DNA from: Nitrospirota bacterium
GTDB taxonomy: Bacteria > Nitrospirota > 9FT-COMBO-42-15 > HDB-SIOI813
Direction of reading: 5' to 3'
DNA length: 64,000 nucleotides
NCBI GenBank assembly: GCA_016212215.1
Contig: JACRGV010000131.1
Span: 655-64,654, forward strand
Shown here: positions 1 to 64,000 of the stretch, in pieces
Layout: every line of letters begins with the position of its first letter
How positions within the stretch are numbered: the stretch's first letter is position 1
Made by a program: the position numbers and the translations under genes
The notes under the pieces: generated by a model
Database searches by the model: none
What the model saw: only the letters and a program-made list of their open reading frames with translations
Told to the model about the DNA's origin: nothing

Positions 1-9119: not shown

Positions 9120-9260
9120 ATGGAATTAATAGAAGAGACACTGAAGTTAAGCCCGCTCTACTTTACCCTGTCACAGCAGGAAGTAAAAGAGCTTATTAAA
9201 AAACTTTCAGCCGGTTTTGATAGTCCTTCAGAAGATGAAGAAGAATCTCCTGTAAATTAA
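9120..9260 (+). CDS. Hypothetical 46-aa acidic protein
   Basis: ATG preceded by AAGGAGG, reading MELIEETLKLSPLYFTLSQQEVKELIKKLSAGFDSPSEDEEESPVN. Confidence 0.3.
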   Translation: MELIEETLKLSPLYFTLSQQEVKELIKKLSAGFDSPSEDEEESPVN

Positions 9261-9358
9261 AGAATCTCCCCTGTTATAATTTCTTTCCTTTAAATCCAAA
9301 ACAGAGTATACTCTGTTCCCGAAAAAAGAATTCAATGTATTGTAGATTTTGACTATGA

Positions 9359-10069
9359 ATGTCAAAAAATAATGCTATGGCCTCCAAAAAAGAATTTTTA
9401 AAATCATTATCTATCTTTTCTACACTCACTGATGCTGAAATATTCAAGCTATCAGATATTTCAGATGAGTTCACGTATAAAAATGGCGAATACATATTTT
9501 ACGAAGGGGACTCTCCTGACTGGCTTTGTATAGTTAAAGAGGGTAATGTAAAGGTTTTAAAACAACAGGAGGAAGGGAAAGAGACTATACTCAGGATTTT
9601 CAAACTGGGAGAGATATTCGGTGCAATGCCTGTCTTTGACAGACGGCCTTATCCGGCATCTTCAATCTCAATGGGGCAAACCGCCATATTAAAAATATAT
9701 TACACCGATTGCCTTGAATTCTTCGGTAAGAGACCTGACATAACCATTAAGCTTATTGGAGATATCGGTAAGATGCAGAGAGAGTTTGTTGACAAGTTCA
9801 ATGTATCATTAACAACCCGTGTAGAACATAGGATAGCCAGTACCTTAATGAACCTTGCAAGTAAAGTCAATGTGGAAGGCAGGCAGAATATTGAATTACA
9901 TCTTACCCGAAAAGATATTGCGAGCATGGTAGGAACAACGATAGAGACAACAATAAGAATAATGAGCCGGTTCCAGAAAGATGGGATAATTGAAAGCAAG
10001 AAAGGATATATCACGATATTGAAGCCGGATATGCTTAGTAAGTTAGCAGGAGATATTGAAGATGAATAA
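9359..10069 (+). CDS. Crp/Fnr family transcriptional regulator
   Basis: N-terminal cNMP-binding-type beta-roll and a C-terminal HTH (TRKDIASMVGTTIETTIRIMSRF). There is no N-terminal FNR-type Cys cluster. Confidence 0.85.
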   Translation: MSKNNAMASKKEFLKSLSIFSTLTDAEIFKLSDISDEFTYKNGEYIFYEGDSPDWLCIVKEGNVKVLKQQEEGKETILRIFKLGEIFGAMPVFDRRPYPASSISMGQTAILKIYYTDCLEFFGKRPDITIKLIGDIGKMQREFVDKFNVSLTTRVEHRIASTLMNLASKVNVEGRQNIELHLTRKDIASMVGTTIETTIRIMSRFQKDGIIESKKGYITILKPDMLSKLAGDIEDE

Positions 10070-10082
10070 TCGTGAGCGGGGT

Positions 10083-10189
10083 GTTCACAAAGGTGCATGA
10101 AAATCAGCGGGACAAGAATGTCCCGCCTATCCTCATAGAAATGGATAGGCGGGGTTTTCTTACCCCGCCGGAGGTATTTTCGGATGAAC
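10083..10189 (+). repeat. Family A repeat, copy A1
   Basis: GTTCACAAAGG..GAAAATCAGCGGGACAAGAATGTCCCGCCTATCC..GGATAGGCGGGGTTTTCTTACCCCGCCGGAGG..TTTTCGGATGAAC. Confidence 0.9.
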
Positions 10190-10197
10190 CCTAAATA

Positions 10198-10209
10198 TGA
10201 TTTACGTCA
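10198..10209 (+). promoter_or_regulatory. Candidate Crp/Fnr (Dnr/NnrR-like) box TGATTTACGTCA
   Basis: Matches 8/10 positions of TTGAT-N4-GTCAA. It is centred about 61 nt before the 10265 ATG, with TATGAT at 10228-10233. Confidence 0.4.
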
Positions 10210-10264
10210 TTGTTTGAGAAATATGTGTATGATAACTTTTAAAATATAAAGGAGGTTAGAAAAA

Positions 10265-10453
10265 ATGGCAGAGATTAGCAAAGAGATGACAATCAACCAG
10301 ATTTTAAAACTCTATCCAAAAAGTTCGGCAATTCTAAATAAATTTAATATTGATACCTGCTGCGGCGGAACCAGGACACTTGAACAGGCTGTTAAAGAAG
10401 ACAAGGCAGAGCTGGGTTCATTACTGCAGGCCCTCAACAGTTCTGTTGATTAA
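10265..10453 (+). CDS. ScdA_N (DUF542) domain small protein
   Basis: ILKLYPKSSAILNKFNIDTCCGG..TLEQA matches the N-terminal domain of ScdA/YtfE-type di-iron repair proteins. Confidence 0.65.
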   Translation: MAEISKEMTINQILKLYPKSSAILNKFNIDTCCGGTRTLEQAVKEDKAELGSLLQALNSSVD

Positions 10454-10491
10454 CAGGACTTAACTTCATAACAAACGAAAGGAGATTTAAA

Positions 10492-10731
10492 ATGTCAGAT
10501 GAAAGAAGGGTAGTAGAGCTTGACGTAAGATATATTCCTCCACAGTGGAAACATCCTAAAATATTTGAGACCTTTGATTCTCTCAAAACAGGAGAGGTGT
10601 TGTTGATTATCAATGACCATGATCCAAAACCGCTGAGATACCAGTTTGAGTTTGAAAGGCCCGGTAAATACGGATGGAAATATATGGAAGAAGGGCCTGA
10701 GATATGGAAGGTTGAGATTGAACATCTTTAA
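10492..10731 (+). CDS. DUF2249 domain protein
   Basis: VELDVRYIPP..HPKIFETFDSLKTGEVLLIINDHDPKPL pattern. Confidence 0.7.
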   Translation: MSDERRVVELDVRYIPPQWKHPKIFETFDSLKTGEVLLIINDHDPKPLRYQFEFERPGKYGWKYMEEGPEIWKVEIEHL

Positions 10732-10737
10732 ACATAG

Positions 10738-10810
10738 ATCCCTCTCCCCTTTTGGGGAGAGGGTCAGAGCTTGCCCCCGAAGTATTTATCGGGGGGTGAG
10801 GGGGAGATAA
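10738..10810 (+). repeat. Family B hairpin repeat
   Basis: CCCTCTCCCCTTTTGGGGAGAGGGTCAGAGCTTGCCCCCGAAG..CGGGGGGTGAGGGGGAG. Its 3' end acts as the SD for the next gene. Confidence 0.85.
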
Positions 10811-10816
10811 ATTAAA

Positions 10817-11329
10817 ATGGATTTCTTAAACAAAAACGTGGTTGAACTTGATGTAAGGGCAGAGGTGAATTCAGGTAGCGACCCTTTCAAGACCATCATG
10901 ACCGCAGTAAACAGCATTAAAGAAGGAGATGTTCTGCACCTGATTAACGGCTTTGAACCGGTCCCCCTTTATACGGTTATGAAGATGAAGGGGTATGACC
11001 ATACTACAGAAAACAAGGCAGGTGTGTGGCACATCTATTTTTATCAGGAATCAACATCAGGGTCAGAAGCGGCAAGCGTACAAAGCGAAAGTGCATGTAC
11101 ATTAGGTGGAAATACAGTAGAGATAGATGTAAGGGGGCTTGAACCGCCGGAACCAATGGTGATGATATTGGAGACATTGCCTAAGATTGGTGCCGGAGAC
11201 TTATTGCTTGTGCATCATCACCGTGAGCCGTTAATGCTTTACGATAAGCTGGAGCATCTTGGATATGAGGCATCGGCAGAGAAGGTCACAGAAGGATACT
11301 ACAAGGTAAGGATCACAAAGAAGGCATAG
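10817..11329 (+). CDS. Tandem DUF2249 (TusA/SirA-like fold) protein
   Basis: Two VE(L/I)DVR...EP(V/P)P modules. Confidence 0.65.
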   Translation: MDFLNKNVVELDVRAEVNSGSDPFKTIMTAVNSIKEGDVLHLINGFEPVPLYTVMKMKGYDHTTENKAGVWHIYFYQESTSGSEAASVQSESACTLGGNTVEIDVRGLEPPEPMVMILETLPKIGAGDLLLVHHHREPLMLYDKLEHLGYEASAEKVTEGYYKVRITKKA

Positions 11330-11344
11330 AGGTAATTTTTAATT

Positions 11345-12616
11345 ATGAGTACACCATTTTCAGGTAACATTGCAACACCATATTCACCGCCGTTCAGTGT
11401 AGTAAAACAGTATTTTATTGCCGCAACAATAACATTTATACTATTGAACGGGATGATGCTGTTAAGCTATCAGTATATACAAGGGTATCATTTCCAGCCG
11501 AGACTCCTGGCCTTTGCCCATATAGCCGTGCTCGGATGGGCAACAATGATTATTATGGGTGCAATGACACAACTTGTCCCTGTTATCCTCGAGACATCAC
11601 TATTTAGTGTGCGGATGGCACGCTGGGGATTATGGTTATTTTTATTGGGTGTATCAGGCATTGCCGGACACTTCTGGCTTTTTGCAACCAGAGGTTCCGG
11701 TATGCTCTCTGCTGCAGGAACAGCTTATGTTGCAATCATCCTGTTTGTCATTAATATTGGTCTGACTCTGAAAAAGGTCAGGAGTATCAACATAAGCTCA
11801 GCCCATATTATTGCTGCAATTACATATCTCGGCATAGTTGCAACTGTAGGTCTGTTACTTGGTATTAATCTTGGTAACCCATTTATAAGAGGCAACCACC
11901 TACACTATCTTGCACTCCATGCGGCATTAGGATTTGCAGGGTGGTTTTCTATGGTTATAATGGGCGTTTCATACAGACTACTCCCGATGTTCACATTATC
12001 TTATTCATATAAGACATGGCCTGGCTGGACGGCATTCGGGCTTGTTAATGCCGGCATATTGGGAGTTGTGATTGAGTTTCTTTTTGATATGCCTCTTTAC
12101 AGTTCGTTAATAATTGCTGCCGGTCTGTTTATGTTCTCCTATCAGGTGGTGCTTATTATAAAGGGGAGGATGCGGAAGGCAATGGACCTTGGCCTTCGCT
12201 ATGCAGTTCTTGCTTATGGCTATATTCCATTAGCGACAGTAGTTGGAGTCTACATAGCACTCAGCCACGCTTTACCTGCAATGAGACAGCGGTTTGTATT
12301 GATATACGGTTTTACAGTGGTATTCGGCTGTATAACTTTTCTGGTTATAGGCATGATGTATAAGGTAGTCCCTTTCCTTGTCTGGTTTCACAAATACAGC
12401 GACAAGGTAGGGAAGGAGAAGGTGCCTCTACTTAAAGATATGTTTTCAGAACGTCTCGGGAATATCCAGTTCTATCTTATAAATATTGGAGTACCGGCTG
12501 TGATAGCAGGTCTTCTAATCGGCAATCAGATTGTAGTCGGTCTCGGTACAGCTATTATGTTCATCGCATCACTGTTGTTCGGATATAATATGCTGATGGT
12601 TTTTACAAGGAAATAA
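11345..12616 (+). CDS. 12-TM membrane protein, heme-copper-oxidase subunit I-like (uncertain)
   Basis: About 12 hydrophobic helices. The motif H..LG(W/F)..M.IMG....L(V/L)P recurs three times. Confidence 0.4.
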   Translation: MSTPFSGNIATPYSPPFSVVKQYFIAATITFILLNGMMLLSYQYIQGYHFQPRLLAFAHIAVLGWATMIIMGAMTQLVPVILETSLFSVRMARWGLWLFLLGVSGIAGHFWLFATRGSGMLSAAGTAYVAIILFVINIGLTLKKVRSINISSAHIIAAITYLGIVATVGLLLGINLGNPFIRGNHLHYLALHAALGFAGWFSMVIMGVSYRLLPMFTLSYSYKTWPGWTAFGLVNAGILGVVIEFLFDMPLYSSLIIAAGLFMFSYQVVLIIKGRMRKAMDLGLRYAVLAYGYIPLATVVGVYIALSHALPAMRQRFVLIYGFTVVFGCITFLVIGMMYKVVPFLVWFHKYSDKVGKEKVPLLKDMFSERLGNIQFYLINIGVPAVIAGLLIGNQIVVGLGTAIMFIASLLFGYNMLMVFTRK

Positions 12617-12658
12617 CCCCATCCCCACCCTGACCCTCCCCTTGAAAGGGAGGGAAAT
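12615..12658 (-). repeat. Family B hairpin repeat (reverse orientation)
   Basis: AACCCCATCCCCACCCTGACCCTCCCCTTGAAAGGGAGGG. Confidence 0.85.
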
Positions 12659-12702
12659 ATCATCACCATCACAGGGATAGGATAAAGGTGAGGGGGGAAA
12701 CA

Positions 12703-13026
12703 ATGCTAAAACGTGAGGGCAAAATGGTATCAGAAAATCTAATATTAACTGCATTAAAACATGTACTGGACCCTGAACTCGGTCTCAATATAGTAGACCT
12801 TGGCCTTGTATATGATGTGAAGTCCGAAGAAAACGGTGATGTCCATATCAAAATGACTATGACTACTGCAGGATGTCCCCTTCATGCAAGCATATCAAAA
12901 GGGGCTGAAGAGGCGGTAAAACAACTACCCGGTGTTGAAAAAGTGGATGTCGAATTGGTGTGGGAACCCGCATGGACTCCTGATAGGATGACAGACTGGG
13001 CACGGAAACAGCTCGGATGGAAATAG
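12703..13026 (+). CDS. DUF59 / metal-sulfur cluster assembly factor (SufT/MIP18-like)
   Basis: LKHVLDPELGLNIVDLGLVYDV and MTMTTAGCPL motifs. ATG 12703 follows a GGTGAGGGGGG SD; the track ORF starts at GTG 12688. Confidence 0.75.
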   Translation: MLKREGKMVSENLILTALKHVLDPELGLNIVDLGLVYDVKSEENGDVHIKMTMTTAGCPLHASISKGAEEAVKQLPGVEKVDVELVWEPAWTPDRMTDWARKQLGWK

Positions 13027-13251
13027 AAGTCTGTGTTGCATACATAAGTGTAACTCAGACATATTTTAACTTTTTTATTTACATTGCAGAATAAACCTGC
13101 TATATTTTTTTCGTCATTTTATATTTCATCTCGATATTAGTAAACACTTCAAAGTCTTACCAGATAAAAACTAAATAGTTGTGGGCATGCAGGATAGATA
13201 GCTTACCCTGTGTATTTTTTTATTATTAATTCAAAGAAAGGGAGGAATATT

Positions 13252-14469
13252 ATGAGAAAAAAAGGTGGTATATTGGGATTTATTTTTTTGTTGTTGTTTG
13301 GTTTCTCTTATGTTGTGCCTGATGTTGCTCAGGCAGTCCCTGCATTTGCAAGGCAGACAGGGCTTTCCTGTTCATCCTGTCACTTCCAGCATTTTCCTGC
13401 TTTGAATGCATTCGGCAGGGCATTCAAGTCCGGTGGGTACACCATGATTGGGGGACAGAGCATGGTTGAAGGGGACATGCTGTCACTTCCGAGTGTAGTT
13501 AATGCATCCGTAGTGGTTAAGGTAAGATACCAGAAGACGAATGGAGATTCAGCGACCGGTACAAATATGGGAGAATTACAGTTTCCAGATGAGGCGTCTC
13601 TATTTTTGGGCGGTCGTGTAGGTGAAAATGTAGGATTTGTGCTTGAGGGGCAAATTTCTAATGGGGCGGATCCAATGTTTGCATCATTTAAAATGCCTTT
13701 TGTGTATGATGTCGCAAGTTCCAAATTTAGTATTATTCCATTTATAACAGACGGACTTGGACCCTCATTTGGTTTTGAACTCCTGAATACCGGCGCAGTC
13801 AGAAATGTGCGTATTATGGAACACAGAAAAGAGTTGTCTGCTCAACAGTTTGTCGGAACAGACGGGGCAGCAGAAGGTGTGGCATTTGTTGCTTCTAACA
13901 ATATGGGTTTTGTAAATGCCACACTCTGGACACCTAATCATGGCTCAGTGGCTGTAAACAGCCCTGCATATTACCTTCGTGCTGTTGCTACTCCAACTCT
14001 TGGTCCTTGGGACGTTGGTGCAGGAATACAGTACTGGACCGGGACAGTTAGCAGGGATGCAACCGGAGGGGGAGAAGAAGATGCGAAGGCTATGGCAGTT
14101 GATGCTCAGGCACAGGGCATGGTTGGCTCTATGCCGTTAGGTGTATATTTTACTTATGCTAAAGCAGACAAATCCGGAGGAACAACAAACATATTTAACA
14201 GCAGTACAACTGATGATACATCTGCCTTTTCCGTTGCCGGAGAGATTGGGGTACTACCAGGTAAAGTATCCTTAACTGCAGCTTACAGGGCAGGGGATAA
14301 AAGCGGGAAAAGCAACAATGGTATTTTACTTGGTGCATTATATCAGGTAGAGCAAAACATTCAGTTCCAGCTTAACCATACAACCTACGGCGGAGATACG
14401 TATGATGCAGCGAAAAAGGCGGCTGATGGTGACCAGCTTACTACTCTGATGATGTTTACAGCGTTCTAA
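13252..14469 (+). CDS. Outer-membrane beta-barrel protein with an N-terminal single c-type heme motif (Cyt572-like)
   Basis: Signal peptide ending AQA, then ARQTGLSCSSCHFQHFP. The rest is alternating beta-strand-like sequence ending in a C-terminal F. ATG 13252 follows AAGGGAGG. Confidence 0.55.
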   Translation: MRKKGGILGFIFLLLFGFSYVVPDVAQAVPAFARQTGLSCSSCHFQHFPALNAFGRAFKSGGYTMIGGQSMVEGDMLSLPSVVNASVVVKVRYQKTNGDSATGTNMGELQFPDEASLFLGGRVGENVGFVLEGQISNGADPMFASFKMPFVYDVASSKFSIIPFITDGLGPSFGFELLNTGAVRNVRIMEHRKELSAQQFVGTDGAAEGVAFVASNNMGFVNATLWTPNHGSVAVNSPAYYLRAVATPTLGPWDVGAGIQYWTGTVSRDATGGGEEDAKAMAVDAQAQGMVGSMPLGVYFTYAKADKSGGTTNIFNSSTTDDTSAFSVAGEIGVLPGKVSLTAAYRAGDKSGKSNNGILLGALYQVEQNIQFQLNHTTYGGDTYDAAKKAADGDQLTTLMMFTAF

Positions 14470-14473
14470 AAAA

Positions 14474-14558
14474 GGGTTCAAGGATTCGAGGGGGCAAGGG
14501 TTCCAGTGGAAGGAACAATAAGCCCCCTTAACCCACGACCCCTTGAATCCTTGAACCC
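14474..14558. terminator. Long inverted repeat between convergent genes (candidate bidirectional terminator)
   Basis: GGGTTCAAGGATTCGAGGGGG ... CCCCTTGAATCCTTGAACCC, flanked by an A-run and a T-run. Confidence 0.55.
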
Positions 14559-14566
14559 TGACTTTT

Positions 14567-15493
14567 CTACTTCCTCTTAACCGTCTTTTCTATCTTATCT
14601 ACGATATGTTCTGCGGTGAGTCCGTATTTCTTGAAGAGTTCATCCGGCTGGCCTGATTCTGCGTAGGTATCTTTAAGGCCGATAAAACCCATTGGAACAG
14701 GGTAGTGTTCTGAAACAACCTGTGCAACGGCCGCGCCAAGACCACCTGATAATAGATGTTCTTCAGCGGTTACGATTGCACCGGTATTTTGTGCTGACTG
14801 TACAATTGCATCTACGTCAATCGGTTTTACTGTGTGCATATCAATTACCCTTACATCTATCCCTTTTTCACTGCATATACATGCCGCTTCAACAGCCTCC
14901 TGTACAAGCAGTCCGTTTGCAATAACAGTTATGTCAATACCTTCCCGTATAATATTTGCCTTACCTATCTCAAAATTCCCGCCATTCTGATAAATTACAG
15001 GGGCCTTTGGTCTCCCGGTTCTTATATATACCGGCCCTATATGTTTGGCAGCTAACCTGACCAGTTCTTTTGTGGAAAGTTCATCAGCCGGTACCATCAC
15101 TACGAAACCCGGCAATGAACATGCTAATGCAATGTCTTCAACGCCCATTTGAGATGCACCGTCTTCACCTATGCTTATCCCGCCGTGAGAGCCGACAAGT
15201 TTTACATTGAGGTGCGGATTGGCAATGCTCATGCGGAGCTGATCAAAAGTCTTACATATCAGAAATGATGCAAAGCTGGATGCAAAAGGTATCTTGCCGC
15301 AGGATGCAAGGCCGGCAGCAGTTGACACCATATTTGCCTCAGCTATACCCATATTAAAAAATCTCTCTTTAAATTCTTTGGCGAATAAAATACTTTTTGT
15401 TGACTTGGAAAGGTCTGCATCAAGTGCAACTATCGCAGGGTTTTCCTTCCCCAGCTCTGCCAGAGTCTTCCCATAAGCATCCCTCGTTGCCAT
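14567..15493 (-). CDS. Transketolase, C-terminal subunit
   Basis: MATRDAYGKTL..., the pyrimidine-binding and C-terminal domains. An alternative GTG start lies at 15517. Confidence 0.85.
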   Translation of the reverse strand: MATRDAYGKTLAELGKENPAIVALDADLSKSTKSILFAKEFKERFFNMGIAEANMVSTAAGLASCGKIPFASSFASFLICKTFDQLRMSIANPHLNVKLVGSHGGISIGEDGASQMGVEDIALACSLPGFVVMVPADELSTKELVRLAAKHIGPVYIRTGRPKAPVIYQNGGNFEIGKANIIREGIDITVIANGLLVQEAVEAACICSEKGIDVRVIDMHTVKPIDVDAIVQSAQNTGAIVTAEEHLLSGGLGAAVAQVVSEHYPVPMGFIGLKDTYAESGQPDELFKKYGLTAEHIVDKIEKTVKRK

Positions 15494-15517
15494 TCCATAA
15501 ACCCGTTTACAAGACAC

Positions 15518-15602
15518 GTTCCTGTTACCCCCTGTTTATCTTCCTTCTTATTTCTAATGTCTTTTGTCTCACGTCTTACTTCTTGCTTCTGACTTCTTCC
15601 TT
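15518..15602 (-). repeat. Heptamer-periodic purine tract (sense on the minus strand) between the two transketolase genes
   Basis: The minus strand reads GAAGGAAGAAGTCAGAAGCAAGAAGTAAGACG... Confidence 0.75.
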
Positions 15603-16415
15603 CTATCCCCCCAGCTCCTTCAATGCTAATTCCTTCTGTTCCTTCGTTGGTGCCATGCCATGAAATTCTACATTATGTTCCATGAATGACACGCCCTTCC
15701 CTTTTATTGTCTTTGAAATAATTACTGTCGGTTTTCCTTTTGTGGCCTTTGCCTCAGCAATTGCATTTAATATCTGAGGAAAATCATGCCCGTTAATCTC
15801 TATAGCGTGCCAGCCGAACCCCTTCCACTTGTCTATGATAGGTTCAAGTTCCATGATGTCTTTTACCCACCCATCAAGCTGCTGGCTGTTGCTGTCAACT
15901 ATTGCAGTAAGATTATCCAGCTTATAGTATGCCGAGGACATGGCTGCCTCCCATACCTGCCCTTCCTGCGATTCACCGTCTCCCATCATCACATAAACCC
16001 TGTAATCCTTTTGATCCAGTTTGCCTGCCAGCGCCATTCCAAGCCCGATTGAAAGCCCCTGACCGAGTGAACCTGTTGATGCCTCAATACCGGAAAGCCG
16101 CCTTACCTCAGGGTGTCCCTGAAGCGGACTGCCGAATCTTCTTAATGTTAAAAGCAAGTCCGGGCTGAAATATCCTGAACGTGCCAGTGCACTGTACAAG
16201 GCCGGTGCAGCATGACCTTTACTCAATATGAAACGGTCCCTGTCAGGCCATGTGGGATTTTTTGGGTCATGCCTCATTTCCTTAAAATATAAAGATGAAA
16301 TAACCTCAACAGCAGAGAGCGAGCCGCCCGGATGACCGGAATTAGCCTCTGCAATCATATTGATAATGTCTATGCGCATAGTCCGTGCTATTTCTTTCAG
16401 GCTTTCTATATTCAT
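15603..16415 (-). CDS. Transketolase, N-terminal (TPP-binding) subunit
   Basis: SGHPGGSLS, GHAAP and GDGE motifs. The likely ATG at 16415 lies in the repeat module GAGATTTTCGTATGAA; the track start is GTG 16436. Confidence 0.85.
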   Translation of the reverse strand: MNIESLKEIARTMRIDIINMIAEANSGHPGGSLSAVEVISSLYFKEMRHDPKNPTWPDRDRFILSKGHAAPALYSALARSGYFSPDLLLTLRRFGSPLQGHPEVRRLSGIEASTGSLGQGLSIGLGMALAGKLDQKDYRVYVMMGDGESQEGQVWEAAMSSAYYKLDNLTAIVDSNSQQLDGWVKDIMELEPIIDKWKGFGWHAIEINGHDFPQILNAIAEAKATKGKPTVIISKTIKGKGVSFMEHNVEFHGMAPTKEQKELALKELGG

Positions 16416-16521
16416 ACGAAAATCTCCATAGCTCACCCTCCCCCTAACCCCCTCCCGTCAAGGGAGGGGGAATTAACATAGCCCCCTCTCCCCTGGCGGG
16501 AGAGGGTCCGGGTGAGGGGGC
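16416..16521 (-). repeat. Family B hairpin repeats (two units, reverse orientation)
   Basis: CATAGCTCACCCTCCCCCTAACCCCCTCCCGTCAAGGGAGGGGG...CCCCCTCTCCCCTGGCGGGAGAGGG. Confidence 0.85.
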
Positions 16522-16561
16522 CTTATTTTCATCTACCTTCTTGCTTGTGATTATTTTAGGC

Positions 16562-16590
16562 TTAACAAAGGTTTCAAATTATAATATAAT
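16562..16590 (+). promoter_or_regulatory. Putative promoter upstream of rpoH
   Basis: TTAACA (16562-16567), 17-bp spacer, TATAAT (16585-16590). Confidence 0.45.
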
Positions 16591-16619
16591 TTGGTTGCTA
16601 ATACAAGGAGGGTATTGTC

Positions 16620-16670
16620 ATGGCAAAGATATTAGGGGAGTTGACCCCTGTGGACATGGTTAAGAAATAA
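16620..16670 (+). CDS. 16-codon upstream ORF coupled to rpoH (MAKILGELTPVDMVKK)
   Basis: A strong SD (AAGGAGGG) sits 7 nt before the ATG. Its TAA overlaps the rpoH ATG (TAATG). Confidence 0.4.
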   Translation: MAKILGELTPVDMVKK

Positions 16671-17707
16671 TGGACAAAGAAAAAGAGATAGAAGAGATTG
16701 AAGAAGATAATGAGGAGGAGGAAGAGGATGAAGAGCCTGATTATCTTTCTATAGAACATACTGGAAAACATATTGAATCCGGCGATGCCGATATAGAGCT
16801 TTCTGATGGAATAGATTATATAGCCGGTATAGATGAACATGCGGCTGACAGATCATTAGTAACTTATGACCCCCTCCAACACTACCTAGCAGAGGTCAGG
16901 AAATACCGCTTCCTGACAAAAGAAGAAGAGCACAGGCTTGCAGTCAAATACAGGGAAGAGGGTGACCTCGATGCTGTATCCAGATTGGTAATGGCAAATT
17001 TAAAGATAGTTGTTGTTATTGCAATGGAGTATAAAAATATTGGAATGAATATGATGGACCTGATTCAGGAAGGAAATCTGGGGCTGATGCAGGCAGTAAA
17101 GAAGTTTGACCCTTACAGAGATATTCGGCTTGTTACTTATGCGGCGTGGTGGGTGAGGGCCTATATTCTTAGATACCTGATCAATAACTGGAGGCTTGTA
17201 AAGATAGGGACAACTCAGGCACAGAGGAAACTGTTTTTTAATTTAATGAAAGAGAAGGCGAGGCTCGAGTCGCTTGGATATGAGGCAGGGCCAAAACTGA
17301 TAGCAAGCGGCCTTGGTGTAAAGGAAAAAGAGGTGATTGAGATGGACCAGCGGCTCGGAAGCCGTGAGATGTCTCTGGATGAACCGGTTAAAGATGATTC
17401 AGAAACATCTTTGATGAGTATAATTCCATCACATGAGCCTGCCATAGATGATAAGCTTGCAGATGAAGAGGTCTCTGCCCTTTTCAAGGAGAAGGTCGCA
17501 GAGTTTATGAAGACAATGAATGAGAGAGACTTAAATATATTACAGAACAGGATACTATCGGAAGAACCAAAGTCCCTCCTTGAAATTGGTGAGTTTTATG
17601 GAATATCGAAAGAGCGTGTTCGCCAGCTTGAGGCAAATATAATAAAGCGGCTCAAAAAATATATTGAGAAGGAGATAAAGGATATTGATGACCTCAGGCC
17701 TGCCTGA
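16670..17707 (+). CDS. rpoH: RNA polymerase sigma factor RpoH (sigma-32-like) with an acidic N-terminal extension
   Basis: Region 2 reads DLIQEGNLGLMQAVKKFDP. An RpoH-box-like QAQRKLFFNL is present. Region 4 reads ISKERVRQLE. Confidence 0.8.
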   Translation: MDKEKEIEEIEEDNEEEEEDEEPDYLSIEHTGKHIESGDADIELSDGIDYIAGIDEHAADRSLVTYDPLQHYLAEVRKYRFLTKEEEHRLAVKYREEGDLDAVSRLVMANLKIVVVIAMEYKNIGMNMMDLIQEGNLGLMQAVKKFDPYRDIRLVTYAAWWVRAYILRYLINNWRLVKIGTTQAQRKLFFNLMKEKARLESLGYEAGPKLIASGLGVKEKEVIEMDQRLGSREMSLDEPVKDDSETSLMSIIPSHEPAIDDKLADEEVSALFKEKVAEFMKTMNERDLNILQNRILSEEPKSLLEIGEFYGISKERVRQLEANIIKRLKKYIEKEIKDIDDLRPA

Positions 17708-18602
17708 TATTGATTTAAATTTAATGGGGAGAACAGCCCTTGTTACAGGCGGGAGTAATGAGATCAGTGGTGCGATTTGTCGAGTCATGGCATCTGCCGG
17801 CGCATCAGTAATTATTCATTACAACAAAAACAGGGAAATTGCAGAGCAGACATGCAAAGATATAATCTCAAGCGGCGGCACAGCAGTTACTTTCAGTACA
17901 GATTTTTCTGATGAAGATTCCATAGACGCTCTTTTCAGCTTTATCAAAGAACGATTCAACCACCTCGACATCCTTGTTAATAATGCCCACCTTCCTCTTA
18001 AAAGAACCTTCCTCAAAGATATAACATGGGAAGAACATCAGGAGCAGATAGACGTTATGGTGAAGGGGACATTCTACTGTTCTAAGAAAGCTATAGAGAT
18101 GATGCGGGAGCCGGTCATGAGCGAGGCGCTCACAAAGGACAATGAAAATGAGTGGGACAAGAATGTCCCACCTATCCTTGATATATATCCGGATAGGCGG
18201 GGTTTTCTTACCCCGCCGGAGGAATTTTCGGGTAAACAGCGTAAAGGCGGCTCAATCATCAACATCCTTACATCACAGACAGAGCATCCTGTAAGCGGCT
18301 ACAGCAGTTATGTAACAGCCGCATCTGCATTAACGGGTTTTACAAGAAATCTTGCTGTAGAGGCGGGATGTATGGGGGTAAGGGTCAACATGATTGCACC
18401 TAACTTTGTCCTTACCTCACATACACCCAACGCACCTCAACACGTCCACGATGCAATTATAAAATCCACACCCCTTGGCCGCCTTGCAACACCGAATGAC
18501 ATAGCAAAGGTTGTCTTATTTTTTGCCTCAGACCTGTCAGAATTTATAACCGGATGCTATTTTGTTGTTGATGGGGGATACGGTTTATCGGGAAGGCGTT
18601 AG
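17685..18602 (+). CDS. Divergent SDR-family protein carrying an in-frame family A repeat
   Basis: TALVTGGS.., NNAH and GGSIINILTS motifs. The expected YxxxK reads YVTAA, so the Lys is absent. About 36 codons (18129-18237) derive from the repeat. Confidence 0.65.
   Translation: MMTSGLPDIDLNLMGRTALVTGGSNEISGAICRVMASAGASVIIHYNKNREIAEQTCKDIISSGGTAVTFSTDFSDEDSIDALFSFIKERFNHLDILVNNAHLPLKRTFLKDITWEEHQEQIDVMVKGTFYCSKKAIEMMREPVMSEALTKDNENEWDKNVPPILDIYPDRRGFLTPPEEFSGKQRKGGSIINILTSQTEHPVSGYSSYVTAASALTGFTRNLAVEAGCMGVRVNMIAPNFVLTSHTPNAPQHVHDAIIKSTPLGRLATPNDIAKVVLFFASDLSEFITGCYFVVDGGYGLSGRR
18129..18237 (+). repeat. Family A repeat, copy A2, inside the SDR CDS
   Basis: CTCACAAAGGACAATGAAAATGAGTGGGACAAGAATGTCCCACCTATCC..GGATAGGCGGGGTTTTCTTACCCCGCCGGAGGAATTTTCGGGTAAAC. 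Confidence 0.9.
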
Positions 18603-18603
18603 G

Positions 18604-18775
18604 AGTTCACTCGAAAATCCCCTCCGGCGGGGTAAGAAAACCCCGCCTATCCATGTGTAAATTTGGGGGAACCCGCCTATCCATGCCTAACCTGAGGATA
18701 GGCGGGACTTTCTTGTCCCGCTGATTTTCATGGCCCTTTGTGAACCCTCGGTTCATGGGAGTTCACCCGAAAATA
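18604..18775 (-). repeat. Family A repeat, copy A3 (reverse orientation, with one arm duplicated)
   Basis: This is the reverse complement of the A consensus, with two GGATAGGCGGG arms. Confidence 0.9.
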
Positions 18776-18886
18776 CGATTTTCTAACACAGAGGCACATA
18801 GATTCATAAATTTAAAATCTTTAATCTTTTCTCAGTGCCTCTGTGCCTCTGTGGTTAATTTTCAGCTTCATTTGTGCGTATATATA

Positions 18887-19162
18887 TCATGGGCTATTTT
18901 TCTGTTTCAGCGTCTTATTTTTCCTATTTGAAGATTTGGTTTTATTTTCTTTTATGGATGGGTGAATCCGCAGATTTTTTGCCGGATTGCTGAATGTAAA
19001 CCGTCCGGCAAGGATGCACCCTTTCATACCAGGGTCACAGTCGTGATTGCGTACCCGCAGGCACTTGTTATTGACTTCATGAGGACAATCCCAGCTACCG
19101 CTCATTATATCTTCCTGTTCTGTAAGTTTCTCATAGGAGGCTCTTGCAAAAGTATTTGTCAT
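18887..19162 (-). CDS. Hypothetical small Cys-rich protein
   Basis: CPHEVNNKCLRVRNHDCDPGMKGC followed by a basic tail. An alternative start at 19105 has a better SD. Confidence 0.4.
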   Translation of the reverse strand: MTNTFARASYEKLTEQEDIMSGSWDCPHEVNNKCLRVRNHDCDPGMKGCILAGRFTFSNPAKNLRIHPSIKENKTKSSNRKNKTLKQKNSP

Positions 19163-19218
19163 CCCCGAAGTCTTTTATCCCCGATAGCAACATTCGGGGA
19201 CGGATATGATTTTCTGTT

Positions 19219-19257
19219 AAAAAAAACAATAGATTCCCGCTTACAACATGCGGGAAT
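19219..19257 (-). terminator. Intrinsic terminator after the histidine kinase gene
   Basis: The minus strand reads ATTCCCGCATGTTGTAAGCGGGAAT, then TCTATTGTTTTTTTT. Confidence 0.65.
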
Positions 19258-19302
19258 GACAACATTTTGGGACTTTTGCAAAATCCTCATAGAATTAATG
19301 CA

Positions 19303-21024
19303 TTAAGCCGGAAGCCTTACAATGACTGATGTTCCGGCTCCAACTGTACTCTTAATTTTAATTGTCCCGTTGTGGGCTTCGATAATCCTCTTTGTAACAG
19401 CAAGTCCAAGACCTAAACCGGTTCCTTTTGTAGTCGTAAATTCAGTAAAGAGGTCTTTTAGTCTATCCGGTGGAATACCCTGTCCGGTATCCTGCAGTTC
19501 AATATCAAGAAAATTATGGGATAATTTAACCGATATAATAAGCTCACCACCCTCCGGCATTGCATCAATAGCATTGCGGATGATATTCTTAAATACCCTC
19601 TCAATTAAAAACTTATCAACTTTGACGTTCATAGGTTCAGTGGGACAATTTGCCTTAACAACTATCGCCTTATTTTCCATCTCTTCCCTGAACATCTCAA
19701 TAATGCCTTTTACCTCTTTGCAAATATTTACAGAGATTAGCATAATCTGAACCGGTTTAGATAAGTCCATCAGGTCATCAAGAAACTGATTTATGTTGGC
19801 AAACTCTCTTGTAACAACCTTTTTAAACGTATTTCTACATTCTTCATTGTCATACATCTTTATCATAAGACGACTGCAATTCTCTATATTCCTGACAGGG
19901 TGCCTCAAATCATGAACAAGACCTGCGGCAATCTTATTCATAAAGGCGATCCTCTCGTTCCGTTTAATATCCTCCTGAAGAACCTTGAGATCAACCATCA
20001 TCTTATTAAACCCTTCGCCTACCTCCTGAAACTCATCACCTGTTTGTATTGAAACCTTCTCTTCAACATTACCACCGGCGACCCTCCTTGTTGCGGCCAG
20101 TAAGTTCTGAAGCGGTTCCAGTATATATCTTCTGCTGCCGGAATATCCTAAAAAAGATGCAGCAGCTATACATAAAATTATCATAACACTAAGAAGAACT
20201 GTCATGCTCCTCGAGGATGCATAAGCCTCTTTTAAAGGTTCTTCAATAATTATTCCCCAGCCGAGTGATGGAATCGGGGCTGCCACACCTATAACATACT
20301 TATCTTCCATGTTTTTATATATATCAGTTGAATAGCCTCCCTTTAACACATCTTTGACTATCTTTAATCGTCTAAGGGTATTATTTGCAAGTACAGGAAT
20401 TTTGTTGTTTCCACCACGACCATGTGCTATCAGTGTGCCGTCCCCTGATACAACAAAGGCATACCCGCTTTCTCCAATCCTGATACTTTCCACTAAACTC
20501 CACAGATGCAAAAGGCTTATATCAGTAACAGCAACCTTCGTGATTGTATTAAGATTTTTTACAGGAACTGCTATAGTTATCTGCGGGACATTATCATTAG
20601 AAAGATATACTTCTGATTTATATACCTCACCTTTAAATGCGCGTTTGAATGCCGTTCCCTTAAACTCCATTTCAGAACCGCTTTTATTGACAGATACCAA
20701 CTCTTTGCCCCGATGGTCCAGAATACAGATATATTTAAATTCCGGAAAGTTTAATAGATAATTACTCAGGATCATCTTTTGCTCTTGCATAGGGATCTGA
20801 AACCTTCCCAGATTTTGCAGGAGGGCGTTCAATATTGACACCCTGTTGATAACATATAAATCAATCTCTTCTGCCGCCCTCTTTGCTGTATTAATATTGC
20901 CGTCTTTAACCACATTTGCATTGAAGTATCTTGACGTCCATATAGACAATATTCCATAGACAATAAGAGGCACAAAAACAGCGATGATAAGTAATAAACT
21001 TAGCTTTGCAGATATACTTTTCAA
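19303..21024 (-). CDS. Sensor histidine kinase (Cache-type periplasmic domain, HAMP, HisKA, HATPase)
   Basis: Two TM segments flank a sensor of about 250 aa. H-box LVHDLRHP, N-box IIRNAIDAM, G-boxes DTGQGI and GTGLGL. Confidence 0.85.
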   Translation of the reverse strand: MKSISAKLSLLLIIAVFVPLIVYGILSIWTSRYFNANVVKDGNINTAKRAAEEIDLYVINRVSILNALLQNLGRFQIPMQEQKMILSNYLLNFPEFKYICILDHRGKELVSVNKSGSEMEFKGTAFKRAFKGEVYKSEVYLSNDNVPQITIAVPVKNLNTITKVAVTDISLLHLWSLVESIRIGESGYAFVVSGDGTLIAHGRGGNNKIPVLANNTLRRLKIVKDVLKGGYSTDIYKNMEDKYVIGVAAPIPSLGWGIIIEEPLKEAYASSRSMTVLLSVMIILCIAAASFLGYSGSRRYILEPLQNLLAATRRVAGGNVEEKVSIQTGDEFQEVGEGFNKMMVDLKVLQEDIKRNERIAFMNKIAAGLVHDLRHPVRNIENCSRLMIKMYDNEECRNTFKKVVTREFANINQFLDDLMDLSKPVQIMLISVNICKEVKGIIEMFREEMENKAIVVKANCPTEPMNVKVDKFLIERVFKNIIRNAIDAMPEGGELIISVKLSHNFLDIELQDTGQGIPPDRLKDLFTEFTTTKGTGLGLGLAVTKRIIEAHNGTIKIKSTVGAGTSVIVRLPA

Positions 21025-21134
21025 ATTAACACCTGGTAATTGTGTTACCTAACTTAAATTAACTTGTTATGGCTGTCAATATAATATAATTTTTGTTTGG
21101 TATTACATGTTTGGATTAGCAATGTTTAGACAGG

Positions 21135-21321
21135 TAAGGGTCTGTCATGAAATAACTTGTGCATTTAGGCGCTCAGATTTCGGTCAGATTTGAGTGCGAC
21201 CGATTGAGCAAACCCGGAGGCGTAGTTGAATCTACGCTGAGGGGTTGCGATTGAGGAGCACACAAAGATGGCCGGAAGATGAGATGCATAAATGTATAGG
21301 TTATTTTATGACAGACCCTAA
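21135..21321. repeat. Hairpin-bounded structured element E2
   Basis: A 22-nt terminal inverted repeat, TAAGGGTCTGTCATGAAATAAC / GTTATTTTATGACAGACCCTAA, pairs at 20/22. There is an internal GCGTAG..CTACGC hairpin. The core blocks are shared with E1. Confidence 0.6.
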
Positions 21322-21332
21322 GAGGTAATGAA

Positions 21333-21719
21333 CTACTTTTTTCCTGCAACATGCTTCACCAATGTGAGCATGCAATCTCTGCACTCGGTATTTTCTATCT
21401 TTCTCAGATTTTCCACTAATTGACGTTCCTGCGGGGAGAAGTAGGGGTTTTCCCTTTCCATAACCATGATCTTGCTGCCGGCCTGTTCTTCAAAAAAATA
21501 TGTTATAGGCACATCAAGGATATTTGCTATTGCCTGCAGTCTGTCAGTGTTTAAATTGCTGGTACCTTTTTCATATCTCTGTACCTGTTGATAGGTAATG
21601 CCGATCTCTTCTGCCAGCCGTTCCTGTGACAGACTCAGGTCTTTTCTCCGTGTTTTTATCTTTATGCCTATGAATTTCCGGTCCCTTATCTTATACATTT
21701 GACCGCCCCGCATTATCAT
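21333..21719 (-). CDS. XRE-family HTH transcriptional regulator
   Basis: LSLSQERLAEEIGITYQQVQRYEKG. The start may instead be the internal ATG at 21698. Confidence 0.8.
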   Translation of the reverse strand: MIMRGGQMYKIRDRKFIGIKIKTRRKDLSLSQERLAEEIGITYQQVQRYEKGTSNLNTDRLQAIANILDVPITYFFEEQAGSKIMVMERENPYFSPQERQLVENLRKIENTECRDCMLTLVKHVAGKK

Positions 21720-21834
21720 TACATGAAATGGATTTCAGACAAACTATACAAGCGGGTCTCTGAAATAGCCACAACATCCGATTTGTGCCTGGCCATTGAC
21801 TTTTACTAAATAATTGTTGTATTTAATTATCATT

Positions 21835-22179
21835 ATGCCGGGCTTGAATAACTTTTTAAGAAGATTCGGATATCAGGTCCGGATATTCAGAAAACAGAAG
21901 ATGCTTTCCTTAGAGGAACTGGCCGGCATGGTTGGGATTTCTGAAAATGACATAAGGGATATGGAGAATGGAAAGTCTGATCCAAGGCTGAGTACCATAC
22001 TGCTTATATCAAGTGTACTTGGTGTTTCACCTGAAGACTTGCTGACTTTGCCGGATAGACCGGATAGAAATGCCAACCAATATTATGCATTGCGCTACCA
22101 ATTCTTAAAAAATCTTAATAATATGTCTGATGATGAGTTGAAAAAGTTGATTGAACTTAGTCATTCTATAATTCCTTGA
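21835..22179 (+). CDS. XRE-family HTH transcriptional regulator
   Basis: LSLEELAGMVGISENDIRDMENGK. The ATG at 21835 is preferred over the TTG at 21814. Confidence 0.75.
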   Translation: MPGLNNFLRRFGYQVRIFRKQKMLSLEELAGMVGISENDIRDMENGKSDPRLSTILLISSVLGVSPEDLLTLPDRPDRNANQYYALRYQFLKNLNNMSDDELKKLIELSHSIIP

Positions 22180-22213
22180 CACTCCCCCCTGCCTTCTATA
22201 AGGTAATACCCAA

Positions 22214-23074
22214 ATGAACCACTGGGTATTCTTTGCACTCCTTGCTGCATTCACACTGGCAACCGCAGATGCCATAAGCAAGAAGGCTATGGGCAGGACT
22301 GATGAGCTTGTCATTGCTTGGGTAAGGCAGGGATATTCACTCCCTTTTCTAAGCCTCTCCTTCTTATTTATAAATATTCCACATCTTGACAGGACTTTTT
22401 GGCTGTCCCTTCTCTTTCTTGTCCCAATGGAAGTAACAGCCATTATCCTTTATGTAAAGGCAATTAAGATTTCCCCGCTGTCCCTCACCATTCCCTTCAT
22501 GGCATTAAGCCCTGTATTTATTATATTTACTGCATTCCTTATGCTTGGAGAACTGCCTGACAGGTCAGGACTTTTGGGAATATTTATGATAGTTGCAGGT
22601 GCATATATCCTGAATGTCAGGGCAACAAAGGAGGGATTACTCGGACCAATTAAGGCAATAAAAAGGGAAAAGGGTTCTGTACTAATGATAATCGTGGCAC
22701 TTATTTATAGTGTTACAGCTACTATTGGAAAGATTGCCATTCAACATTCAAGTCCTGTATTCTTCGGCGCTTTCTACCCTTTTATACTAACCATAGTTTT
22801 TTCAATCATACTTATTAAAAAAGGAGAGATTCAAAAGGTAATCTCACGTCCTCTAATATTTCTCGGAATAGGTTTCTTTATCGCTGTAATGGTCTTATCA
22901 CATTTTACAGCCATCAGCATGGCAGACGTGGCATATATGATCTCCGTCAAAAGGACAAGCCTCATATTCAGCGTTATCTACGGCCGGCTTTTCTTTGGAG
23001 AAAAACACACAGGCGAGAGATTGACAGGCAGCGTATTAATGGTCGCTGGAGTAGTACTGATAACCGTGTTTTAA
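22214..23074 (+). CDS. EamA/DMT-family transporter
   Basis: About 10 TM helices in two EamA-like halves. Confidence 0.75.
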   Translation: MNHWVFFALLAAFTLATADAISKKAMGRTDELVIAWVRQGYSLPFLSLSFLFINIPHLDRTFWLSLLFLVPMEVTAIILYVKAIKISPLSLTIPFMALSPVFIIFTAFLMLGELPDRSGLLGIFMIVAGAYILNVRATKEGLLGPIKAIKREKGSVLMIIVALIYSVTATIGKIAIQHSSPVFFGAFYPFILTIVFSIILIKKGEIQKVISRPLIFLGIGFFIAVMVLSHFTAISMADVAYMISVKRTSLIFSVIYGRLFFGEKHTGERLTGSVLMVAGVVLITVF

Positions 23075-23080
23075 TCAATA

Positions 23081-23142
23081 GCCTGTTACCTATCATCCAC
23101 AACCCATCATCTGTCACCTATTGCCTATTACCCCTTACCTGT
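23081..23142 (-). repeat. Heptamer-periodic tract (CCTNTNA units on the plus strand)
   Basis: CCTGTTA CCTATCA TCCACAA CCCATCA TCTGTCA CCTATTG CCTATTA CCCCTTA. Confidence 0.75.
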
Positions 23143-23225
23143 TTTTTATGATTTGACTGAAATGTAACCTCTGATGTATAGTACTCATATTATTTTTTTA
23201 TATATAACCCAAAGGGGAGGTGCTA

Positions 23226-23423
23226 ATGAAGGTAGAAGAGATAAAAAAGATTGCACAGAAAATGGGAGTACCGGCAGTTGGACCTAAGGCAGAGATGATC
23301 AAGACTATCCAGAGGACAGAAGGGAACTTTGATTGCTTCGGCACTGCGGCAGATGGATTCTGTGACCAGGGCGGCTGTCTTTGGAGAACTGATTGCTTGA
23401 AGCCGGCCAAGAAGAGTCAGTAA
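23226..23423 (+). CDS. Small protein with a SAP/Rho_N-like N-terminus and a 4-Cys C-terminus
   Basis: MKVEEIKKIAQKMGVPAVGPKAEMIKTIQ, then CFG..CDQGGCLWRTDC. SD GGGGAGG lies upstream. Confidence 0.5.
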   Translation: MKVEEIKKIAQKMGVPAVGPKAEMIKTIQRTEGNFDCFGTAADGFCDQGGCLWRTDCLKPAKKSQ

Positions 23424-23479
23424 GTAAAATAGGTAAGAGGATGAAGCAAGAAGTGGGAAGTTAGAAGTTAGAAATAAGA
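23417..23479 (+). repeat. Heptamer-periodic tract
   Basis: CAGTAAGTAAAATAGGTAAGAGGATGAAGCAAGAAGTGGGAAGTTAGAAGTTAGAAATAAG. Confidence 0.7.
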
Positions 23480-23590
23480 TTATACGGCCTTTCGGGAATT
23501 TTTCTCTGTTATCTTACATCTTGCCTCTTGCTTCTGTCTTTCCTTCATCTCTTGACACTGATAAAGTTTTCTTCTAATCTCATCACTCAG

Positions 23591-24079
23591 ATGTTATCCC
23601 AGCTATCAAAGTCATCCCATGAAAGATTTATGGATGTTGCCTTACAAGAGGCGGGGCTTGCTGTTTCCTGCGGGGATGTTCCTGTCGGCGCTGTGGCTGT
23701 GATCGAGGGAGAGATAATATCAAAGGGATATAATATGAGGGAGGCTCAGCATGACCCGACTGCCCATGCTGAGATGGTTGTTATAAGAGAGTGTGCGGAG
23801 AAGCTCGGCAGATGGCGGCTCAATGATATTACCCTTTATGTAACTATTGAACCGTGTGTAATGTGTGCAGGCGCGCTTATCCTTGCACGGATACCAAGGG
23901 TTGTTTTTGGTGTCTATGATGCTAAGTTCGGCGGAGGCGGCTCGGTATTTCAGATACTTCAGGACCCGGTGCTCAATCACAGGGTGGAGATAGTTTCAGG
24001 TATAAGAGAAGATATGTGCCGGAAGATTCTTCAGGACTTTTTTTATGGTCGAAGACAATCGTTAAAAATAGCCGGTTGA
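23591..24079 (+). CDS. tadA: tRNA adenosine(34) deaminase
   Basis: HAEMVVIRE and PCVMCAGAL zinc motifs. The start is chosen at MLSQLS. Confidence 0.85.
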   Translation: MLSQLSKSSHERFMDVALQEAGLAVSCGDVPVGAVAVIEGEIISKGYNMREAQHDPTAHAEMVVIRECAEKLGRWRLNDITLYVTIEPCVMCAGALILARIPRVVFGVYDAKFGGGGSVFQILQDPVLNHRVEIVSGIREDMCRKILQDFFYGRRQSLKIAG

Positions 24080-24084
24080 AATAT

Positions 24085-24212
24085 CAGCAATTCCCTGTGA
24101 TGTATCAGGCAACTGGCCTTACAGCGGGGTTAGAAAACCCATCCTATAGCGATAGGCGGGACATTCTTGTCCCGCATTCACAAGGGAGAAATATTGTTAC
24201 CAAGAATTGCTG
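24085..24212. mobile_element. 128-bp MITE-like element with 9-bp TIRs and a 9-bp target-site duplication
   Basis: TIRs CAGCAATTC / GAATTGCTG. Flanking direct repeats TTGAAATAT lie at 24076-24084 and 24213-24221. The interior is a family A-like core. Confidence 0.7.
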
Positions 24213-24341
24213 TTGAAATATAAATTAATACTCTGTTATAATACACAGATTGTTTTTTAGGTTTCCTCCTGAAAAAACCATGGGATAAATTATTCAGTCC
24301 GGCGGTTTAAAAAGGCGGATACCTTTTGAAGGGAGTTATTT

Positions 24342-24800
24342 TTGGATCCCGGGAACCCCGAAGCAGTAGTTGAGGCAGATTCTCCTGAGTACAGTAAGGC
24401 AAATATCCTTAACAGATTTATAGCAAAGATTATTGACATCATTGTTGCAGCCGCGTTTTCAAAATTGCTGCAACCGGTGGGATTTTTTGCCGGCCTGACA
24501 TACCTTTTGATAGCCGACGGATTCTTTGACGGGAGGAGTCTCGGCAAGAAGCTGATAGGCATTAAAACTATTAAAGCAGATGGAGATCTGTGTACTTATA
24601 AAGACTCTATACTGCGGAACTTAACTATGAGTGCAGGGTATATCTTTTTTTTTATTCCTTATGTCGGGTGGCTGCTGACACTTATTATCTTCTCAATAGA
24701 AGGTCTTGTTATACTTGGGAATGAAAATGGGTTGAGGATAGGTGATGAGCTGGCAAAAACTTATGTAGTTGAGAATGGAGGTACAAAAATTGTTAAGTGA
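24342..24800 (+). CDS. RDD-family membrane protein
   Basis: [16 protein letters not shown].., three TM segments, TTG start. Confidence 0.6.
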
Positions 24801-25818
24801 CATCCTTGGATGGTTTTCGACGGATCTGGCAATTGATCTCGGTACGGCGAATACGCTTGTTTATGTAAAAGGTAAGGGTATAGTATGCGATGAGCCTTCT
24901 GTAGTTGCTATTGATAAAAAGACCGGAAAGGTGCTGGCAGTCGGTGCTGAGGCAAAGAGAATGTTGGGAAGGACGCCCGGCAATATTGTTGCTATCAGGC
25001 CGCTAAAAGACGGCGTAATTGCTGATTTTGACGTGGCGGAAAAGATGTTAAGCCACTTTATTACGAAGGTGCATAACAGAAAGGCATTCGTCAGTCCGCG
25101 TGTTATTATTGGTATCCCTTCGCGCATTACGCAGGTTGAGCAGAGGGCTGTGCGTGACTCAGCAGAGCTTGCAGGTGCACGTGAGGTTTATCTTATAGAA
25201 CAGCCGATAGCCGCTGCCATTGGTGCAGGTCTTCCTATTACAGAGCCCTCAGGAAATATGGTTGTTGACATAGGCGGAGGCACCACTGATATTGCAGTTA
25301 TCTCCCTTGCCGGTATAGTCTATAGTGATTCTGTGCGTGTTGCAGGGGACAGGATGGACGAGGCAATACTGTCATATATCAAGAGGAAGTATAATCTCCT
25401 TCTTGGTGACCACATGGCTGAGTTGATAAAGATAGAACTCGGTTCAGCATATCCTCTTGAGGAAAAGCGTGTTATGGCTATAAAAGGGAGGGATCTTTTA
25501 TCCGGAATCCCTAAGACACTCGAGGCTAACAGTGATGAGATACGCGAGGCACTTGAAGAACCTGTCAGGGCAATTGTGGATGCAGTGAAGATAGCCCTTG
25601 AGAATACACCACCTGAACTTGCAGCAGATATAATAGACCGCGGAATTGTACTTGCGGGCGGCGGTTCTCTGCTGAGGGGGCTTGATTTGAGGATCAGGGA
25701 AGAGGTGAATCTGCCGATCATCACAGTTGAAAATCCAAAGACTACAGTTGTAATGGGTACAGGAAAGGTGCTGGAAGAGATTGAACTTTTAAGGAAGGTA
25801 TCTGTATATTCACAGTGA
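24790..25818 (+). CDS. mreB: Rod shape-determining protein MreB
   Basis: [22 protein letters not shown] and LAGGGSLL motifs. TTG 24790 lies 8 nt after GGAGG; an alternative ATG is at 24775. Confidence 0.9.
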
Positions 25819-25868
25819 AGTCTGCTGGTATGCACGCCATTAATAATGTCATTTAATACCGGGCAGGT

Positions 25869-26723
25869 ATGTTTAGATTTCCTGCTGTAAACAAAAAGAT
25901 ATTAGCCGCCTTTTTTCTGGTGATAGGGATATTTGTCCTGTTATCCCCTGAAATAAAAGGCGCACCTCGTTTTTACTTTTTTGAGAGACCTTTTGCCTTT
26001 TCCATCAACGTAGTCCAGTCGGGTTTCACGTCAATATTTAATAGTATATCTTCAGTCTGGTCCGGTTACATTTCACTTACAAATGTGAATAAAGATAACA
26101 AGAGACTTCTTGAAGAAAATAAAAGACTCCGTAATGAACAAATAGTTATGCTGGAAAAGGCCCTTGCCGCTGACAGGCTTTTGGAGCTTCTGAGGCTTAA
26201 AGATACGATAAAAAAGGAATATGTTATTGCAGGTATAACGGCTAAAGACCCCGCAAGCTGGTCGAGTGTGGTAGTAATAAATAAAGGTGAGCGTGACGGA
26301 TTAAGGCCGGGCATGGGGGTGATAAATGAAGACGGGGTTGTGGGCAGGGTTATAAAGACGACACCCTCGTACTCAAGGGTGCTCCTGATTTCTGACAGGA
26401 ACAGTTCAGTCGCCGGTCTGATCCAGCGGACAAGAGATGAGGGTATTGTAGCAGGGGCAGGCGGTAGTCCATTAAGACTTAATTATATAACAATAACTTC
26501 TGATGTACTGAAAGGGGATATTATCCTGACATCCGGTACCGACAGCGTTTTTCCTGAGGGGATAGTTATAGGAAGCATCAGCAAGATAGAGACCCCCAAA
26601 AATGCCATGTTTCATTCAATAGAAGTCCTGCCGGGAGTGAACTTATCAAAAGTTAGAGAAGTAATGGTATTAAAAACCCCGCCGGCGCCGGAGATTGAAA
26701 GGATGTTAAAAGACAGTGATTAG
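25869..26723 (+). CDS. mreC: Rod shape-determining protein MreC
   Basis: N-terminal TM, a coiled coil, then beta-barrel domains (GMGVINEDGVVGRV). It sits after mreB. Confidence 0.85.
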   Translation: MFRFPAVNKKILAAFFLVIGIFVLLSPEIKGAPRFYFFERPFAFSINVVQSGFTSIFNSISSVWSGYISLTNVNKDNKRLLEENKRLRNEQIVMLEKALAADRLLELLRLKDTIKKEYVIAGITAKDPASWSSVVVINKGERDGLRPGMGVINEDGVVGRVIKTTPSYSRVLLISDRNSSVAGLIQRTRDEGIVAGAGGSPLRLNYITITSDVLKGDIILTSGTDSVFPEGIVIGSISKIETPKNAMFHSIEVLPGVNLSKVREVMVLKTPPAPEIERMLKDSD

Positions 26724-26784
26724 TGGTTAGTGAATAGTGATGAGTGAGAAGCGAGAAGTAAGAGGCAAGAAGTAAGAAATAAGA
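26710..26784 (+). repeat. Heptamer-periodic tract starting with AAGACAG
   Basis: AAGACAGTGATTAGTGGTTAGTGAATAGTGATGAGTGAGAAGCGAGAAGTAAGAGGCAAGAAGTAAG. It contains the mreC stop. Confidence 0.8.
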
Positions 26785-26787
26785 TGT

Positions 26788-26853
26788 CGGACGAAAATTC
26801 CCTCCCCTTCAAGGGGAGGGTTAGGGTGGGGATGGGGTTGATTTTCGGATGAA
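26788..26853 (+). repeat. Family B hairpin repeat ending in GATTTTCGGATGAA
   Basis: CGGACGAAAATTCCCTCCCCTTCAAGGGGAGGGTTAGGGTGGGGATGGGGTTGATTTTCGGATGAA. It contains the mreD ATG. Confidence 0.9.
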
Positions 26854-27352
26854 ACTAATTCTATGGTTTATTTCTATAACAGCCCTTATTGCATTCCAGG
26901 GGAGTGTGCTGAATCCTTTTGTGGTGCACGGTATAAGACCTGATTTTATGCTGATTGCAGTATATTTTCTGGGGTTAGGCTATGGCGACATATTCGGTGG
27001 AATCGGCGGGGCAGTTATTGGTTTTATAATGGATGTAATATCAGGAGGTCCTGTTTATTATAACATCTTTACAAAGTTCTTTTCAGGATACCTCGCAGGG
27101 GTCATAGAAAGATGGGTACTACATCACGGATTTATGCTGCATACAGGGGTACTATTTTTATTGTCTTTAGCTCAAAGTATCATAGTATTAATTGCATACA
27201 CGTTTCTTGGAACAATCCAATTTCCTGATGACCTTTTTTATATAGCAATACCTCAGGCTGTCTTTGACGGAATAGCCGGAGGGATTGTTTACCTTCTTCT
27301 TTTCAGGCAGAAGAGGGTTCTTGTATCACGATGGGAGTCATTTGTAAAATGA
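26849..27352 (+). CDS. mreD: Rod shape-determining protein MreD
   Basis: A 167-aa polytopic membrane protein in the mreBCD position. Confidence 0.8.
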   Translation: MKLILWFISITALIAFQGSVLNPFVVHGIRPDFMLIAVYFLGLGYGDIFGGIGGAVIGFIMDVISGGPVYYNIFTKFFSGYLAGVIERWVLHHGFMLHTGVLFLLSLAQSIIVLIAYTFLGTIQFPDDLFYIAIPQAVFDGIAGGIVYLLLFRQKRVLVSRWESFVK

Positions 27353-29148
27353 CAGATTTTCAGGATAAGAACAGGGGGTTACAACAGAGAATAAAATATC
27401 TCAGGACATTCATTATCCTTTTATTTACTATTGTCCTTTTTCGTGGGTGGCACATGCAGATTATCAAAGGGTCATATTATAGAAAACTCTCAGAAGATAA
27501 CCGTGTCAGGACAGTTATAATGCCTCCTCTCAGGGGCATTATATATGACCGCAATGGAGAGATACTGGCGAAGAATGTCCCTTCATTTGATGCAGGCATT
27601 GTTATTGCCGACACAAAAAATCTGAACAGGACTATAAGAAAATTATCACCCCTAATTCATCTTTCGTTTGAAGAGATTAAAGAGAGGATAAAGTATGCAA
27701 AAAATTATGACCCTTTCTCTCCTATATTAATAAAAGAAGACATATCAATAAGGGAGGTTGCCCTGATTGAGTCTCAGGGTTGGAACCTGCCTGGGGTTGT
27801 AACAATCATTGAAGGAAGGCGTGAGTATCCCAATAATGTCCTTGCAGCCCATCTGTTAGGTTATGTAGGAGAGGTTTCGCAGTCTCAGCTCAGGGAAGTT
27901 GATTACTCATCTGAACTGCCCGGAAGAATAATCGGGCAGAATGGTATAGAGAAGGAATACGATAGCCTGCTCAGGGGCAGGGTCGGCAGAAAAAACATTG
28001 AAGTAGACGCATCCGGCCATGAACGTCAGATACTGGATATTTCTGAACCAATAGCCGGGGATAACATAGTTTTGGCAATAGATATAGGATTACAACGTGC
28101 TGCTGAAGATGCACTTGGGGACAGGAGAGGGGCCGTAGTTGTACTGGATTCAGATACAGGAGAGGTGCTTGCATTGGCCAGTCACCCGGCGTATGACCCT
28201 AATGTCTTGTCAAGGAGGCTACTGCCTAGTGTATGGAAAAAGATTGCTGAAGACCCTGGTCATCCATTAAACAACAGGGCAATACAGGGTACTTATCCTC
28301 CAGGCTCAGTCTTTAAAATACTCATGGCTACCGCAGGTCTTGAGGGGGGGTATATTGACCCGGGCGGAAGAATAGCATGCAGCGGCGGGATGCAGTTCGG
28401 TAACAGGTTTTACAGGGACTGGACATCAGTCGGCCACGGGTCAGTTGATCTGCATAAGGCGATTACACAGTCCTGTGATGTATATTTTTATCAGCTTGGG
28501 AACCGTATGCAGATTGATACAATTGCAAATTATGCAATGCAATTCGGTCTTGGAGAGCCTACAGGGATTGATCTCCCTTCTGAAAAGAAAGGTCTTGTCC
28601 CCTCCACACAATGGAAACTTAATGCCAGAAAGGAACGCTGGTATGCCGGGGAGACTTTATCAGTAGCCATTGGACAGGGGTATCTTTCAGTGACCCCTTT
28701 ACAACAGGCTGTAATGGTAAACACAGTGGTCAATTCCGGTTCATTAAAAAGGCCGAGGGTGCTTAAAGGCATAATCTCTGATAAGGAGAAAAAGACTTAT
28801 GAATTTTCATCTGTTGAGGTACGTAAGATTGATATGAAGGAGTCTACCCTTAAAAATATAAAGAGCGCCTTACACGGGGTTGTGAATGAACCCGGGGGCA
28901 CAGGAGGGGCTGCCAGAAGTTATCTGATTGATGTTGGAGGTAAGACAGGAACGGCACAGGCTGTTGGGAGGCAGTCCGTCACCGGTCTGAATGACCATGC
29001 ATGGTTTGCCGCATTTGCACCCGTTGATAAACCAAAGATAACCGTTTCTGTGCTTGTGGAACACGGCGGACACGGCGGCAGCGCTGCCGCACCGGTGGCT
29101 AAGAAGATAATTGAGGAATATTTTAAGACAGTGAATAGTGATGAGTGA
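27349..29148 (+). CDS. mrdA: Penicillin-binding protein 2 (elongasome transpeptidase)
   Basis: SVFK (SxxK) and KTGTA motifs, with a dimerisation domain. The start is chosen at MTDFQDKNRG. Confidence 0.9.
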   Translation: MTDFQDKNRGLQQRIKYLRTFIILLFTIVLFRGWHMQIIKGSYYRKLSEDNRVRTVIMPPLRGIIYDRNGEILAKNVPSFDAGIVIADTKNLNRTIRKLSPLIHLSFEEIKERIKYAKNYDPFSPILIKEDISIREVALIESQGWNLPGVVTIIEGRREYPNNVLAAHLLGYVGEVSQSQLREVDYSSELPGRIIGQNGIEKEYDSLLRGRVGRKNIEVDASGHERQILDISEPIAGDNIVLAIDIGLQRAAEDALGDRRGAVVVLDSDTGEVLALASHPAYDPNVLSRRLLPSVWKKIAEDPGHPLNNRAIQGTYPPGSVFKILMATAGLEGGYIDPGGRIACSGGMQFGNRFYRDWTSVGHGSVDLHKAITQSCDVYFYQLGNRMQIDTIANYAMQFGLGEPTGIDLPSEKKGLVPSTQWKLNARKERWYAGETLSVAIGQGYLSVTPLQQAVMVNTVVNSGSLKRPRVLKGIISDKEKKTYEFSSVEVRKIDMKESTLKNIKSALHGVVNEPGGTGGAARSYLIDVGGKTGTAQAVGRQSVTGLNDHAWFAAFAPVDKPKITVSVLVEHGGHGGSAAAPVAKKIIEEYFKTVNSDE

Positions 29149-29182
29149 ATAGTGAATAGTAAGAAGAAGCAAGAGGTAAGAT
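29125..29182 (+). repeat. Heptamer-periodic tract starting with AAGACAG
   Basis: AAGACAGTGAATAGTGATGAGTGAATAGTGAATAGTAAGAAGAAGCAAGAGGTAAG. It encodes the last 7 codons and the stop of mrdA. Confidence 0.8.
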
Positions 29183-29184
29183 AA

Positions 29185-29319
29185 CGGATGAATATTCCCT
29201 CCCCCTTGACGGAGGAGGGGCAGGGTGGGGGTGAACTCTGAAAATTCCCTCCCCTTCAAGGGGAGGGTGCTAAGTTCATCCCCCCTCCCTTGACGGGAGG
29301 GGGTTAGGGGGAGGGTGTG
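29185..29319 (+). repeat. Family B hairpin repeats (three units)
   Basis: Three CCCTCCCC..GGGGAGGG-type hairpins. The 3' end, GGGAGGGTGTGC, contains the rodA GTG. Confidence 0.9.
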
Positions 29320-30429
29320 CTTAAAAAAAATCCATTAGCTTTAATTGACTGGAAGGCGCTGGCAATAATTGCTGTAATACTTTTTATAGGGGTATTAACT
29401 ATATTCAGTGCTACTTACAACAGTTCAGGCGGGGGGATACCTTTATATTATAAACAGGCAGGTTGGATTGCTATAGGGATGGTATTCTTTTTTGCCGGGG
29501 CAACCATAGATTACCAGACTATTGCAAAATATGCATATCCATTATATGCAGTATCACTGTTATTACTGGTTCTCGTAATGGTTATTGGGAGAAGTGGTTT
29601 CGGTGCACAGAGGTGGCTGTCTGTAGGAGGCTTCTCATTCCAGCCATCAGAGCTTGCAAAACTGGCGACTGTACTTGCAATAACAAGATATTTTTCCGAT
29701 TATCCTGCCAGGTATGGTTATACTGTTAAAGAGTTATTTATACCCGGGGTTGTTATTGCTATTCCGGTACTGCTTGTATTGAAACAGCCTGACCTTGGAA
29801 CAGCCCTTGTAATAACATTTGTATCATTGGGGCTTATATATCTTGTAAGGATACGTTCAAAGTTTTTTGGTCTTTCAATGCTGATAGGGATAATGACATT
29901 TCCCTTCCTCTGGCAGTTATTCTGGGAGAGTCTAAAAGGGTATCAAAAGATACGTCTTATGACATTCGTAAATCCAATGGCTGATCCTAGGGGCACAGGC
30001 TATCATATCATTCAATCCAAGATAGCTGTCGGCTCCGGTGGATTCATGGGAAAGGGGCTGTTTGAGAGCACACAGAGTCACCTGAATTTCCTTCCTGCGC
30101 GGCACACAGACTTCATTTTTTCAGTATTTTCTGAAGAGTGGGGATTCATAGGTCTTGCAGTGCTCATGTTGCTCTACCTTGGTCTGATAACATGGGGATT
30201 GGATACAGCAATAAAGTCCAGAGACAGGCTTGGGATGTTGATGGGCAGCAGTCTGGTATGTCTCTTTACATGCTACTGTCTTATAAACATCGGGATGACC
30301 CTTGGGATAGTCCCTGTAGTGGGAATACCACTGCCCCTTATGAGCTACGGCGGCACCTCTTTAATTACTACCTTGTTTTCTCTCGGTATATTATTTAATA
30401 TAAAGAAAAAAAGGTACCTGTTTTCGTAA
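29317..30429 (+). CDS. rodA: Rod shape-determining protein RodA (SEDS family)
   Basis: About 10 TM segments with QPSELAK and FIFSV..EE.GF motifs. GTG is the only in-frame start after the TAG at 29305. Confidence 0.85.
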   Translation: MLKKNPLALIDWKALAIIAVILFIGVLTIFSATYNSSGGGIPLYYKQAGWIAIGMVFFFAGATIDYQTIAKYAYPLYAVSLLLLVLVMVIGRSGFGAQRWLSVGGFSFQPSELAKLATVLAITRYFSDYPARYGYTVKELFIPGVVIAIPVLLVLKQPDLGTALVITFVSLGLIYLVRIRSKFFGLSMLIGIMTFPFLWQLFWESLKGYQKIRLMTFVNPMADPRGTGYHIIQSKIAVGSGGFMGKGLFESTQSHLNFLPARHTDFIFSVFSEEWGFIGLAVLMLLYLGLITWGLDTAIKSRDRLGMLMGSSLVCLFTCYCLINIGMTLGIVPVVGIPLPLMSYGGTSLITTLFSLGILFNIKKKRYLFS

Positions 30430-30533
30430 TCTTCTTGACACCTACACACAATTAGAATTTTGAATTGACGTAGATGGCAGCAACTTAACTGCCTATCACC
30501 TATTGCCTCAAACCTGCCGTTAAAATTTACTGC

Positions 30534-30562
30534 TTGACCTGCAAGGTCATTTCCCCTAAAAT
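30534..30562 (+). promoter_or_regulatory. Putative promoter for tRNA-Ser / SRP RNA
   Basis: TTGACC (30534-30539), 17-bp spacer, TAAAAT (30557-30562), 13 nt before the tRNA. Confidence 0.5.
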
Positions 30563-30575
30563 TACATGTTGGATT

Positions 30576-30666
<91 letters not shown>

Positions 30667-30745
30667 GAAAAATGGTGTTGCCATTTTTCACTGATAGCAA
30701 ATGGCTGATAGCCATTCACTATTTACTATTCACTGTCTCTTGTAT

Positions 30746-30869
30746 GCAGTTGAGTATGGGGCTGGGGCCTGTGCGACACGGACTTACGAACCCCGTCAGG
30801 TCCGGAAGGAAGCAGCGGTAAGTAAATCTCCGTGTGTGCCGCAGATTTCCCTTGTCCTGTCTCAACTGC
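30746..30869 (+). ncRNA. ffs: Signal recognition particle RNA (small/4.5S type)
   Basis: Contains the conserved domain IV sequence GTCAGGTCCGGAAGGAAGCAGC...CGTGTGTGCCG. The closing stem is GCAGTTGAG/CTCAACTGC. The ends are approximate. Confidence 0.85.
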
Positions 30870-30885
30870 GTAGAGGAGATACTAA

Positions 30886-30964
30886 AAGAAAGTGATTAGT
30901 GATGAGTGATGAGTAAAAACACATTCCCCGTTACTAACTACTAATTTCTAATTACTAATTAACA
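30886..30964 (+). repeat. Heptamer-periodic tracts (GTGATKA units, then TTACTAA units)
   Basis: AGTGATTAGTGATGAGTGATGAGTAA ... TTACTAACTACTAATTTCTAATTACTAATTAAC. Confidence 0.75.
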
Positions 30965-32788
30965 ATGTCTTATCAGGTTCTCGCAAGAAAGTGGCGTCCA
31001 AATACATTTCAGGAACTTACCGGCCAGGGGCATGTATCAAAGACAATTGAAAATGCTATAAAGTCTGAACGTATTGCCCATGCCTATTTATTCTCAGGGG
31101 TCAGAGGTGTCGGGAAGACTACTGTGGCAAGGATACTTGCCAAGTCTTTAAACTGTGCTGAAGGCCCGACCGCAATCCCATGTATGAAGTGTCAATCCTG
31201 TCATGAGATTACCGGAGGTTATGCAGTAGACGTAGTAGAGATAGATGGTGCATCTCATACAGGTGTGGATAATATAAGGGAGCTTCAGGAGAATGCTCAG
31301 TATGCCCCGCTCAGAGGCCGCTACAAGATATACATAATTGATGAAGTCCACATGCTGTCTACCTCAGCATTTAATGCCCTGCTGAAGATACTGGAAGAAC
31401 CGCCTCCACACATTGTCTTTATTTTTGCCACAACAGAGCCTCATAAGATTCCTGCTACAATACACTCAAGGTGCCAGACCTACCAGTTCCGCAGGATTAG
31501 TTATAAGGAGATAATGGAGAGGCTTCAATTCATCCTCCATGAGGAGGGTATCAAGGCCGGTGAATCCGCACTCTCTATTGTGGCAAGGGCATCTGACGGA
31601 AGCATGAGGGATGCACTCAGCCTTCTTGATCAGGTGATTGCCTATACCGGCGAAAATATCACTGATGAGGATGTGGCGTGGATACTTGGTACGGCGGAGC
31701 ATCTTACAGTCCATCTTATACAACACATTCTTAACAAAGATTCAGCAGGGGCATTGAACATATTAAAAGAGTTATCAGACGGCGGCTATGATATCAAGCA
31801 GTTCCTCCTTAATATTGTTGAACATATAAGAAATCTTACGATGATAAAACTTGGGGTTGGAGGGGATGTGATAGACCTCCCGTCAGAAGAAATTGCAGCG
31901 GCTTCAAAATTGGCAGAAGGTGTTCCTATTGAAGATTTCCAGAGGCTGTTCGGGATATTTTCATCCGCCCTTGAAGAGATGCGCTGGTTCCCATATCCGA
32001 GATTCTCACTTGAGATGGCTGTGATAAAGGCATCAAACATGAGGCCGGTTGTCCCTGTAGATGACCTGCTTGCAAAATTACAGGATATAGAACATCGTAT
32101 GGTATCCGGTGTGCCGCCAATGGGTCTAAAGGGTGGTGAAAATCAGCGGGACAAGAATGTCCCGCCTATCCTCAATTTAGGCGTGGATAGGCGAGGTGTT
32201 CCAACCACGCCGGAGGGATTTTCGGGTAAAGCATCTATGCGTGTACCACTCACAAAGGACGATGAAGATTCCCTCCCCTTCAAGGGGAGGGTTAGGGTGG
32301 GGATGGGGTTATCTTCTGATGAAAACAAGCAGGAAACATCAGATAATCAGGCCATGCCTATTAAAGATGAAAGTGATTTAAAATCAGTATGGAAGAGCAT
32401 AGTGGGAAGGATATTAGAGCGAAAGCCGAGCCTTGGCTCTTATATTGAGCAGAGTATACCGCTTGGAATTTCTGAAGGGATACTGACTATCGGTTTTAAC
32501 GGCGGCGCTTCTGTGTTCATAACCTTATTAGACAGGAAGGATAGTAAAGACTATATCCTTGAAGTTGTTAAAGGTTATATGCAGGGAGTCAGCGGGATAA
32601 GATTTACTACAGCGTCAGATAAAACAGAGAACAACCCTGCACCGGCGTATGAAGAGTATGTTGCCACAGCACATGAAAAACAACAGGAAGAGGTGGATGA
32701 TGCATTCTCAGACCCTATTGTTCAGGAGGCAATTGATATTTTAGGCGGAGAACTTGTAGAATTAAGGAATAAAAAGCAGATTAATTAA
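30965..32788 (+). CDS. dnaX: DNA polymerase III subunit gamma/tau, with in-frame family A and B repeats in the post-domain-III linker
   Basis: GVRGVGKTT Walker A, Zn module CMKCQSC, DEVHML, SRCQ. Repeat-derived codons occupy 32126-32310. Confidence 0.9.
   Translation: MSYQVLARKWRPNTFQELTGQGHVSKTIENAIKSERIAHAYLFSGVRGVGKTTVARILAKSLNCAEGPTAIPCMKCQSCHEITGGYAVDVVEIDGASHTGVDNIRELQENAQYAPLRGRYKIYIIDEVHMLSTSAFNALLKILEEPPPHIVFIFATTEPHKIPATIHSRCQTYQFRRISYKEIMERLQFILHEEGIKAGESALSIVARASDGSMRDALSLLDQVIAYTGENITDEDVAWILGTAEHLTVHLIQHILNKDSAGALNILKELSDGGYDIKQFLLNIVEHIRNLTMIKLGVGGDVIDLPSEEIAAASKLAEGVPIEDFQRLFGIFSSALEEMRWFPYPRFSLEMAVIKASNMRPVVPVDDLLAKLQDIEHRMVSGVPPMGLKGGENQRDKNVPPILNLGVDRRGVPTTPEGFSGKASMRVPLTKDDEDSLPFKGRVRVGMGLSSDENKQETSDNQAMPIKDESDLKSVWKSIVGRILERKPSLGSYIEQSIPLGISEGILTIGFNGGASVFITLLDRKDSKDYILEVVKGYMQGVSGIRFTTASDKTENNPAPAYEEYVATAHEKQQEEVDDAFSDPIVQEAIDILGGELVELRNKKQIN
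32126..32229 (+). repeat. Family A repeat, copy A5, inside dnaX
   Basis: GGTGAAAATCAGCGGGACAAGAATGTCCCGCCTATCC..GGATAGGCGAGGTGTTCCAACCACGCCGGAGGGATTTTCGGGTAAA. Confidence 0.9.
32261..32310 (+). repeat. Family B repeat inside dnaX
   Basis: GATGAAGATTCCCTCCCCTTCAAGGGGAGGGTTAGGGTGGGGATGGGGTT. From ATTCCC onward it is identical to the intergenic copy at 26797-26839. Confidence 0.9.
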
Positions 32789-32790
32789 CG

Positions 32791-32839
32791 GAGAAGTTAG
32801 AAGCAAGAAGTTAGAAGTCAGAAGCAAGAAATAAGAATA
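32791..32839 (+). repeat. Heptamer-periodic tract (7 NAGAAGY units in register)
   Basis: GAGAAGT TAGAAGC AAGAAGT TAGAAGT CAGAAGC AAGAAAT AAGAATA. Confidence 0.85.
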
Positions 32840-32859
32840 TACTATCAGGAGGGAGAAAA

Positions 32860-33183
32860 ATGTCAAAGAAGATGTTCGGTGATATTATGAAGCAGGCCCA
32901 GAAGATGCAGGAACAGCTTGCAAAGATTCAGGAGGAGGCGGCTAATAAAACAGTAGAAGCATCATCAGGCGGCGGAATGGTGTCAGTTACTGCAAACGGC
33001 CGTCAGGAGGTGCTCTCAATAAAAATTGAAAAGGATGTAGTAAATCCTGATGACGTGGATATGCTTCAGGACCTTATTCTCGCCGCAACTAATGAGGCAT
33101 TGAGAAAATCAAAGGACATGATGGCAGAAGAGATGAAGGGGATGACAGGCGGGATGGGGATGAATATCCCTGGCCTGTTTTAA
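32860..33183 (+). CDS. ybaB: YbaB/EbfC nucleoid-associated protein
   Basis: [11 protein letters not shown]...[11 protein letters not shown]....I...V.P.D.EMLQDLI. It is in the conserved dnaX-ybaB-recR position. Confidence 0.9.
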
Positions 33184-33188
33184 GAAAA

Positions 33189-33326
33189 GGATTTTCGGGT
33201 GAACTCATATGAGCCGAGGGTTCACAAAGGGCCATGAAAATCAGCGGGACAAGAAAGTCCCGCCTATCCTCGTAGAAATGGATAGGCGGGGTTTTCTTAC
33301 CCCGCCGTAGAGGATTTCCGGATGAA
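33189..33326 (+). repeat. Family A repeat, copy A6 (full length)
   Basis: GGATTTTCGGGTGAAC..GTTCACAAAGGGCCATGAAAATCAGCGGGAC..CCCGCCGTAGAGGATTTCCGGATGAA. It contains the recR ATG. Confidence 0.9.
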
Positions 33327-33909
33327 AGACAATTTATTTAATCATTTAATTGAGCAATTGAAAAAATTTCCAGGCGTTGGCCAGAAGACTGCTCAGCGGC
33401 TTGCTTTCTTCCTATTAAAAGCAAATGCGGATGATGCAAAGGCGATAGCAGAGGCTATTATTGCAGTTAAGGATAATATCCGATTCTGTTCAGTATGTAA
33501 TAATATTACCGAAGAAGACCCGTGCCGTATTTGCAGTGATTCTAACAGGGACAGGAAAAAGATACTTGTTGTGAAAGAGCCAAGCACCCTTTACACAATC
33601 GAACGTACAGGCGGTTACAAAGGCTTATACCATGTCATGTTAGGTACAATATCCCCTTTGGATGGGATAGGCCCGGATGATATAAAGATTGCCGGATTAT
33701 TAAAGAGAGTTGAACAGGATGCAATCGAAGAGGTAATACTTGCCCTTGATCCTGACATGGCAGGAGAGGCGACCGCCATGTATCTTACACGCCTGCTGAA
33801 ACCTTTTGAGGTACACGTAACCCGTATTGCCTACGGTATACCGGTCGGCAGTGATATTGAATATGCCGATGAACTCACTCTTGTTAAATCCCTTGAAGGC
33901 AGAAGGTGA
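33322..33909 (+). CDS. recR: Recombination protein RecR
   Basis: LKKFPGVGQKTAQRLAFFLL HhH motif, C4 zinc finger CSVC..CRIC, and a Toprim domain. Confidence 0.9.
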   Translation: MKDNLFNHLIEQLKKFPGVGQKTAQRLAFFLLKANADDAKAIAEAIIAVKDNIRFCSVCNNITEEDPCRICSDSNRDRKKILVVKEPSTLYTIERTGGYKGLYHVMLGTISPLDGIGPDDIKIAGLLKRVEQDAIEEVILALDPDMAGEATAMYLTRLLKPFEVHVTRIAYGIPVGSDIEYADELTLVKSLEGRR

Positions 33910-33918
33910 GGTGTCTGT

Positions 33919-35223
33919 ATTTTAACAACCGTCATTTCAGTCGTTTTAGTAGCAGGCTCCATCGGGGCTTATTTAGCCGGTCACAGAAAAAAATCCAAAA
34001 AGGTTGAGAAGAAGATAACAAAGGCAAAGGAATATGGCCTGCATGAGCCTGTCCATATTCACCCTTACATTGACCCTGCAAAGTGCATCGGCAGTGGTGC
34101 GTGTGTAACCGCCTGTCCTGAAAAAGACATACTGGGCCTTGCAGATGGGAAAGGTAAGCTGATCAATGCCTCCCATTGCATCGGGCACGGGGCTTGTGCC
34201 TCGGCCTGTCCTGTCAGTGCGATTACCCTCGTGTTCGGTACAGAGACCCGCGGGGTTGAGATACCGTATGTAAACCAGAATTTTGAGACCAATATCAAAG
34301 GTGTTTTTATTGCCGGTGAACTTGGGGGTATGGGACTCGTAAAGAATGCAATCACACAGGGCCGGGAAGCTGTGGAATATATTGCGTGCGGACTCAAAGA
34401 GGCAAAAGGGGCTGACAAGGGTGTTTATGACGTACTGATTGTCGGAGCAGGTCCTGCCGGCATAGGCGCATCATTAGCAGCGGTGAAGCATAATCTGAAT
34501 TTTCTTACCATTGAACAGGAGGATATTGGAGGCACTGTATTCCACTATCCGCGTCACAAGATTGTCATGACATCCCCTGTTGACCTGCCGATGTACGGAA
34601 AAGTGAAACTGAACGAGACGACTAAAGAGGCCCTCTTAGAACTCTGGATGAGCGTTATTGATAAGACGGGCCTGAAGATTAATGTTGCTGAAAAGATGAA
34701 GGGTTTGAAAGAGGAAGATGGGAAGTTCAGGGTTATAACGACAAAAGGCGAGTACATTACAAAAAAAGTAGTCCTTGCAATAGGCCGAAGAGGGACACCG
34801 AGGAAACTGGGCGTACCGGGTGAGGAATTGCCGAAAGTTGCATACAGGTTATCTGACCCGGAACAGCATCAGAACCACAACATTCTCGTAGTAGGCGGCG
34901 GCGACAGCGCTATTGAAGCAGCGGTCTCATTGTCTAAACAGCCGGGCAATAAAGTTTTACTTAGCTACAGGGGAGATGCATTCAGCCGCATAAAACCCGC
35001 AAACAAAAGTCGCCTTGACGAGGCCGTTGCGAATAAACTGGTTAAGGTCATGTTGAATTCAAATGTCAAAGAGATAGGCGAAAAAGAGATCAAAATTGCA
35101 GTCGTAGAAGATATACAAGTAATCCCGAATGATTACATCTACATCTTCGCCGGCGGAGAACTCCCCAACGAATTCCTCAAATCAATCGGCATCCAGATCG
35201 AAAAGAAATTCGGAAAGGCGTGA
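33919..35223 (+). CDS. Membrane-anchored 2x[4Fe-4S] ferredoxin-domain / FAD-NAD(P) oxidoreductase (thioredoxin-reductase-like)
   Basis: The frame is open from the recR stop onward. It reads a TM helix, then CIGSGACVTACP and CIGHGACASACP, then VGAGPAGIGAS and VVGGGDSAIEAA. There is no ATG/GTG/TTG before 34231, so ATT 33919 after GGTGAGGTG is proposed as the start. Confidence 0.55.
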   Translation: MLTTVISVVLVAGSIGAYLAGHRKKSKKVEKKITKAKEYGLHEPVHIHPYIDPAKCIGSGACVTACPEKDILGLADGKGKLINASHCIGHGACASACPVSAITLVFGTETRGVEIPYVNQNFETNIKGVFIAGELGGMGLVKNAITQGREAVEYIACGLKEAKGADKGVYDVLIVGAGPAGIGASLAAVKHNLNFLTIEQEDIGGTVFHYPRHKIVMTSPVDLPMYGKVKLNETTKEALLELWMSVIDKTGLKINVAEKMKGLKEEDGKFRVITTKGEYITKKVVLAIGRRGTPRKLGVPGEELPKVAYRLSDPEQHQNHNILVVGGGDSAIEAAVSLSKQPGNKVLLSYRGDAFSRIKPANKSRLDEAVANKLVKVMLNSNVKEIGEKEIKIAVVEDIQVIPNDYIYIFAGGELPNEFLKSIGIQIEKKFGKA

Positions 35224-35229
35224 ACTTTA

Positions 35230-35480
35230 TCATACAAAGATTGTCTTTAATCCTTCTTTCTTCGCAGATTCCTCTTGTCTTTTGTCAGATGTAACGAAAG
35301 TGAGATTGACTCCCGTTAACTCCTGAAATAATAATGCTGAGGCTATATGGATGGCATCGAGGGTGCGTGTAGCTGAAAGTAATACAATTTCCTCTGTTTT
35401 CTTTGACACATCATCTGTAAGTTTTATTATCTCGATATACGGCAGCCCCTTTTTTATGCGGGTTACCAGTCTGTTAAAGG
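35230..35480 (-). pseudogene. PIN-domain (VapC-like) toxin remnant lacking its N-terminus and start
   Basis: The minus frame reads ...LSATRTLDAIHIASALLFQELTGVNLTFVTSDKRQEESAKKEGLKTIFV*. No start codon would give a full domain. Confidence 0.55.
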
Positions 35481-35524
35481 TTTTTTCATCTGTCTCCTTT
35501 CCTTGTTTACGCCTTGAAAGGAAA

Positions 35525-35833
35525 CTAACGCACCGTCTTTAAACAGTCTGTATTTGTCATAATTATGGCAAGCAAGGACTGGCTCTGTGAATAATCCTTT
35601 ACCTGACGCACGGCTTCATCATAAGCAGTCTCCGGAAGATTGGGATTAAACTTTATAATCGCCTGTTGCAAATATCGCGTGAGCACCACCTCCCTGTCTG
35701 AATTTCTTCCTAAAAGCCCATCACGGCCAAAGGTTTCCTGATTATAGGCATACACAGTGTCCCATCCGAGATGGTCCCGAAGGTAATCTGCGGTTGTCTG
35801 CTGAACTAATGTATCTTCGTTAAAATAGGTCAT
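35525..35833 (-). pseudogene. hsdR: Type I restriction enzyme R subunit, N-terminal fragment (about 100 aa; frameshifted and truncated)
   Basis: MTYFNEDTLVQQTTADYLRDHLGW..LGR.SDREVVLTRYL is a typical HsdR N-terminus. An HsdR-like continuation (YRLFKDGALVSFQG) lies in another frame, and no helicase domain follows. Confidence 0.7.
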
Positions 35834-36867
35834 TGTTTTTTCTTTTTAGACTCTAATAATTTATTTACCTCACGGTCAAAGTCAGATTCAAACAGCCTGT
35901 CCTGAACAATCCTGTATTTTTCATATTCGCTTTCCGCCAGTGCTACTGCAACCTCATGGCTGACATTGCCACTGTCTTTCAAAATATCCTCTTCATTAAA
36001 CTGCAAAAAAGCATCTAACTTAGTTACCCAGTCTTTCATATACATGATGATGCCTTTTTGTGCCTGCATTTCCGCATAATCAAGGTACATGGTAACAATC
36101 CGGTTGAGCAGGTTCAATTCTTTTTCATCCAGATAATTTTTTGCAATACTGACATCGGTTTTGCGGATTGCACCTTTGGGGCTGTTTTTCCAACTGGTTA
36201 AACCCATATTCGGCTTTTTGCTATCGGCTCTTTGAGCAATGATTTCCGCTGCAGTCTGCCCGCTTATGGCAAAGTGCAGTTTATTCTGTACTACGGCAAA
36301 GAATTGTTTAGTGATTTCTGTATTCGGATTATAATCAGCGCTGCATTGTGCGTATATATCAGTAATCTTTTGATAGAACCTTCGCTCGCTGCTGCGGATA
36401 TTCCTGATGCGGGCCAGTTGCTCTTCAAAGTAGTCCTGCCCAAAGATGTTATTGGGATTTTTAAGCCGCTCATCATCCATGGCAAAGCCTTTGATTATAT
36501 ATTCTTTCAGCACCTGAGTTGCCCATATACGGAATTGGGTTGCTTTCTGCGAATTAACCCGATAGCCTACAGAAATGATAGCATCGAGGTTATAAAAGTT
36601 TGTCTGATAGCTCTTGCCGTCAGCGGCAGTATGTGCAAAATTTGCACATACTGAATTTTCCTGTAACTCTCTGCTTTCAAAAATGTTTATAAGATGTTTC
36701 GTAATAACGGACCGATCCACATCAAAAAGTTCAGCAATCTTTGCCTGTGTCAGCCATATATTTTCATGGTGTAAAAAAATCTCTACCTTCACCTTGCCAT
36801 TAGGCGTGGTGTAGAGCAAAAACTCCGTGAAGCTGTTTTGTGGAACAACCTGTTTATTTTTTTTCAT
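35830..36867 (-). CDS. rhuM: RhuM-family protein
   Basis: IWLTQAKIAELF.., YNLDAIISVGYRVNSQKATQFRIWAT. This family is commonly embedded in type I R-M loci. Confidence 0.8.
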   Translation of the reverse strand: MKKNKQVVPQNSFTEFLLYTTPNGKVKVEIFLHHENIWLTQAKIAELFDVDRSVITKHLINIFESRELQENSVCANFAHTAADGKSYQTNFYNLDAIISVGYRVNSQKATQFRIWATQVLKEYIIKGFAMDDERLKNPNNIFGQDYFEEQLARIRNIRSSERRFYQKITDIYAQCSADYNPNTEITKQFFAVVQNKLHFAISGQTAAEIIAQRADSKKPNMGLTSWKNSPKGAIRKTDVSIAKNYLDEKELNLLNRIVTMYLDYAEMQAQKGIIMYMKDWVTKLDAFLQFNEEDILKDSGNVSHEVAVALAESEYEKYRIVQDRLFESDFDREVNKLLESKKKKQ

Positions 36868-36870
36868 AAG

Positions 36871-36999
36871 TTACACCTCAATCGCTCCGCTCATCAGCCA
36901 GGGCAAAAGCAAATCTCGGGCTTGGGAGAGTTTTTGATTTTGATTTGATAGATTCTCTATTTGAGGCTCTTGCCCTTGAAAATGTCGCCTCTGATTCAT
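36871..36999 (-). pseudogene. hsdS: Type I R-M specificity subunit (HsdS), C-terminal remnant
   Basis: The minus frame ends ...QNQKLSQARDLLLPWLMSGAIEV*, the conserved HsdS C-terminal helix. Only about 42 codons are open. Confidence 0.6.
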
Positions 37000-37411
37000 C
37001 GGCTATCCTTTTGTATGGTGTTTTATGCAAAACAAATTCTACCAAAAGGAGAGCAATTTTTCATCAAAAAAATCCACTTAAGTTATAACTTTTGCAAGAG
37101 CCTAATCTTGTAACCAGCATTGCGGGAGAAGAAGAGTTCAGACCCTCTCTGTTTCCTGACCTGATTATCGCTCTCAAAGAAATCTGGAAGTAAAATTGAT
37201 ATTGGAGGATTTTGTTACCTTCATCCGTAACCCCCTCCTGAGCCACTCTAATCAACAAATTATTTATCTTTTTATACACTCTGATTTTATGGTAAAATTA
37301 GCCGTTTTTTTATTATGTAGCAAAATTGCAAGAAAGAAATATTCAAAAAGGGAGTGACATCTTTATAGTTGACTCCAGTGACCAGAATTGGAATGCCAGA
37401 GAGTGACGGGT

Positions 37412-38119
37412 ATGCCTTTAACGTTAGAGAAACTAAAAAAGCAGTTAGAAAGCATAAAGGCTATGGGTTTCATTAAAACTCGCAGATTACATGACACAGG
37501 CATTGGAAAAACTCTGGAGGATCTTTTAGGGATTAAAGAGAACAACTTTCAAATACCGGATGTCGGCGATGTTGAACTGAAGGCCAAGAGGATTGACTCC
37601 GGAAGTATGCTTACAATTGCAACAAAGTCACCGGAACCCAAGGGGATTAATAAATTTTTGTTTGAAAAATATAAATATACCGACAACGAAGGTCGTTTCA
37701 ACCTCCATTCTACTGTTTACGGGTCTCGGGAAAATCCTCAAACATTCAGGGTTGTTTTTGAATATGATCGCCTTGTTTTAAGAAATAAATTAAATATAGA
37801 GGCTTACTGGCCAATTTCTATCTTTGATAGTGTTTTAAAGGCAAAGTCAAATATAATTTTATTAGTTTACGCTGAAACTAAAGGCAAGAGAAAAACTGCA
37901 GAAGAACAATTCCACTTTGTAGAAGCATATTTGTTATCAAACCTCAATTTAAATAAATTTCAATCTGCTGTAGAGAATGACAAATTAAAGATTGATATTA
38001 GGATAGGTGCATATAGAAGCGGTAAAAATAAAGGCAGATACCACGACCATGGGACAGCTTTTAGAATAAATAAAAAGGATTTTCTTCATCTTTATGATAA
38101 TTTCAATCAAATTATTTAA
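37412..38119 (+). CDS. BcnI/MvaI-family type II restriction endonuclease
   Basis: TGIGKTLEDLLGIKENN..PDVGDVELKAKR, LLVYAETKG...EEQFHFVEAYLL and HDHGTAFRI....F..LY match my recollection of BcnI/MvaI. Confidence 0.7.
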   Translation: MPLTLEKLKKQLESIKAMGFIKTRRLHDTGIGKTLEDLLGIKENNFQIPDVGDVELKAKRIDSGSMLTIATKSPEPKGINKFLFEKYKYTDNEGRFNLHSTVYGSRENPQTFRVVFEYDRLVLRNKLNIEAYWPISIFDSVLKAKSNIILLVYAETKGKRKTAEEQFHFVEAYLLSNLNLNKFQSAVENDKLKIDIRIGAYRSGKNKGRYHDHGTAFRINKKDFLHLYDNFNQII

Positions 38120-39981
38120 TCCTTTCTCAAAACAACAATACTCTCTTTATTCATTGTCTCTTCTAATGCTCCAACAATATTAGTCGGTGAATTTTTCATA
38201 GGCATTCTTTTGCCAGGAATATTTCTCACAAAAATATCTTCACAAGTAAATCCTATACTCTCACTCAATTCAGCAATAATAAAATCAGTAGGTATCCTTA
38301 CTTGCTTCACCATTCTATTACCAATTACAATGCAGAAATATTTTTTTGGTTTCAGTATCCTATGGGCTTGCCTTAAACAAGTGTTTAATCCGATATAAAA
38401 ACTTAATACCTCTTTAGCCCTCTTTTCATCTCTCTTTATAATTTTATCTAATGATTCTTTTAAATAATTAGAAAGTAAATGATGCTCTATAGTTTTAGTG
38501 GCTTTACCGCCGAGCAGCTCATTATCTAAACCGGAAGCCTTATTTGGGTCATCAAAAATATTAGCCCATTGTGCCGACAATCGTGAAAATTGACCATAAG
38601 CAACGGTAGTTCTGCTGTCTCCATAAGGGGGGGAGGTTAATATAAAATCAATTGAGTTATCTTTTATTTTATTATCTTTTGCAGAATCTCCATAAATTAT
38701 TTTTGTAAATACGTCTTTACCTGCTTCCTTATAAAAATCTGCCATTCCTTTTATGTTGAGTTCTGTTCTTTTTCTAAAAATTCCTAAAACATCAGGACAA
38801 TAGTTTTCCAATTTATCTCTGCTTATTCTCACAAGCTTAAATTCCCCACTCTTTGTGTTTGATGATAATCTGACACTTTCACTGAAAGGTATCATAAAAA
38901 AATTTCTTATATCTGAATTCTCTATTTTTAAAATAGCGTCTTTTATTTTGGCTAACTGTAGAATAACATCTTCCTTAAACCAGAAATCAATATTGTTAAA
39001 ATTAGGTTTATGTACTTCTTTCCCCTTTACTTTATCAATCTCTGAAAGCAATTTAAAATATGCTTTTGTAAGTAAAGAGGGATTTATCGGAGTTGTTTTA
39101 ACCCTTGCCAGCAAGATTGCTAATGGATTCAAATCTATCCCATAAGCATTTCTTCCTAACAGTTTACTTTCAACTAATGCTGTACCGGATCCACAGAATA
39201 TATCACAAATCGTATCTCCTTTTTGGCTATAAGTTTCTAATAGTCGGCGTGCAACTTGAGGAATGAACATTGCAGGATAGGTATGTATACCGTGAGTATA
39301 TTGCTTAGTATTTTCTCCCTTATAATCCCATGAATAATCTATTCTTCTAACATATTTTTCATCTTTTACTCTTTCTTTCTCGATTTGAGTTTCTAAATTT
39401 CTAATAATTTTTACGACAATCCCTCTTATCTCTACATCCTCTCTGTAGAAAGGAAATAGTGTAGGGTTTGCCGGTTGAAGTCTAATGCGGTCTCTTTCTC
39501 TATAAATTTTCTTAAGTGTTGCCTGATTATCATCAATAATTGCAACGACTGTTTGCCCGTTATCTGCAAATTCCTGTTTTCTGATAATGACAATATCCCC
39601 ATCAAAAATTCCTTCATCAATCATACTGTTGCCTTGTACTCTTAATGCATAATGTTTGCCGTGTGTTCCAACTTCGTCTTTTGAAATGGCAATGATTTCA
39701 TTAGGAGCTTCTATTGGTTCGATGGGTTGACCCGCTGCAATCGTCCCGACTAAAGAGACCTCAATAATTGATTTCTCTTTTACTGGAGATAAAGCTCTTG
39801 GTTGGTTATATTCTTTTTGTAAGTATCCGGATTCTTGTAATTTCTTTACATGATGATGAGCAGTTGAAACAGAAGATAGTTTAAGATGTTTTTTTATTTC
39901 CTCAAGAGATGGTGAAAGACCTTTCTTATTTCTAAAAGATGTTATAAAATCAAGGGCTTGTTTCTGTCGTTTTGTAAGCAT
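38116..39981 (-). CDS. LexA (HTH + S24 peptidase) fused to an amino-methyltransferase (SPPY, likely N4-cytosine or N6-adenine)
   Basis: aa 1-205 read MLTKRQKQALDFI.., the AAGQP cleavage-site motif, GNSM (Ser) and TLKK (Lys). aa 215-621 contain HTYPAMFIPQ, DIFCGSGT (motif I) and LTSPPYGD (motif IV). It is one uninterrupted ORF. Confidence 0.75.
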   Translation of the reverse strand: MLTKRQKQALDFITSFRNKKGLSPSLEEIKKHLKLSSVSTAHHHVKKLQESGYLQKEYNQPRALSPVKEKSIIEVSLVGTIAAGQPIEPIEAPNEIIAISKDEVGTHGKHYALRVQGNSMIDEGIFDGDIVIIRKQEFADNGQTVVAIIDDNQATLKKIYRERDRIRLQPANPTLFPFYREDVEIRGIVVKIIRNLETQIEKERVKDEKYVRRIDYSWDYKGENTKQYTHGIHTYPAMFIPQVARRLLETYSQKGDTICDIFCGSGTALVESKLLGRNAYGIDLNPLAILLARVKTTPINPSLLTKAYFKLLSEIDKVKGKEVHKPNFNNIDFWFKEDVILQLAKIKDAILKIENSDIRNFFMIPFSESVRLSSNTKSGEFKLVRISRDKLENYCPDVLGIFRKRTELNIKGMADFYKEAGKDVFTKIIYGDSAKDNKIKDNSIDFILTSPPYGDSRTTVAYGQFSRLSAQWANIFDDPNKASGLDNELLGGKATKTIEHHLLSNYLKESLDKIIKRDEKRAKEVLSFYIGLNTCLRQAHRILKPKKYFCIVIGNRMVKQVRIPTDFIIAELSESIGFTCEDIFVRNIPGKRMPMKNSPTNIVGALEETMNKESIVVLRKD

Positions 39982-40027
39982 ATAACTATCACCTCATGTT
40001 TTCGATTTATTTTCTATTGGCAGGTAA

Positions 40028-40056
40028 TTTATATCGAAACTTTATCGAAATGTCAA
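40028..40056 (-). promoter_or_regulatory. Promoter with embedded TTTCGAT direct repeats upstream of the LexA-MTase gene
   Basis: The minus strand reads TTGACA-TTTCGATAAAGTTTCGA-TATAAA with a 17-bp spacer. A third, inverted copy (ATCGAAA) sits next to the SD GAGGTG. Confidence 0.5.
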
Positions 40057-40078
40057 TTAATTTATTTTTATAAAATCC

Positions 40079-43000
40079 TTAATCCCCCCTCCCTGTAGGA
40101 TGGCAATTCAAACACTGGCTGTTGGTGTAATTCTTTTTGTGTTCATTTCCGTGGCAGGTTGTGCATCCGCCGCTGTTTTTATATGCGACTGCAGGATGAC
40201 AGGCAGCGCAGTCAGCGGGATTTGTTCCCCTGTGATTGAGGGGGAAGGTGGTTGACGGGTGAGTGAAGGTCCATGTGGTTGTAGACTTATGACAGGTTTC
40301 ACAGGTGGTCCAATTATTCGCAGTATGGTCTGCCGGTTTCGCAGGTGTACTTTTCGTTGCGTGACATGTTGAGCATCCGGATTTTACTGCTGAATGGGTG
40401 AATGTCCATGCTGTTGTAGACTTATGACAATCTTCACAGGTGGTCCAGTTATTTGTTGTGTGACTTGTGGGTTTCGCAGGTGTACTGTAACTTGTGTGAC
40501 ATACGGAACATCCTGATGTTGATATTGAATGGCTGAATGTCCATGCAGTTGTGGACTTGTGGCAATTCTCACAAGTGGTCCAGTTGTTCGTTGTGTGGTC
40601 TCCAGGTTTCTTAGGTGTACTGTAACTTGTGTGACAGGTAGAACAGCCTGTCTTTGCAGTCGGGTGAGTGAATGACCATGATGCCCCTTGTGTGAAGGTA
40701 TGACAACTCCCGCATTTTGTCCAGTTGTTTGCAGGATGGCTCGAAGGTTTCACTGGATTGCTGTATGTAAGATGGCAAGTGGAACAATCAGTTATTGCAG
40801 AAGGGTGCGTAAAAGCCCATGCCGGATATTTGTGGCAGGTTTCGCATGTTGTCCATGTATTTGCAGTATGGCTTGCCGGCTTCTGAGGATTACTATAACT
40901 TGAATGACACGCGGCGCATCCTGTTGTTACAGATGTATGTTTACGCGAACCCCACGATACTATGGATGTATGGCATGTCTCACATGTATCAGGGTATGCG
41001 GCCGGATTTGCTGTATGGCTGAGCGGCTTTGCTGAAAGATGACAGTTCGAGCAGTTGGATGTCGTCCCCGTTATATTGATATGTTTGAAACTCCACGAAG
41101 CGGCTGACACATTATGACACTGAGTGCAGTCCTGACTGTATGCCCTGAGAAGATGATTGGGTGCTGAGTAGTATGTGGAGAGATGGCAATTAACACAGAC
41201 AGATGATGTGCCTCTGTACTGCCGATTCTTGTGACACTCCTGACACTCTGCATCTCTATGTTTGCCTGAAAGCGGGAATCCCGTATCATTATGCCTGAAT
41301 CCCACAGCCTGCCATGAATTCTGGCTGTGACATTTGGAACATTCAATACTGCCGAACTGGTTCAGGTGCGGGTCTGTGTGGCACTGGTTACAGTACCGGT
41401 TTACCTTTTTATAGTTGTCTTTTGACTTGTGACAATAATTACAGGGCACATCATTGTGAAGCCCTTTCAACTCAAATCCGGTTCTTTTTTTATGGTCAAA
41501 CTTCCTCGCCTCCCAGTCAAACTGCGTATGGCATGAACTGCACTCTTCCTTAAACTCCCCCTTGTGTATGTCCTTATGGCAGTCAACGCATCGCTCTGCC
41601 TTTGTCTTATACCGCTTCTCCTTATGGCATTTCTCACATTCCGTATCCTTGTGTTTACCTATCAATGGAAACTTTGTCTGAAGGTTATGATTCAGGGTCG
41701 TCTTCTTCCAGTCCTCTGTTGTGTGACACTTCTTGCAGTTCTTACCAAGTTCTTCCTTGTGCACATCGTCTTTTTTATGACAGGTAAGACACTCCTGTTC
41801 AATCGGCCTATATTTTCCGTCTGCATGACACTTTTCACAATCTGTCTTCAGATGTTTCCCATCCAGCTTATAACCCTTATATTCCGGTGCATTGTGTTCA
41901 AACAGTATGGACTTCCAATCCTTTGTTACGTGACATGACTCACAGGTCTTATCTGCAAATTGTTTCTTGTGCGGATCAGTGTGACAGTCTGCTGAGTCGC
42001 AGGTCTTGTATTTAAGCGGTTTATAGCGTCCCTTTGTATGGCACTTTTCACACTTTACTTCTATATGTTTTCCTTCCATCTTGTATCCCTTGTATGCCGT
42101 TGCATTGTGGTCAAATGATGTTGTCTGCCATCCCTTTGTTGTATGACATGACTCACATGTCTTTCCTTCAAACTGTTTTTTATGCGGATCAGTGTGACAG
42201 TCTGCTGAATTGCATGTCTTGAAATTAAGCGGCTTATAGCGGCCTTTAGTATGGCACTTTTCACAATCAACCTTAAGGTGCTTGTCTTCGAGCTTATATC
42301 CTTTATATGCCGGTGCATTATGGTCAAACAGTACAGACTTCCAATCCATGGTTGTATGGCAGGACTCACATGTCTTTCCTTCAAACTGTTTTTTATGCGG
42401 GTCATTATGACAGTCTGATGAGTTGCATGTCTTATAATTAAGCGGTTTAAAGCGGCCTTTAGTATGGCACTTTTCACATTCAACTTTCAGATGTTTTCCA
42501 TCGAGCTTATATCCCTTGTACTCCGGGGCGTTGTGGTCAAACAGGATTGTCTTCCACCCTTTTGTAGTGTGGCATGATTCGCAGGTCTTTCCTGCAAGCT
42601 GTTTTTTGTGCGGGTCAGTGTGGCAGTCCGCTGAATTGCAGGTCTTGTAATTAAGAGGTTTATAGCGGCCTTTTGTATGGCACTTTGCACACTTTACTTC
42701 AATATGCTTGTCGGCGAGGATATACTTTGAATTTGTGTTGTGATTGAATTTTTTAATATCCTTCCAGCCCTTGATGTTGTGACAACGGCTGCAATCTTTA
42801 TCCAACTGACTATTGTGGTAATCCTTGTGACAAGACAGGCAATCCTGTTTCAGCCCTGTATAAACCCCGCTCTTTTTGTGACACTTATTACAACTCGTCT
42901 CAGCATGTTTATCTTCAAGCGGATAATCTGTAAGTTTATGGTCAAACTTCTTTTCATCAAGGGAGATCATCTGGTAGCCTCTTCCCTTGTGGTCGCTGTG

Positions 43001-43267
43001 GCAGGAGATGCAGGGGTCTGTGTATCTGGCATGGACGCCCTGTTTGTTCTTTATCTTAATCGCCAGTTTATCGTGACAATCAAGACAATTGCTGTCCGGA
43101 ACCCCGCCTCTCAGCTTATGACATTTTGTACAATTGGAAATGCCTTCGAATTTTGCATGAGGGGCCGCCAGCTTGCCGGGGCTTATGAGAGTCTCCATAC
43201 TGTCCTGAGCAAAGGAAGCTGACGAGATGAGGAGAAAACTTAGTAAGAAAAATATATATTTGTTCAT
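40079..43267 (-). CDS. Giant multiheme c-type cytochrome (cytochrome c3/c7-like repeats), secreted
   Basis: Signal peptide MNKYIFFLLSFLLISSASFA. My manual count is about 41 CxxCH plus 4 C-x4-CH (CNSADCH) motifs. There are internal tandem modules of about 71 aa and about 47 aa. Confidence 0.9.
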   Translation of the reverse strand: MNKYIFFLLSFLLISSASFAQDSMETLISPGKLAAPHAKFEGISNCTKCHKLRGGVPDSNCLDCHDKLAIKIKNKQGVHARYTDPCISCHSDHKGRGYQMISLDEKKFDHKLTDYPLEDKHAETSCNKCHKKSGVYTGLKQDCLSCHKDYHNSQLDKDCSRCHNIKGWKDIKKFNHNTNSKYILADKHIEVKCAKCHTKGRYKPLNYKTCNSADCHTDPHKKQLAGKTCESCHTTKGWKTILFDHNAPEYKGYKLDGKHLKVECEKCHTKGRFKPLNYKTCNSSDCHNDPHKKQFEGKTCESCHTTMDWKSVLFDHNAPAYKGYKLEDKHLKVDCEKCHTKGRYKPLNFKTCNSADCHTDPHKKQFEGKTCESCHTTKGWQTTSFDHNATAYKGYKMEGKHIEVKCEKCHTKGRYKPLKYKTCDSADCHTDPHKKQFADKTCESCHVTKDWKSILFEHNAPEYKGYKLDGKHLKTDCEKCHADGKYRPIEQECLTCHKKDDVHKEELGKNCKKCHTTEDWKKTTLNHNLQTKFPLIGKHKDTECEKCHKEKRYKTKAERCVDCHKDIHKGEFKEECSSCHTQFDWEARKFDHKKRTGFELKGLHNDVPCNYCHKSKDNYKKVNRYCNQCHTDPHLNQFGSIECSKCHSQNSWQAVGFRHNDTGFPLSGKHRDAECQECHKNRQYRGTSSVCVNCHLSTYYSAPNHLLRAYSQDCTQCHNVSAASWSFKHINITGTTSNCSNCHLSAKPLSHTANPAAYPDTCETCHTSIVSWGSRKHTSVTTGCAACHSSYSNPQKPASHTANTWTTCETCHKYPAWAFTHPSAITDCSTCHLTYSNPVKPSSHPANNWTKCGSCHTFTQGASWSFTHPTAKTGCSTCHTSYSTPKKPGDHTTNNWTTCENCHKSTTAWTFSHSISTSGCSVCHTSYSTPAKPTSHTTNNWTTCEDCHKSTTAWTFTHSAVKSGCSTCHATKSTPAKPADHTANNWTTCETCHKSTTTWTFTHPSTTFPLNHRGTNPADCAACHPAVAYKNSGGCTTCHGNEHKKNYTNSQCLNCHPTGRGD

Positions 43268-43401
43268 CCGAAAATCTCCTCCGGCGGGGTAAGAAAACCC
43301 CGCCTATCCAAATCAACGAGGATAGGCGGGACATTCCTGTCCCGCTGATTTTCATGGCCCTTTGTGAACCATGGTTCATGACGGTTCACCCGAAAATCTC
43401 C
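43262..43401 (-). repeat. Family A repeat, copy A7 (full length, reverse orientation)
   Basis: The reverse complement reads GGAGATTTTCGGGTGAAC..GTTCACAAAGGGCCATGAAAATCAGCGGGAC..CCGCCGGAGGAGATTTTCGGATGAAC. It contains the cytochrome ATG. Confidence 0.9.
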
Positions 43402-43417
43402 TAACAGCATAGAATGG

Positions 43418-43489
43418 TTCGACAGGCTCACCATGACACCCAAGTTGTCATCCTGAGCCTTCGGCTTCGCTCAGGACAGGCCTGTCGAA
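43418..43489. repeat. Nested hairpin element
   Basis: The outer inverted repeat TTCGACAGGC / GCCTGTCGAA encloses CCTGAGC-CTTCGGCTTC-GCTCAGG. Confidence 0.6.
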
Positions 43490-43627
43490 GAATGATTTCA
43501 TTTTCATCACCCGCCTATTATTATCTATTCTCCATATCATTTTCAACTTCTCAAATATATATGGCATATTATTCAGAATAAATGTATTATATTACGGTTC
43601 AATAAATAACAGAAAAGGAAAATAACA

Positions 43628-45244
43628 GTGGAAAATTTAAGATTTGAAGAATTAAATTTATCAAAAGAGATACAGAAGGCTATTACGGAGATGGGTTTTG
43701 AAGAGGCCACGCCGATCCAGTCGCAGTCCATTCCATATCTTTTAGATGGAAGAGATGTGCTTGGCCAGGCACAGACCGGTACGGGAAAGACAGCGGCATT
43801 CGGTATACCTGTTTTAGAGATGGTAGACCCGCATTCAAGGAACTTACAGGCGGCGATTGTATGTCCTACGAGAGAGCTTGCCATTCAGGTAGCAGAAGAA
43901 CTTAAAAAACTCGCAAAATATAAAAGGGGAATCGAGATACTGCCTGTCTACGGAGGTCAGCCGATAGACCGCCAGTTTATTGCATTAAAAAGGGGTGTAC
44001 AGATTATGATAGGCACACCCGGCAGGATCATGGACCACATGAAACGCCGTACACTGAAGATGGAAGGCGTTAAAATGGTTGTACTGGATGAGGCAGACGA
44101 GATGCTGGATATGGGATTCAGAGATGACATTGAGGCCATACTGAAACAGACTCCAAAGGATAGGCAGACTATCCTGTTTTCTGCAACGATGCCTAAGGCA
44201 ATCCTTGAATTGACAAAGAGATACCAGAACAATCCGATGACTATAAAGCTGGTACATAAAGAGATGACTGTCCCTAAGATTGAGCAGGTCTATTTCGAGG
44301 TCAAGGAACATGCTAAGGCAGAGGTCTTCTGCCGCCTGATTGACGCCTATAACCTTAAACTATCGCTTGCGTTCTGTAATACAAAAAAGAAGGTAGACGA
44401 ACTGGTGGAGACGCTCAAGGCAAGGGGATACCAGGCTGAAGGACTTCACGGTGATTTGAGCCAGTACCAGAGAGACCGGGTGATGTCACGGTTCAGGAAA
44501 GGTACTGTTGAGATATTAGTTGCAACAGATGTGGCGGCACGCGGAATTGATGTCGAGGACATTGAGGCAGTGTTTAATTATGATGTCCCTCAGGATGATG
44601 AAAACTATATACACAGGATAGGCAGAACAGGCAGGGCCGGCAGGGCTGGAAGGGCATTTACATTTGTGGTTGGAAGAGATATTTACAAGATAAAAGATAT
44701 ACAGAAATTTACTCATGCAAAGATTAAGTTAGAGAGGGTGCCTTCCCTGAGTGATGTGGCAGAGGTCAAGACAAACATCCTGATGGAAAAGATTAAGAAG
44801 ACTATAGATGAGGGTCATCTGACGAAATACGAAAGTATGATAGAAAGGGTCATAGATGAAGATTATACATCTTTAGATGTAGCCGCTGCACTGTTAAAGC
44901 TTACTATGGATGAAAAACCTAAAGAAGAACGGCCACATGAGGTTGAAGATGATACTAAAGAAACCGGAGCCAAACATGGAATGGTGAGGTTTTTTATTAA
45001 TATTGGAAGCCAGCAAAAGGTTCAGATAAAGGATATCGTAGGGGCTATTGCCGGAGAAACAGGTATTCCATGCAAGGCGATAGGGGCAGTAGATGTTTTT
45101 GATGGCTATACATTTGTGGAAGTACCCAAAGAGTTTGCAAAGGATGTTCAGCGTGGAATGAAAGAGGCTAAGATAAAGGGGAAGAGGGTTAATATAGAGA
45201 TAGCGAATCCGAAAGTCAGCAGGGACACCAGGGGCAGGGATTAG
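43628..45244 (+). CDS. deaD: DEAD-box ATP-dependent RNA helicase (DeaD/CsdA-like with a DbpA-type C-terminal RNA-binding domain)
   Basis: Q motif, AQTGTGKT, DEAD, SAT, HRIGRTGRAG. GTG start. Confidence 0.9.
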   Translation: MENLRFEELNLSKEIQKAITEMGFEEATPIQSQSIPYLLDGRDVLGQAQTGTGKTAAFGIPVLEMVDPHSRNLQAAIVCPTRELAIQVAEELKKLAKYKRGIEILPVYGGQPIDRQFIALKRGVQIMIGTPGRIMDHMKRRTLKMEGVKMVVLDEADEMLDMGFRDDIEAILKQTPKDRQTILFSATMPKAILELTKRYQNNPMTIKLVHKEMTVPKIEQVYFEVKEHAKAEVFCRLIDAYNLKLSLAFCNTKKKVDELVETLKARGYQAEGLHGDLSQYQRDRVMSRFRKGTVEILVATDVAARGIDVEDIEAVFNYDVPQDDENYIHRIGRTGRAGRAGRAFTFVVGRDIYKIKDIQKFTHAKIKLERVPSLSDVAEVKTNILMEKIKKTIDEGHLTKYESMIERVIDEDYTSLDVAAALLKLTMDEKPKEERPHEVEDDTKETGAKHGMVRFFINIGSQQKVQIKDIVGAIAGETGIPCKAIGAVDVFDGYTFVEVPKEFAKDVQRGMKEAKIKGKRVNIEIANPKVSRDTRGRD

Positions 45245-45248
45245 TAAG

Positions 45249-46031
45249 TTACCTCGTTTTCTGCCTTGGGAAAACAAACACAAAATATCCGACAGCTAAT
45301 ATTAACGGAACTAAACTCAGCACCTGGCCCATTGATAAGGGGAATGCGTCAGGCAGGACATGGAGGTCCTTTTTAAATTCAATAATGAATCTGCCGCCGA
45401 AGTAAAGTACGGTGTAGAGAAACAGAAAAAACATCGGCGGTGTCTTTCTGTAATATTTTTTGTAGAGCAGGAATAAGATAATAAAGATGAAAATGCTTAG
45501 CACTGCCTCATAAAGTTGTGCAGGATGACGCGGAAAATTCTCACCGGCGTATTTAAACACAACTCCCCAGTTTCCACTTGTAGGTATGCCGACTATCTCT
45601 GAATTAAAAAAATTCCCAATCCTAACACACGCGGCTGTAATAGGAAAACCGAGTACAAAGGCATCCGCATATTTTGAGAACTTTATCTTGTGAACTCTTA
45701 TCCATATATTGAAGGAGATAAAGACACCTATTGCCGCACCATGACTCGATAGCCCGCCGTTCCATATCTTGATCATCTCTGACGGATTGCTGAAATAAAA
45801 TCCCGGCTCGTAAAAAAGTATCTCTCCCAGCCTTGCACCTATAAGCAGGCCGAAGAATAGATAAGTAATGCCGCTCTCCGCATCGGACAGAGGGTATTGT
45901 TCCCTCCTGAATATCCATCTGACAAAAAGGTAATTTAACATAACCCCTGCAGCAAAAAGCACACCGTACCAGCGGATGCTGAACGGCCCCAGCTCAATCA
46001 TCACAGGAGACAGGTTGTGAATAAAAATCAT
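45249..46031 (-). CDS. lgt: Prolipoprotein diacylglyceryl transferase
   Basis: IRWYG, GGLSSHGA, and an Lgt-type topology of about 260 aa. Confidence 0.85.
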   Translation of the reverse strand: MIFIHNLSPVMIELGPFSIRWYGVLFAAGVMLNYLFVRWIFRREQYPLSDAESGITYLFFGLLIGARLGEILFYEPGFYFSNPSEMIKIWNGGLSSHGAAIGVFISFNIWIRVHKIKFSKYADAFVLGFPITAACVRIGNFFNSEIVGIPTSGNWGVVFKYAGENFPRHPAQLYEAVLSIFIFIILFLLYKKYYRKTPPMFFLFLYTVLYFGGRFIIEFKKDLHVLPDAFPLSMGQVLSLVPLILAVGYFVFVFPRQKTR

Positions 46032-46054
46032 AGTTTTTTATACCCCACACTTTA

Positions 46055-46097
46055 TTCTCCCCTCCCCTTGCGGGAGGGGATTAAGGGGAGGGGGGGT
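46055..46097. repeat. Family B-type hairpin
   Basis: TCTCCCCTCCCCTTGCGGGAGGGGATTAAGGGGAGGGGGGG. Confidence 0.75.
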
Positions 46098-46199
46098 CTA
46101 CCTTTCTTTAATTTATTCAGATATAATCCCATTTAAATCGTGAATCATTTTAAACTTTAGAGAAGCCGGTGTAAAGAGATAAAACAGGAGGTAATATAA

Positions 46200-46502
46200 A
46201 TGATAAAGCACATCGTTTTGTTCAGGTTGCAAGAATCAGCATTGGGCAAGAGTAAAGATGAAAACCTGCGGGAACTGAAAGCCCGGCTTGAATTACTTCA
46301 GGATAAAATTACAGTGGTAAAGTCCCTTGAAGTCGGGATCAATATTGGTGCCTCTGCAAGCGCCTCTGACATAGCCATCTACTCTGAGTTCGATGACATG
46401 CAGGCACTGGAAGAATACCGCGTACATCCTGAACACGTAAAGATAGTAGAGTTTATTGACAAGGCATGCTCGGAGAGGCGTGTGGCAGACTATGAAGTCT
46501 AA
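46200..46502 (+). CDS. Dabb (stress-responsive alpha/beta barrel) family protein
   Basis: MIKHIVLFRL...YR.HPEH in a 100-aa protein. Confidence 0.75.
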   Translation: MIKHIVLFRLQESALGKSKDENLRELKARLELLQDKITVVKSLEVGINIGASASASDIAIYSEFDDMQALEEYRVHPEHVKIVEFIDKACSERRVADYEV

Positions 46503-46515
46503 TATCGAAGCCCTG

Positions 46516-47475
46516 CTATGATTTCTCAAACAGCCGTTTATATTTACCATATCCCTCTTTTTCAAAGTCCTCTTTCGGGATAAACTTAATCGCAGCGGAG
46601 TTTATGCAATACCTCATGCCCTCAGGCTCAGGGCCGTCATTAAACAGATGACCGAGATGAGAATCAGCCGTTCTGCTCCTGACCTCTGTCCTCGTCATAA
46701 AGAGACTCCTGTCCTCTTTTTCAATAAGACATTCAGACTCCATCGGTTTTGTAAAACTTGGCCAGCCTGTCCCTGAATCGAATTTATCAAGGGAACTAAA
46801 GAGAGGTTCTCCGGATACCACATCAACGTATATCCCTTCCCGGTGATTATCCCAATATTCGTTTTCAAATGCCCGTTCAGTGCCGTTCTCCTGAGTGACA
46901 TGATATTGAATCGGGGTTAATTTCTTTTTTAATTTCCTGACGCTCCAGACCTTTTCAATATATTGATCCCGTCCTGACATGTATCTGTAATATTTATATC
47001 TCTCAGGATCCTTTTTGTGGTAGTCCTGATGATAATCTTCAGCAGGATAAAACTCAGCACACCTCCGGATTTCTGTTGCGATTGGCTTCTTAAACTTCCC
47101 TGACTTTTCTATCTCTGTTTTCGATTTCTCAGCAAGTTGCCTCTGTTCATCATTGTGATAAAAGATGGCTGACCTGTATTGTGACCCCCTGTCCACAAAG
47201 GAACCGCCTGCATCTGTCGGGTCAATCTGTTTCCAGAATGTATTCAGCAGTTGATTATAACTTACTTTGGCAGGATCATAGATTATCCGGACTGCCTCAA
47301 TATGTCCTGTTCGCCCGGACGATACCTCTTCATAAGTGGGATCTGATTTCTCACCGCCTGTATAGCCGGAGATTACATCTGCAACCCCGTCAAGCTCTTC
47401 AAAGGCTGGCTCCATGCACCAGAAACACCCGCCTGCAAATATCACCTCTTCAAACTGCATATCCTGATTGCCCAT
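46516..47475 (-). CDS. msrAB: Bifunctional methionine sulfoxide reductase MsrA/MsrB
   Basis: GGCFWC (MsrA) at the N-terminus. GTGWPSF and RYCINS (MsrB) in the C-terminal half. Confidence 0.9.
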
Positions 47476-47542
47476 GTAATTCTCCTCCTCTTATTTATAT
47501 TATATGGGACAATCAGGATAATTTTCAATGTTCAATGACCGA

Positions 47543-47950
47543 TTATACAACTCCTTTGCTGTTAAGGAATGGGCTGTATTTCTTATCCGTTCCGCAGATA
47601 TGTTTTATCAACCAGTCTTTTAAAAACGCCATCACCTCCACGCTGAGTACAACCTTTCCGGATTTGAAATTATCCCTCATTTCAATGGCCTGTTTTGTAA
47701 AATTGGCATGTTGTTTCTGATGTTCCAGATACCCGGCATAAGAATACTTCTGAAACATTTTCTCTTCCGCATTGAAGTGAAAGACCGTGTAATTTACAAG
47801 GTCAGATAATATACTTTCCAATACGTCCTTTCCTTTACCGGACTTCATCCCCTCATTCAATTTGTTAATCAGCTCGACAAGCTTCCTGTGATGTTCATCA
47901 AACACCTTTACATTCACGCTATAATTCTCATCCCATGTAATTAATGCCAT
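47543..47950 (-). CDS. Bacteriohemerythrin
   Basis: W...YSV.V..FDEHHRKLVELIN, HF..EE..M, H...H..F and the D of the di-iron site. Confidence 0.85.
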   Translation of the reverse strand: MALITWDENYSVNVKVFDEHHRKLVELINKLNEGMKSGKGKDVLESILSDLVNYTVFHFNAEEKMFQKYSYAGYLEHQKQHANFTKQAIEMRDNFKSGKVVLSVEVMAFLKDWLIKHICGTDKKYSPFLNSKGVV

Positions 47951-48189
47951 TTTTCATTCTCCTTTCGGCAAATTTTATCGGGGCTATGCAGGATTAATGA
48001 ATACCTCCCACCCTTTTCTAAATTGGGAATCTGCACGATTCTTGGATGAACCGGTTTGTTTGCAATTCCCCTCTATTTTTCCCAATAAAAAAATCTTGAC
48101 AAATCTTAATATATAGTGTTTTATTAAGTCTCATAACGAAGAGGTGAACCTCTTCAGGTAAAGATTCAAAGCAAAATAACGATATAATA

Positions 48190-48246
48190 AAGGCCACGAA
48201 GGTCTATCAACTTGAAAAAAGCTGGTAACTTTCGTGGCCTTTTTTA
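48190..48246 (+). terminator. Terminator-like hairpin T1 in the 5' leader of the porin/metal-uptake cluster
   Basis: AAGGCCACGAAGG...CTTTCGTGGCCTT followed by TTTTT. Confidence 0.55.
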
Positions 48247-48268
48247 TTTCGGTTCATTCAATCTATGG

Positions 48269-48327
48269 ACCATGAAGGTTCTATCCACATTGTATTGTGG
48301 AAGAATATACCTTCGTGGTTTTTTTTT
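48269..48327 (+). terminator. Terminator-like hairpin T2, paralogous to T1
   Basis: ACCATGAAGGT...ACCTTCGTGGT followed by T9. It shares CCAYGAAGGT-CTATC-AC with T1. Confidence 0.55.
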
Positions 48328-48365
48328 GAGTGACCCCATGAGCTCATGACTCACAAAGGATAAGG

Positions 48366-48410
48366 GAAATTCCCTCTCCCTCAGGGAGAGGGTCAGGGTG
48401 AGGGTGGGTT
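48366..48410 (+). repeat. Family B hairpin repeat
   Basis: GAAATTCCCTCTCCCTCAGGGAGAGGGTCAGGGTGAGGGTGGGTT. Confidence 0.85.
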
Positions 48411-48456
48411 ATTTTGTATGTACGTTTAACCAACAAGCAGAAAGGAGAGTAGAACA

Positions 48457-49812
48457 ATGGCTTCAAAGAGAAGATTTATGCTAAACATTCTGGCAGCAAC
48501 ATCAGCAGCAGTCCTGTTTTCCAGTACATTTATGTATTCAACCGTACTGGCGCATGATGGGGAGGAAGACAGTGATCATCAAGGGGAAATCCTCTTAGCT
48601 CGTGAAGGTGAAGATAGTGTAACCAGACCAGCTACAGAAGAACACCATGAGGTCGGTGCAGAGCTTGGTCACAAGCTCCACCCGATCCATTCTGACAATC
48701 AGGCCAGGATTAGCGGCTGGCTTACAGCGATAGCACAAGGGACATTAGGAAGTAAGGATGTCTCCGGCAGGAAAAATGACATGGCAGAGGGTTCTCTATC
48801 CGGTGACATATTCTACGAGGCCAGACTTGATGGGAGTGACGACTTCATGCTTCACATAGATATCCAGCAGGGTGAGGGTTTGGTCAATACCCCTGCACTA
48901 TTTGCCTCTCCTAATGGAAATGTTACAGGACCGAATAACGATGTTGAGTCATTTCTGGGTGACCAGGTCCATCTGGCGGAGGCATGGTATGAGACAAAAT
49001 TTGTAAACGACACGTTGACCCTTACCCTCGGTCAGCTTGACCCGACGGTCTATTTTGATACCAACAATTATGCAAATAATGAGCGGTTTCAGTTTATAGC
49101 AAATCAATTCGGCAATAACACGACAATAGAGTTTGGGGGAACAGGGAACTTCTATGGGGCTGGATTCAGGTTAACCTACTCACCAATGGATCTGATTGAG
49201 ATTACCGTTGGTGGGTTGGATGGTGATGGGGATTATAAAGAGATGTTTGACCGGCCTTTTGTAATCGCTGAGGTGGATCTAAAACCAAAATTGGCAGGGA
49301 AGGAAGGGAATTACAGGTTCTATGTTTGGCAAAACTCCCTTCCTCACTACAGGCTTGATGGAGATGGGAATACATCCTTTGTTACTACGGTAGGTAATCC
49401 ATCAGTAAACCTTCCCACTGTGTTAATTGGCGACAAGAACTCCGGCTTTGGCATCAGCCTGGATCAGGTACTTACAGATAATCTTGGTCTTTGGGCCCGC
49501 CTTGGGATCCAGGATGGTAATGTATCCCAGTTTGACCGCCATGTGAGTGGAGGCATTCAGCTTTCAGGCGGGGCCTTTGGCAGGAAAGATGATGTTATTG
49601 GAGTAGGAGTTGGTTATACCTTAATTAGTGATACCTATAAAAAAGCCTCAGGCCTGAACGGCAACGAGCTTTATGCTGAGGCATACTACAATATTGCTGT
49701 AAAAGAGGGCTTTTATGTGACACCGGATATCCAGTATATTGCCAATCCAGGAGGCGATGATAACAGGGATTCTTTTGCAGTCTATGGCGCAAGGGCCGGG
49801 GTGATGTTTTAA
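48457..49812 (+). CDS. Outer-membrane porin (OprB/carbohydrate-porin-like) with a His/acidic-rich N-terminal segment
   Basis: Signal peptide, HDGEEDSDHQGE, a beta-barrel-like body, and a C-terminal ...GVMF. Confidence 0.6.
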   Translation: MASKRRFMLNILAATSAAVLFSSTFMYSTVLAHDGEEDSDHQGEILLAREGEDSVTRPATEEHHEVGAELGHKLHPIHSDNQARISGWLTAIAQGTLGSKDVSGRKNDMAEGSLSGDIFYEARLDGSDDFMLHIDIQQGEGLVNTPALFASPNGNVTGPNNDVESFLGDQVHLAEAWYETKFVNDTLTLTLGQLDPTVYFDTNNYANNERFQFIANQFGNNTTIEFGGTGNFYGAGFRLTYSPMDLIEITVGGLDGDGDYKEMFDRPFVIAEVDLKPKLAGKEGNYRFYVWQNSLPHYRLDGDGNTSFVTTVGNPSVNLPTVLIGDKNSGFGISLDQVLTDNLGLWARLGIQDGNVSQFDRHVSGGIQLSGGAFGRKDDVIGVGVGYTLISDTYKKASGLNGNELYAEAYYNIAVKEGFYVTPDIQYIANPGGDDNRDSFAVYGARAGVMF

Positions 49813-49852
49813 ATAAAATAATAGAATGACAAGCTACGAGGAAGGAACAAAG

Positions 49853-50638
49853 ATGAAGAAGGCAGGGATTTTTTTAATAACTATGATATTGGGATTTTGC
49901 ATTAGTGGCATTGCCAATGCACATTTCCAGATGATAATCCCATCTGACGAGATGGTGTCACAGATAGAAAGCAATAAGATCAATTTAGATGTGAGATTCT
50001 ACCATCCATTTGAAGGGCAGGGAATGAATATTGATAAACCTGTGCAGTTCGGCGTGATGATTGGCGGAAAGAAGTTCAATCTTCTTAATGAGCTTAAAGA
50101 TATTAAACTTAATGACAGACAAGGTAAAAAGTTTACTGCCTTCAAGTCTACTTATGCAATTAAAAACCCGGGTGACCATGTCTTTTTTGTGGAACCTAAG
50201 CCATACTGGGAGCCGGCGGAAGAGACATTCATAATCCATTACGCAAAGGTAATAGTTAATGCCCTTGGGATGGAAGAGGGGTGGGGTACAGAGGTTGGAC
50301 TGAAAACTGAGATAGTGCCGCTTACAAGGCCTTATGGATTATGGGTCGGCAATGTATTTCAGGGTATTGTAAAACTTAATGGCAAGCCGCTTCCTTTTGC
50401 GGAGGTTGAGGTAGAATACTTCAATGATCAAGCAAAGATGAAGGCCCCTGCAGACCCTATGATTACTCAGGTTGTTAAGGCTGATCAGAACGGTGTCTTT
50501 ACTTATGCAATGCCAAAGGCCGGTTGGTGGGGATTTGCAGCCCTGAGTACGGATGAAAAGACAATGGTACATGATGGGAAGGAGTATCCAATAGAGATTG
50601 GGGCTATATTATGGGTGAAAACATATAACATGAAGTAA
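49853..50638 (+). CDS. DUF4198 periplasmic protein (NikK-like nickel/cobalt uptake component)
   Basis: Signal peptide, then AHFQMIIPS. It is about 260 aa and is associated with Nik/Cbi ECF genes. Confidence 0.6.
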   Translation: MKKAGIFLITMILGFCISGIANAHFQMIIPSDEMVSQIESNKINLDVRFYHPFEGQGMNIDKPVQFGVMIGGKKFNLLNELKDIKLNDRQGKKFTAFKSTYAIKNPGDHVFFVEPKPYWEPAEETFIIHYAKVIVNALGMEEGWGTEVGLKTEIVPLTRPYGLWVGNVFQGIVKLNGKPLPFAEVEVEYFNDQAKMKAPADPMITQVVKADQNGVFTYAMPKAGWWGFAALSTDEKTMVHDGKEYPIEIGAILWVKTYNMK

Positions 50639-50642
50639 GTAA

Positions 50643-50742
50643 TAATTTCCCCTCCCCTTGCGGGCGGGCTGTAAATATGTTTAATCAAAACTTCTCCCCC
50701 ACTTGCGGGGGGAGGCAGGAGGGGGGCAAAGGGGAGGGGGAA
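50643..50742. repeat. Family B-type G/C hairpins (two or three units)
   Basis: CCCCTCCCCTTGCGGGCGGG ... CTCCCCCACTTGCGGGGGGAGG ... GGGGAGGGGG. Confidence 0.75.
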
Positions 50743-50750
50743 ATGGTCTC

Positions 50751-50779
50751 TTGACTTTAAATTTCATGTTAGGTATAGT
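50751..50779 (+). promoter_or_regulatory. Putative internal promoter for the nikL-like/cbiMQO genes
   Basis: TTGACT (50751-50756), 17-bp spacer, TATAGT (50774-50779). Confidence 0.5.
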
Positions 50780-50958
50780 TTTTGCTATATTTTATATAAT
50801 GGCATATAGTATAACACTCCTCAAGAAGAGGATGCTGAAGTTAGTGAAAGAAGTGCATCATTATAATGAATGATGGCCATGTAGGCCTGATACCCTTTTT
50901 TAGATAGTAAAAGGGGCCTATATGGCCATTTTGTTTTTTAGACACGGAGAGATTTAAA

Positions 50959-51591
50959 ATGATAAAATCATCAGAAAAAAAAGTTCGGTTTTTCTTGCTT
51001 CTGACTTCTTGCTTCTTGCTTCTTACGTTCTTTTCTTTTATCCATGCTGACAATGCCCATGCCCATAAAGTCCAGATGTTCACCCATGTAGAAGGTGATA
51101 AGGTCTTTATTGAGGGATATTTTCCGGACGGGAAAAAAACTATTAACAGCGAAGTGACCGTCTTTGATAACAAATCAGGAGAAGAACTGCTCAGAGGAAA
51201 AACTGATGTTGAAGGTAAATTCTCATTTAATCCACCCAGAAAGACAGACCTCAGGATAGCCCTTAATGCCAGTCTGGGTCATAAAACAGAATATATACTA
51301 CCGGGTGATGAACTTGCCGATACAAAAAATAAACCTGATAAGAAGACCGTTTCTGATAAAAAAGTAAAATCAGATAAAGGGAGTGAACAATCTATAGCCT
51401 TAGCTCAGACCGACACTGCAGAACTTTTGCTTGCAGTTGAGAAAGGTGTTGAGAAGGGTGTTACCCCTTTGATGCGTGAGTTTGCAGGTTGTAAAGAACA
51501 TGTCTTTTATTCCGAGATTATCGGCGGGATTGGTTATATTTTTGGGGTGCTTGGTATCGTACTTTTCTTTCAATCAAGAAAGAAGAAGTAA
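50959..51591 (+). CDS. Membrane-anchored accessory protein of the Ni/Co uptake system (NikL-like, uncertain)
   Basis: N-terminal and C-terminal TM helices flank a beta-sandwich-like domain (VTVFDNKSGEELLRGKTDVEGKFSF). It lies immediately upstream of cbiM. Confidence 0.4.
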   Translation: MIKSSEKKVRFFLLLTSCFLLLTFFSFIHADNAHAHKVQMFTHVEGDKVFIEGYFPDGKKTINSEVTVFDNKSGEELLRGKTDVEGKFSFNPPRKTDLRIALNASLGHKTEYILPGDELADTKNKPDKKTVSDKKVKSDKGSEQSIALAQTDTAELLLAVEKGVEKGVTPLMREFAGCKEHVFYSEIIGGIGYIFGVLGIVLFFQSRKKK

Positions 51592-51617
51592 TCAACAGTT
51601 TATGGAGGCAAAATAAA

Positions 51618-52250
51618 ATGCACATCTCCGAAGGAATCCTTTCTGCCCCGGTTCTTGCAGGCGGTTTTGTCGGGACAGCAATTCTGGCCGGTATCACTTT
51701 GAGAAAAATGGATATGGAAGAAATCCCAAAGATATCCGTTGTTACAGCGGCCTTTTTTGTGGCGTCTCTTATCCATGTTCCTATAGGCATTACAAGCATA
51801 CATCTTATCCTAAACGGTCTTGTAGGTATTACCTTGGGGTTACGGAGTTTTCCGGCTATAATGCTTGCACTTGTACTCCAGGCCCTCCTTTTTGGTCATG
51901 GAGGGGTTACAGTAATCGGGGTAAATAGTATTATGCTTGGCGGCGGTGGTCTGGTTGCATATTTTATCTGGCAGATGCGCCATCGTTTTAGAACAACTCC
52001 AAAGCGGGAACCGATATTCGGCGGCATAGCCGCTGCCTTGAGTGTTGTATTTTCCGGCATTATACTTGCGCTTGCACTTGTAACAACAGGTGAGGAATTC
52101 AGGGCTACTGCCGGTTATGCGCTTTTGGCCCATGTTCCAGTTATGGTAATAGAAAGTATTGTTGTAGGTGCGTGTGCAGGATTTCTTATGAAGGTAAAGC
52201 CTGACATACTTGCAGGTCATCGTCAGACAGGACAACGCCATGCCCCTTGA
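51618..52250 (+). CDS. cbiM: ECF transporter substrate-capture subunit CbiM/NikM
   Basis: MHISEGIL N-terminal metal-binding motif and about 6 TM segments. Confidence 0.85.
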   Translation: MHISEGILSAPVLAGGFVGTAILAGITLRKMDMEEIPKISVVTAAFFVASLIHVPIGITSIHLILNGLVGITLGLRSFPAIMLALVLQALLFGHGGVTVIGVNSIMLGGGGLVAYFIWQMRHRFRTTPKREPIFGGIAAALSVVFSGIILALALVTTGEEFRATAGYALLAHVPVMVIESIVVGACAGFLMKVKPDILAGHRQTGQRHAP

Positions 52251-53028
52251 TATAGACCGCTATGCACATTTAGAAACTTCTATACACCGCTGGGACCCAA
52301 GGTTGAAGATACTGTCTCTCGGTATATTCATGTTTGGAACAGCTATCCTTAATTCGATTCCCCTTGTCATTATTGCGATTATTATGGCGATGATATTTCT
52401 GAAAATAACAGGCCTGCCGCTCTATTTTATTGTCCAGGGTCTGACATGGGTAGTTTTTTTCTTAGCGCCATTCTTTTTAATCATGCCTTTTTCCTATCCG
52501 GGCGAGGCTGCGTTTTACATCTGGAAAATTCCATTTGCATGGGAGGGGCTTCGTCTGGCGACCCTTATATTTATTAAGGCACTTGCCATTGTGATGACTA
52601 CTTATGCTATATTTGGTTCTGCTCGATTTGATATTTCAATGATTGCGATGCAGCGTTTAAAATGTCCAAAGGTTATTGTGCAGATGCTTCTGTTTACTTA
52701 CAGGTATATATTTGTTTTTGTAGATGAGATGAAGCGGATGGATACTGCCATGAGATGCCGCGGATTTGTTATGAAGACAGATTTAAATACGCTGTATGTT
52801 ATGGGTAATTTTGTCGGAACTTTACTTGTGCGAAGTTTCGAAAGAACTACGAGGGTATACAAGGCGATGCTTTCCAAAGGATACCAGGGTGAGTTTCATA
52901 CAATGGTAGAGTTCAACGCAGGGTGGAAAGATTTTGTAAAGGCTGCTATGGTTCTTTGTGTTATTATAGTGCTTCTTGCATGGAATTTGCTGGGGATATT
53001 TAAACCGGCGGTGAAAGGATGGTATTAG
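52240..53028 (+). CDS. cbiQ: ECF transporter transmembrane (T) component CbiQ/NikQ
   Basis: Polytopic protein with a conserved Arg-containing coupling region (RGFV, ERTTRVYKAM). ATG 52240 overlaps the cbiM end. Confidence 0.8.
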   Translation: MPLDIDRYAHLETSIHRWDPRLKILSLGIFMFGTAILNSIPLVIIAIIMAMIFLKITGLPLYFIVQGLTWVVFFLAPFFLIMPFSYPGEAAFYIWKIPFAWEGLRLATLIFIKALAIVMTTYAIFGSARFDISMIAMQRLKCPKVIVQMLLFTYRYIFVFVDEMKRMDTAMRCRGFVMKTDLNTLYVMGNFVGTLLVRSFERTTRVYKAMLSKGYQGEFHTMVEFNAGWKDFVKAAMVLCVIIVLLAWNLLGIFKPAVKGWY

Positions 53029-53128
53029 TTTAGTAAGCGGTAAGCAGTTAACAGTAAGCAGTAAGTATAGGTCAGAAGCAATAAGTAAGAGGTTAGAAGT
53101 AAGACGCAAGAGGCAAAAGTAAGAAAAA
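53027..53128 (+). repeat. Heptamer-periodic tract
   Basis: TTAGTAAGCGGTAAGCAGTTAACAGTAAGCAGTAAGTATAGGTCAGAAGCAATAAGTAAGAGGTTAGAAGTAAGACGCAAGAGG. Confidence 0.8.
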
Positions 53129-53141
53129 AGGAGAGTTATGA

Positions 53142-54233
53142 ATGGCAAGAGATAATGCGATTGAAGTAAATAATGTATTTTTTACGTATCCTGATGGGCA
53201 TGATGTAATAAAGGGGATTTCATGTAACATCGGGCATGGTGAAAAGGTTGCATTGATCGGGCCTAATGGTGCAGGAAAGTCCACATTTATGAGTTTATTA
53301 AACGGTGTACTGCTGTCCAGTGATGGGAAGGTTGTAATAGATGGGTTGGAAATAAGAAAAGAGAATCTTATCGAGGTGCGGAAAAAGGTAGGTATAGTTT
53401 TCCAGGACCCTGATGATCAGCTCTTTTGTCCTACAGTGTTTGACGATGTTGCATTTGGCCCTCTTAATCTTGGCCTTTCGAAAGATGAGATACATAGCCG
53501 TGTTAAAGACGCCCTTGAGATGGTTGGTTTAACAGGCCGTGAAGAGCGCCCGTCATTTCACCTGTCATTTGGTGAGAGAAAGCGTCTTGCACTTGCAACA
53601 GTTTTATCATACCAGCCTGAGATACTTGTATTTGATGAACCTTCTACCAATATGGACCCCCTCAGCCGCAGGAGAATGATAGATTGGCTGAAGACTTCAG
53701 ATAAAACCATTCTTCTGTGTACCCATGACCTTGATATTGCATTAGAGGTATGTTACCGCTGTATCGTATTGACAGACGGCAAAATTGTTGCGGATGGGCT
53801 TGCCTCAGAAATACTTTATGACCGTAAGTTACTTGAGGCAAACAGTCTTGAATTACCGCTGGCGCTACAGACACATGAATTACTCCACGACATGCTTCAC
53901 TCAGCAACGATGGACGAGGAACACCGCGATATTATCAAAAACTTTCTTCATGCTCATCTTCATATACACGGTCCGGATCAGCATAAGCATGTCCACTTGC
54001 ATGCACATGAACATGGACATGAACATCTTCACGAAGAGACTGTTCCTGAGACCCACATTCATGAATTAAAGCACCCTGAACATTCACCTGAACATCCTGA
54101 TGTAATAGTCCCACATTCGCATGAGCATGAGAAAAAACCGGATAAAGAGCCTGCCCCGCAAAAGGGCACCAGACCAAAACGCAAACTCTTCGGCGGCGGC
54201 CATTCCCACGGCGACGGGTTTCATACGCATTGA
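53142..54233 (+). CDS. cbiO: ECF transporter ATPase CbiO/NikO with a His-rich C-terminal extension of about 120 aa
   Basis: GPNGAGKST, LSFGERKR and FDEPS motifs. The tail is HAHLHIHGPDQHKHVHLHAHEHGHEHLH...HSHEHE...GGGHSHGDGFHTH. Confidence 0.85.
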   Translation: MARDNAIEVNNVFFTYPDGHDVIKGISCNIGHGEKVALIGPNGAGKSTFMSLLNGVLLSSDGKVVIDGLEIRKENLIEVRKKVGIVFQDPDDQLFCPTVFDDVAFGPLNLGLSKDEIHSRVKDALEMVGLTGREERPSFHLSFGERKRLALATVLSYQPEILVFDEPSTNMDPLSRRRMIDWLKTSDKTILLCTHDLDIALEVCYRCIVLTDGKIVADGLASEILYDRKLLEANSLELPLALQTHELLHDMLHSATMDEEHRDIIKNFLHAHLHIHGPDQHKHVHLHAHEHGHEHLHEETVPETHIHELKHPEHSPEHPDVIVPHSHEHEKKPDKEPAPQKGTRPKRKLFGGGHSHGDGFHTH

Positions 54234-54243
54234 TCCGCAGGGC

Positions 54244-54318
54244 TCATCCGAAAATCAACCCCATCCCCACCCTAACCCTCCCCTTGAAGGGGAGGGAATA
54301 AACTTGGCACCCTCTCCC
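54244..54318 (-). repeat. Family B hairpin repeat (reverse orientation) with the CATCCGAAAATC end
   Basis: TCATCCGAAAATCAACCCCATCCCCACCCTAACCCTCCCCTTGAAGGGGAGGG. Confidence 0.85.
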
Positions 54319-54439
54319 ACATATTGCTTAACTCAATCTCAATCTTATTCTTAATCCTACTTCTTGCTTCTCACTTCTTTCTTTTGATCTTTCCCTTGAG
54401 CATTGACACTTATAGCCATTTCGAGTAACCTACAAATCC

Positions 54440-55150
54440 ATGACACCGGAACAACAGGATTTATATGAAGAAGGTAGAGTTTTCTTTGAACAGGGAGACT
54501 TTGATTCAGCATCAAGGTGTTTCTCTGAGATTGTAAAAGACGGGCCTGACAGATATGCAGATGTTTATAATAAACTCGGAATTATTTACCAGCGTAAAGG
54601 ACTTTCCCAAAAGGCAGCGACCCTTTTTGAAAAGGCCCTGAAGATAAATCCGGCATATACTGAGGCCGCCCTTAATCTATCTATCGTCTATAATGAACTT
54701 GGACGACATGAGAATGCCTATAAGATATTTAATACTGCCGTAAAAACTGTATATAAAACCAGAAAGGTTAAAGACCCTTACATTGACGGGAAACTGGCAA
54801 ATGAACACGCAAGACTGGGAGAACAGTATTATTTTCTCGGCAGGTTTAAAGAGGCAATATCAGAATACAGGAAGGCACTTAAGTTATGTCCTAACTATCC
54901 TGACATAATTACTCAACTTGGACTTGCGTACAGGGAAAATGGCGACCTTGAATCTGCAGCAGATATTTTCATTAAGGCACAGAATGCGGGTCCAAAGTAT
55001 GTGCCGGCCTTCCTGCACCTCGGTATTACTTATTACATGAAGGGGTTTGTTGATATGGCAATACGGGAATGGAAGCGGGCACTGACTATTGACCCTGAAA
55101 ATCACGACGCCAGAATATACCTGTCATTTGTATCAAATGCAGAACTCTAA
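54440..55150 (+). CDS. Tetratricopeptide (TPR) repeat protein
   Basis: Repeated A..YN.LG..Y...G....A...F.KAL..NP pattern. Confidence 0.8.
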   Translation: MTPEQQDLYEEGRVFFEQGDFDSASRCFSEIVKDGPDRYADVYNKLGIIYQRKGLSQKAATLFEKALKINPAYTEAALNLSIVYNELGRHENAYKIFNTAVKTVYKTRKVKDPYIDGKLANEHARLGEQYYFLGRFKEAISEYRKALKLCPNYPDIITQLGLAYRENGDLESAADIFIKAQNAGPKYVPAFLHLGITYYMKGFVDMAIREWKRALTIDPENHDARIYLSFVSNAEL

Positions 55151-55159
55151 ATAGGGCTT

Positions 55160-56137
55160 ATGTTACTAAAGGTAGAAAAACTCAGGACTCAATTTTTTAC
55201 TTCAGAAGGTGTCCTTCCTGCTGTTGATAATGTCAGCTTCAGCGTAGACAAAGGGAAGATACTTGGGATAGTCGGTGAATCCGGTTGTGGTAAGAGTGTT
55301 ACAGGTCTCAGTATTATGCGGCTTGTCCCTCCTCCGGGGAAGATAGTTTCAGGCGGCATATCCTTTGATGGACAGGACATCTTAAAATTAAGCAATGAAG
55401 AGATAAGGAATCTGCGGGGAAACCGTATTACAATGGTTTTTCAGGACCCGATGACCTCCTTAAATCCTGTGTTTACGATTGGGAACCAGATTGCAGAGAT
55501 ACTGAGGACTCATAAGGGATTCAATCGAAGAAGGGCGATGGAAGAGGCAGCAACATTGCTTCAGCGTGTCGGTATACCTGATTCTGATAGAAGAGTAAGA
55601 GAATACCCGCACCAGATGAGCGGTGGGATGAGGCAGAGGGTGATGATTGCAATGGCCGTTGCCTGTGACCCTGCCCTGATAATTGCTGATGAACCGACTA
55701 CAGCACTGGATGTAACTATACAGGCACAGATACTGAGGCTTCTGAAAAACCTTGTTGAGTCACTCCACACAGCCCTTATCCTGATATCCCATGATTTAGG
55801 GGTAATAGCGGAGACAGCAGACGATGTAGCTGTAATGTATGCAGGTAAGATTGTTGAATATGCAGCAACTAATGCGCTATTTAAAGAACCGCTTCACCCA
55901 TATACTATTGGCTTACTTGAATCCATCCCACAGCCCGGAGATGTGAGGGGACAAAAGCTCAGGGCTATAAATGGCTTTGTGCCGAGGCTTACAGAGTTGC
56001 CGGAGGGATGTAAGTTCAGTCCAAGATGTAAATATGTTATTGATAAATGCAGGAGCAAGGAGCCTGAACTCATTGATGCCGGAGGCGGGCATTTTGTAAG
56101 GTGCTGGGAGTATAAGACAGTAAGCGGTAAGCAGTGA
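55160..56137 (+). CDS. Oligopeptide/dipeptide ABC transporter ATP-binding protein (OppD/DppD-like)
   Basis: [16 protein letters not shown] and ADEPTTALD motifs, with a C-terminal oligo_HPY region. The last codons (TVSGKQ) lie in a heptamer tract. Confidence 0.85.
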   Translation: MLLKVEKLRTQFFTSEGVLPAVDNVSFSVDKGKILGIVGESGCGKSVTGLSIMRLVPPPGKIVSGGISFDGQDILKLSNEEIRNLRGNRITMVFQDPMTSLNPVFTIGNQIAEILRTHKGFNRRRAMEEAATLLQRVGIPDSDRRVREYPHQMSGGMRQRVMIAMAVACDPALIIADEPTTALDVTIQAQILRLLKNLVESLHTALILISHDLGVIAETADDVAVMYAGKIVEYAATNALFKEPLHPYTIGLLESIPQPGDVRGQKLRAINGFVPRLTELPEGCKFSPRCKYVIDKCRSKEPELIDAGGGHFVRCWEYKTVSGKQ

Positions 56138-56231
56138 GCAGATTAAAAGCAGAAGTTAGAAGCAAGAAGTAAGAGGTCAGAATAAGAAGACTGAAGGCTG
56201 AAGGTAGAAGTAAGAGGCAAGAAGTAAGAAA
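56114..56231 (+). repeat. Heptamer-periodic tract starting with AAGACAG
   Basis: AAGACAGTAAGCGGTAAGCAGTGAGCAG...GTTAGAAGCAAGAAGTAAGAGGTCAGAA... Confidence 0.8.
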
Positions 56232-56254
56232 AACCTCAGTGGGATTCTAATAAT

Positions 56255-56303
56255 ATCCTCCCCCTTTGGGGGGAGGGTGAGCTATGGAGTATTTCATATA
56301 AAC
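56255..56303 (+). repeat. Family B hairpin repeat with the GGGTGAGCTATGGAG end
   Basis: ATCCTCCCCCTTTGGGGGGAGGGTGAGCTATGGAGTATTTCATATAAAC. Confidence 0.8.
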
Positions 56304-57284
56304 ATGAAGGAGCAACTACTAACAGTCAGGGATTTGAAAAAGTATTTTCCGGTACATGAAGGGATGTTCGGAAAAAAAGGCCGGGTGGTACATGCTGTAG
56401 ATGGCATTAGCTTTGACCTCTATAAAAATGAGGTGCTGAGCCTTGTTGGTGAGAGCGGATGCGGGAAATCAACAACCGGACGGCTGATACTGAGGCTGAT
56501 TGAACCTACTGAGGGTGAAATAAAACTCATGGGTGAGGACTTGGGTCAGGTCAGTAAAAAGCGGTTGAAGGAGTTGCGTCGTGAAATGCAGATAATATTT
56601 CAGGACCCTTATGCATCTTTAAATCCCAGGTTAACTGTAGGTGAGATTATCGAAGAGCCTCTTATAGTTCATAAGATTGGTACTAAGGCTGAACGCCGGG
56701 AAGAGACGGCAACACTCTTACAGAAGGTCGGGCTATCTCCTGATGTTATGAGACGTTATCCCCATGAATTCAGCGGCGGACAGAGGCAAAGGATAGGTGT
56801 GGCGAGGGCGATAGCATTAAAACCAAAACTGATTGTGGCAGATGAACCGGTGTCAGCCCTTGATGTCTCCATTCAGGCCCAGGTTGTAAACCTTCTGAAA
56901 GAACTACAGGATGAGTATCATATATCCTATCTCTTCATAGCACATGACTTAAATGTTGTAAGGCATATCAGTGACAGGGTAATTGTCATGTATCTCGGTA
57001 AAATAGTGGAGCTTGCTCCTGTGGATGACCTGTATAAAAGACCGCTTCATCCATATACACAGGCGTTACTTTCCGCCATCCCTGTTCCTGACCCCTCAAA
57101 AAGGGAGAGGAAAGCGATTCTCCTTGAAGGTGATATCCCAAGCCCGATCTCAATACCAACAGGGTGCCGTTTTCATACGAGATGCCCAAAAGTAATCCCG
57201 GAATGTAAGGAAGCTGTTCCACCGTTAACTGAATTCGGTAACGGACATGTTGCAGCTTGCATACGGGTAAGGGAGTGGGCTTAA
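56304..57284 (+). CDS. Oligopeptide/dipeptide ABC transporter ATP-binding protein (OppF/DppF-like)
   Basis: [17 protein letters not shown] and ADEPVSALD motifs. The start is chosen at [15 protein letters not shown]; the track start, GTG 56277, lies inside a repeat. Confidence 0.85.
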
Positions 57285-57294
57285 TTAATTGTAC

Positions 57295-58515
57295 TCAAGG
57301 CAATTGAGCAAGCCACTGATAAGCCGGTGCAATAAGGATTTTGTTTTCTTCATTATTTATCAGCCTGTAGGAATCCCCGCTGCCGGTAAGTTGAACCGCC
57401 GGTATCTTGAGGAGTTTTTGGAAAATTTGCAGAGACTTTGATGGAGTTATATCGTTTAACTTCGACTCAATTAGTAAAAATGGTTCCCTGTTTTTCGCTA
57501 TCAAAAAATCTACTTCCTGCTTCTCCTTGTTTTTTAAAAAATGTAGTGTAAAGTCGCCGTGCCCCATATCGGTCCATAAATTTACAGCCCTCCAAAGCTC
57601 TGCGGCAACCATATTTTCAAAACGGGCAGCAGGGTTCTTGATCCTTGGATAGTCCCAGAGGTAATATTTCCTTTCTTTCAGGATCGCCCTCGATATTTTC
57701 TCTGTCCACGTAGGTATGCTGAACACAAGGAAAAACCTTTCAAAAACCGATAGCCAGTTGCGGACAGAGTTATATGAGACTCCGAGGTCTCCTGATAAAG
57801 AAGCAATTGACAGAGGACTTCCCACCTTTGAAGGGAGAAGAAGATAGAGGGTCTCAATATCGGTTACAGATTTTATCTCTACCACGTCCCGGATATCCTC
57901 CCGTATTAATTGATTGGCATAAGTACCGGACCATCGCCTGTATGTCTGCTCCTTGCCTGACACATAAGGTTCAGGAAATCCGCTTAACTCTGACAGGTTA
58001 TTCCATATAGTCCTGGCCTCTTTCAAACCCTTCATTTTGATTTGAAGAGGGTCAGCAATAAAATCAGATATAGATATGTTTTTTCTCCCAAGCTCTGATA
58101 CTGACAAAGGGAAGAGGTGAAACATATAATATCGCCCGGCCAGTGAGTCGCCGCCCTTCTGGTATATGTCAAGCCTTCCACTGCCTGTAACAAGGAATTT
58201 ATAACTGTCACAGTCCCGATCGTATACCCCTTTAAGATAATTCTTCCAGTTTTTATATTTGTGTATTTCATCAAAGATAATTAAAGGTGTGGAGGCATCT
58301 ATTCTATCAACTTTTTCAAAGAAGTAAGGATCTTCAAATAGTGTGCCCCTGTCGGAATGGATATCCCAGTTGAAATAGAGGCTGTTGCTGAATGATTCCG
58401 CCATTATTTTTGAGAGGGTTGTTTTACCGGCCTGCCGTGGACCGGCAAGAAATACCATGCTCTTCTCTGAAGAAAGCTTATTCCATGCATTTAAATACAG
58501 CGTCCTGCTTAGCAT
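57295..58515 (-). CDS. AAA-type ATPase with a DUF4143 domain
   Basis: LAGPRQAGKTT Walker A, IIFDEIH Walker B, and a C-terminal DUF4143-like region. Confidence 0.75.
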   Translation of the reverse strand: MLSRTLYLNAWNKLSSEKSMVFLAGPRQAGKTTLSKIMAESFSNSLYFNWDIHSDRGTLFEDPYFFEKVDRIDASTPLIIFDEIHKYKNWKNYLKGVYDRDCDSYKFLVTGSGRLDIYQKGGDSLAGRYYMFHLFPLSVSELGRKNISISDFIADPLQIKMKGLKEARTIWNNLSELSGFPEPYVSGKEQTYRRWSGTYANQLIREDIRDVVEIKSVTDIETLYLLLPSKVGSPLSIASLSGDLGVSYNSVRNWLSVFERFFLVFSIPTWTEKISRAILKERKYYLWDYPRIKNPAARFENMVAAELWRAVNLWTDMGHGDFTLHFLKNKEKQEVDFLIAKNREPFLLIESKLNDITPSKSLQIFQKLLKIPAVQLTGSGDSYRLINNEENKILIAPAYQWLAQLP

Positions 58516-58614
58516 GGTAACATTTTTTCACAGCAATGAAATATAGTCAAGGCTATTTTTCAGGGCAGGGAAATATAGTCGAGTAAAGTCGCTTAAACTC
58601 TGAAAGTTCCACTT

Positions 58615-58797
58615 TTACATCATGGGAATCGCTCTTTCATAAGGTTTCAAATCAGTATCCATTACCACCATTAAATCAATATCGCTGTCCTTTGTCGCCT
58701 GACCATAAGCATAAGAGCCAAACAGAATAATCTTTTCAGGATTGAAGTTGTCAATAATTCTTCTGACAGCTTCCTTTAAATAAACTTCTATATCCAT
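58615..58797 (-). pseudogene. Truncated duplicate of the MNT nucleotidyltransferase gene (first ~57 codons)
   Basis: It lies in a 189-bp direct repeat (58623-58811) with 4 mismatches to 60674-60862. The reading frame diverges after ERAIP. Confidence 0.75.
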
Positions 58798-59258
58798 CTG
58801 TGTCCTCCTTGTTTCCTTATATCCTCATCGCCCCTGCCATGCCGTTCTGTTTTCTCATAATATTTTTCTACATACCGGCTGTAAAGCTGTTCAAGAGTCT
58901 CTTGTGGTTTTTCTGTTATCCCAAAACCCTCCGGTGAAAACTGTAAAGAGCTATCATCAGGCGGTAAAACCTTAGAGGTAAAACCTGCAACACTTGCCGG
59001 AAGTTTTTCAAAACGGAGTTCCGTAATCAAACGTTCCCCTTCTTCTTCCAATCTTGCCTGAATATAGCTTACAACCTGACGAAAGTGGTCACCATCAACA
59101 TTTGAGAACATCTTTGAAAGGCGTCCATACCTCGGCGTACACATGGCACTAAGGAATTTAACCTTTGGAGCATATAACACAACCCCAACGTTTATAAACT
59201 CTCCTGTTACAATGTCATGGATATACCTCAAGACTGAGAAACTGTAGGGTGTTTTCAT
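58788..59258 (-). CDS. DUF3037 domain protein
   Basis: FSVLRYIHDIVTGEFINVGVVLY is the characteristic N-terminus. The last ~8 codons run into the duplicated segment. Confidence 0.7.
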   Translation of the reverse strand: MKTPYSFSVLRYIHDIVTGEFINVGVVLYAPKVKFLSAMCTPRYGRLSKMFSNVDGDHFRQVVSYIQARLEEEGERLITELRFEKLPASVAGFTSKVLPPDDSSLQFSPEGFGITEKPQETLEQLYSRYVEKYYEKTERHGRGDEDIRKQGGHRWI

Positions 59259-59345
59259 TGCAATATCCTCCTGACTTCAATTCAGGTAAATCCCAATTTC
59301 CTTCTAATTGAAAGATTAACTTAAAGATATTTAAAAGCCCAATTC

Positions 59346-60113
59346 TCAGGCTGCAAGTTTCTCAACATATTTATCACGCTTACTCCATAATAACGGTTCA
59401 ATATCATAAGCCTTCAACGCATGTATAGTGTCAGGGCTGATTTCTTTATCCTGATCATTAAGCATAGCTATAGCAATTGAATTTTCTGCTCTTACTTTTC
59501 TTGCATCATCCCAGGAAAATATCATGGCAGATACACTATTCTTTGCAGGATTGTTAATCGTTCTTAAAACTCTCTCAGGTACTGTCTTAGAAGGTGGTAT
59601 CACAAAATCAAAATGGTGATTGAAGCCACTTTTCCCGATAAAATTAATATCCTTGGAAAATCTGATCTCGTGTAACAATAGAAACCTCTCAACGTCTTCT
59701 TTGAAAAAGCTTGCAACTTTAGCAGGAGCCATTACAAAAAGGTCATTGATCGCAAGCATTGCCTGCAACAGGTTATGTTTTTTTTGTGGAAAATTATCAT
59801 GGCGGGCCTCTGCTTCAAGGCTATCCCCATTAAGGCTTACCCCAAATCCATTCAGAATAATCTTGAGTTCATTCTTTCTGCGTTCCGTATTAAATTCAAG
59901 ACCGCTTATCTCTAAATCCATGAGTGTATATCCATCATCTGTTAACAACATCCCCGATGGCGTAGATTTAACATATATCTGCATATAATCATTATGCCGG
60001 TCAACAAATGGAGTAGTAAGTTCACATATATCACCTATTGTTTTTATTTTGGCTTTATCTTTAAGCCAATTTGTATACAAACCTACGAGTTGATGGCAAT
60101 CAAATGCACTCAT
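59346..60113 (-). CDS. DUF1828 + DUF1829 two-domain protein
   Basis: FVDRHNDYMQIYV...LTDDGYTL..L..SG, and a C-terminal GKSGFNHHFDFVIP...W.D pattern. Confidence 0.6.
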   Translation of the reverse strand: MSAFDCHQLVGLYTNWLKDKAKIKTIGDICELTTPFVDRHNDYMQIYVKSTPSGMLLTDDGYTLMDLEISGLEFNTERRKNELKIILNGFGVSLNGDSLEAEARHDNFPQKKHNLLQAMLAINDLFVMAPAKVASFFKEDVERFLLLHEIRFSKDINFIGKSGFNHHFDFVIPPSKTVPERVLRTINNPAKNSVSAMIFSWDDARKVRAENSIAIAMLNDQDKEISPDTIHALKAYDIEPLLWSKRDKYVEKLAA

Positions 60114-60140
60114 AGAAATAATCCGCTCCGCAATCAGTAA

Positions 60141-60545
60141 TTACATCTTCCCTTCAAGATGTTTCAGCACTACAGAGTTAACTTTTTTCGCAAACTCTAT
60201 GGCTTCGTATGCCTTTTCTTCAGGTATTTCATAGTACATCTCAGAAGGGTATCTTGCCTCAACCGCATAAATTGACAAAACCTCAACATCTCCAATCTCT
60301 GATTCAAGAGACGGTGAAATATCTTTACATAATAACACAAGGTCTTCAATGGAATGTGTCTTAGGAAAATCTATTTCATGGAACGTCAGGAAGCCTTTCA
60401 TATATTTTTCAGCGCATTGTTGGGCATGAAAACAAACAGTATCATAAGGCGGATCATCCATTGTCATGGTATATTCAGCAGTTCTGAGGTCGTTTTCGGC
60501 TTTTTTGAACCAAGCGTTCACGGCATTTATCTTATCACCGTTCAT
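60141..60545 (-). CDS. HEPN domain protein (partner of the MNT)
   Basis: W..KAENDL..A....., AQQCAEKYMKGFL, and the R-x4-H-like EARYPSE region. It overlaps the MNT gene by 11 nt. Confidence 0.75.
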   Translation of the reverse strand: MNGDKINAVNAWFKKAENDLRTAEYTMTMDDPPYDTVCFHAQQCAEKYMKGFLTFHEIDFPKTHSIEDLVLLCKDISPSLESEIGDVEVLSIYAVEARYPSEMYYEIPEEKAYEAIEFAKKVNSVVLKHLEGKM

Positions 60546-60849
60546 AGACCACCCTTCCTTTATGAGCTGCCGTATAAATTATGGTTCCAATAATATCCTT
60601 AAATCTCTCAAACTCCTGCGGCGTCCTTACAATAACATCTTTAGGTATCCCAAGATATTTCAGGGCCTTCCTTATGGGAATCGCTCTTTCGTAAGGTTTC
60701 AAATCGGTATCCATTACCACCATTAAATCAATATCGCTGTCCTTTGTCGCCTGACCATAGGCATAAGAGCCAAACAGAATAATCTTTTCAGGATTGAAGT
60801 TATCAATAATTCTTCTGACAGCTTCCTTTAAATAAACTTCTATATCCAT
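60535..60849 (-). CDS. Nucleotidyltransferase (MNT) domain protein
   Basis: ILFGSYAYGQATKDSDIDLMVV is the GS-x10-DxD minimal nucleotidyltransferase motif. Confidence 0.8.
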   Translation of the reverse strand: MDIEVYLKEAVRRIIDNFNPEKIILFGSYAYGQATKDSDIDLMVVMDTDLKPYERAIPIRKALKYLGIPKDVIVRTPQEFERFKDIIGTIIYTAAHKGRVVYER

Positions 60850-60869
60850 CTGTGTCCTCCTTTCTAAAT

Positions 60870-63800
60870 TTACCCCTCTATTCTACTTTCTACCCCTTCC
60901 ATCTCCCTAACAATCTTCATTGTCTCAACACTCACGGTACATACCCGTTTCAGTAAGTCTATAACCTTATCTTTGTAATGCTGAAAGCGGTAGGTGTTGA
61001 ATTTATCGGCAATGGTGGGATCAGACGGCTTCTTTTCTTTATACTGATCAAGTATCCATTCAAGGGCACTGCGGTTGCCCAGCTTGTATTCCCAAGCCTC
61101 TTTGGGTATGCCGGTCATTGTGGTGAGTTCGTCTATCTCTATGACGCCTCTTTCTTTGTCTGCCCTGAGTTTCACCTTTATCTTTGGCTGGCGACCGTAC
61201 ATCGCCTGTGGTTCGCACACATCTATTATATCTTTAGGCATATCTTTGATAATCCGCTTATGCTCAGATTTTGTATCACTGGTGATGACCTTCAACATAT
61301 ATGGTTCAACGGTCTCATAGTCTATATGTAAGGCCATAAGCTCCTTGCCCCATCCAGCCCATTTCCAAAATTCTTCATAGAATGGTATTCGCGGGAACTC
61401 TCGTTTAAGGTTCAGCTCATACTTCTTGCGGTAGGTAGGGTTGTGCAGAACGGCATATACATAATGGAAGATGTCTTCCTTCTCAATCTTATTATCATTG
61501 TAATGGCAGCGGAACTTAGCCTGTCCCCAATCGGTAATGTTGTCTATGCGGTTGCCTGCACTGTCGTAACTGTAGAGTGGTAGACATTGAGTTATTCCAT
61601 TACCTTGTTTTAATAAACCTGCATCAAATACCTTGTTTGTGACTAAAGCATATAGTTCATTAGCAGATGCAATGCTTAAAAAGGAAATTATTCTGTTTTC
61701 GAACTCACCCCTAAAACCACAAATTTTTTCTTGTTGATAAATTCTATGTGTGTAAATCCTATCAAAATAAAACTCTTTTTGAATGAAAGGTCTGAATAAA
61801 GAGTATGTGATATTCTTTTTATCAAACTTTAATATGTCACCTTTCACCAAGTGGTTTTCAATTTCAGAGCCAAATTTGATCGTTCTTTGAACAAAATCAT
61901 TTATTGGAATATTCTTTTTAGACTGCATCCATCTTCTTTGTTCTGAAGCATAAAAACTACAAAAGAAATCGGCCTTTTTTTCTAAAGCACTTCCATTAAA
62001 ATCATAAGACCACTCATCTCTTGCTGTAACAATGCCATTTGAAAAAAGTCCGAAAACTGCTTCTTGGCTCTTGCCTACCTTAACATCTTTATCCACGCAA
62101 GCAATCAATTCATTAAAATCATTATCTGCCTGATTTATCCAACTATGGTTTTTATTGGGAGTGATGTGTGAGAACTCAATTTTTTCCATTGGGTTTGTCC
62201 GGAGCCATTCAAGCTTTTCTTCTTTGCGCCAGAAGTCGTCCATAGCGACATATTCAATCCTGCATTTTCCTTCCTCCTTCTCTTTCCTCACAAGGAACAT
62301 AACAGCAACGCCGGTTTGTATGCCGAATACATTATGTGTTGTCCCGGCAATCTTTGGATTGGCGCGGACATCGCTCTTTGTGTCAACTATGTAAGCATGG
62401 CTGAATCCATCTTCCACGCATTTGCGGAATCCATCAAAGGTACGACTGTCAATGAAGCTGCGATTGGTAATTAATGCGATTACGCCGTTTTTATCAATCC
62501 TGTCCATAGCCCAGCGGTAAAAGCGGGAATACATATCATAAACCTTTGTCTTCTGAGCAGTACTGTTCTTGATGTACGTATCTTTAATGCGCTTATCTAT
62601 CTCAGGATATTCACGGTTTTTATTGTTCTCGTTTTCATTCTTCTGGTTAGCATTGTATGGAGGATTGCCGATTATGACTGAAATCTTCTTCCGGTTCTGC
62701 CTGCGAATGCGCTCGGCATTTTCATTGGTTAGTGCAAATATGTTTTCCTGCTTGCCTGAGTAGTCAAGAGGTGCTGTATTGTCCAGAGTATCCACAAAAC
62801 AGATGTTCGGAAATTCTTCATAGATCCCCATCTTCTGCTTGTATGTGTATTCTATGTTGAGGTTAGCTATATAATAAGGGAGTATGGCAACCTCGTTGGC
62901 GTGGAGTTCATTCCCGTATTTATAGGTCAGATGCTGTTTTGGTATATGCTCGATGATGTCGCAGATGAATGTGCCTGTTCCTGCGGCCGGATCAAGTATT
63001 TCTACATTTTTATCGGCAAGGGTCTTGCCGAAATGCTTGAAGAGAAGGTAATCAGCGCTCTCTATCATGAACTTAACTATCTCATTGGGCGTGTAAACAA
63101 CGCCGAGGCGGTCGGCTGCCTTTGGGTTATAGACCTTGTAAAAGTTCTCATATAGCACCTTGAGAAATTTCTGCTTTTCGTGATGGTCTGCAATGGCTGC
63201 GGCTGCGGCATTTATGGAATCGTAATAATGTTCTATGGATGCAAGCAGATTTCTTCGCTCCGCATAGCTGAATAGCGTACAGATGAGATTTTCAAGCTCT
63301 GCTGCGATAGTGTTGTGCCGGTGAAAGCCCTGGTCATCGAATATCTTATTGAAAATGTCGCTTGTCAGTATGTGCTGGATCATCATCTCACGGATGTCAA
63401 CCAGCGTAATGTCAGGATTTATCTCGTCCTTGCAAAGCTTCAGGAATTTGTCACGTTCTTTTATGAAACTTTCACTCTTCGCCCCGGCCTCTTCAATTCT
63501 ATTTCTCAGGGTTTCAATGATAACTGGGATGTCCTGTTTGAATTTTTCTATTGCATCTTCAAACTTGTATACAGCCTCATTTTTATAAGAAATGAAGGCT
63601 GTGATAATAGCGTCAAGCTCATCGGCATTACGGACTGAGGCCCGCATCACTTCTTCGTTGCGCTGGAACAAAACCGCAGTCTGGCTGTCCTCAAAAAGCG
63701 TATTGGTGAGTGGATAGCCCTTTTTTATCTTTGTGTCTATCTCATCATCAATTACATCCTTTTCATCCTTGCTCTCCCAGTAACCTACATCCAGTGCCCA

Positions 63801-64000
63801 AATGTTTTTGAGAATCCCGTCAGGCTTTACCTTGCTGCCGCGCGTTCCCATGCAGGAGACTTCGCGGACCACTTCGTAATTGTTTTTGTGCGCATATTCG
63901 TTAAGAAGGAGCCAGAAATAACTCTTTATGGCATCTTCATTACTGGACTTGCCGAATTGCAAGGCACGGTCGAGGTTGGTGTAGTATCGGTTTATAAGGA
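60870..64000 (-). CDS. Single-chain restriction-modification enzyme (PD-ExK nuclease + gamma-type N6-adenine methyltransferase + type ISP-like C-terminal specificity domain); N-terminus may lie beyond the window
   Basis: KPDG...VGYWESK nuclease motif, ILDPAAGTGTF (motif I), IIGNPPYNA (motif IV), and C-terminal WEYKLGNRSALEWILDQYK. The minus frame stays open from 63962 to base 64000. Confidence 0.7.
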   Translation of the reverse strand, partial: LINRYYTNLDRALQFGKSSNEDAIKSYFWLLLNEYAHKNNYEVVREVSCMGTRGSKVKPDGILKNIWALDVGYWESKDEKDVIDDEIDTKIKKGYPLTNTLFEDSQTAVLFQRNEEVMRASVRNADELDAIITAFISYKNEAVYKFEDAIEKFKQDIPVIIETLRNRIEEAGAKSESFIKERDKFLKLCKDEINPDITLVDIREMMIQHILTSDIFNKIFDDQGFHRHNTIAAELENLICTLFSYAERRNLLASIEHYYDSINAAAAAIADHHEKQKFLKVLYENFYKVYNPKAADRLGVVYTPNEIVKFMIESADYLLFKHFGKTLADKNVEILDPAAGTGTFICDIIEHIPKQHLTYKYGNELHANEVAILPYYIANLNIEYTYKQKMGIYEEFPNICFVDTLDNTAPLDYSGKQENIFALTNENAERIRRQNRKKISVIIGNPPYNANQKNENENNKNREYPEIDKRIKDTYIKNSTAQKTKVYDMYSRFYRWAMDRIDKNGVIALITNRSFIDSRTFDGFRKCVEDGFSHAYIVDTKSDVRANPKIAGTTHNVFGIQTGVAVMFLVRKEKEEGKCRIEYVAMDDFWRKEEKLEWLRTNPMEKIEFSHITPNKNHSWINQADNDFNELIACVDKDVKVGKSQEAVFGLFSNGIVTARDEWSYDFNGSALEKKADFFCSFYASEQRRWMQSKKNIPINDFVQRTIKFGSEIENHLVKGDILKFDKKNITYSLFRPFIQKEFYFDRIYTHRIYQQEKICGFRGEFENRIISFLSIASANELYALVTNKVFDAGLLKQGNGITQCLPLYSYDSAGNRIDNITDWGQAKFRCHYNDNKIEKEDIFHYVYAVLHNPTYRKKYELNLKREFPRIPFYEEFWKWAGWGKELMALHIDYETVEPYMLKVITSDTKSEHKRIIKDMPKDIIDVCEPQAMYGRQPKIKVKLRADKERGVIEIDELTTMTGIPKEAWEYKLGNRSALEWILDQYKEKKPSDPTIADKFNTYRFQHYKDKVIDLLKRVCTVSVETMKIVREMEGVESRIEG

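Follow-up and report, generated by a model that had tools for sequence, protein, structure and literature searches.

The locus and its insert

The window, a stretch of 64,000 nt from a contig of a Nitrospirota bacterium, holds an SDR-family gene that is interrupted, in frame, by a copy of an interspersed palindromic repeat, here called family A. The gene begins at either TTG 17685 or ATG 17688, the latter in agreement with its orthologues, which begin MTS..., and 20 nt at its start are shared with the end of rpoH (16670-17707). In all relatives rpoH lies upstream of the SDR gene and synteny is kept. The features of the locus, with a further copy in dnaX, are as follows.

17688-18602, + strand: SDR-family gene (FabG-like fold), matched by Pfam adh_short_C2 in two stretches (E 9e-50)
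17763-17771, + strand: Ile-Ser-Gly in the cofactor glycine motif, where close relatives all have Thr-Gly-Ala/Val/Ser (codon alignment)
18111-18236, + strand: family A copy, in frame, 126 nt or 42 codons, residues 143-184, PVMSEALTKDNENEWDKNVPPILDIYPDRRGFLTPPEEFSGK; edges set by codon alignment with insert-free orthologues
18152-18171, + strand: left REP-like hairpin of the SDR copy, GTGGGAC-AAGAAT-GTCCCAC, from the sequence
18196-18217, + strand: right REP-like hairpin of the SDR copy, GGCGGGG-TTTTCTTA-CCCCGCC, with GGATA just before it
18223-18237, + strand: terminal linker module of the SDR copy, AATTTTCGGGTAAAC (family consensus GATTTTCGGRTGAAC), translated FSGK
18309-18323, + strand: YxxxK position, Tyr209-Val-Thr-Ala-Ala213, with Ala for the catalytic Lys (alignment with the clade and with the solved FabG structures 4jro and 2uvd)
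18603-18775, - strand: second family A copy, intergenic, immediately after the SDR stop codon, with an extra inner hairpin unit
32128-32230, + strand: family A copy in dnaX (30965-32788), in the same frame as the SDR copy, with a family B module downstream at 32261-32310

Translated on the + strand, the SDR ORF reads ...AIEMMRE-PVMSEALTKDNENEWDKNVPPILDIYPDRRGFLTPPEEFSGK-QRKGGSIINILTS... across the insert. An earlier note, made from the sequence alone, had recognised this segment as a family A copy translated in the frame used in dnaX, and this identification holds. The 32-nt core GGATAGGCGGGGTTTTCTTACCCCGCCGGAGG occurs five times in the window and never in shuffles, the family has 359 distinct loci in the 3.0-Mb genome (from 608 nhmmer hits), and the reading frame is that of the dnaX copy, GENQRDKNVPPILNLGVDRRGVPTTPEGFSGK. 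The note gave the bounds as 18129-18237, with 36 residues; the true 5' edge lies 18 nt further left. Element-like sequence extends from about 18103 to 18237. As GGTRAAC is present both at the end of the element and at the host site, the junction can be fixed only to within about 7 nt; the final 7 nt of the linker are the empty-site sequence of the relatives. The copy is 83% identical to the family consensus. Its left hairpin is a subfamily variant in which a paired C:G has become T:A, coding W and not R, and this W subfamily comprises 5 genic and 20 non-genic copies. RNA folding retains the left stem, and the right hairpin is an inverted relative of the left. The second copy, at 18603-18775, is oriented like the convergent histidine-kinase gene (19303-21024).

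The insert was found in none of the orthologues examined, near or distant. Empty sites are seen in two close relatives and in five genomes of the family, and independent metagenome contigs of relatives have 24-34 nt at the site as against 153-163 in the window. The Pfam profiles adh_short and adh_short_C2 are each broken by the insert into two stretches, 17-141 and 186-299. The match in the genome itself is broken (1-141 and 141-259), while it is unbroken in the five family genomes. The sequencing runs that hold the locus are DNA metagenome runs only, and the insert is presumably translated as part of the SDR protein.

The host protein and its constraint

Both Pfam (E 1e-50) and Foldseek place the host in the Rossmann-type SDR fold. 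In the AlphaFold (AF2) model of the insert-bearing protein, the insert is a loop of low confidence and without structure that follows helix 115-141 and precedes strand 189-194, in agreement with the earlier placement between helix alphaE, ending AIEMMRE, and strand betaE. The pLDDT is 87.5 for the whole chain, above 90 in the core and 49-67 in the insert, where no secondary structure is predicted. Outside the insert the model is a confident FabG-like fold whose core, left intact, superposes on FabG crystal structures (Foldseek TM 0.92-0.93 when target-normalised, 0.74-0.76 when query-normalised). The peptide itself has a GRAVY of -0.96 and six prolines. The model thus puts the insert at a predicted surface position that fits the fold, and general SDR topology suggests that this loop would face away from the cofactor and active sites of the Rossmann fold.

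The host lacks the Asn-Ser-Tyr-Lys tetrad, and the corresponding residues are Met, Thr, Tyr209 and Ala213. In the alignment with solved FabG structures, Tyr209 falls on the catalytic Tyr and Ala213 on the Lys, so that the reading of YVTAA in place of YxxxK was correct, and no lysine aligns at the catalytic position. The changes of Lys to Ala, Asn to Met and Ser to Thr are common to the whole orthologous clade, down to about 45% identity and in several phyla, and several members have Phe at the position of Tyr209. The TGxxxGxG cofactor motif is also absent; the clade has TGGSNETG, in which the middle Gly is replaced by Glu. The odd glycine motif that had been pointed out, TGGSNEISGA, is real. 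Its Glu is clade-wide (the clade reads TGGSNETGAA), whereas EISG is found in this genome only and, according to the codon alignment, arose by three point substitutions. This change from ETGA to EISG could hint at a lineage-specific change of function.

The SDR clade is strongly conserved, and the host gene is under purifying selection. Values of dN/dS are 0.146-0.228 for pairs that include the window gene and 0.149-0.233 for pairs that do not, and dN to the relatives shows no rise (0.109-0.116 for the window gene as against 0.090-0.120). Judging from the alignments, the loss of the catalytic lysine is ancient and conserved and is not a sign of decay. The earlier suggestion that the host may be under relaxed or altered constraint is therefore half sustained: relaxation is unsupported, with dN/dS of 0.15-0.23 with or without the insert, while an altered constraint is a fair description, and one that is older than the insertion and unconnected with it.

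Family A in the genome

Family A elements are about 123-126 nt long and contain a pair of inverted REP-like hairpins, GCGGGAC..GTCCCGC-CTATCC and GGATAG-GCGGGGT..ACCCCGC, within terminal inverted repeats (GTTCAC..GAAAATC near the left end, GATTTTC..GTGAAC at the right end). RNA fold z-scores are -3.6 and -2.8. The linker motif GATTTTCGGRTGAAC has about 810 hits in the genome, compared with about 100 for shuffled motifs. It links intergenic modules head to tail and is carried on both flanks of the copies, where it could be a duplication, a target or a part of the element. Spacers are nearly all 10 or 13 nt, both of which are 1 mod 3, and the 13-nt variant is over-represented in genes (18 of 25 genic copies versus 41 of 221). 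Genic copies are more diverged from the consensus than non-genic ones, at 83% and 91% identity, respectively (p = 6e-11).

A family A copy is present in 35 long ORFs, and every one reads it in the DKNVPPIL...DRRGF frame. The host ORFs include ValRS, PheS, PolA, DnaX, Fmt, MutL and UvrD, and in at least 22 of the hosts Pfam domains flank the insert on both sides. Copy-bearing ORFs in other frames are 106-236 aa long and probably spurious, with a single exception, in which the copy lies 62 codons from the upstream stop. Of 220 full-length copies, 15 are open in frame +1 and none in frame +2 or frame -2. Between co-directional genes, 112 intergenic copies have the sense of the flanking genes and 10 the opposite (92% sense, p = 6e-23). 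The single genic frame follows from these two facts, because elements almost always take the local transcription sense and stop codons then leave only this frame open. Although 150 of the 220 copies are open in the antisense frame -0, genic use of it amounts to at most one case, where the 8% antisense rate would lead one to expect about seven. Additional selection against antisense genic copies, whose peptide has a hydrophobic stretch and Cys, would thus seem to be needed.

Replication-strand bias was considered as a cause of the orientation and rejected. Concordance with GC skew, which was taken in 20-kb windows and is confounded by coding-strand composition, is 81% for elements and 79% for genes; the direction of the flanking genes, at 92%, predicts element orientation better, although this comparison is not decisive.

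The earlier view that the family is largely compatible with translation applies to the 41-codon core, which at least about 71% of the non-genic copies carry without an internal stop, but not to the entire element. End to end, 76 of the 220 full copies are open, as are about 27% of non-genic copies. The canonical element has an in-frame TGA within the terminal GGGTGAAC motif, found in about half of the copies at each end, whereas all genic copies are a variant 1 nt shorter at the right end that reads EGFSGE and not EGIFG followed by a stop. Spacer length modulo 3 was rejected as the cause of closure in intergenic copies, as both spacers have the same phase and the stops are the linker TGA. The two intergenic copies singled out earlier behave as described, A1 (10073-10189) being open in the dnaX frame and A6 (33189-33339) being stopped there at CCG TAG.

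Origin and tolerance of the insert

These observations are very probably explained by the insertion of a non-autonomous palindromic repeat into the SDR gene in the lineage of this species, where it has been tolerated as selfish DNA and does not serve as a functional domain. The element would consist of the two inverted REP-like hairpins and the shared terminal linker, and would have entered the loop that connects alphaE with betaE. The gene may have survived for four reasons: the insert length is divisible by three; the copy is a variant that lacks the in-frame stop; the 42-residue peptide is hydrophilic, proline-rich and probably unstructured; and the loop would be on the side of the Rossmann fold opposite the cofactor site. 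Use of one frame in the SDR gene, in dnaX and in a further 33 genes would reflect two filters, namely orientation in the sense of transcription and stops in two frames. The insert itself would be neutral or slightly harmful.

A further proposal, which would complement this explanation and not supplant it, is that the site is a targeted hot spot. The terminal linker is common to family A and to the G-rich family B types, which would insert beside linker-like sequence; the codons of the SDR loop, Gly/Ser-Glu/Lys-Gln/His (GGT RAA CAN), spell the motif and would have been hit repeatedly and independently. The empty sites read ATG GGT GAA CAG, TTG AGT GAA CAA and ATG GGT AAA CAT, and the element in the window ends GGT AAA C; the empty site GGT(G/A)AAC is identical to the terminal motif shared by the repeats. 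At the codon junction of the SDR insert, close relatives carry two other repeat types. In relative P0004, a different repeat, which matches 181 loci in the present genome (up to 97.6% identity over 41 nt), directly follows GGTGAAC, and in P0002 and P0003 a third type directly follows AGTGAA. The SDR empty sites have 0-1 mismatches to GGRTGAAC, a match that random genic sites reach with P = 0.0004-0.012, and the head-to-tail connection of intergenic modules by the same motif is also in its favour. Nevertheless, the test was formulated after the site had been seen and is statistically convincing at the SDR site only: the PolA empty site has 2 mismatches and is marginal (P of about 0.11), those of CobU and ValRS have 3 and are not significant (ungapped 8-mer test), and the linker regions of Fmt, UDG and UvrD were too divergent for alignment. 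Recurrent hits could also arise if insertions are very numerous and the loop is simply permissive, and some of the linker-like empty sites could be footprints of excision. With these points on either side, targeting is a serious possibility that stops short of being probable. More tentatively still, mosaic modules with the 13-15-nt linker ATTTTCGGRTGAAC, which also supplies a ribosome-binding site with start codon in portable form, might spread sense-specifically and independently of RAYT by homing to linker-like sequences, including Gly/Ser/Asp-Glu codons in genes. Sister lineages would then have been hit independently at one codon junction by different modules, and some 35 proteins, many of them essential, would have gained a 40-residue disordered peptide.

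It is improbable that the insert has been recruited as a new surface loop for partner binding or regulation. The host clade lacks the catalytic tetrad and may work by binding, the insert stays open with its hairpins intact, and the same peptide is found in 35 proteins. However, even the close orthologues, under equal constraint, are free of the insert, the insert is predicted to be disordered, the same peptide sits at linkers of unrelated housekeeping enzymes, and genic copies diverge from the consensus.

Even less probable, and largely refuted, is the idea that the SDR gene is decaying and tolerates the insert for that reason. The absent lysine and the odd glycine motif with its lineage-specific EISG would fit decay, but the whole clade shares and conserves the loss of the lysine, dN/dS stays at about 0.2 with no rise in dN, the ORF is intact in conserved synteny, and the essential ValRS, PheS, DnaX, PolA and Fmt bear the same insert. 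Misplacement of a repeat copy into the gene by the assembler can hardly be credited: the repeat is very abundant, contigs often end within it and Logan contigs of the source sample break within the element, but independent main-depth contigs (about 28-31x) run without mismatch from both flanks into it (17700-18140 and 18199-18634), the sole joint that skips the insert has a depth of 5, and the copy bears substitutions of its own, measures exactly 126 nt and leaves the frame intact.

Relation to known repeat systems

The Rickettsia palindromic elements RPE-1 to RPE-3 were reportedly described by Ogata et al. in 2000. In Rickettsia conorii, 19 genes contain RPEs, and a gmk bearing an RPE-type insert is translated and active (PMC2229807; PMC10969869); insertion hot spots have been discussed for RPEs as well (PMC3767692). 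RPEs resemble family A in being palindromic interspersed repeats of 100-150 bp that are both intergenic and in frame within conserved, unbroken genes, that encode a conserved peptide and are missing from orthologues, that lie at surface positions tolerating an insert, and that have dozens of host genes, housekeeping enzymes among them (PMC2229807; PMC10969869; PMC3767692). Family A is itself a palindromic family of 100-150 bp, in frame and stop-free in a conserved gene and recurrent in one frame, and by this analogy it can be regarded as RPE-like selfish DNA in coding genes. The likeness is one of functional class. A sequence relationship, or homology, to the Rickettsia families RPE-1 to RPE-10 is unlikely because the phylum is different and no motif is shared. 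Whereas the RPE host is an alphaproteobacterium with a reduced genome and an obligate intracellular life, family A is found in a free-living groundwater Nitrospirota with a 3-Mb genome. Unlike RPEs, it is modular, with two REP-like hairpins and a linker common to other repeat families, it shows strong sense orientation even between genes, and its linker doubles as ribosome-binding site and ATG of downstream genes.

Family A shares with REP/REPIN elements the pair of related, mutually inverted hairpins of about 25 nt, the short conserved 5' tag (GGATAG-GCGGGG...) and the hundreds of copies. The search for a RAYT gene (IS200/IS605-type Y1 transposase, PF01797) gave 0 matches in this genome, which is estimated to be 100% complete, and the controls were positive in 6 of 14 genomes. 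RAYT was rejected as mobiliser on this basis, and the element is therefore not assigned to REP/REPIN-RAYT. It also differs from REPs in its tag (ATAG, as opposed to GTAG or CGTC), in having 35 intragenic copies where REPs are extragenic, and in its outer inverted and direct repeats and head-to-tail mosaics.

Bacterial MITEs fused in frame with genes (ERIC, the 107-bp form of Correia, YPAL) are likewise small and non-autonomous with terminal inverted repeats and long stem-loops (Delihas 2007, PMC2229807), with stop-free forms in genes and stop-bearing forms between them (PMC2229807). In contrast to these, no TA target duplication was identified for family A, its conserved housekeeping hosts are far more numerous than those reported for MITEs, and open and stop-bearing end variants occur within one family. 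A scan for inverted linker-motif pairs 0.7-3.5 kb apart identified no parent IS, the 72 pairs mostly enclosing ordinary genes between repeats. Mycobacterial MIRUs are also sense-oriented intercistronic repeats with ends that overlap flanking stop and start codons, but they are tandem, minisatellite-like intergenic units, whereas family A is palindromic and lies inside enzyme genes.

Implications

The colonisation of conserved genes, in frame, by palindromic repeats is best known from Rickettsia. That an uncultured, free-living Nitrospirota from groundwater shows it on a similar or even greater scale indicates that the phenomenon is not peculiar to reduced intracellular genomes. Such inserts split Pfam domains and add 40-90 residues to proteins, and they should not be taken for pseudogenisation. 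The host SDR-like clade, which lacks the catalytic tetrad and whose gene overlaps rpoH in every family genome, is of interest by itself. Three repeat types at one codon, the match between empty site and end motif and the 92% sense orientation together offer a handle on RAYT-free movement, and the 35 hosts constitute a natural map of sites that tolerate a disordered insertion of 40 residues.

An in-frame repeat in an SDR-like gene

The following features, in window coordinates, are central to the analysis:

17685-18602, + strand: SDR-like ORF, short-chain dehydrogenase/reductase-like, 305 residues; likely start at the ATG at 17688, as in all orthologues
18111-18236, + strand: copy of the palindromic repeat family A within this ORF, 42 codons, residues 143-184

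Two Pfam families, adh_short_C2 (E 9e-50) and adh_short (E 1e-36), each match the ORF in two parts, residues 17-141 and 186-299, and the middle without a Pfam match, PVMSEALTKDNENEWDKNVPPILDIYPDRRGFLTPPEEFSGK, is encoded by the family A copy. The earlier note had proposed that this copy is translated within the ORF in the frame used in dnaX; the in-frame position is confirmed, and the copy is predicted to be translated. Its 5′ edge lies 18 nt further left than the note had placed it.

By sequence comparison, the family A segment in the SDR gene is an insertion, and a recent one. The nearest of 120 homologues have 257-287 residues as opposed to 305, with BLAST identity of 68-73% over the whole query and 78-83% over aligned columns. 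The comparison with orthologues that the earlier note suggested finds the insert lacking in three homologues (P0005, P0006 and P0007) and in all more distant orthologues, whose alignment has nothing between ...(S/K)E and (Q/N)R.GGSIINI. When codons were aligned with contigs of four relatives, each carrying rpoH upstream, the empty sites read AGT GAA|CAA CGT and AAA GAA|AAT CGG, and the insertion measured 126 nt. The gene is present in five family-level genomes, where the SDR match runs without a break; in the window's genome the match is split at residue 141. Groundwater metagenome contigs of relatives have 24 or 34 letters at the site versus 153 or 163 in the window. Family A is expanded in this species only; the same-genus genome has about ten diverged matches, and other family genomes have hairpin fragments only. 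Misassembly of the insert is countered by the likely source sample, where main-depth contigs enter the element from both gene flanks with no mismatch.

In the intergenic family A copy that follows the SDR stop, one additional inner hairpin unit, ~40 nt long, is present (window 18652-18695). Source-sample contigs skip 39-40 nt there, and these contigs may derive from canonical family A copies elsewhere.

The protein's AlphaFold2 model, which used 89 sequences, reaches a mean pLDDT of 87.5, with 231 residues at 90 or above. For residues ~142-188, flanked by helix 115-141 and strand 189-194, no secondary structure is predicted (pLDDT 49-67). A Rossmann fold has its helix-to-strand connections on the side opposite the edge that binds the cofactor. 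Foldseek TM scores against FabG-type crystal structures are 0.92-0.93 when normalised to those structures and 0.74-0.76 when normalised to the query, as an intact core with ~45 residues looped out would give. The insert peptide is hydrophilic (GRAVY -0.96) and contains six prolines.

Catalytic residues and constraint on the host

Against solved FabG structures (4jro, 2uvd) and homologues that have the Lys, Tyr209 aligns with the catalytic Tyr while Ala213 takes the place of the catalytic Lys, confirming the earlier observation that this lysine is missing. Tetrad positions were assigned from these alignments together with textbook SDR knowledge. Members of the orthologous clade all have Ala at the Lys position, even where identity falls to ~45%; their MAGs carry the labels Nitrospirota, Thermodesulfobacteriota and Nitrospinae. 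The clade also has Met for the tetrad Asn, Thr for Ser and, in several members, Phe for Tyr, and its glycine motif, TGGSNETG, has lost the middle Gly of TGxxxGxG. The single lineage-specific oddity of the window's protein is the change of ETGA to EISG in the cofactor glycine motif (window 17763-17771; NEISGA in this genome only, versus NETGAA), which amounts to three point changes in consecutive codons and shifts the Gly by one position.

The clade is strongly conserved, and in each family genome examined its gene either overlaps rpoH or follows it immediately (window 16670-18602; loci L034-L036 and L042-L046). Pairs that include the window gene have dN/dS of 0.146-0.228 and those that do not 0.149-0.233, with no rise in dN. 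The clade-wide residue loss, the strong conservation and the unraised dN/dS argue against the relaxed constraint that had been suggested for the host; judged on these comparisons, this non-canonical SDR-like protein lost the residues long ago and selection has kept that state, independently of the insertion. The protein may act without catalysis, as a partner or sensor connected with sigma-32.

Copies and build of family A

The 32-nt core of the SDR copy occurs five times in the window and in none of 100 shuffles, and six family A copies in the window can be aligned over ~125 nt. Across the 2.99-Mb, 164-contig genome, an nhmmer profile gave 608 matches, which reduce to 359 distinct loci (~250 full length) once reverse-strand self-matches of the palindromic element are removed. 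Identity to the consensus reaches 95-98% in many intergenic copies. The element is built from a pair of related, mutually inverted hairpins, GCGGGAC...GTCCCGC-CTATCC and GGATAG-GCGGGGT...ACCCCGC, with outer inverted repeats and the terminal motif GATTTTCGGRTGAAC, and it folds far better than shuffled sequences (z -3.6 for the SDR copy, -2.8 for the consensus).

Genic copies are 83% identical to the consensus, as is the SDR copy, versus 91% for others (p = 6e-11). The hairpin spacer is 10 nt in 168/221 non-genic copies and 13 nt in 18/25 genic copies, both lengths keeping the reading frame. This divergence and the enrichment of the 13-nt spacer fit older insertions that cannot be lost without precise deletion, and the 13-nt variant may mark an older subfamily.

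One linker, ATTTTCGGRTGAAC, terminates every repeat family of the genome (A, G-rich B types and others) and connects the modules head to tail, giving mosaics and tandem arrays (e.g., window 18603-18620, 26840-26852 and 43250-43265). The linker motif has ~810 matches in the genome versus ~100 for shuffled motifs, and 117 linker ATGs open frames of at least 100 codons.

Host genes across the genome

A six-frame scan of all family A matches, which required an ORF to stay open across the element and for at least 40 codons to either side, yielded 35 distinct long ORFs of 274-2502 residues, every one of which reads the element as ...TKGHENQRDKNVPPIL..DRRGF(L/P)TPPEGFS... Pfam domains flank the insert on either side in at least 22 hosts, and the domains split are SDR, CobU, Formyl_trans_C, UvrD-helicase, DNA_pol_B and CTP_transf_like.

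Host genes carrying family A, by Pfam
ValRS, PheS, DNA polymerase I, family B polymerase, DnaX
Fmt, MutL, UvrD/PcrA, AddB-like helicase-nuclease, CobU
Uracil-DNA glycosylase, NagZ, PyrK-like protein (two insertions), NadB-like flavoprotein
P-type ATPase, SLT transglycosylase, FliK, two radical SAM enzymes
Histidine kinase, several large repeat proteins

ORFs that pass through the element in other frames have 106-236 residues and look spurious. The one exception is a 1418-codon frame, where the copy is just 62 codons from the upstream stop and probably sits ahead of the true start.

Composite in-frame inserts, a family B module followed by family A, occur in CobU (L002:439-696; 84 extra residues), Fmt (L012, residues ~277-352), an FG-GAP/HEAT protein (L007) and dnaX (window 32128-32310), and are lacking in the same-genus genome. 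Two family A-derived segments each, in tandem or at separate sites, are found in the PyrK-like protein (L009), NagZ (L016), SLT (L024) and MutL (L026). Four adjacent TPR genes on contig C155 (L030-L033) are tandem paralogues with a common degenerate A-derived segment, IQRDKNVPPIDSRGFLTP (TFVDSRGFLTP), and this insertion is apparently older than the gene duplications. PolA has 954-960 residues in two family genomes, G002 (L051) and G009 (L052), versus 883-894 in the remaining ones; the search match to these two is continuous over the region of the window genome's insert, and separate insertions may have occurred at this PolA linker in them.

A single reading frame and orientation

A canonical intergenic copy reads IFG*-T.M(N/S)RGFTKGHENQRDK(K/N)VPPILVEMDRRGFLTPPEG-IFG*, a 41-codon core flanked at both ends by the TGA of GGGTGAAC. 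Testing the genome's copies for stop-free frames, as had been proposed, showed a single frame used by all 35 long ORFs. The suggestion that the family is largely translatable holds for the core, with internal stops in at most ~29% of non-genic copies, and is overstated for the whole element, since only 76/220 full copies are open from end to end. All genic copies belong to a variant 1 nt shorter before the right linker, reading EGFSGE, which is also found between genes. Frames +2 and -2 are open in 0/220 copies and frame +1 in 15/220; antisense frame -0 is open in 150/220 and hardly ever used.

Between co-directional genes, 112 intergenic copies have the same sense and 10 the opposite (p = 6e-23). 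Elements agree with GC skew in 81% of cases (genes themselves, 79%), which is weaker than their agreement with flanking gene sense. The use of one frame is thus due to sense orientation and a stop-codon filter, and not to protein-level selection only. Around seven antisense genic copies would be expected from the 8% antisense rate and at most one is seen, so the antisense peptide is probably selected against as well; it has Cys and a hydrophobic stretch, with a maximum 9-residue hydropathy of 2.26 versus 0.93.

Repeated insertion at one junction

Two further homologues, P0002 and P0003, have a different, 45-nt G/C-rich insert at exactly the SDR junction, and P0004 has a third type of ~80 nt. 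The P0002 insert has 11 matching loci in the window's genome and the P0004 insert 181, at identities up to 97.6%; from these matches, both are other interspersed repeat families. Empty SDR sites read (A/G)GT GAA CA(A/G) in close relatives and GGT AAA CAT, GGG AAA CAG, GCA AAA CAT and TCC GAA CAT in family genomes, and the window's copy ends in GGT AAA C. Exact GGTRAAC occurs on the coding sense strand at 1.3e-4 per nt. The empty sites have 0-1 mismatches to GGRTGAAC (P = 0.0004-0.012 at random genic sites, in a test framed after the fact), and other hosts lend the idea weak support, with two mismatches for PolA, three for CobU and three for ValRS. Taken together, the recurrent inserts, the linker-like empty sites and the shared linker end tentatively suggest that insertion could be directed to linker-like sequence, a reading we hold to be somewhat less than even in likelihood.

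Relation to known systems

Family A is similar to REPINs in its two-hairpin architecture. No Y1/RAYT transposase was found in the genome, and the REP/REPIN-RAYT label therefore fails on a defining trait. The nearest described analogue is the Rickettsia palindromic elements (RPEs), palindromic repeats of 105-150 bp that 19 R. conorii genes carry in frame; one such host, guanylate kinase, was shown to be both translated and active (PMC2229807, PMC10969869). RPE hot spots, too, have been discussed (PMC3767692), and ERIC, the 107-bp Correia form and YPAL also occur as in-frame fusions (PMC2229807). Family A works alike but has an unrelated host and is probably unrelated in sequence, and differs in its modular build, its strong sense orientation, a linker predicted to double as ribosome-binding site and start codon, and recurrent insertions at one codon. 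In-frame repeat insertion is thus known in principle, and what is worth recording here is its scale, the orientation rule and the hot spot.

Follow-up and report, generated by a model that had tools for sequence, protein, structure and literature searches.

We analysed a 64,000-nt stretch of a Nitrospirota genome contig (hereafter the window), which has a G+C content of about 42% and contains numerous intergenic repeats. Between the mreC and mreD genes lies a heptamer array, followed by a copy of a repeat that we designate family A, whose right end runs into the first codons of mreD. Copies of family A, or of a second family designated B, also adjoin the 5' ends of recR, of a gene for a multihaem c-type cytochrome, of the gene for the transketolase N-terminal subunit (tkt) and of rodA. 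The positions of these features are collected in Table 1. All counts given below refer to these 64 kb of one genome and to a handful of repeat copies. The closest RecR, RodA and MreD proteins exhibit 92-98% identity and come from Logan assemblies and from NCBI metagenome-assembled genomes labelled Nitrospira sp. or Nitrospirae. These three proteins assign the window to an uncultured Nitrospirota lineage. Logan contigs L001, L086 and L213 of close relatives, assembled from short reads, terminate within repeats, and the assemblies of this lineage are thus broken up by the repeats.

Several other features of the window may be recorded here. A low-GC (33-38%) island (35525-39981) encodes an MvaI/BcnI-family restriction endonuclease, a RhuM-family protein and a 621-aa protein joining LexA DNA-binding, S24 peptidase and N4/N6 DNA methylase domains. 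A defence-type cluster (57295-63962) encodes a Type ISP restriction-modification enzyme (1030 aa), a HEPN/nucleotidyltransferase pair, and DUF1828/DUF1829, DUF3037 and AAA_14/DUF4143 proteins; it also contains a 189-nt duplication (58622-58810 and 60674-60862, 98% identical). The cytochrome gene exhibits tandem repeats of its own (40260-42739), four of 135 nt and four at a spacing of 213 nt (75-78% identical), which correspond to repeated haem-binding modules. RecR ends in EGRR (33895-33909) and is 2-8 residues shorter than all aligned homologues, which end in RDV, REV or RDFNPPPPR.

Table 1. Repeat copies, heptamer arrays and associated genes, with positions in the window
Feature	Position	Strand	Remarks
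Heptamer array	3285..3410
Heptamer array	8537..8587
Family B copy	10070..10188	+	Immediately past the stop of a crp-like gene; module ATG 10184
A-like double hairpin	10738..10810	+	G-rich end GGGGGAG, 10 nt before ATG 10817
Heptamer array	15579..15606	-
tkt (transketolase N-terminal subunit)	15603..16415	-	Starts at ATG 16415; in-frame GTG 16436 also within the repeat
Two family A-type copies 5' of tkt	16411..16530	-	End in GGGTGAGCTATGGAGATTTTCGT + ATGAAT; A' copy at 16411-16475
Family B copy within SDR gene (17685-18602)	18112..18233	+	In frame
Long family B copy	18606..18774	-	Module GTGAAC toward the 3' end of the SDR gene; not a gene start
Heptamer array	26703..26787	+	AAAGACAGTGATTAG, then units such as TGAATAG, AGAAGTA and AGAGGCA; overlaps the last mreC codons
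Family A copy at mreD (focal copy)	26788..26853	+	CGAAAAT left end, hairpin CCCTCCCC/GGGGAGGG, G-tract tail, GATTTTCGG + ATGAA
mreD	26849..27352	+	Start ATGAA common to the gene and the repeat end
Heptamer array	29104..29185
Heptamer array and three family A-type copies, PBP2/rodA	29104..29322	+	Last copy ends in GGGAGGGT/GTG
rodA	29317..30429	+	GTG start at the repeat junction
Family B and family A copies within the dnaX linker (gene 30965-32788)	32108..32326	+	In frame
Heptamer array	32790..32824
Long family B copy, ybaB/recR	33189..33326	+	5' module, GTGAAC/GTTCAC hairpin, left terminus CATGAAAATC
recR	33322..33909	+	Start ATGAAAGAC at the repeat end
Multihaem c-type cytochrome gene (1062 aa)	40079..43267	-	Pfam Cytochrome_C7, c3, MtrC-like
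Long family B copy 5' of the cytochrome gene	43263..43399	-	GGAGGAG, 8 nt, ATG 43267
Heptamer array	53030..53126
Family A copy	54243..54300	-	Module ATGAG toward the 3' end of a convergent ABC-ATPase gene
Heptamer array	56125..56244

Family A is about 66 nt long and reads CGAAAAT-TCCCTCCCCTTCAAGGGGAGGG-TTAGGGTGGGGATGGGGTT-GATTTTCGGATGAA. Family B measures about 120-137 nt and is composed, in this order, of a GTGAAC/GTTCAC hairpin, the left terminus CATGAAAATC, two inverted REP-like palindromes (GCGGGAC..GTCCCGCCTATCC and GGATAGGCGGGG..CCCCGC), CGGAGGA and then GATTTTCGGATGAA. Both families have the same 3' end, a module of the form (GGAG)-N8-ATGAA that resembles a translation-initiation region. 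When up to two mismatches are allowed, the module sequence AGATTTTCGKATGAA is matched 8 times in the window, where 0.46 matches are expected, and none of 100 shuffled sequences reached 8. In long family B copies the module is additionally present at the 5' end, as GATTTTCGGGTGAAC; RTGAA is found at both ends of several family B copies, the left one belonging to the terminus or to the 5' module. The long copy in front of recR exhibits, in its 3' half, the two inverted REP-like hairpins, AGAGGA, and GATTTCCGG followed by ATGAA. Some copies carry GTG or GTA in place of the module ATG. As in MITEs, the ends are terminal inverted repeats, here imperfect, with CATGAAAATC on the left and GATTTTC-GG-ATG on the right. 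A compensatory change of these termini is seen in the family A copy of dnaX (GAAGAT/ATCTTC, elsewhere GAAAAT/ATTTTC). Similarity between copies breaks off just past RTGAA. Nineteen of the 24 copies are co-oriented with transcription and five are opposite. Two family A copies in opposite orientations and 27 kb apart (26797-26852 and 54244-54299) are 100% identical over 56 nt, which implies that they were copied or converted recently. The G-rich tail of family A (GGGGAGGGTTAGGGTGGGGATGGGG; 26815-26839 and other copies) matches a G-quadruplex motif and overlaps the 3' arm of the hairpin, so that hairpin and quadruplex may be alternative structures.

The module ATGs upstream of mreD, recR, the cytochrome gene and tkt are all in frame with these genes. 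None of the four has an in-frame ATG further upstream, and only tkt has any upstream start at all (GTG 16436); the next start candidates downstream lie 19, 12 and 23 codons into mreD, recR and the cytochrome gene, respectively. In alignments with NCBIfam profiles, residue 4 of RecR corresponds to position 5 of the 196 positions of TIGR00615, residue 4 of MreD to position 4 of TIGR03426, and residue 11 of RodA to position 1 of TIGR02210. The match of the transketolase N-subunit to its profile begins at about residue 7 of the longer ORF. The N-termini of homologues agree with these assignments. RecR homologues of 62-98% identity start at this position to within three residues (MKDNLFN, MKENLFN, MKDTTFN, MNSKSSF). 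MreD homologues begin with MK or MR followed by a hydrophobic run in 13 of 16 cases, the other three being called from 19 residues downstream. The cytochrome N-terminus that begins at the module ATG, MNKYIFFLLSFLLISSASFA, is a signal peptide. The rodA ORF offers no start other than GTG 29317, which corresponds by orthology to the ATG of relatives; RodA homologues begin MLKKNPLALIDW, and the window equivalent is GTG-LKKNPLALIDW. A first, sequence-only reading of the window had placed the starts of mreD, recR, the cytochrome gene and tkt inside the module, had found the repeat-derived N-termini plausible, and had named GTG 29317 as the only possible start of rodA. That observation holds. Profile alignments and the comparison of N-termini with relatives support these starts, and we regard the four module ATGs and the rodA GTG as the best-supported starts of their genes as judged from sequence comparison.

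Four of the six terminal modules that carry an ATG thus coincide with homology-supported gene starts. The other two do not: ATG 10184 opens only a 21-codon ORF, and ATG 54247 faces the 3' end of a convergent gene. Under random placement over the 10,048 non-coding positions of the window, the chance that at least four of six module ATGs fall on gene starts is about 1e-9. ATGAA is the start of 9 of the 57 window genes (16%), RTGAR that of 23%, and four of the nine ATGAA genes have the module. A fifth case was found outside the window, on a JGI metagenome contig of 44% G+C (L172), where a solo module, GAAAAGGATTTTCGTATGAAC, starts a radical-SAM activase-like protein (MNQPLIADIKRGSLEDGPGIR).

The cytochrome gene has a GGAGGAG sequence ending 8 nt before its ATG. 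Sequences resembling a Shine-Dalgarno (SD) sequence are also found 7-8 nt from the ATG of recR (AGAGGA) and of tkt (GGAGA). The commonest SD spacing among the window genes is 8 nt, the same as that of the module GGAG. The focal copy at mreD exhibits only G-runs (GGGGTTGATTTTCGG) and no canonical SD. The proposition that the repeat termini carry the SD of the downstream gene accordingly holds for recR, the cytochrome gene and tkt, three of the four, and fails for mreD. The G-rich end of the A-like double hairpin, also taken for an SD, indeed lies close to the gene at 10817 (Table 1).

To see what these start regions look like where repeats are missing, as had been proposed with the first reading, we compared orthologous junctions on contigs of relatives (L082-L088 and L209-L214; protein identities are given per contig). 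Empty sites are available for mreD, recR and rodA only. The mreC-mreD junction is empty in L213 (MreD identity 92%) and in L209 and L210 (86%), where the two genes abut without any spacer (GAGTAG/ATGAAG), and likewise in L211 (66%; TAA/TTGAAG) and L088 (TAG/GTGAAG). It is filled in L212 (72%), with heptamers and a family A core followed by GGGGTTTTCGC/ATGAAACTA. The ybaB-recR junction is empty in L214 (RecR identity 92%; TTTTAG TAACGCTGAAA/ATGAAAGAA), in L084 and L085, where the stop overlaps the start (ATGA), and in L083, where the spacer is 4 nt; L082 (90%) has an unrelated 61-nt hairpin followed by ATGAAAGAT. The recR genes of relatives start with ATGAAA, ATGAAC or ATGAGT. Between PBP2 and rodA the spacer is 1 nt in L088, and the genes overlap in L209. 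In L087 and L086 an A-type element stops 20 and 4 nt, respectively, before the native ATG (ATGCTG, ATGCAG), and the module ATG of L087 is out of frame with rodA. The junctions of repeat-less relatives, taken as ancestral, are 0-11 nt long or overlapping, and at mreD and recR an RTGAA start was already there. The terminal part of the upstream gene, where any native SD lay, is now 125-170 nt away at filled junctions.

Since repeat-less relatives have RTGAA at the same position and their N-termini are unchanged, the start codon would not have been imported. Most likely, the repeat brought an SD and no start codon. The sequence-only reading had left a choice between portable translation-initiation cassettes and precise homing onto start codons. 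The cassette half of this choice stands for the SD and falls for the start codon, which appears native; homing to ATGAA is favoured. The right junction is exact at RTGAA where the gene starts with RTGAA, and imprecise at rodA, the native start of which is not ATGAA. At mreC-mreD, the right junction is identical in the window and in L212, exactly at ATGAA, and the left junctions differ: the L212 insertion lies just past an intact mreC stop, that of the window replaces the last mreC codons. As the closest relatives are empty and the left junctions differ, this indicates that the site has been filled at least twice independently, with single-protein identities serving here as a proxy for the phylogeny. 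The native starts, the exact right junctions and the recurrent filling of mreC-mreD together favour the formation of junctions at existing RTGAA starts. The right end of the repeat joins the gene exactly at the native RTGAA, so that the N-terminus of the protein is unchanged. The ATGAA could nevertheless be derived from the element, being present in modules away from gene starts (10184, 54247) and pairing with the CAT of the left terminus. Either the element or the target could be its source, and the junction can be placed only to within those 5 nt.

The arrays that precede many copies consist of purine-rich heptamers (about 75% purine) and contain stops in all three frames in 10 of 11 stretches examined. 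At about nine junctions, the array starts directly at the stop codon of the preceding co-oriented gene or on top of it. The C-terminus of MreC has been rewritten by the array and ends in KDSD versus KEGLE or KEGLD in relatives; that of PBP2, also rewritten, ends in KTVNSDE. Relatives have similar AGAAGTN arrays too, as do two unrelated contigs (L100, L196).

Copies within genes are inserted in frame. The Pfam adh_short match of the SDR gene is split at aa 141/186 by a family B insert reading ENEWDKNVPPILDIYPDRRGFLTPPEEFSGK. The family B copies of the SDR gene and dnaX have one reading frame in common (..DKNVPPIL..DRRG..TPPE.FSGK), and the family A copy of dnaX translates as SLPFKGRVRVGMGL. DnaX is about 41-44 aa longer than its relatives (607 vs 563-566 aa). 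A DnaX search of genome contigs was dominated by a generic AAA+ peptide pattern and gave, among the matches listed, only distant genomes with at most 39% full-length identity. The L172 activase and a TPR protein (L200) likewise contain peptides of the family A core. One single frame is used throughout the in-frame copies.

The family A core has a far wider distribution than the window. The pattern CCTCCCC-N(2-13)-GAGGGKYAGGGTGGGGRTG was matched by at least 120 metagenome contigs. Their G+C contents span 30 to 72%, and yet the core of hairpin and G-tract, TCCCCTCCCC..GGGGAGGGTTAGGGTGGGG(A/G)TG, hardly varies between them. Further occurrences are on plasmids or chromids of Nostoc, Dolichospermum, Pseudanabaena, Photobacterium (26 places in one record) and Paenibacillus; at the two plasmid places inspected, the core carries no annotation. 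A full-text literature search with the core sequence returned no paper containing it. Among the metagenome matches listed, the core is mostly intergenic, often with an inverted partner, and exhibits no bias to start codons: 44 copies face gene starts and 34 face gene ends, at similar distances. This unbiased placement in other organisms led us to rule out the core as the start-codon determinant; the start-codon property would belong to the lineage-specific module. The metagenome scan with the family B core gave no match, and the 3' module and family B appear lineage-specific.

As to how the copies move, a comparison of empty and filled sites revealed no duplicated bases that would mark a target-site duplication, and simple cut-and-paste with duplication was dropped for this reason. 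An IS200/IS605-like model, with TTCAT on the other strand as target, would fit the junctions. The scanned ORFs of the 64-kb window include no transposase, RAYT or DUF559 gene, and no parent insertion sequence with matching ends was found. On other contigs (L111, L114, L152, L160 and L171, among the matches listed), the family A core flanks small genes for DUF559 (Vsr-like endonuclease) proteins as an inverted pair, or is located 14-22 nt upstream of them. The hairpin core may thus be linked to the DUF559 nuclease family.

It could be objected that the repeats land anywhere upstream of genes and that every ORF is merely drawn out by the gene caller as far as the first ATG in frame, one that happens to lie in the repeat, the contact with start codons being a coincidence and an artefact of annotation. 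Extension of this kind is seen in the window: the tkt ORF extends to the repeat GTG 16436, and the oppF ORF to the repeat GTG 56277, its likely start lying 9 codons further downstream. Two module ATGs, moreover, are not gene starts. However, the N-termini of RecR, MreD and RodA agree residue by residue with those of relatives, profile HMMs begin aligning at residue 4, the cytochrome requires its signal peptide, and the probability under random placement is minute. The objection is already contradicted by the homologue alignments and seems to us very improbable. A different proposition is a MIRU-like translational coupling, in which ribosomes finishing an ORF of the element, the stop of which overlaps the start codon (ATGA, -4), re-initiate on the gene, so that the SD would matter little. 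The single open frame of both families does end inside the module, as ...TTC GGA TGA, overlapping the module ATG. ORFs with a start codon of their own end in this way over three of the four gene starts, those of mreD (22 codons, from ATG 26784 to TGA 26850-26852), the cytochrome gene (41 aa, from GTG 43389 to TGA 43266-43264, with its own AGGAG 8 nt upstream) and tkt (5 codons). MIRUs are said in a review (PMC12548453) to insert at start codons in exactly such an arrangement. But the copy at recR contains a TAG in frame and offers no start codon, such an ORF is missing from L212 and L172 as well, the start of the short ORF at mreD has no SD nearby, and the short ORFs do not overlap the stop of the upstream gene. 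The short ORF ending in ATGA, missing upstream of recR and in L212 and L172, was therefore rejected as a general feature, and we consider coupling an unlikely explanation of the start-codon contact.

The repeats could also be cis-regulatory RNAs selected by the host, with hairpins and G-tracts controlling mRNA processing, mRNA stability or the accessibility of the start; the contact with the start codon would then be a matter of function and not of insertion bias. The RNA folds predicted for them have a very high stability (z = -4.4 to -5.1; -4.7 for the recR copy, -5.1 for the tkt copies and about -4.5 for the family B core). In the fold predicted for the long copy at recR, pairing takes place between the left terminus and the 5' module, so that the 3' module, the SD and the AUG stay free, and in short copies the left terminus can pair with the 3' module. 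Such alternative pairing would suit a regulatory RNA, as would the orientation bias of 19 to 5 and the compensatory change in the terminal stem. Against this, the same operon junctions are element-free in the closest relatives, elements of these families are also found within coding sequences and opposite gene 3' ends, and the genes concerned share no function. A search of Rfam at gathering thresholds matched only tRNAs and SRP RNA, hence no family for the repeats. We find a host-selected regulatory role doubtful. Similar reserve applies to a more far-reaching conjecture, that the repeats are self-contained intercistronic cassettes, composed of the stop-rich heptamers upstream, the hairpins, and an SD and ATGA end downstream, which evolved to insert harmlessly between translationally coupled genes by RTGAA targeting. 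Their G-rich hairpin and G-tract core, nearly constant across phyla, would possibly be mobilised by an unrecognised enzyme, DUF559 genes being its immediate neighbours on several contigs.

Most likely, from the junctions compared here, the repeats join downstream genes at pre-existing RTGAA start codons. The elements are mostly co-oriented with the genes and lie in formerly very tight gene junctions or in 5' leaders. Integration or gene conversion would be aimed at RTGAA, which could serve as a sequence-specific target or offer microhomology to the ATGAA end of the element. Selection would retain only those copies that end the upstream ORF and restore a ribosome-binding site. To the downstream gene, the repeat would contribute an SD and at times a short ORF ending in ATGA, and not a new start codon. 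Copies inserted in coding sequence would survive only through the single open frame of the element. Families A and B would themselves be interspersed repeats of a non-autonomous kind, mosaic and rich in hairpins, much like REPIN, BIME or MITE elements. Taken as a whole, we consider this explanation moderately probable.

MIRUs (mycobacterial interspersed repetitive units) are direct tandem units of 40-100 bp found in Actinobacteria. They are the closest functional counterpart of the A/B repeats. In a review (PMC12548453, after Supply et al. 1997) they are described as short repeats located between the genes of operons, in the orientation of these genes, and inserted at start codons; an ORF inside the unit ends in a stop that overlaps the start of the next gene (-4, ATGA), which leaves gene expression little disturbed. 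The A/B repeats similarly occupy the mreC-mreD, PBP2-rodA and ybaB-recR junctions, mostly in the orientation of the genes (19 of 24). They are set apart from MIRUs, by description, as palindromic mosaics with heptamer arrays instead of tandem copies, and by their occurrence in Nitrospirota. They also differ in carrying an explicit SD, and in having a coupled ORF in three of four cases without overlap of the upstream stop. The A/B family itself is new and mosaic, and its behaviour resembles that described for MIRUs.

Other small repeats have partial likenesses to families A and B. The family B core is an inverted doublet of imperfect palindromes of about 26 nt (GCGGGRYAAGAAWRYCCCGCCTATCC) with a short spacer, as in REPINs. 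The mosaic combination of motifs, the intergenic location, often directly past stops, and the high similarity within the genome recall REP and BIME elements, which are mobilised by the Y1 transposase RAYT. To our knowledge, REPs are not known for precise fusion to start codons or for an SD-ATG terminus. A conserved GTAG or CGTC tetranucleotide is described at the REP end (PMC3733652). In contrast, an alignment of copies reveals that the family B arms are flanked by ATCA/CTATCC, with neither GTAG nor CGTC, and the RAYT gene is missing from the scanned ORFs of the 64-kb window. The A/B-linked arrays share with the cyanobacterial STRR, which are tandem heptanucleotide repeats located between genes, their 7-nt tandem intergenic units. 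By description, the units here differ from STRR in being purine-rich (AGAAGTN, TGAATAG), in starting at the upstream stop, in having stops in all frames and in being linked to hairpins. Correia (NEMIS), ERIC, BOX and RUP elements are, like the A/B repeats, small, bounded by terminal inverted repeats and co-transcribed, and alter the expression signals of neighbouring genes. Correia, ERIC, BOX and RUP are known chiefly for promoters, terminators, RNase sites and new orphan ORFs, and we know of no case in which they replace a ribosome-binding site without a scar before conserved genes. In BOX elements, an expressed orphan ORF can obtain its start codon from the boxC module (PMC3049150). Rickettsia palindromic elements and intragenic MITEs insert in frame into genes (reviewed in PMC10969869). 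In-frame insertion is likewise seen here, in the SDR gene, dnaX, the TPR protein and the activase, with one frame and a conserved peptide. The A/B repeats differ from the Rickettsia elements in lineage and in sequence, in being mostly intergenic and in having the start-codon junction.

If the module truly drives initiation, selfish or semi-selfish repeats would be able to colonise even the tightest sites of a bacterial genome, where cistrons abut or overlap, since they arrive with signals of their own for termination and initiation. Translational coupling would then have been rewired in essential operons (mreBCD-mrdA-rodA and dnaX-ybaB-recR). Gene callers and short-read assemblers are affected as well, ORFs being extended into the repeats and contigs broken there. 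The elements would constitute a natural collection of portable ribosome-binding-site modules and, beside MIRUs, a second independent system for studying the way in which a repeat reaches a start codon. That the family A core is conserved across phyla could point to a novel system of mobilisation or recognition.

Follow-up and report, generated by a model that had tools for sequence, protein, structure and literature searches.

REPs are GC-rich palindromes with a foot tetranucleotide that occur in many copies, mainly outside genes and near gene ends, and they are mobilised by REP-associated tyrosine transposases (RAYTs; Bertels & Rainey, 2011, PMC3116915; PMC3337134). Two inverted REPs that fold into one long hairpin form a REPIN, and REPIN-RAYT systems are described as mostly vertically inherited (10.1101/2022.05.22.493013). 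The canonical tag is GTAG; the degenerate tags GYAG, GTRG and GTGG are given in PMC3733652, and ATAG is not among them. The same study found that REPs with GTAG or CGTC tags also lie within genes as singles, dimers or clusters, where they are in frame and encode 20–82 aa (Di Nocera et al., 2013, PMC3733652). Such intragenic REPs are frequent in replication and repair genes (uvrABCD, recBCD, polA, dnaE2 and R. conorii dnaE), a linker or loop location has been proposed for them, and in recB two Xanthomonas species carry different REPs at about the same site (PMC3733652).

The Rickettsia palindromic elements (RPEs) are palindromes of ∼ 100–150 bp that are found in frame in unrelated housekeeping genes, without exception in keeping with the reading frame of the host gene and at positions predicted to be at the surface or permissive (Ogata et al., 2000, via PMC10969869). 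They are Rickettsia-specific families with a CGTC tag, and CGTC REPs have no dedicated transposase (PMC3733652). MITEs (ERIC, BOX, Nezha and the Anabaena MITEs) are also small, structured and non-autonomous, and some of their copies are intragenic with one frame open (PMC10969869).

Here, two repeat families, termed A and B, are described in a 64-kb stretch of Nitrospirota DNA (the window), where one copy of each is read through in dnaX. Intragenic REPs and RPEs are already known, including in replication and repair genes, and the Nitrospirota dnaX extends them. In common with the intragenic REPs of PMC3733652 are the in-frame readthrough, the replication gene, the linker or loop location and the re-use of sites; the differences are that Nitrospirota is not covered there and that here two families are adjacent, with turnover between genes that are 97.5% identical. 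The text of PMC3733652 does not name dnaX, and the supplementary files searched hold no dnaX/tau entry. A literature search found no paper connecting dnaX to intragenic palindromes of this kind, nor any that dealt with REPs in Nitrospirae.

Two repeats in the dnaX reading frame

The dnaX gene of the window (DNA polymerase III gamma/tau; positions 30965–32788, plus strand) is a single intact ORF of 607 aa, as judged from the ORF list, Pfam, NCBIfam and orthologue alignment. In model bacteria dnaX is essential. The protein displays the DnaX architecture of AAA+ clamp-loader domains I–III followed by a conserved C-terminal domain (Pfam, NCBIfam, alignment and AlphaFold): Pfam places DNA_pol3_delta2 at residues 21–178, DNAX_ATPase_lid at 183–229 and DNA_pol3_gamma3 at 232–366, and the NCBIfam model dnaX_nterm (TIGR02397) scores 460 bits (cutoff 250). 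In the AlphaFold model, residues 384–469 have pLDDT values below 50 with confident domains on both sides, and the folded C-terminal domain begins at about residue 469. The last 140 aa are collinear and in frame with the orthologues.

Both repeats in this gene are real and far beyond chance. A profile built from three intergenic A copies only matches dnaX at 32122–32231 (E=9e-24) and, with all copies in the model, nhmmer places family A at 32111–32238 on the plus strand (E=3e-36), corresponding to residues ∼ 383–425. Family B, at 32248–32337 on the plus strand (residues ∼ 428–458), is matched by a profile built from four intergenic copies only (E=7e-21). A preliminary description of this DNA had located both elements correctly and drawn them too narrowly, at 32126–32229 and 32261–32310; because the intergenic-only profile matches 32248–32337, the B copy is ∼ 90 nt long and not 50 nt. 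Similarly, the ∼ 60 extra residues proposed at ∼ 387–449 were rightly placed and undercounted. The repeat-derived residues total ∼ 75, and the net gain is smaller: the protein has 607 aa, its nearest full-length orthologue 592 aa, and most other full-length orthologues, down to ∼ 60% identity, 553–586 aa. The readthrough of both repeats in the dnaX frame was correctly recognised, and in the assembled sequence the gene is neither split nor frameshifted. Predicted repeat-encoded peptides include NVPPILNLGVDR, GVPTTPEGFSGK and VGMGLSSDENK. The placement just past domains I–III also stands, since domain III ends at residue ∼ 366 in Pfam, and the low pLDDT values at 384–469 lead to the prediction that both repeats sit in disordered linker sequence, with domain III on one side and the conserved C-terminal (tau-specific) domain on the other.

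Between a left motif TCTAAAGGGTGGTGAAAATCA and a right motif GGAGGGATTTTCGGGTAAA, the dnaX A copy contains REP hairpin 1 (GCGGGACAAGAATGTCCCGC, 32146–32165), which has a perfect 8-bp GC-rich stem and is followed by CTATCC at 32166–32171, and then GGATAGG at 32185–32191 with REP hairpin 2 (GGCGAGGTGTTCCAACCACGCC, 32190–32211), in which one pair is broken. The RNA fold of this copy has z=−2.2. It is ∼ 80–84% identical to the other A copies and has its own private substitutions and flanks. The dnaX B copy, with left motif CTCACAAAGGACGATGAAGAT and right motif TATCTTCTGATGAA, comprises the hairpin CCCTCCCCTT-C-AAGGGGAGGG at 32271–32291 and a G-tract tail, GGGGAGGGTTAGGGTGGGGATGGGG, at 32284–32308. 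Its identity from ATTCCC onward to the copy at 26797–26839, as first reported, was borne out: 32268–32310 matches that stretch, and the reverse complement of 54257–54299, at 43 of 43 nucleotides each. The B 41-mer ATTCCC...GATGGGG occurs exactly at 26797 (plus), 32268 (plus) and 54259 (minus), and with three mismatches at 12617 (minus); its expected count in dinucleotide shuffles is 0.

Repeat copies in the window and the REPIN architecture of family A

Family A is present in the window as six full copies and one partial copy, of which four lie between genes and border on gene ends. The copy between ybaB and recR (33207–33333, plus strand; nhmmer) has the right end AGAGGATTTCCGGATGAA, which gives recR its Shine-Dalgarno-like site and ATG (33322), and the spacing of the two genes is 138 nt here against 1 nt in four related loci. 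Another intergenic copy (10070–10194, plus strand; nhmmer) begins 1 nt past the stop of a Crp-family gene (9359–10069, Pfam). In the copy at 43256–43381 (minus strand; nhmmer) the right end, GGAGGAGATTTTCGGATGAAC, contains both the Shine-Dalgarno-like site and the start codon from which a 1062-aa multihaem cytochrome would be translated (gene 40079–43267, minus strand; Pfam); the N-terminus of this protein reads MNKYIFFLLSF…. The last intergenic copy (18600–18758, minus strand; alignment and two nhmmer hits) is a composite of three REP modules just downstream of an SDR gene, and the partial copy (24118–24175, minus strand; nhmmer E=4e-11) has the REP modules only.

Family B has at least five copies in the 64 kb and, like the A copies (at least six), these lie on both strands and are mostly intergenic. 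Cores identical to that of dnaX are found in the intergenic copies between mreC and mreD (26772–26876, plus strand) and at 54219–54325 (minus strand). A further copy (12576–12682, minus strand) overlaps the final ∼ 40 nt of an ORF at 11345–12616, and a diverged one (48343–48444, plus strand) has the stem CCCTCTCCC/GGGAGAGGG and the left motif CTCACAAAGGATAAGGGAAAT. Both families, in dnaX and between genes, are flanked by (T)CACAAAGG..ATGAAAAT on the left and ATTTTCGGATGAA on the right. A and B, sharing these motifs, are not fully independent.

Family A is a REPIN-type doublet in which two GC hairpins, each tagged with ATAG, are inverted relative to each other. The modules, GGATAG+GCGGGGTTTTCTTACCCCGC(C) and GCGGGACAAGAATGTCCCGC+CTATCC, are arranged in the order hairpin 1, CTATCC, spacer, GGATAG, hairpin 2, and in the intergenic copy at 33219–33326 they pair as one long REPIN hairpin (−48.2 kcal/mol, z=−4.9), with none of 200 shuffles as stable. 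The tag is ATAG in nearly all of ∼ 55 module instances, and is GTAG once, with the family stem and loop. Across genomes, the stems GCGGGG/CCCCGC, GCGGGA/TCCCGC, ACGGGG/CCCCGT, GTAGGG/CCCTGC, TCGGGG/CCCCGA and CCGGGG/CCCCGG each keep six of six pairs, in a tally of pattern-selected instances rather than a formal covariation test; while the stems covary, the loop stays TTTTC(T/C)AA and the ATAG tag is fixed.

Family A therefore resembles REP/REPIN-RAYT systems in its short GC-rich hairpin with a 4-nt foot tag, in inverted units that fold as one, in its many, mostly extragenic copies near gene ends and in the hairpins that flank RAYT genes elsewhere. It differs in having ATAG in place of the canonical GTAG, in arms that are unlike in the loop (AAGAATG versus TTTTCTTA), in extra conserved flanks that include the Shine-Dalgarno-plus-ATG end, and in a hairpin found in at least six phyla, as against the mostly vertical inheritance described in 10.1101/2022.05.22.493013. 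In-frame readthrough in housekeeping genes, seen in the window dnaX and SDR genes, is a likeness to RPEs that supports the statement that the repeats work like them, and that statement only. In the classification of PMC3733652, family A is of the GTAG type (ATAG/CTAT); it has a RAYT link and a Nitrospirota host, whereas RPEs (RPE-1 to RPE-10) carry CGTC and belong to Rickettsia. Close to half of the RPEs are intragenic, a location seen for only a minority of the A and B copies. The RPE parallel drawn in the preliminary description thus holds for behaviour (palindromic, mostly intergenic, in-frame readthrough) and fails for identity, A being ruled out as an RPE by tag and host. Classical MITEs have IS-derived terminal inverted repeats and target-site duplications, whereas in A and B only short imperfect inverted flanks, GAAAAT / ATTTTC, and no duplication were seen; no parent IS was found.

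Other classes of element were also considered. At Rfam gathering thresholds neither A nor B matched a structured RNA family, the only matches being SRP RNA and tRNAs. On general grounds an intein or intron was set aside, A and B being far too small, as was an integron attC site. A CRISPR repeat was likewise set aside, the copies being dispersed on both strands with no regular array.

A link to RAYTs comes from other genomes. Of 52 loci that contain the 24-nt hairpin 1 pattern, which is degenerate at two positions of the stem and one of the loop, 5 (L023, L024, L052, L037 and L045) have a gene for a Y1 transposase no more than 100 nt from the hairpin. A-type hairpins flank RAYT genes in Omnitrophota and Deltaproteobacteria MAGs, and in L023 the doublet of the A core recurs after the RAYT gene. 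The two RAYT genes scanned with NCBIfam match the REP_Tyr_transpos equivalog at 112–119 bits (cutoff 80), and Pfam Y1_Tnp is matched by three hairpin-adjacent genes and by one more distant Y1 gene. A Pfam scan of ∼ 57 ORFs of the 64-kb window found no RAYT or other transposase, and for this reason we infer mobilisation in the window genome from the loci of other phyla.

The 24-nt hairpin 1 pattern was found in at least six phyla, and one REP hairpin pair together with its RAYT is near-unchanged across MAGs, many of groundwater origin, whose assigned phyla number at least six. In one Nitrospirae MAG ∼ 30 annotated mini-ORFs (locus tags HZA08_…) translate the A repeat; the A-peptide protein search is a mini-ORF census only, and long host proteins were not returned by it.

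Re-use and turnover of sites in dnaX and an SDR gene

The closest dnaX relative (L001/P0002) is 90% identical in nucleotides and 92% in amino acids over domains I–III, with 90% nucleotide identity to the window gene across the first 1140 nt, and is without both repeats; the same is true of L002/P0003. Since the closest orthologues lack the repeats, the dnaX segment is lineage-specific, as had been proposed, and not an ancient protein segment; indeed, orthologues at 60–92% identity have no homologous residues at this place. In the nucleotide alignment of dnaX neither a clean empty site nor a target-site duplication was seen, the linker being unalignable with the two closest loci, so that insertion is here indistinguishable from recombinational replacement of an older repeat.

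An A copy is present at the same place in the dnaX gene of L063, a related contig from another project, and dnaX of the sister of each of these two lineages is without it. The A-bearing ORF of L063 stops 15 codons past the element, a truncation that may have arisen by chimeric assembly at the repeat. In another pair, L003 and L056, the dnaX genes are 97.5% identical save for ∼ 130 nt of linker in which different repeats are found. The linker segments of L003, L056, L057 and L058 are called repeats by hairpin shape and familiar peptide signatures only, since no second copy was found in their 6–22 kb loci.

The SDR-family oxidoreductase gene of the window (17685–18602, plus strand; 305 aa) offers a second case. 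The domains adh_short (17–141) and adh_short_C2 (186–299) are each matched by Pfam in two stretches, and the orthologues are mostly 255–274 aa long. Translation and alignments show that a family A copy at 18115–18243 (plus strand) forms a clean 41-codon in-frame insertion between helix 115–141 and strand 190–194, in the same orientation and frame as in dnaX (…ENEWDKNVPPILDIYPDRRGFLTPPEEFSGK…); the profile from three intergenic A copies only matches it at 18116–18237 (E=4e-29). In the AlphaFold model, residues 142–189 are a coil between helix and strand with pLDDT mostly below 50, and the copy is predicted to occupy a surface loop. Opposite it, nucleotide alignment shows empty sites in L061 and L062, with no target duplication between filled and empty sites. 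The loop is empty in two lineages and holds three different repeats in others. In the SDR tree, P0121, P0122 and P0124 cluster together with differing cassettes, and the filled P0123 and the empty P0125 are sisters at 92% identity.

Related lineages therefore carry other repeats at exactly the dnaX linker and SDR loop sites. In-frame A-type copies were also found in L063 dnaX, in a membrane protein gene (L076) and in a P-type ATPase (P0265). At the DNA level, four A copies were found within genes (dnaX, SDR, L063 and L076), and all share one orientation and frame, where two to three of the six frames are open; this, together with the three repeats in one SDR loop, hints at more than random hits and a selection filter. 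In the window, 3 of 11 full copies are intragenic against 85% coding DNA (P=3e-5), a deficit that is counted as selection against disruptive copies, and all three are in frame at predicted disordered sites.

Origin of the intragenic copies and what they mean

Two non-autonomous palindromic repeats probably landed in the DNA of the dnaX linker, to remain there as tolerated selfish passengers and not as a functional module. Family A would most likely have moved as single-stranded DNA with the help of a RAYT (IS200/IS605 Y1 family) whose gene would lie in another part of the genome. Family B, which combines a C-rich/G-rich hairpin and G-tract tail with A-like flanking motifs, probably used the same machinery or target as A. 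Neither copy closes the dnaX frame, by chance on this view, and nearly any hydrophilic sequence would be accepted in the linker, so that dnaX would stay intact and the repeats would be transcribed and translated as ∼ 75 linker residues, serving as extra or replacement linker. The same logic would apply to the SDR loop. Permissive sites may thereby act as sinks, with a turnover of repeats by gain, exchange and loss that outpaces the divergence of the host gene. Against this explanation stand family B, which has no demonstrated transposase link, and the non-canonical tag of family A, as do the lack of a transposase among the window ORFs scanned, the dnaX site with neither empty state nor duplication, and the single orientation and frame of the intragenic A copies together with the three repeats in one SDR loop.

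A possible, though clearly less probable, origin is exchange at resident sites, in which an older repeat already lay in the dnaX linker and the SDR loop and the A and B cores were swapped in by homologous recombination or gene conversion. Other genomic copies or other strains would be the donors, the flanks …CACAAAGG..ATGAAAAT / ATTTTCGGATGAA would provide homology, and the hotspots would be inherited occupied sites. The left and right motifs common to A and B are consistent with such exchange, as are the dnaX B core that is 43/43 identical to two copies with differing flanks, the restriction of the L003/L056 difference to the linker cassette, the SDR tree described above, and a dnaX site that shows neither empty state nor duplication. 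However, the shared motifs are 8–20 nt long and imperfect, and would be a poor RecA-dependent substrate, in L061 and L062 the SDR site is cleanly empty, which indicates that real gain or precise loss occurs, and the presence of A in dnaX of the window and L063 and not of their sisters fits independent gain as well as loss. The source is apparently a metagenome-assembled contig of 73 kb and repeats are classic misassembly sites, of which L063 may be an instance, so that intergenic-repeat reads threaded into dnaX, or contigs joined at a repeat, had also to be considered. Such an artefact is highly improbable: dnaX lies on both flanks, collinear and in frame with its orthologues, the dnaX copies were not copy-pasted from another locus, given their private substitutions and flanks, two adjacent different repeats that keep a frame open would be an unlikely artefact, and L063 independently has A at the same place in dnaX. 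That the residues are instead an ancestral DnaX linker, from which the intergenic repeats derive or which they resemble by chance, has the open reading frame in its favour and nothing else. The orthologue alignments and the intergenic-only profiles refute this idea, to which practically no weight is given, and both families recur in the 64 kb, as well as in many other genomes.

The A copy might also have acquired a function in dnaX expression. E. coli dnaX makes gamma by a programmed −1 frameshift just after domain III, and in the window, as a speculative lead read from the sequence, a candidate A_AAG_GGT heptamer lies in −1 slippage phase at 32128–32134 (feature 32128–32139, plus strand). The −1 frame after it reads AAA GGG TGG TGA, with a stop two codons on at 32137–32139, and the perfect stem of hairpin 1 starts 11 nt downstream; frameshifting or stalling would yield a gamma-like product of 391 aa ending just after domain III, the position at which E. 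coli gamma ends, and the early end of the L063 ORF would be in keeping with this. However, A_AAG_GGT is not among the efficient bacterial slippery sequences and, A-site GGT to GGG re-pairing being poor, it would be weakly slippery; moreover, at 11 nt the spacer exceeds the usual 5–9 nt. The heptamer belongs to the A consensus (CAAAGGGCCATGA), and its presence in dnaX would for that reason reflect descent rather than selection. The A-bearing dnaX of L063, in which the truncation may be chimeric, does not contain it, and L001 and L002 have neither heptamer nor hairpin, so that in contrast to E. coli the arrangement is not conserved in relatives. A terminator scan found no sense-strand terminator in 32111–32337, which also counts against such a role. 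Exaptation of this kind is considered very unlikely. The same low probability attaches to a broader scheme, in which, within this Nitrospirota clade, the tau linker and certain enzyme loops would be continually rebuilt from REP/REPIN cassettes drawn to sites that are already occupied, and A, in the lineage of the window, would also make a gamma-like subunit by frameshifting or stalling; were it true, a mobile repeat would have re-invented the gamma/tau split.

With selfish insertion as the favoured explanation, intragenic REP/REPIN insertions that are predicted to be translated extend to Nitrospirota and to dnaX. A-type repeats give rise to dozens of spurious ‘hypothetical protein’ annotations and can lead to chimeric assembly. 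The dnaX linker and the SDR loop provide two natural experiments, one in a disordered linker and one in an enzyme loop, in which the same codon position is empty or differently filled in close relatives, and at these sites the cause of the hotspots (targeting, cassette exchange or selection alone) becomes addressable. The sharing of hairpin and RAYT across phyla may perhaps be of broader interest than the dnaX case. It also becomes possible to ask what share of disordered-linker sequence comes from recycled selfish DNA.

Two repeat families in the linker of dnaX

Preceded by genes for tRNA-Ser (30576-30665, +) and SRP RNA (30760-30858, +) and followed by ybaB (32860-33183, +) and recR (33322-33909, +), the dnaX gene (30965-32788, +) is a single unbroken ORF of 607 aa. 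Its product scores 460 bits against the NCBIfam model dnaX_nterm (cutoff 250), and Pfam assigns residues 21-366 to clamp-loader domains I-III. The names that homologues bear point to Nitrospirota as the phylum of the organism. The preliminary description held that two different repeats are read through in this frame. Indeed, profiles built only from intergenic copies, three of family A and four of family B, match inside the ORF at 32122-32231 (E=9e-24) and, flanks included, at 32248-32337 (E=7e-21). The observation is confirmed and its interpretation supported. The extent originally given, 32126-32310, does contain repeats but is somewhat too narrow: the repeat-derived stretch takes in nearly all of 32111-32337 (aa ~383-458), the A match covering 32111-32238 when the model includes all copies. 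An AlphaFold2 prediction on the orthologue alignment gives residues 384-469 a pLDDT<50, with confident domains on either side and the C-terminal domain folded from ~residue 469; the linker is, on this model, a predicted permissive site. Repeats make up ~85% of the linker in this genome rather than being a mere addition to it, and the net gain is small (607 aa versus 592 aa).

Seven family A copies lie in the window, six of them full and one partial. The core reads GCGGGACAAGAATGTCCCGC-CTATCC and, after a 10-14 nt spacer, GGATAG-GCGGGGTTTTCTTACCCCGCC, forming two inverted hairpins with an unpaired (G)ATAG at each foot. The modules are almost reverse-complementary to each other, and the architecture is that of a REPIN, a pair of inverted REPs (GC-rich hairpins with a foot tag). 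An intergenic copy folds as a single long hairpin (RNA fold, -48 kcal/mol, z=-4.9), whereas the whole dnaX copy, whose hairpin 2 has diverged to GGCGAGGTGTTCCAACCACGCC and lost one pair, folds less exceptionally (z=-2.2). Family B is a C-rich/G-rich hairpin of 9-10 bp followed by a G-tract run, GGGGAGGGTTAGGGTGGGGATGGGG, that fits a candidate sense-strand G-quadruplex motif. The B 41-mer ATTCCCTCCCCTTCAAGGGGAGGGTTAGGGTGGGGATGGGG, for which shuffles predict zero chance occurrences, is exact at 26797 (+), 32268 (+) and 54259 (-) and carries three mismatches at 12617 (-); the identity already described between the dnaX core and the copy at 26797 spans 43 nt. Both families share a left flank, (T)CACAAAGG..ATGAAAAT, and a right flank, ATTTTCGGATGAA(C), each retained in diverged form by both dnaX copies. 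The 'two different elements' are therefore two cores within a common frame.

At the right end of A, CCGGAGG.ATTTTCGGATGAAC places a Shine-Dalgarno-like GGAGG 8-9 nt 5' of an ATG. The copy at 33207-33333 supplies the recR start codon (33322); in four relatives a 1-nt gap separates ybaB from recR, whose product has 3 additional aa. The right-end ATG of the copy at 43256-43381 (-) is the start of a 1062-aa multihaem cytochrome (43267, -) with a signal-peptide-like N-terminus, while the copies within dnaX and the SDR-family oxidoreductase gene discussed below have GGGTAAA in place of GGATGAA. Read on the antisense strand, hairpin 1 and the GATTTTCAT after it score as an intrinsic-terminator-like site (33243-33264, -), and A copies could thus stop antisense or convergent transcription.

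More B-like variants, their stems distinguished by compensatory changes, lie at 3463-3528, 8622-8701, 16415-16489, 29171-29338 (three in succession upstream of rodA), 46056-46106, 50643-50668 and 56251-56294. Tandem heptanucleotide repeats, (A/G)GAAG(N)(N) or GTGA(T/A)(T/G)A, tending to be oriented as the flanking genes, fill many intergenic spacers: 3278-3415, 15546-15607, 23426-23536, 26703-26798, 29104-29166, 30879-30960, 32776-32850, 50989-51026, 53051-53132, 54344-54379 and 56121-56229. The dnaX-ybaB spacer, which holds such repeats, is 71 nt versus 6 nt in relatives. The multihaem cytochrome gene itself contains repeats arranged in tandem, 135 nt and 213 nt in length and 61-78% identical (40260-40937 and 41801-42739), presumably duplicated haem-binding modules. 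A 189-nt direct repeat (58622-58810 and 60674-60862, 98% identity) bounds ~2 kb encoding DUF3037, DUF1828/DUF1829 and a HEPN/nucleotidyltransferase pair, and adjoins a Type ISP restriction-modification gene (60870-63962). A 621-aa ORF (38116-39981, -) joins a LexA DNA-binding domain, Peptidase_S24 and an N6/N4 DNA methylase domain. It adjoins an MvaI/BcnI-type restriction endonuclease (37388-38119) and a RhuM-family gene (35830-36867) in a defence-like islet, and may represent a LexA-methylase fusion of an unusual kind or else an artefact of mis-joining.

Occupancy of the dnaX and SDR sites among relatives

The linker is hypervariable across 29 aligned DnaX orthologues, and the A and B peptides are absent from all full-length orthologues in that alignment. 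Over the first 1140 nt of dnaX the window pairs with locus L001 (90% nt identity) and L002 with L063 (87%), the two pairs being ~81% identical. The insertions had been expected to be lineage-specific, and the closest orthologues, L001 and L002, agree in having neither repeat. Their DNA aligns with the window to ~32110 and resumes at ~32320, with an unalignable middle and no clean empty site in either. An ancient DnaX protein segment is ruled out by the same two loci.

A second intragenic A copy (profile match 18116-18237, E=4e-29, from the three intergenic copies only) lies in the SDR gene (17685-18602, +), which encodes 305 aa versus 255-274 aa in most orthologues. It forms a 41-codon insertion (18115-18243) between helix 115-141 and strand 190-194, immediately ahead of the conserved GGSIINI, and is mostly low-confidence coil in the predicted structure. 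The site is empty in orthologous DNA of L061 and L062 (~82% identity). Orientation and frame are as in dnaX (…ENQRDKNVPPILNLGVDRRGVPTTPEGFSGK… versus …ENEWDKNVPPILDIYPDRRGFLTPPEEFSGK…), two to three of the six frames of A being open, depending on the copy. The same frame is used in L063 dnaX and an L076 membrane protein, both detected by DNA, and in a P-type ATPase detected by peptide search.

Both sites are re-used. In the SDR loop, P0122 and P0123 hold another short hairpin repeat and P0124 a B-like repeat, the loop being empty in P0125 and P0126; at 92% identity P0123 and P0125 are sisters, the first filled and the second not. In dnaX, L063 carries an A copy at the window's linker position and frame and its sister L002 does not, L003 has a B-like double hairpin, and further orthologues have GC hairpins of other kinds. 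The dnaX genes of L003 and L056 (segments L003:1606-1855 and L056:3902-4151) are 97.5% nt-identical except for ~130 nt of linker with unrelated hairpin repeats, which looks like cassette replacement. Repeat turnover at the two sites therefore outpaces gene divergence. The A-bearing dnaX of L063 (712-2007) stops 15 codons past the repeat, the next 75 nt being unlike dnaX; it may be a chimeric contig joined at the repeat, or else a truncated gene resembling gamma alone, the short dnaX product of E. coli.

Family A and REP-associated transposases

A Pfam scan of about 57 ORFs found no transposase in the window. When one genome per species was scanned with a 24-nt hairpin-1 pattern (three degenerate positions), 52 loci (L004-L055) were recovered from MAGs, many from groundwater, labelled Omnitrophota, Dadabacteria, Schekmanbacteria, Deltaproteobacteria/Thermodesulfobacteriota (Desulfobacterota), Planctomycetia and Nitrospirae, at least six phyla. 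Both hairpin modules are kept; the stems covary across genomes and the loop and ATAG tag are fixed. A single neighbour recurs among all clustered ORFs of these loci: a 150-170-aa protein encoded <=100 nt from the hairpin in L023, L024, L052, L037 and L045 (for example L023:2159-2671, L052:1757-2266 and L037:5456-5935). Members match Pfam Y1_Tnp, and both of those scanned score 112-119 bits (cutoff 80) against the NCBIfam equivalog 'REP-associated tyrosine transposase' (RAYT). In L023 the arrangement hairpin 1-CCTATCC-9 nt-GGATAGG-hairpin 2, the A core, comes after the RAYT gene. On these grounds family A was classed with the GTAG super-family as a REPIN-type element whose tag is ATAG; the RAYT genes found beside its hairpins are those of other genomes.

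Inheritance of REPIN-RAYT systems is described as mostly vertical (10.1101/2022.05.22.493013). The occurrence across phyla could stem from contamination in binning; identity between phyla among the RAYTs beside A hairpins is just 47-54%. Used in a word-index protein search, the A peptide matched ~30 mini-ORFs, 42-75 aa long, of a single NCBI Nitrospirae MAG (locus tags HZA08_00055 to HZA08_14305), so A is abundant genome-wide in at least one relative, or possibly in the genome from which the window comes. These ~30 'hypothetical proteins' (among P0241-P0294) are family A translations, spurious gene calls that arise from its open frame.

Selection and possible function of the intragenic copies

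Although ~85% of the window is coding, just three of the 11 full copies of A and B lie inside genes (P=3e-5), each of them in frame at a predicted disordered position. Purging of disruptive insertions would be expected to leave such a distribution. That A recurs in a single orientation and frame, and that one loop is re-used, leaves scope for targeting or for cassette exchange through the shared flanks, a rival explanation that seems less likely. A terminator scan gave no hit on the sense strand of the dnaX repeats. The A copy in dnaX does contain an in-phase A_AAG_GGT (32128-32134) with a -1 frame stop two codons on and hairpin 1 beginning 11 nt 3', features that would suit a cassette for gamma-like frameshifting. 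However, the heptamer is a weak one with a long spacing, belongs to the A consensus and is missing from the A-bearing dnaX of L063, which together make such a role very improbable. The dnaX repeats are most likely a tolerated passenger in a disordered linker.

GTAG and CGTC REPs within genes were already described by Di Nocera et al. (PMC3733652), many in DNA synthesis and repair genes (uvrABCD, recBCD, polA, dnaE2 and R. conorii dnaE); they encode 20-82 aa, and linker or loop positions were suggested by those authors. The classic case of translated repeats is that of the Rickettsia palindromic elements (PMC10969869). Since these are placed in the CGTC class in the scheme of PMC3733652, in contrast to the ATAG tag of A, family A is not one of them. 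A literature search found no published report of intragenic REPs in dnaX or in Nitrospirae. Of more interest are two side results, the turnover of cassettes at specific sites and a REP-RAYT pair common to several phyla.

Follow-up and report, generated by a model that had tools for sequence, protein, structure and literature searches.

The stretch between ybaB and recR raises the question of what kind of element fills it, and why the same sequence recurs elsewhere in one segment of chromosome. An earlier note had described positions 33189–33326 as one of at least seven copies of a three-hairpin element, Family A, and had read its density and conservation as a sign of recent spread or of strong selection for a structure at the RNA or DNA level. 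The window, i.e., the whole stretch of DNA analysed (64,000 nt), had a G+C content of 42% and an ordinary chromosomal gene content (SRP RNA, dnaX-ybaB-recR, mreBCD-pbp2-rodA, transketolase, and others). The closest matches of its proteins were found in Nitrospirae/Nitrospirota MAGs. On the evidence given below, Family A is probably a non-autonomous REP-type mobile element, similar to REPINs and BIMEs.

The index copy was resolved into modules on the forward strand, in the order that had been proposed for it, which proved correct. The left repeat GGATTTTCGGGTGAAC (33189–33204), a partial third arm that copies the distal part of the tail, begins 6 nt past the ybaB stop codon (33181–33183). It is followed by a loop, TCATATGAGCCGAGG (33205–33219), whose ATG at 33209–33211 opens a mini-ORF in frame A (MSRGFTKGHENQRD...), and by the shell head GTTCACAAAGGGCCATGAAAATCA (33220–33243), which repeats the tail in inverted orientation and recurs in a G-rich repeat family. 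The inverted REP unit a (GCGGGAC-AAGAAA-GTCCCGC, then CTATCC) occupies 33244–33269, and the forward REP unit b (GGATAGG, then CGGGG-TTTTCTTA-CCCCG) occupies 33280–33306; between the two tags lies a variable spacer (33270–33279). The shell tail GTAGAGGATTTCCGGATGAA (33307–33326) contains a Shine-Dalgarno-like AGAGGA and an ATG (33322–33324), which is the start codon of recR.

All three hairpins of the original description are present, but the first and the third are inverted variants of one unit and not distinct structures. The second (CCTATCC-N8-12-GGATAGG, with the variable spacer as its loop) is formed by the conserved GGATAGG tags of the two units, which face each other and pair. One REP unit thus consists of the tag GGATAGG, a GC-rich stem of 7–8 bp, and a TTCY loop; when read from the tag, both hairpins follow the succession GGATAGG, CGGGRYN, TTCY, NRYCCCG, with the tag, the register, and the orientation of the loop in common. 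This is a tagged imperfect palindrome within the 20–40 nt of REP sequences, and its tag, GATAGG, is a variant of the canonical GTAG. At the next level, inverted unit a, a spacer of 8–12 nt, and forward unit b form the long hairpin of a REPIN, with the inverted head and tail on the outside.

Head (GTTCAC-AAAGGGCCAT-GAAAATC) and tail (GATTTTC-GG-ATGAAC) are mutual inverted repeats, so that the element as a whole, from head to tail, is an imperfect palindrome. The core matched its own reverse complement (reverse-strand self-hits in nhmmer, E about 1e-9). Among the copies, the shell can be written as the head GTTCAC..GAAAATC and the tail GATTTTCGGATGAAC, often preceded on the 5' flank by the additional partial arm. 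The same shell of head and tail was also observed around a different cargo in the G-rich hairpin family.

All seven copies claimed for the window were present at their reported places, far above the level expected by chance. The hairpin GCGGGAC-N6-GTCCCGC (up to two mismatches) was matched seven times in the window against an expectation of 0.01, and the matches were exactly the seven reported places. The 27-mer GGATAGGCGGGGTTTTCTTACCCCGCC gave five matches in the window (0 expected), and the tail ATTTTCGGRTGAAC, again with up to two mismatches, gave 13 (1.04 expected). A profile HMM, which the earlier note had proposed, was built with six copies as input; its nhmmer search of the window recovered the same seven places and no eighth copy. 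Beyond the window, a second Nitrospirae MAG (NCBI, locus tags HZA08_) carries at least 17 copies of Family A, annotated as small ORFs, while a scan of metagenome contigs with Family-A-specific patterns gave no match.

Copy 1 (10056–10189, forward strand; limits refined by nhmmer) has a degenerate left repeat, which extends over the final codons and the stop codon of a Crp-family gene (9359–10069), and its tail ATG opens an ORF of merely 21 codons. Copy 2 (18098–18237, forward) is inserted in frame in an SDR/FabG-like gene (17685–18602). Only 2 nt past the stop codon of that gene, on the opposite strand, lies copy 3 (18605–18775, reverse), a long form with an additional degenerate REP unit. Copy 4 (24085–24212, core 24118–24175, reverse) lies 6 nt downstream of a tadA-like deaminase gene; it is a variant with a tighter REP doublet set in a different outer inverted repeat (CAGCAATTC../..GGAATTGCTG). 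Copy 5 (32094–32230, forward), in which hairpin b is degraded, is inserted in dnaX (30965–32788), where it lies in frame in the part that encodes the variable linker, and a copy of the G-rich family follows at 32251–32312. The index copy (33189–33326, forward, between ybaB and recR) is the sixth, and copy 7 (43262–43401, nhmmer limit 43399, reverse) is a full form upstream of a multihaem cytochrome gene. Altogether, 12 REP units were counted in the seven elements of the 64-kb window, and two of the seven copies are intragenic.

The distribution of the REP unit outside the window was determined by a scan with GCGGGAC-N6-GTCCCGCCTATCC over one genome per species (596 Gb). This yielded 63 stretches in 19 MAGs, where about one match would be expected by chance for 20 specified bases according to our own estimate. 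The identical 26-nt REP unit was found in these 19 MAGs under at least seven phylum labels, as taken from record titles: Omnitrophota (7), Dadabacteria (3), and Deltaproteobacteria/Thermodesulfobacteriota (3), and further Schekmanbacteria, Nitrospirae, Planctomycetia, Actinomycetota, and unclassified. At the public loci, two variants of the unit form doublets in either order. The shell was not found at those REP-unit loci of other phyla that were fetched. In a scan of viral contigs, the single match was an isolated hairpin whose loop was different and which had no RAYT (REP-associated tyrosine transposase) close by; this offers no support for a viral vector.

When the fetched loci were searched by tblastn with E. 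coli RayT (from NC_000913), the matches were ORFs immediately adjoining the REP units. Three of them belong to Omnitrophota and have units on both sides (L025, 6221–6733; L061, 1760–2269; L023, 2156–2659); the fourth, in a Deltaproteobacteria MAG (L055, 7249–7710), has units upstream only. In the three Omnitrophota loci, which encode proteins of 167–170 aa, GGATAGGCGGGGTTTTCTAACCCCGC lies 15–20 nt upstream of the start codon, and GCGGGACAAGAATGTCCCGCCTATCC overlaps the 3' end of the gene, where it encodes the C-terminus ..AGQECPAYP. The unit-a 26-mer of the window recurs at this 3' end in all three, and the upstream position before the start codons is taken by a unit of the type of unit b. The ORFs passed the Pfam model Y1_Tnp (PF01797) with 39–51 bits (cut-off 23) and the NCBIfam equivalog "REP-associated tyrosine transposase" (NF047646) with 106–114 bits (cut-off 80), and the HUH histidines and the catalytic tyrosine were invariant.

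The defining arrangement of REP-RAYT systems is a dispersed palindrome whose inverted copies stand on both sides of a transposase gene. Because its units bracket RAYT genes in other MAGs, Family A was assigned to the REP doublets of the REPIN/BIME type. In the window itself no transposase had been reported, and this holds: of 63 non-overlapping ORFs with 70 aa or more, 62 were scanned with Pfam and none encoded a transposase, and tblastn of the 64 kb with E. coli RayT or with the closest RAYT found no RAYT. An approximate IS608 TnpA sequence, used as a tblastn query, gave no significant match. The RAYTs were 54–70% identical between Omnitrophota and a Deltaproteobacteria MAG, which together with the unit identity across phylum labels points to horizontal spread. 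The vertical, lineage-specific inheritance with one cognate RAYT that is described for REPINs was not observed here, although this is a described tendency rather than a strict criterion.

Evidence of insertion came from orthologous sites with and without the element. In the protein encoded by the SDR ORF (17685–18602), the Pfam match is split into residues 17–141 and 186–299, and copy 2 adds 43 aa at about residues 143–185. The orthologs P0023 (261 aa) and P0024 (257 aa), 79–81% identical, are without exactly these 43 residues, PVMSEALTKDNENEWDKNVPPILDIYPDRRGFLTPPEEFSGKQ. Alignment of the DNA gave a clean comparison of the filled site with the empty one (empty in L065 and L066). In an AlphaFold model, the insert (residues 144–186) has pLDDT below 50 and no secondary structure and is placed, as a disordered loop, between a helix (115–141) and a strand (190–194), with the Rossmann core at higher confidence. 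The empty site in L065, GAAATATTGAGTGAAC|AACGT, resembles the repeat of the element, GAGATTTTCGGGTGAAC, and native sequence serves as the left repeat of copy 2. From this sequence pattern, the element may have inserted immediately 3' of a target similar to the tail. In the SDR homologs P0020–P0022, a repeat of the G-rich hairpin family was observed at the same codon as copy 2.

The two other sites agreed with this. The gap between ybaB and recR is 138 nt in the window, nearly all of it element, and 1 nt in three relatives (L071, L073, and L074). Copy 5 occupies the variable linker that follows domain III of DnaX, and P0140, the closest ortholog, does not have it. Presence and absence at orthologous sites, as expected of a mobile REPIN, were thus observed in a comparison between species only. 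The relatives with empty sites are just 62–83% identical at the protein level, and the timing and the direction of gain or loss rest for this reason on parsimony. In about 30 kb of four relatives with 62–64% DnaX identity (L070, L071, L073, and L074), there were no REP units, tails, or G-rich hairpins, which implies that the expansion of the repeats is confined to a narrower lineage.

The structure of the hairpins was evaluated next to the question of whether it is maintained as RNA. A copy of 140 nt folded with −59.7 kcal/mol as RNA (z −4.5) and with −31.3 kcal/mol as DNA (z −4.9). Among the 63 fetched public loci and the window, the commonest forms of the unit were CGGGACA-ttct-TGTCCCG (33 times), CGGGACA-ttcc-TGTCCCG (17), CGGGGTT-ttct-AACCCCG (14), and CGGGACT-ttct-AGTCCCG (12). 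For the analysis of compensatory changes, 84 distinct units were chosen by the tag, the first four stem bases, and the loop, with the 3' arm unconditioned. The stem of eight pairs was paired in 95.8% of cells, compared to 85.3% after shuffling and at most 45% with slid partners. Changes on both sides occurred in six of the eight pairs, and the covariation score was 0.343 versus 0.170 (0 of 500 shuffles).

These values would also suit a structured cis-regulatory RNA of leaders or intercistronic regions, selected for its function as RNA and copied by duplication, not by transposition. Such an RNA would explain the strong fold (z = −4.5) and the covarying stems. Six of the seven copies belong to operons or have the orientation of local transcription, the direct repeats GGAGAUUUUC can pair as RNA via G-U so that the Shine-Dalgarno sequence of the tail is buried, and the end of the frame-A mini-ORF overlaps the downstream start as ATGA. 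We nevertheless consider this explanation improbable. Covariation of the REP stem is equally expected of a single-stranded DNA hairpin recognised by RAYT, units occur in both orientations inside one element and next to transposase genes, the genes served are unrelated, and the in-frame copies in an enzyme and in DnaX stand where a regulatory RNA would be senseless. Of known RNA families, none matched above noise. The Rfam search that had been proposed gave no family at either threshold: the Rfam 15 scan of the window at gathering thresholds returned SRP RNA and three tRNAs only, and the permissive scan of 33150–33360 returned nothing above sub-threshold miRNA-hairpin noise (at most 29.7 bits versus 97). 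Of the two possibilities originally raised, spread as mobile DNA is borne out by the empty orthologous sites, the units bracketing RAYT genes, and the compensatory changes in the stem, while these changes, present as they are, do not separate selection at the RNA level from selection at the DNA level.

The ends of the element had been described as direct, not inverted, repeats. Direct repeats are indeed present in three copies, but head and tail are in addition inverted repeats of each other, as in a conventional MITE. In that case, head and tail would be the TIRs, the direct repeats would be target duplications made by a DDE or IS110-type transposase, and the REP hairpins would be mere passengers. 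The inverted head and tail, a shell found in two families with different cargo, and the insertion in the SDR gene beside a tail-like sequence are all in keeping with this, and yet we regard it as quite improbable. In each of the three full copies, GGGTGAAC forms the end of the left repeat, the right repeats differ (GGATGAAC, mostly GGATGAA), and repeats of the same side are more alike than the two partners of one copy. Owing to this consistent difference between left and right (GGGTGAAC versus GGATGAAC), the repeats are side-specific and not copy-specific, and target-site duplication was rejected. Their length, 15–18 nt, far exceeds the target duplications of DDE enzymes, and instead of a short duplication varying from locus to locus, the flanking repeats were nearly identical between loci. 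An empty shell, with the head joined straight to the tail, was not present in the window, nor was a matching transposase.

The tail deserves attention as a translation start. Its sequence GGAGGAGATTTTCGGATGAAC comprises a Shine-Dalgarno sequence, a spacer, and an ATG (GGAGG-N8-ATGAA), and four genes of the window use this ATG. With ATG 33322 as the start of recR, the N-terminus of RecR aligns within one residue of its orthologs. The tail ATG of copy 7 (43267–43265, reverse strand) starts a multihaem cytochrome of 1062 aa, whose signal peptide MNKYIFFLLSFLLISSASFA follows directly. In the remaining two cases, the same tail belongs to the G-rich family and starts mreD (26849) and the N-terminal subunit of transketolase (16415, reverse strand).

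The start of frame A in full copies is either the left-repeat GTG or the loop ATG, and the frame closes at the TGA of GGATGA, which overlaps the downstream ATG (ATGA). In copy 7, this ORF extends from the left-repeat GTG to the TGA overlapping the cytochrome ATG. The two intragenic copies, 2 and 5 (in SDR and DnaX), are read in one frame, (L)TK..ENQ/EWDKNVPPIL....DRRGF/V..TPPE.FSGK. In one Nitrospirae MAG (HZA08_), 17 frame-A ORFs bear the annotation of hypothetical proteins. These annotations, an open frame A in most copies, and an ATG or GTG start after GGAG could be taken to mean that the copies are genuine genes for small proteins of about 45 aa (MNRGFTKGHENQRDKNVPPIL..DRRGFLTPPEGIFG), which we judge very improbable. 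A profile of the frame-A peptide obtained only 43 matches among 1.84 billion representative proteins, nearly all of them short ORFs over the same repeat DNA. Real protein hosts among the 43 matches were few, such as a P-type ATPase from another metagenome, in which the insert follows the DKTGT motif, and a response regulator that carries the repeat as a fusion at its C-terminus. Moreover, the opposite strand is open as well, some copies contain stops (e.g., TAG in the copy at 33189), and the sequence is constrained as hairpins. The frame-A peptide is regarded here as a by-product and not a gene.

An assembly or chimera artefact is extremely improbable: an independent 3.2-kb Logan contig (L001) does end exactly at the element, where assemblers struggle, but each of the seven copies has flanks and substitutions of its own, two of them maintain long reading frames, and related copies occur in separately assembled MAGs, including the one with at least 17, so that the copies were confirmed to be more than artefacts. 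Among other candidates, an intrinsic terminator was rejected, as just a weak terminator-like match on the antisense strand was found, and an integron attC site or a group II intron fragment was rejected in the lack of any supporting feature.

For the preferred reading of Family A as a REP-type mobile element, a mechanism can be proposed by analogy with REP/RAYT and IS200/IS605 systems. Under this proposal, the genome would encode, outside the window, a single RAYT that recognises the tagged hairpins in single-stranded DNA and cuts and rejoins them, so that doublets would be disseminated in trans. Insertion would be favoured beside sequences like the tail of the element itself, as the empty SDR site suggests. 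Inserted copies would then be transcribed with their host operons, the hairpins would probably modulate mRNA stability or translation, and the tail would give the downstream gene a ribosome-binding site and a start codon. The shell is absent at the loci of other phyla and is common to the unrelated G-rich family; for these reasons, it is possibly separate from the transposed unit, and it might spread by another route or might be a repeated target palindrome outside the transposed unit.

The earlier note had stated that Family A would lose interest if it matched a known annotated repeat or ncRNA family of established function. By this measure its interest is lowered, as the element falls into a known repeat class, REP/BIME/REPIN. 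With the REP/BIME and RAYT (TnpA_REP) systems of E. coli and other Proteobacteria, Family A has in common the short tagged GC-rich palindrome, alternating units, conserved linkers, and mosaic structure. Its units likewise bracket a Y1/HUH gene passing the RAYT equivalog model, in this case in other MAGs, and the copies of the window lie mostly between genes, with which they would be co-transcribed. In contrast to these systems, the tag is GGATAGG instead of GTAG, and the sequence is unrelated to the Y and Z REPs of E. coli; the linkers (head and tail) carry a Shine-Dalgarno sequence and an ATG used by genes; the host is a member of Nitrospirota; and its RAYT is not among the genes of the window.

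REPs, BIMEs, and REPIN-RAYT systems are familiar from earlier work, and REPIN-RAYT systems are described as mostly vertical and lineage-specific (PMC3116915, PMC5581495). As portrayed there for Pseudomonas fluorescens SBW25 (Bertels and Rainey), REPINs resemble Family A in their two inverted REPs with a short spacer, in a long hairpin of about 100–140 nt, in the density of dispersed copies as far as the window shows it, and in the presumed copying in trans by a single RAYT. Family A differs by its identical 26-nt REP in MAGs of at least seven phylum labels, by the additional partial arm, and by a shell common to a second repeat family.

REP dimers inside long conserved palindromes have been reported from Anabaena variabilis and Halothiobacillus neapolitanus (Di Nocera et al. 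2013, PMC3733652). According to the same survey, which covered GTAG- and CGTC-tagged families of Proteobacteria, Cyanobacteria, Chloroflexi, and the PVC group, intragenic REPs add 20–80 aa and are enriched in replication and repair genes; the Family A copy in DnaX, a replication gene, is comparable. A GATAGG-tagged family and hosts from Nitrospirota and Omnitrophota are absent from that survey, and the donation of a start codon by the flanking palindrome is not described in it. The Rickettsia palindromic elements, which are CGTC-tagged (PMC3733652), are similar in being palindromic repeats of 100–150 bp placed in frame in functional genes, with an open frame and a surface peptide. Family A is not a member of that group, as it has another tag, another host, and no sequence relation, and the in-frame behaviour alone is common to both. 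The Correia elements of Neisseria and other MITEs, which alter the expression of neighbouring genes, resemble what is proposed for Family A as small non-autonomous repeats that are transcribed with their neighbours and supply expression signals. True TIRs, a duplicated TA target, and sites for promoters or IHF characterise the Correia elements. Family A, in contrast, has REP hairpins and no target duplication, and it supplies a Shine-Dalgarno sequence and an ATG, not promoters. In the literature searched, the sequence of the REP unit gave only chance matches in unrelated papers, and the family is not described there.

Family A is accordingly a new family of a known class, in which intragenic REPs and REP dimers within palindromes had already been described. 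Less expected are the GATAGG tag, the identity of the unit across phyla as labelled, and the tail that supplies a Shine-Dalgarno sequence and a start codon. Tentatively, and as a possibility that we would not call probable, the shell may make the REPIN "translation-transparent". Its own 3' Shine-Dalgarno sequence and start, a second one at the left, a mini-ORF of about 45 codons through the hairpins, and the ATGA overlap would permit insertion without polar damage, be it into coding loops or between genes as closely coupled as ybaB and recR are in the relatives. The frame of the mini-ORF is likewise the one that is open in the copies inside genes (SDR, DnaX, and the P-type ATPase). If the identity of the REP across phylum labels is added to this, Family A would belong to a REP-RAYT system that moves horizontally and is adapted to compact genomes.

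The biology of REP/REPIN-RAYT systems, which have been studied almost only in Proteobacteria, is extended by these results to Nitrospirota and to uncultured groundwater phyla. An identical REP unit and related RAYTs across phylum labels fit uneasily with a strictly vertical view of these systems. For annotation, the element has several consequences: it yields spurious "hypothetical proteins" of 45–67 aa, breaks assemblies, lengthens real proteins (SDR and DnaX), and determines where several genes truly start. Should the tail and the mini-ORF indeed preserve translational coupling, Family A would be a selfish element that minimises its cost in gene-dense genomes.

The second repeat family in the window was a G-rich hairpin, TTCCCTCCCCTTCAAGGGGAGGG-TTAGGGTGGGGATGGGG, with copies on the forward strand at 3464-3510, 16481-16527, 26795-26841, 29194-29240, 29278-29324, 32266-32312, 46056-46102 and 48367-48413, and on the reverse strand at 12615-12656, 16429-16470 and 54257-54298. 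Its head and tail were common to those of Family A, the REP doublet present in seven copies. In the orthologs of the SDR gene (P0020-P0022), the G-rich hairpin was found in frame at the exact codon at which the window's SDR gene carries its Family A copy, and dnaX likewise held an in-frame G-rich copy. The start codons of mreD and transketolase were derived from the tail of the G-rich family. A third hairpin repeat, GGGAGGGTCAGAGCYTGCCCCCGAAGTA..ATCGGGGGGTG, occurred in two intergenic copies (8647-8692 and 10756-10801), which were 89% alike.

Many short intergenic spacers were occupied by heptanucleotide tandem arrays, with units such as AGAAGYN and AGTGAWK. These were located on the forward strand at 3293-3415, 26715-26784, 29130-29160, 30891-30914, 32792-32837, 53032-53113 and 56143-56230, and in the reverse sense at 15574-15604, 23501-23536, 50992-51032 and 54344-54379. 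The arrays usually began directly 3' of a stop codon and followed the orientation of the genes. The dnaX-ybaB spacer, composed almost entirely of heptamers, measured 71 nt in the window, compared with 6-7 nt in relatives.

Outside the window, a second REP-associated tyrosine transposase (RAYT) was identified in the Deltaproteobacteria MAG NC_groundwater_453 (L026 4120-4548), with a different tagged hairpin, CACGAGCAAGACTCGTAGCCTACCC, on both sides (L026 about 4060-4620; also L027). At least two REP-RAYT pairs are thus present in this one genome, and their tag architecture is similar (CCTACCC versus CCTATCC). A lone REP-like hairpin, GCGGGACTATAAAGTCCCGCCTATCC, was located at L072 1999-2024 on a 53.5-kb viral contig (IMG/VR IMGVR_UViG_3300032164_000019), and no RAYT was observed near it in the 14.7 kb read.

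Two regions of the window carried restriction-modification genes. A 189-nt direct repeat (58622-58810 and 60674-60862, copies 98% identical) enclosed DUF3037, DUF1828/DUF1829 and HEPN genes and adjoined a nucleotidyltransferase and a Type ISP restriction-modification enzyme of 1030 aa (60870-63962); the repeat-flanked segment may have been inserted or duplicated recently within a defence island. At 38116-39981 (reverse strand), an ORF fused a LexA-like DNA-binding domain, an S24 peptidase and an N6/N4 DNA methylase, adjoining an MvaI/BcnI-type endonuclease gene (37388-38119). The region 37388-39981 is a restriction-modification system whose methylase bears the LexA-type module.

The multihaem cytochrome gene (1062 aa, 40079-43267, reverse strand) was made up of tandem DNA repeats, comprising a 213-nt unit repeated 4.1 times (41825-42706) and a 135-nt unit repeated 2.9 times (40264-40650). 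It is preceded by the Family A copy at 43262-43401 (reverse strand), in whose RNA fold the two direct repeats GGAGAUUUUC were able to pair mutually via G-U pairs, closing the entire element and burying the Shine-Dalgarno-like motif of the tail. In the DNA fold, head-tail pairing took the place of direct-repeat pairing. These alternative pairings could affect translation of the downstream gene.
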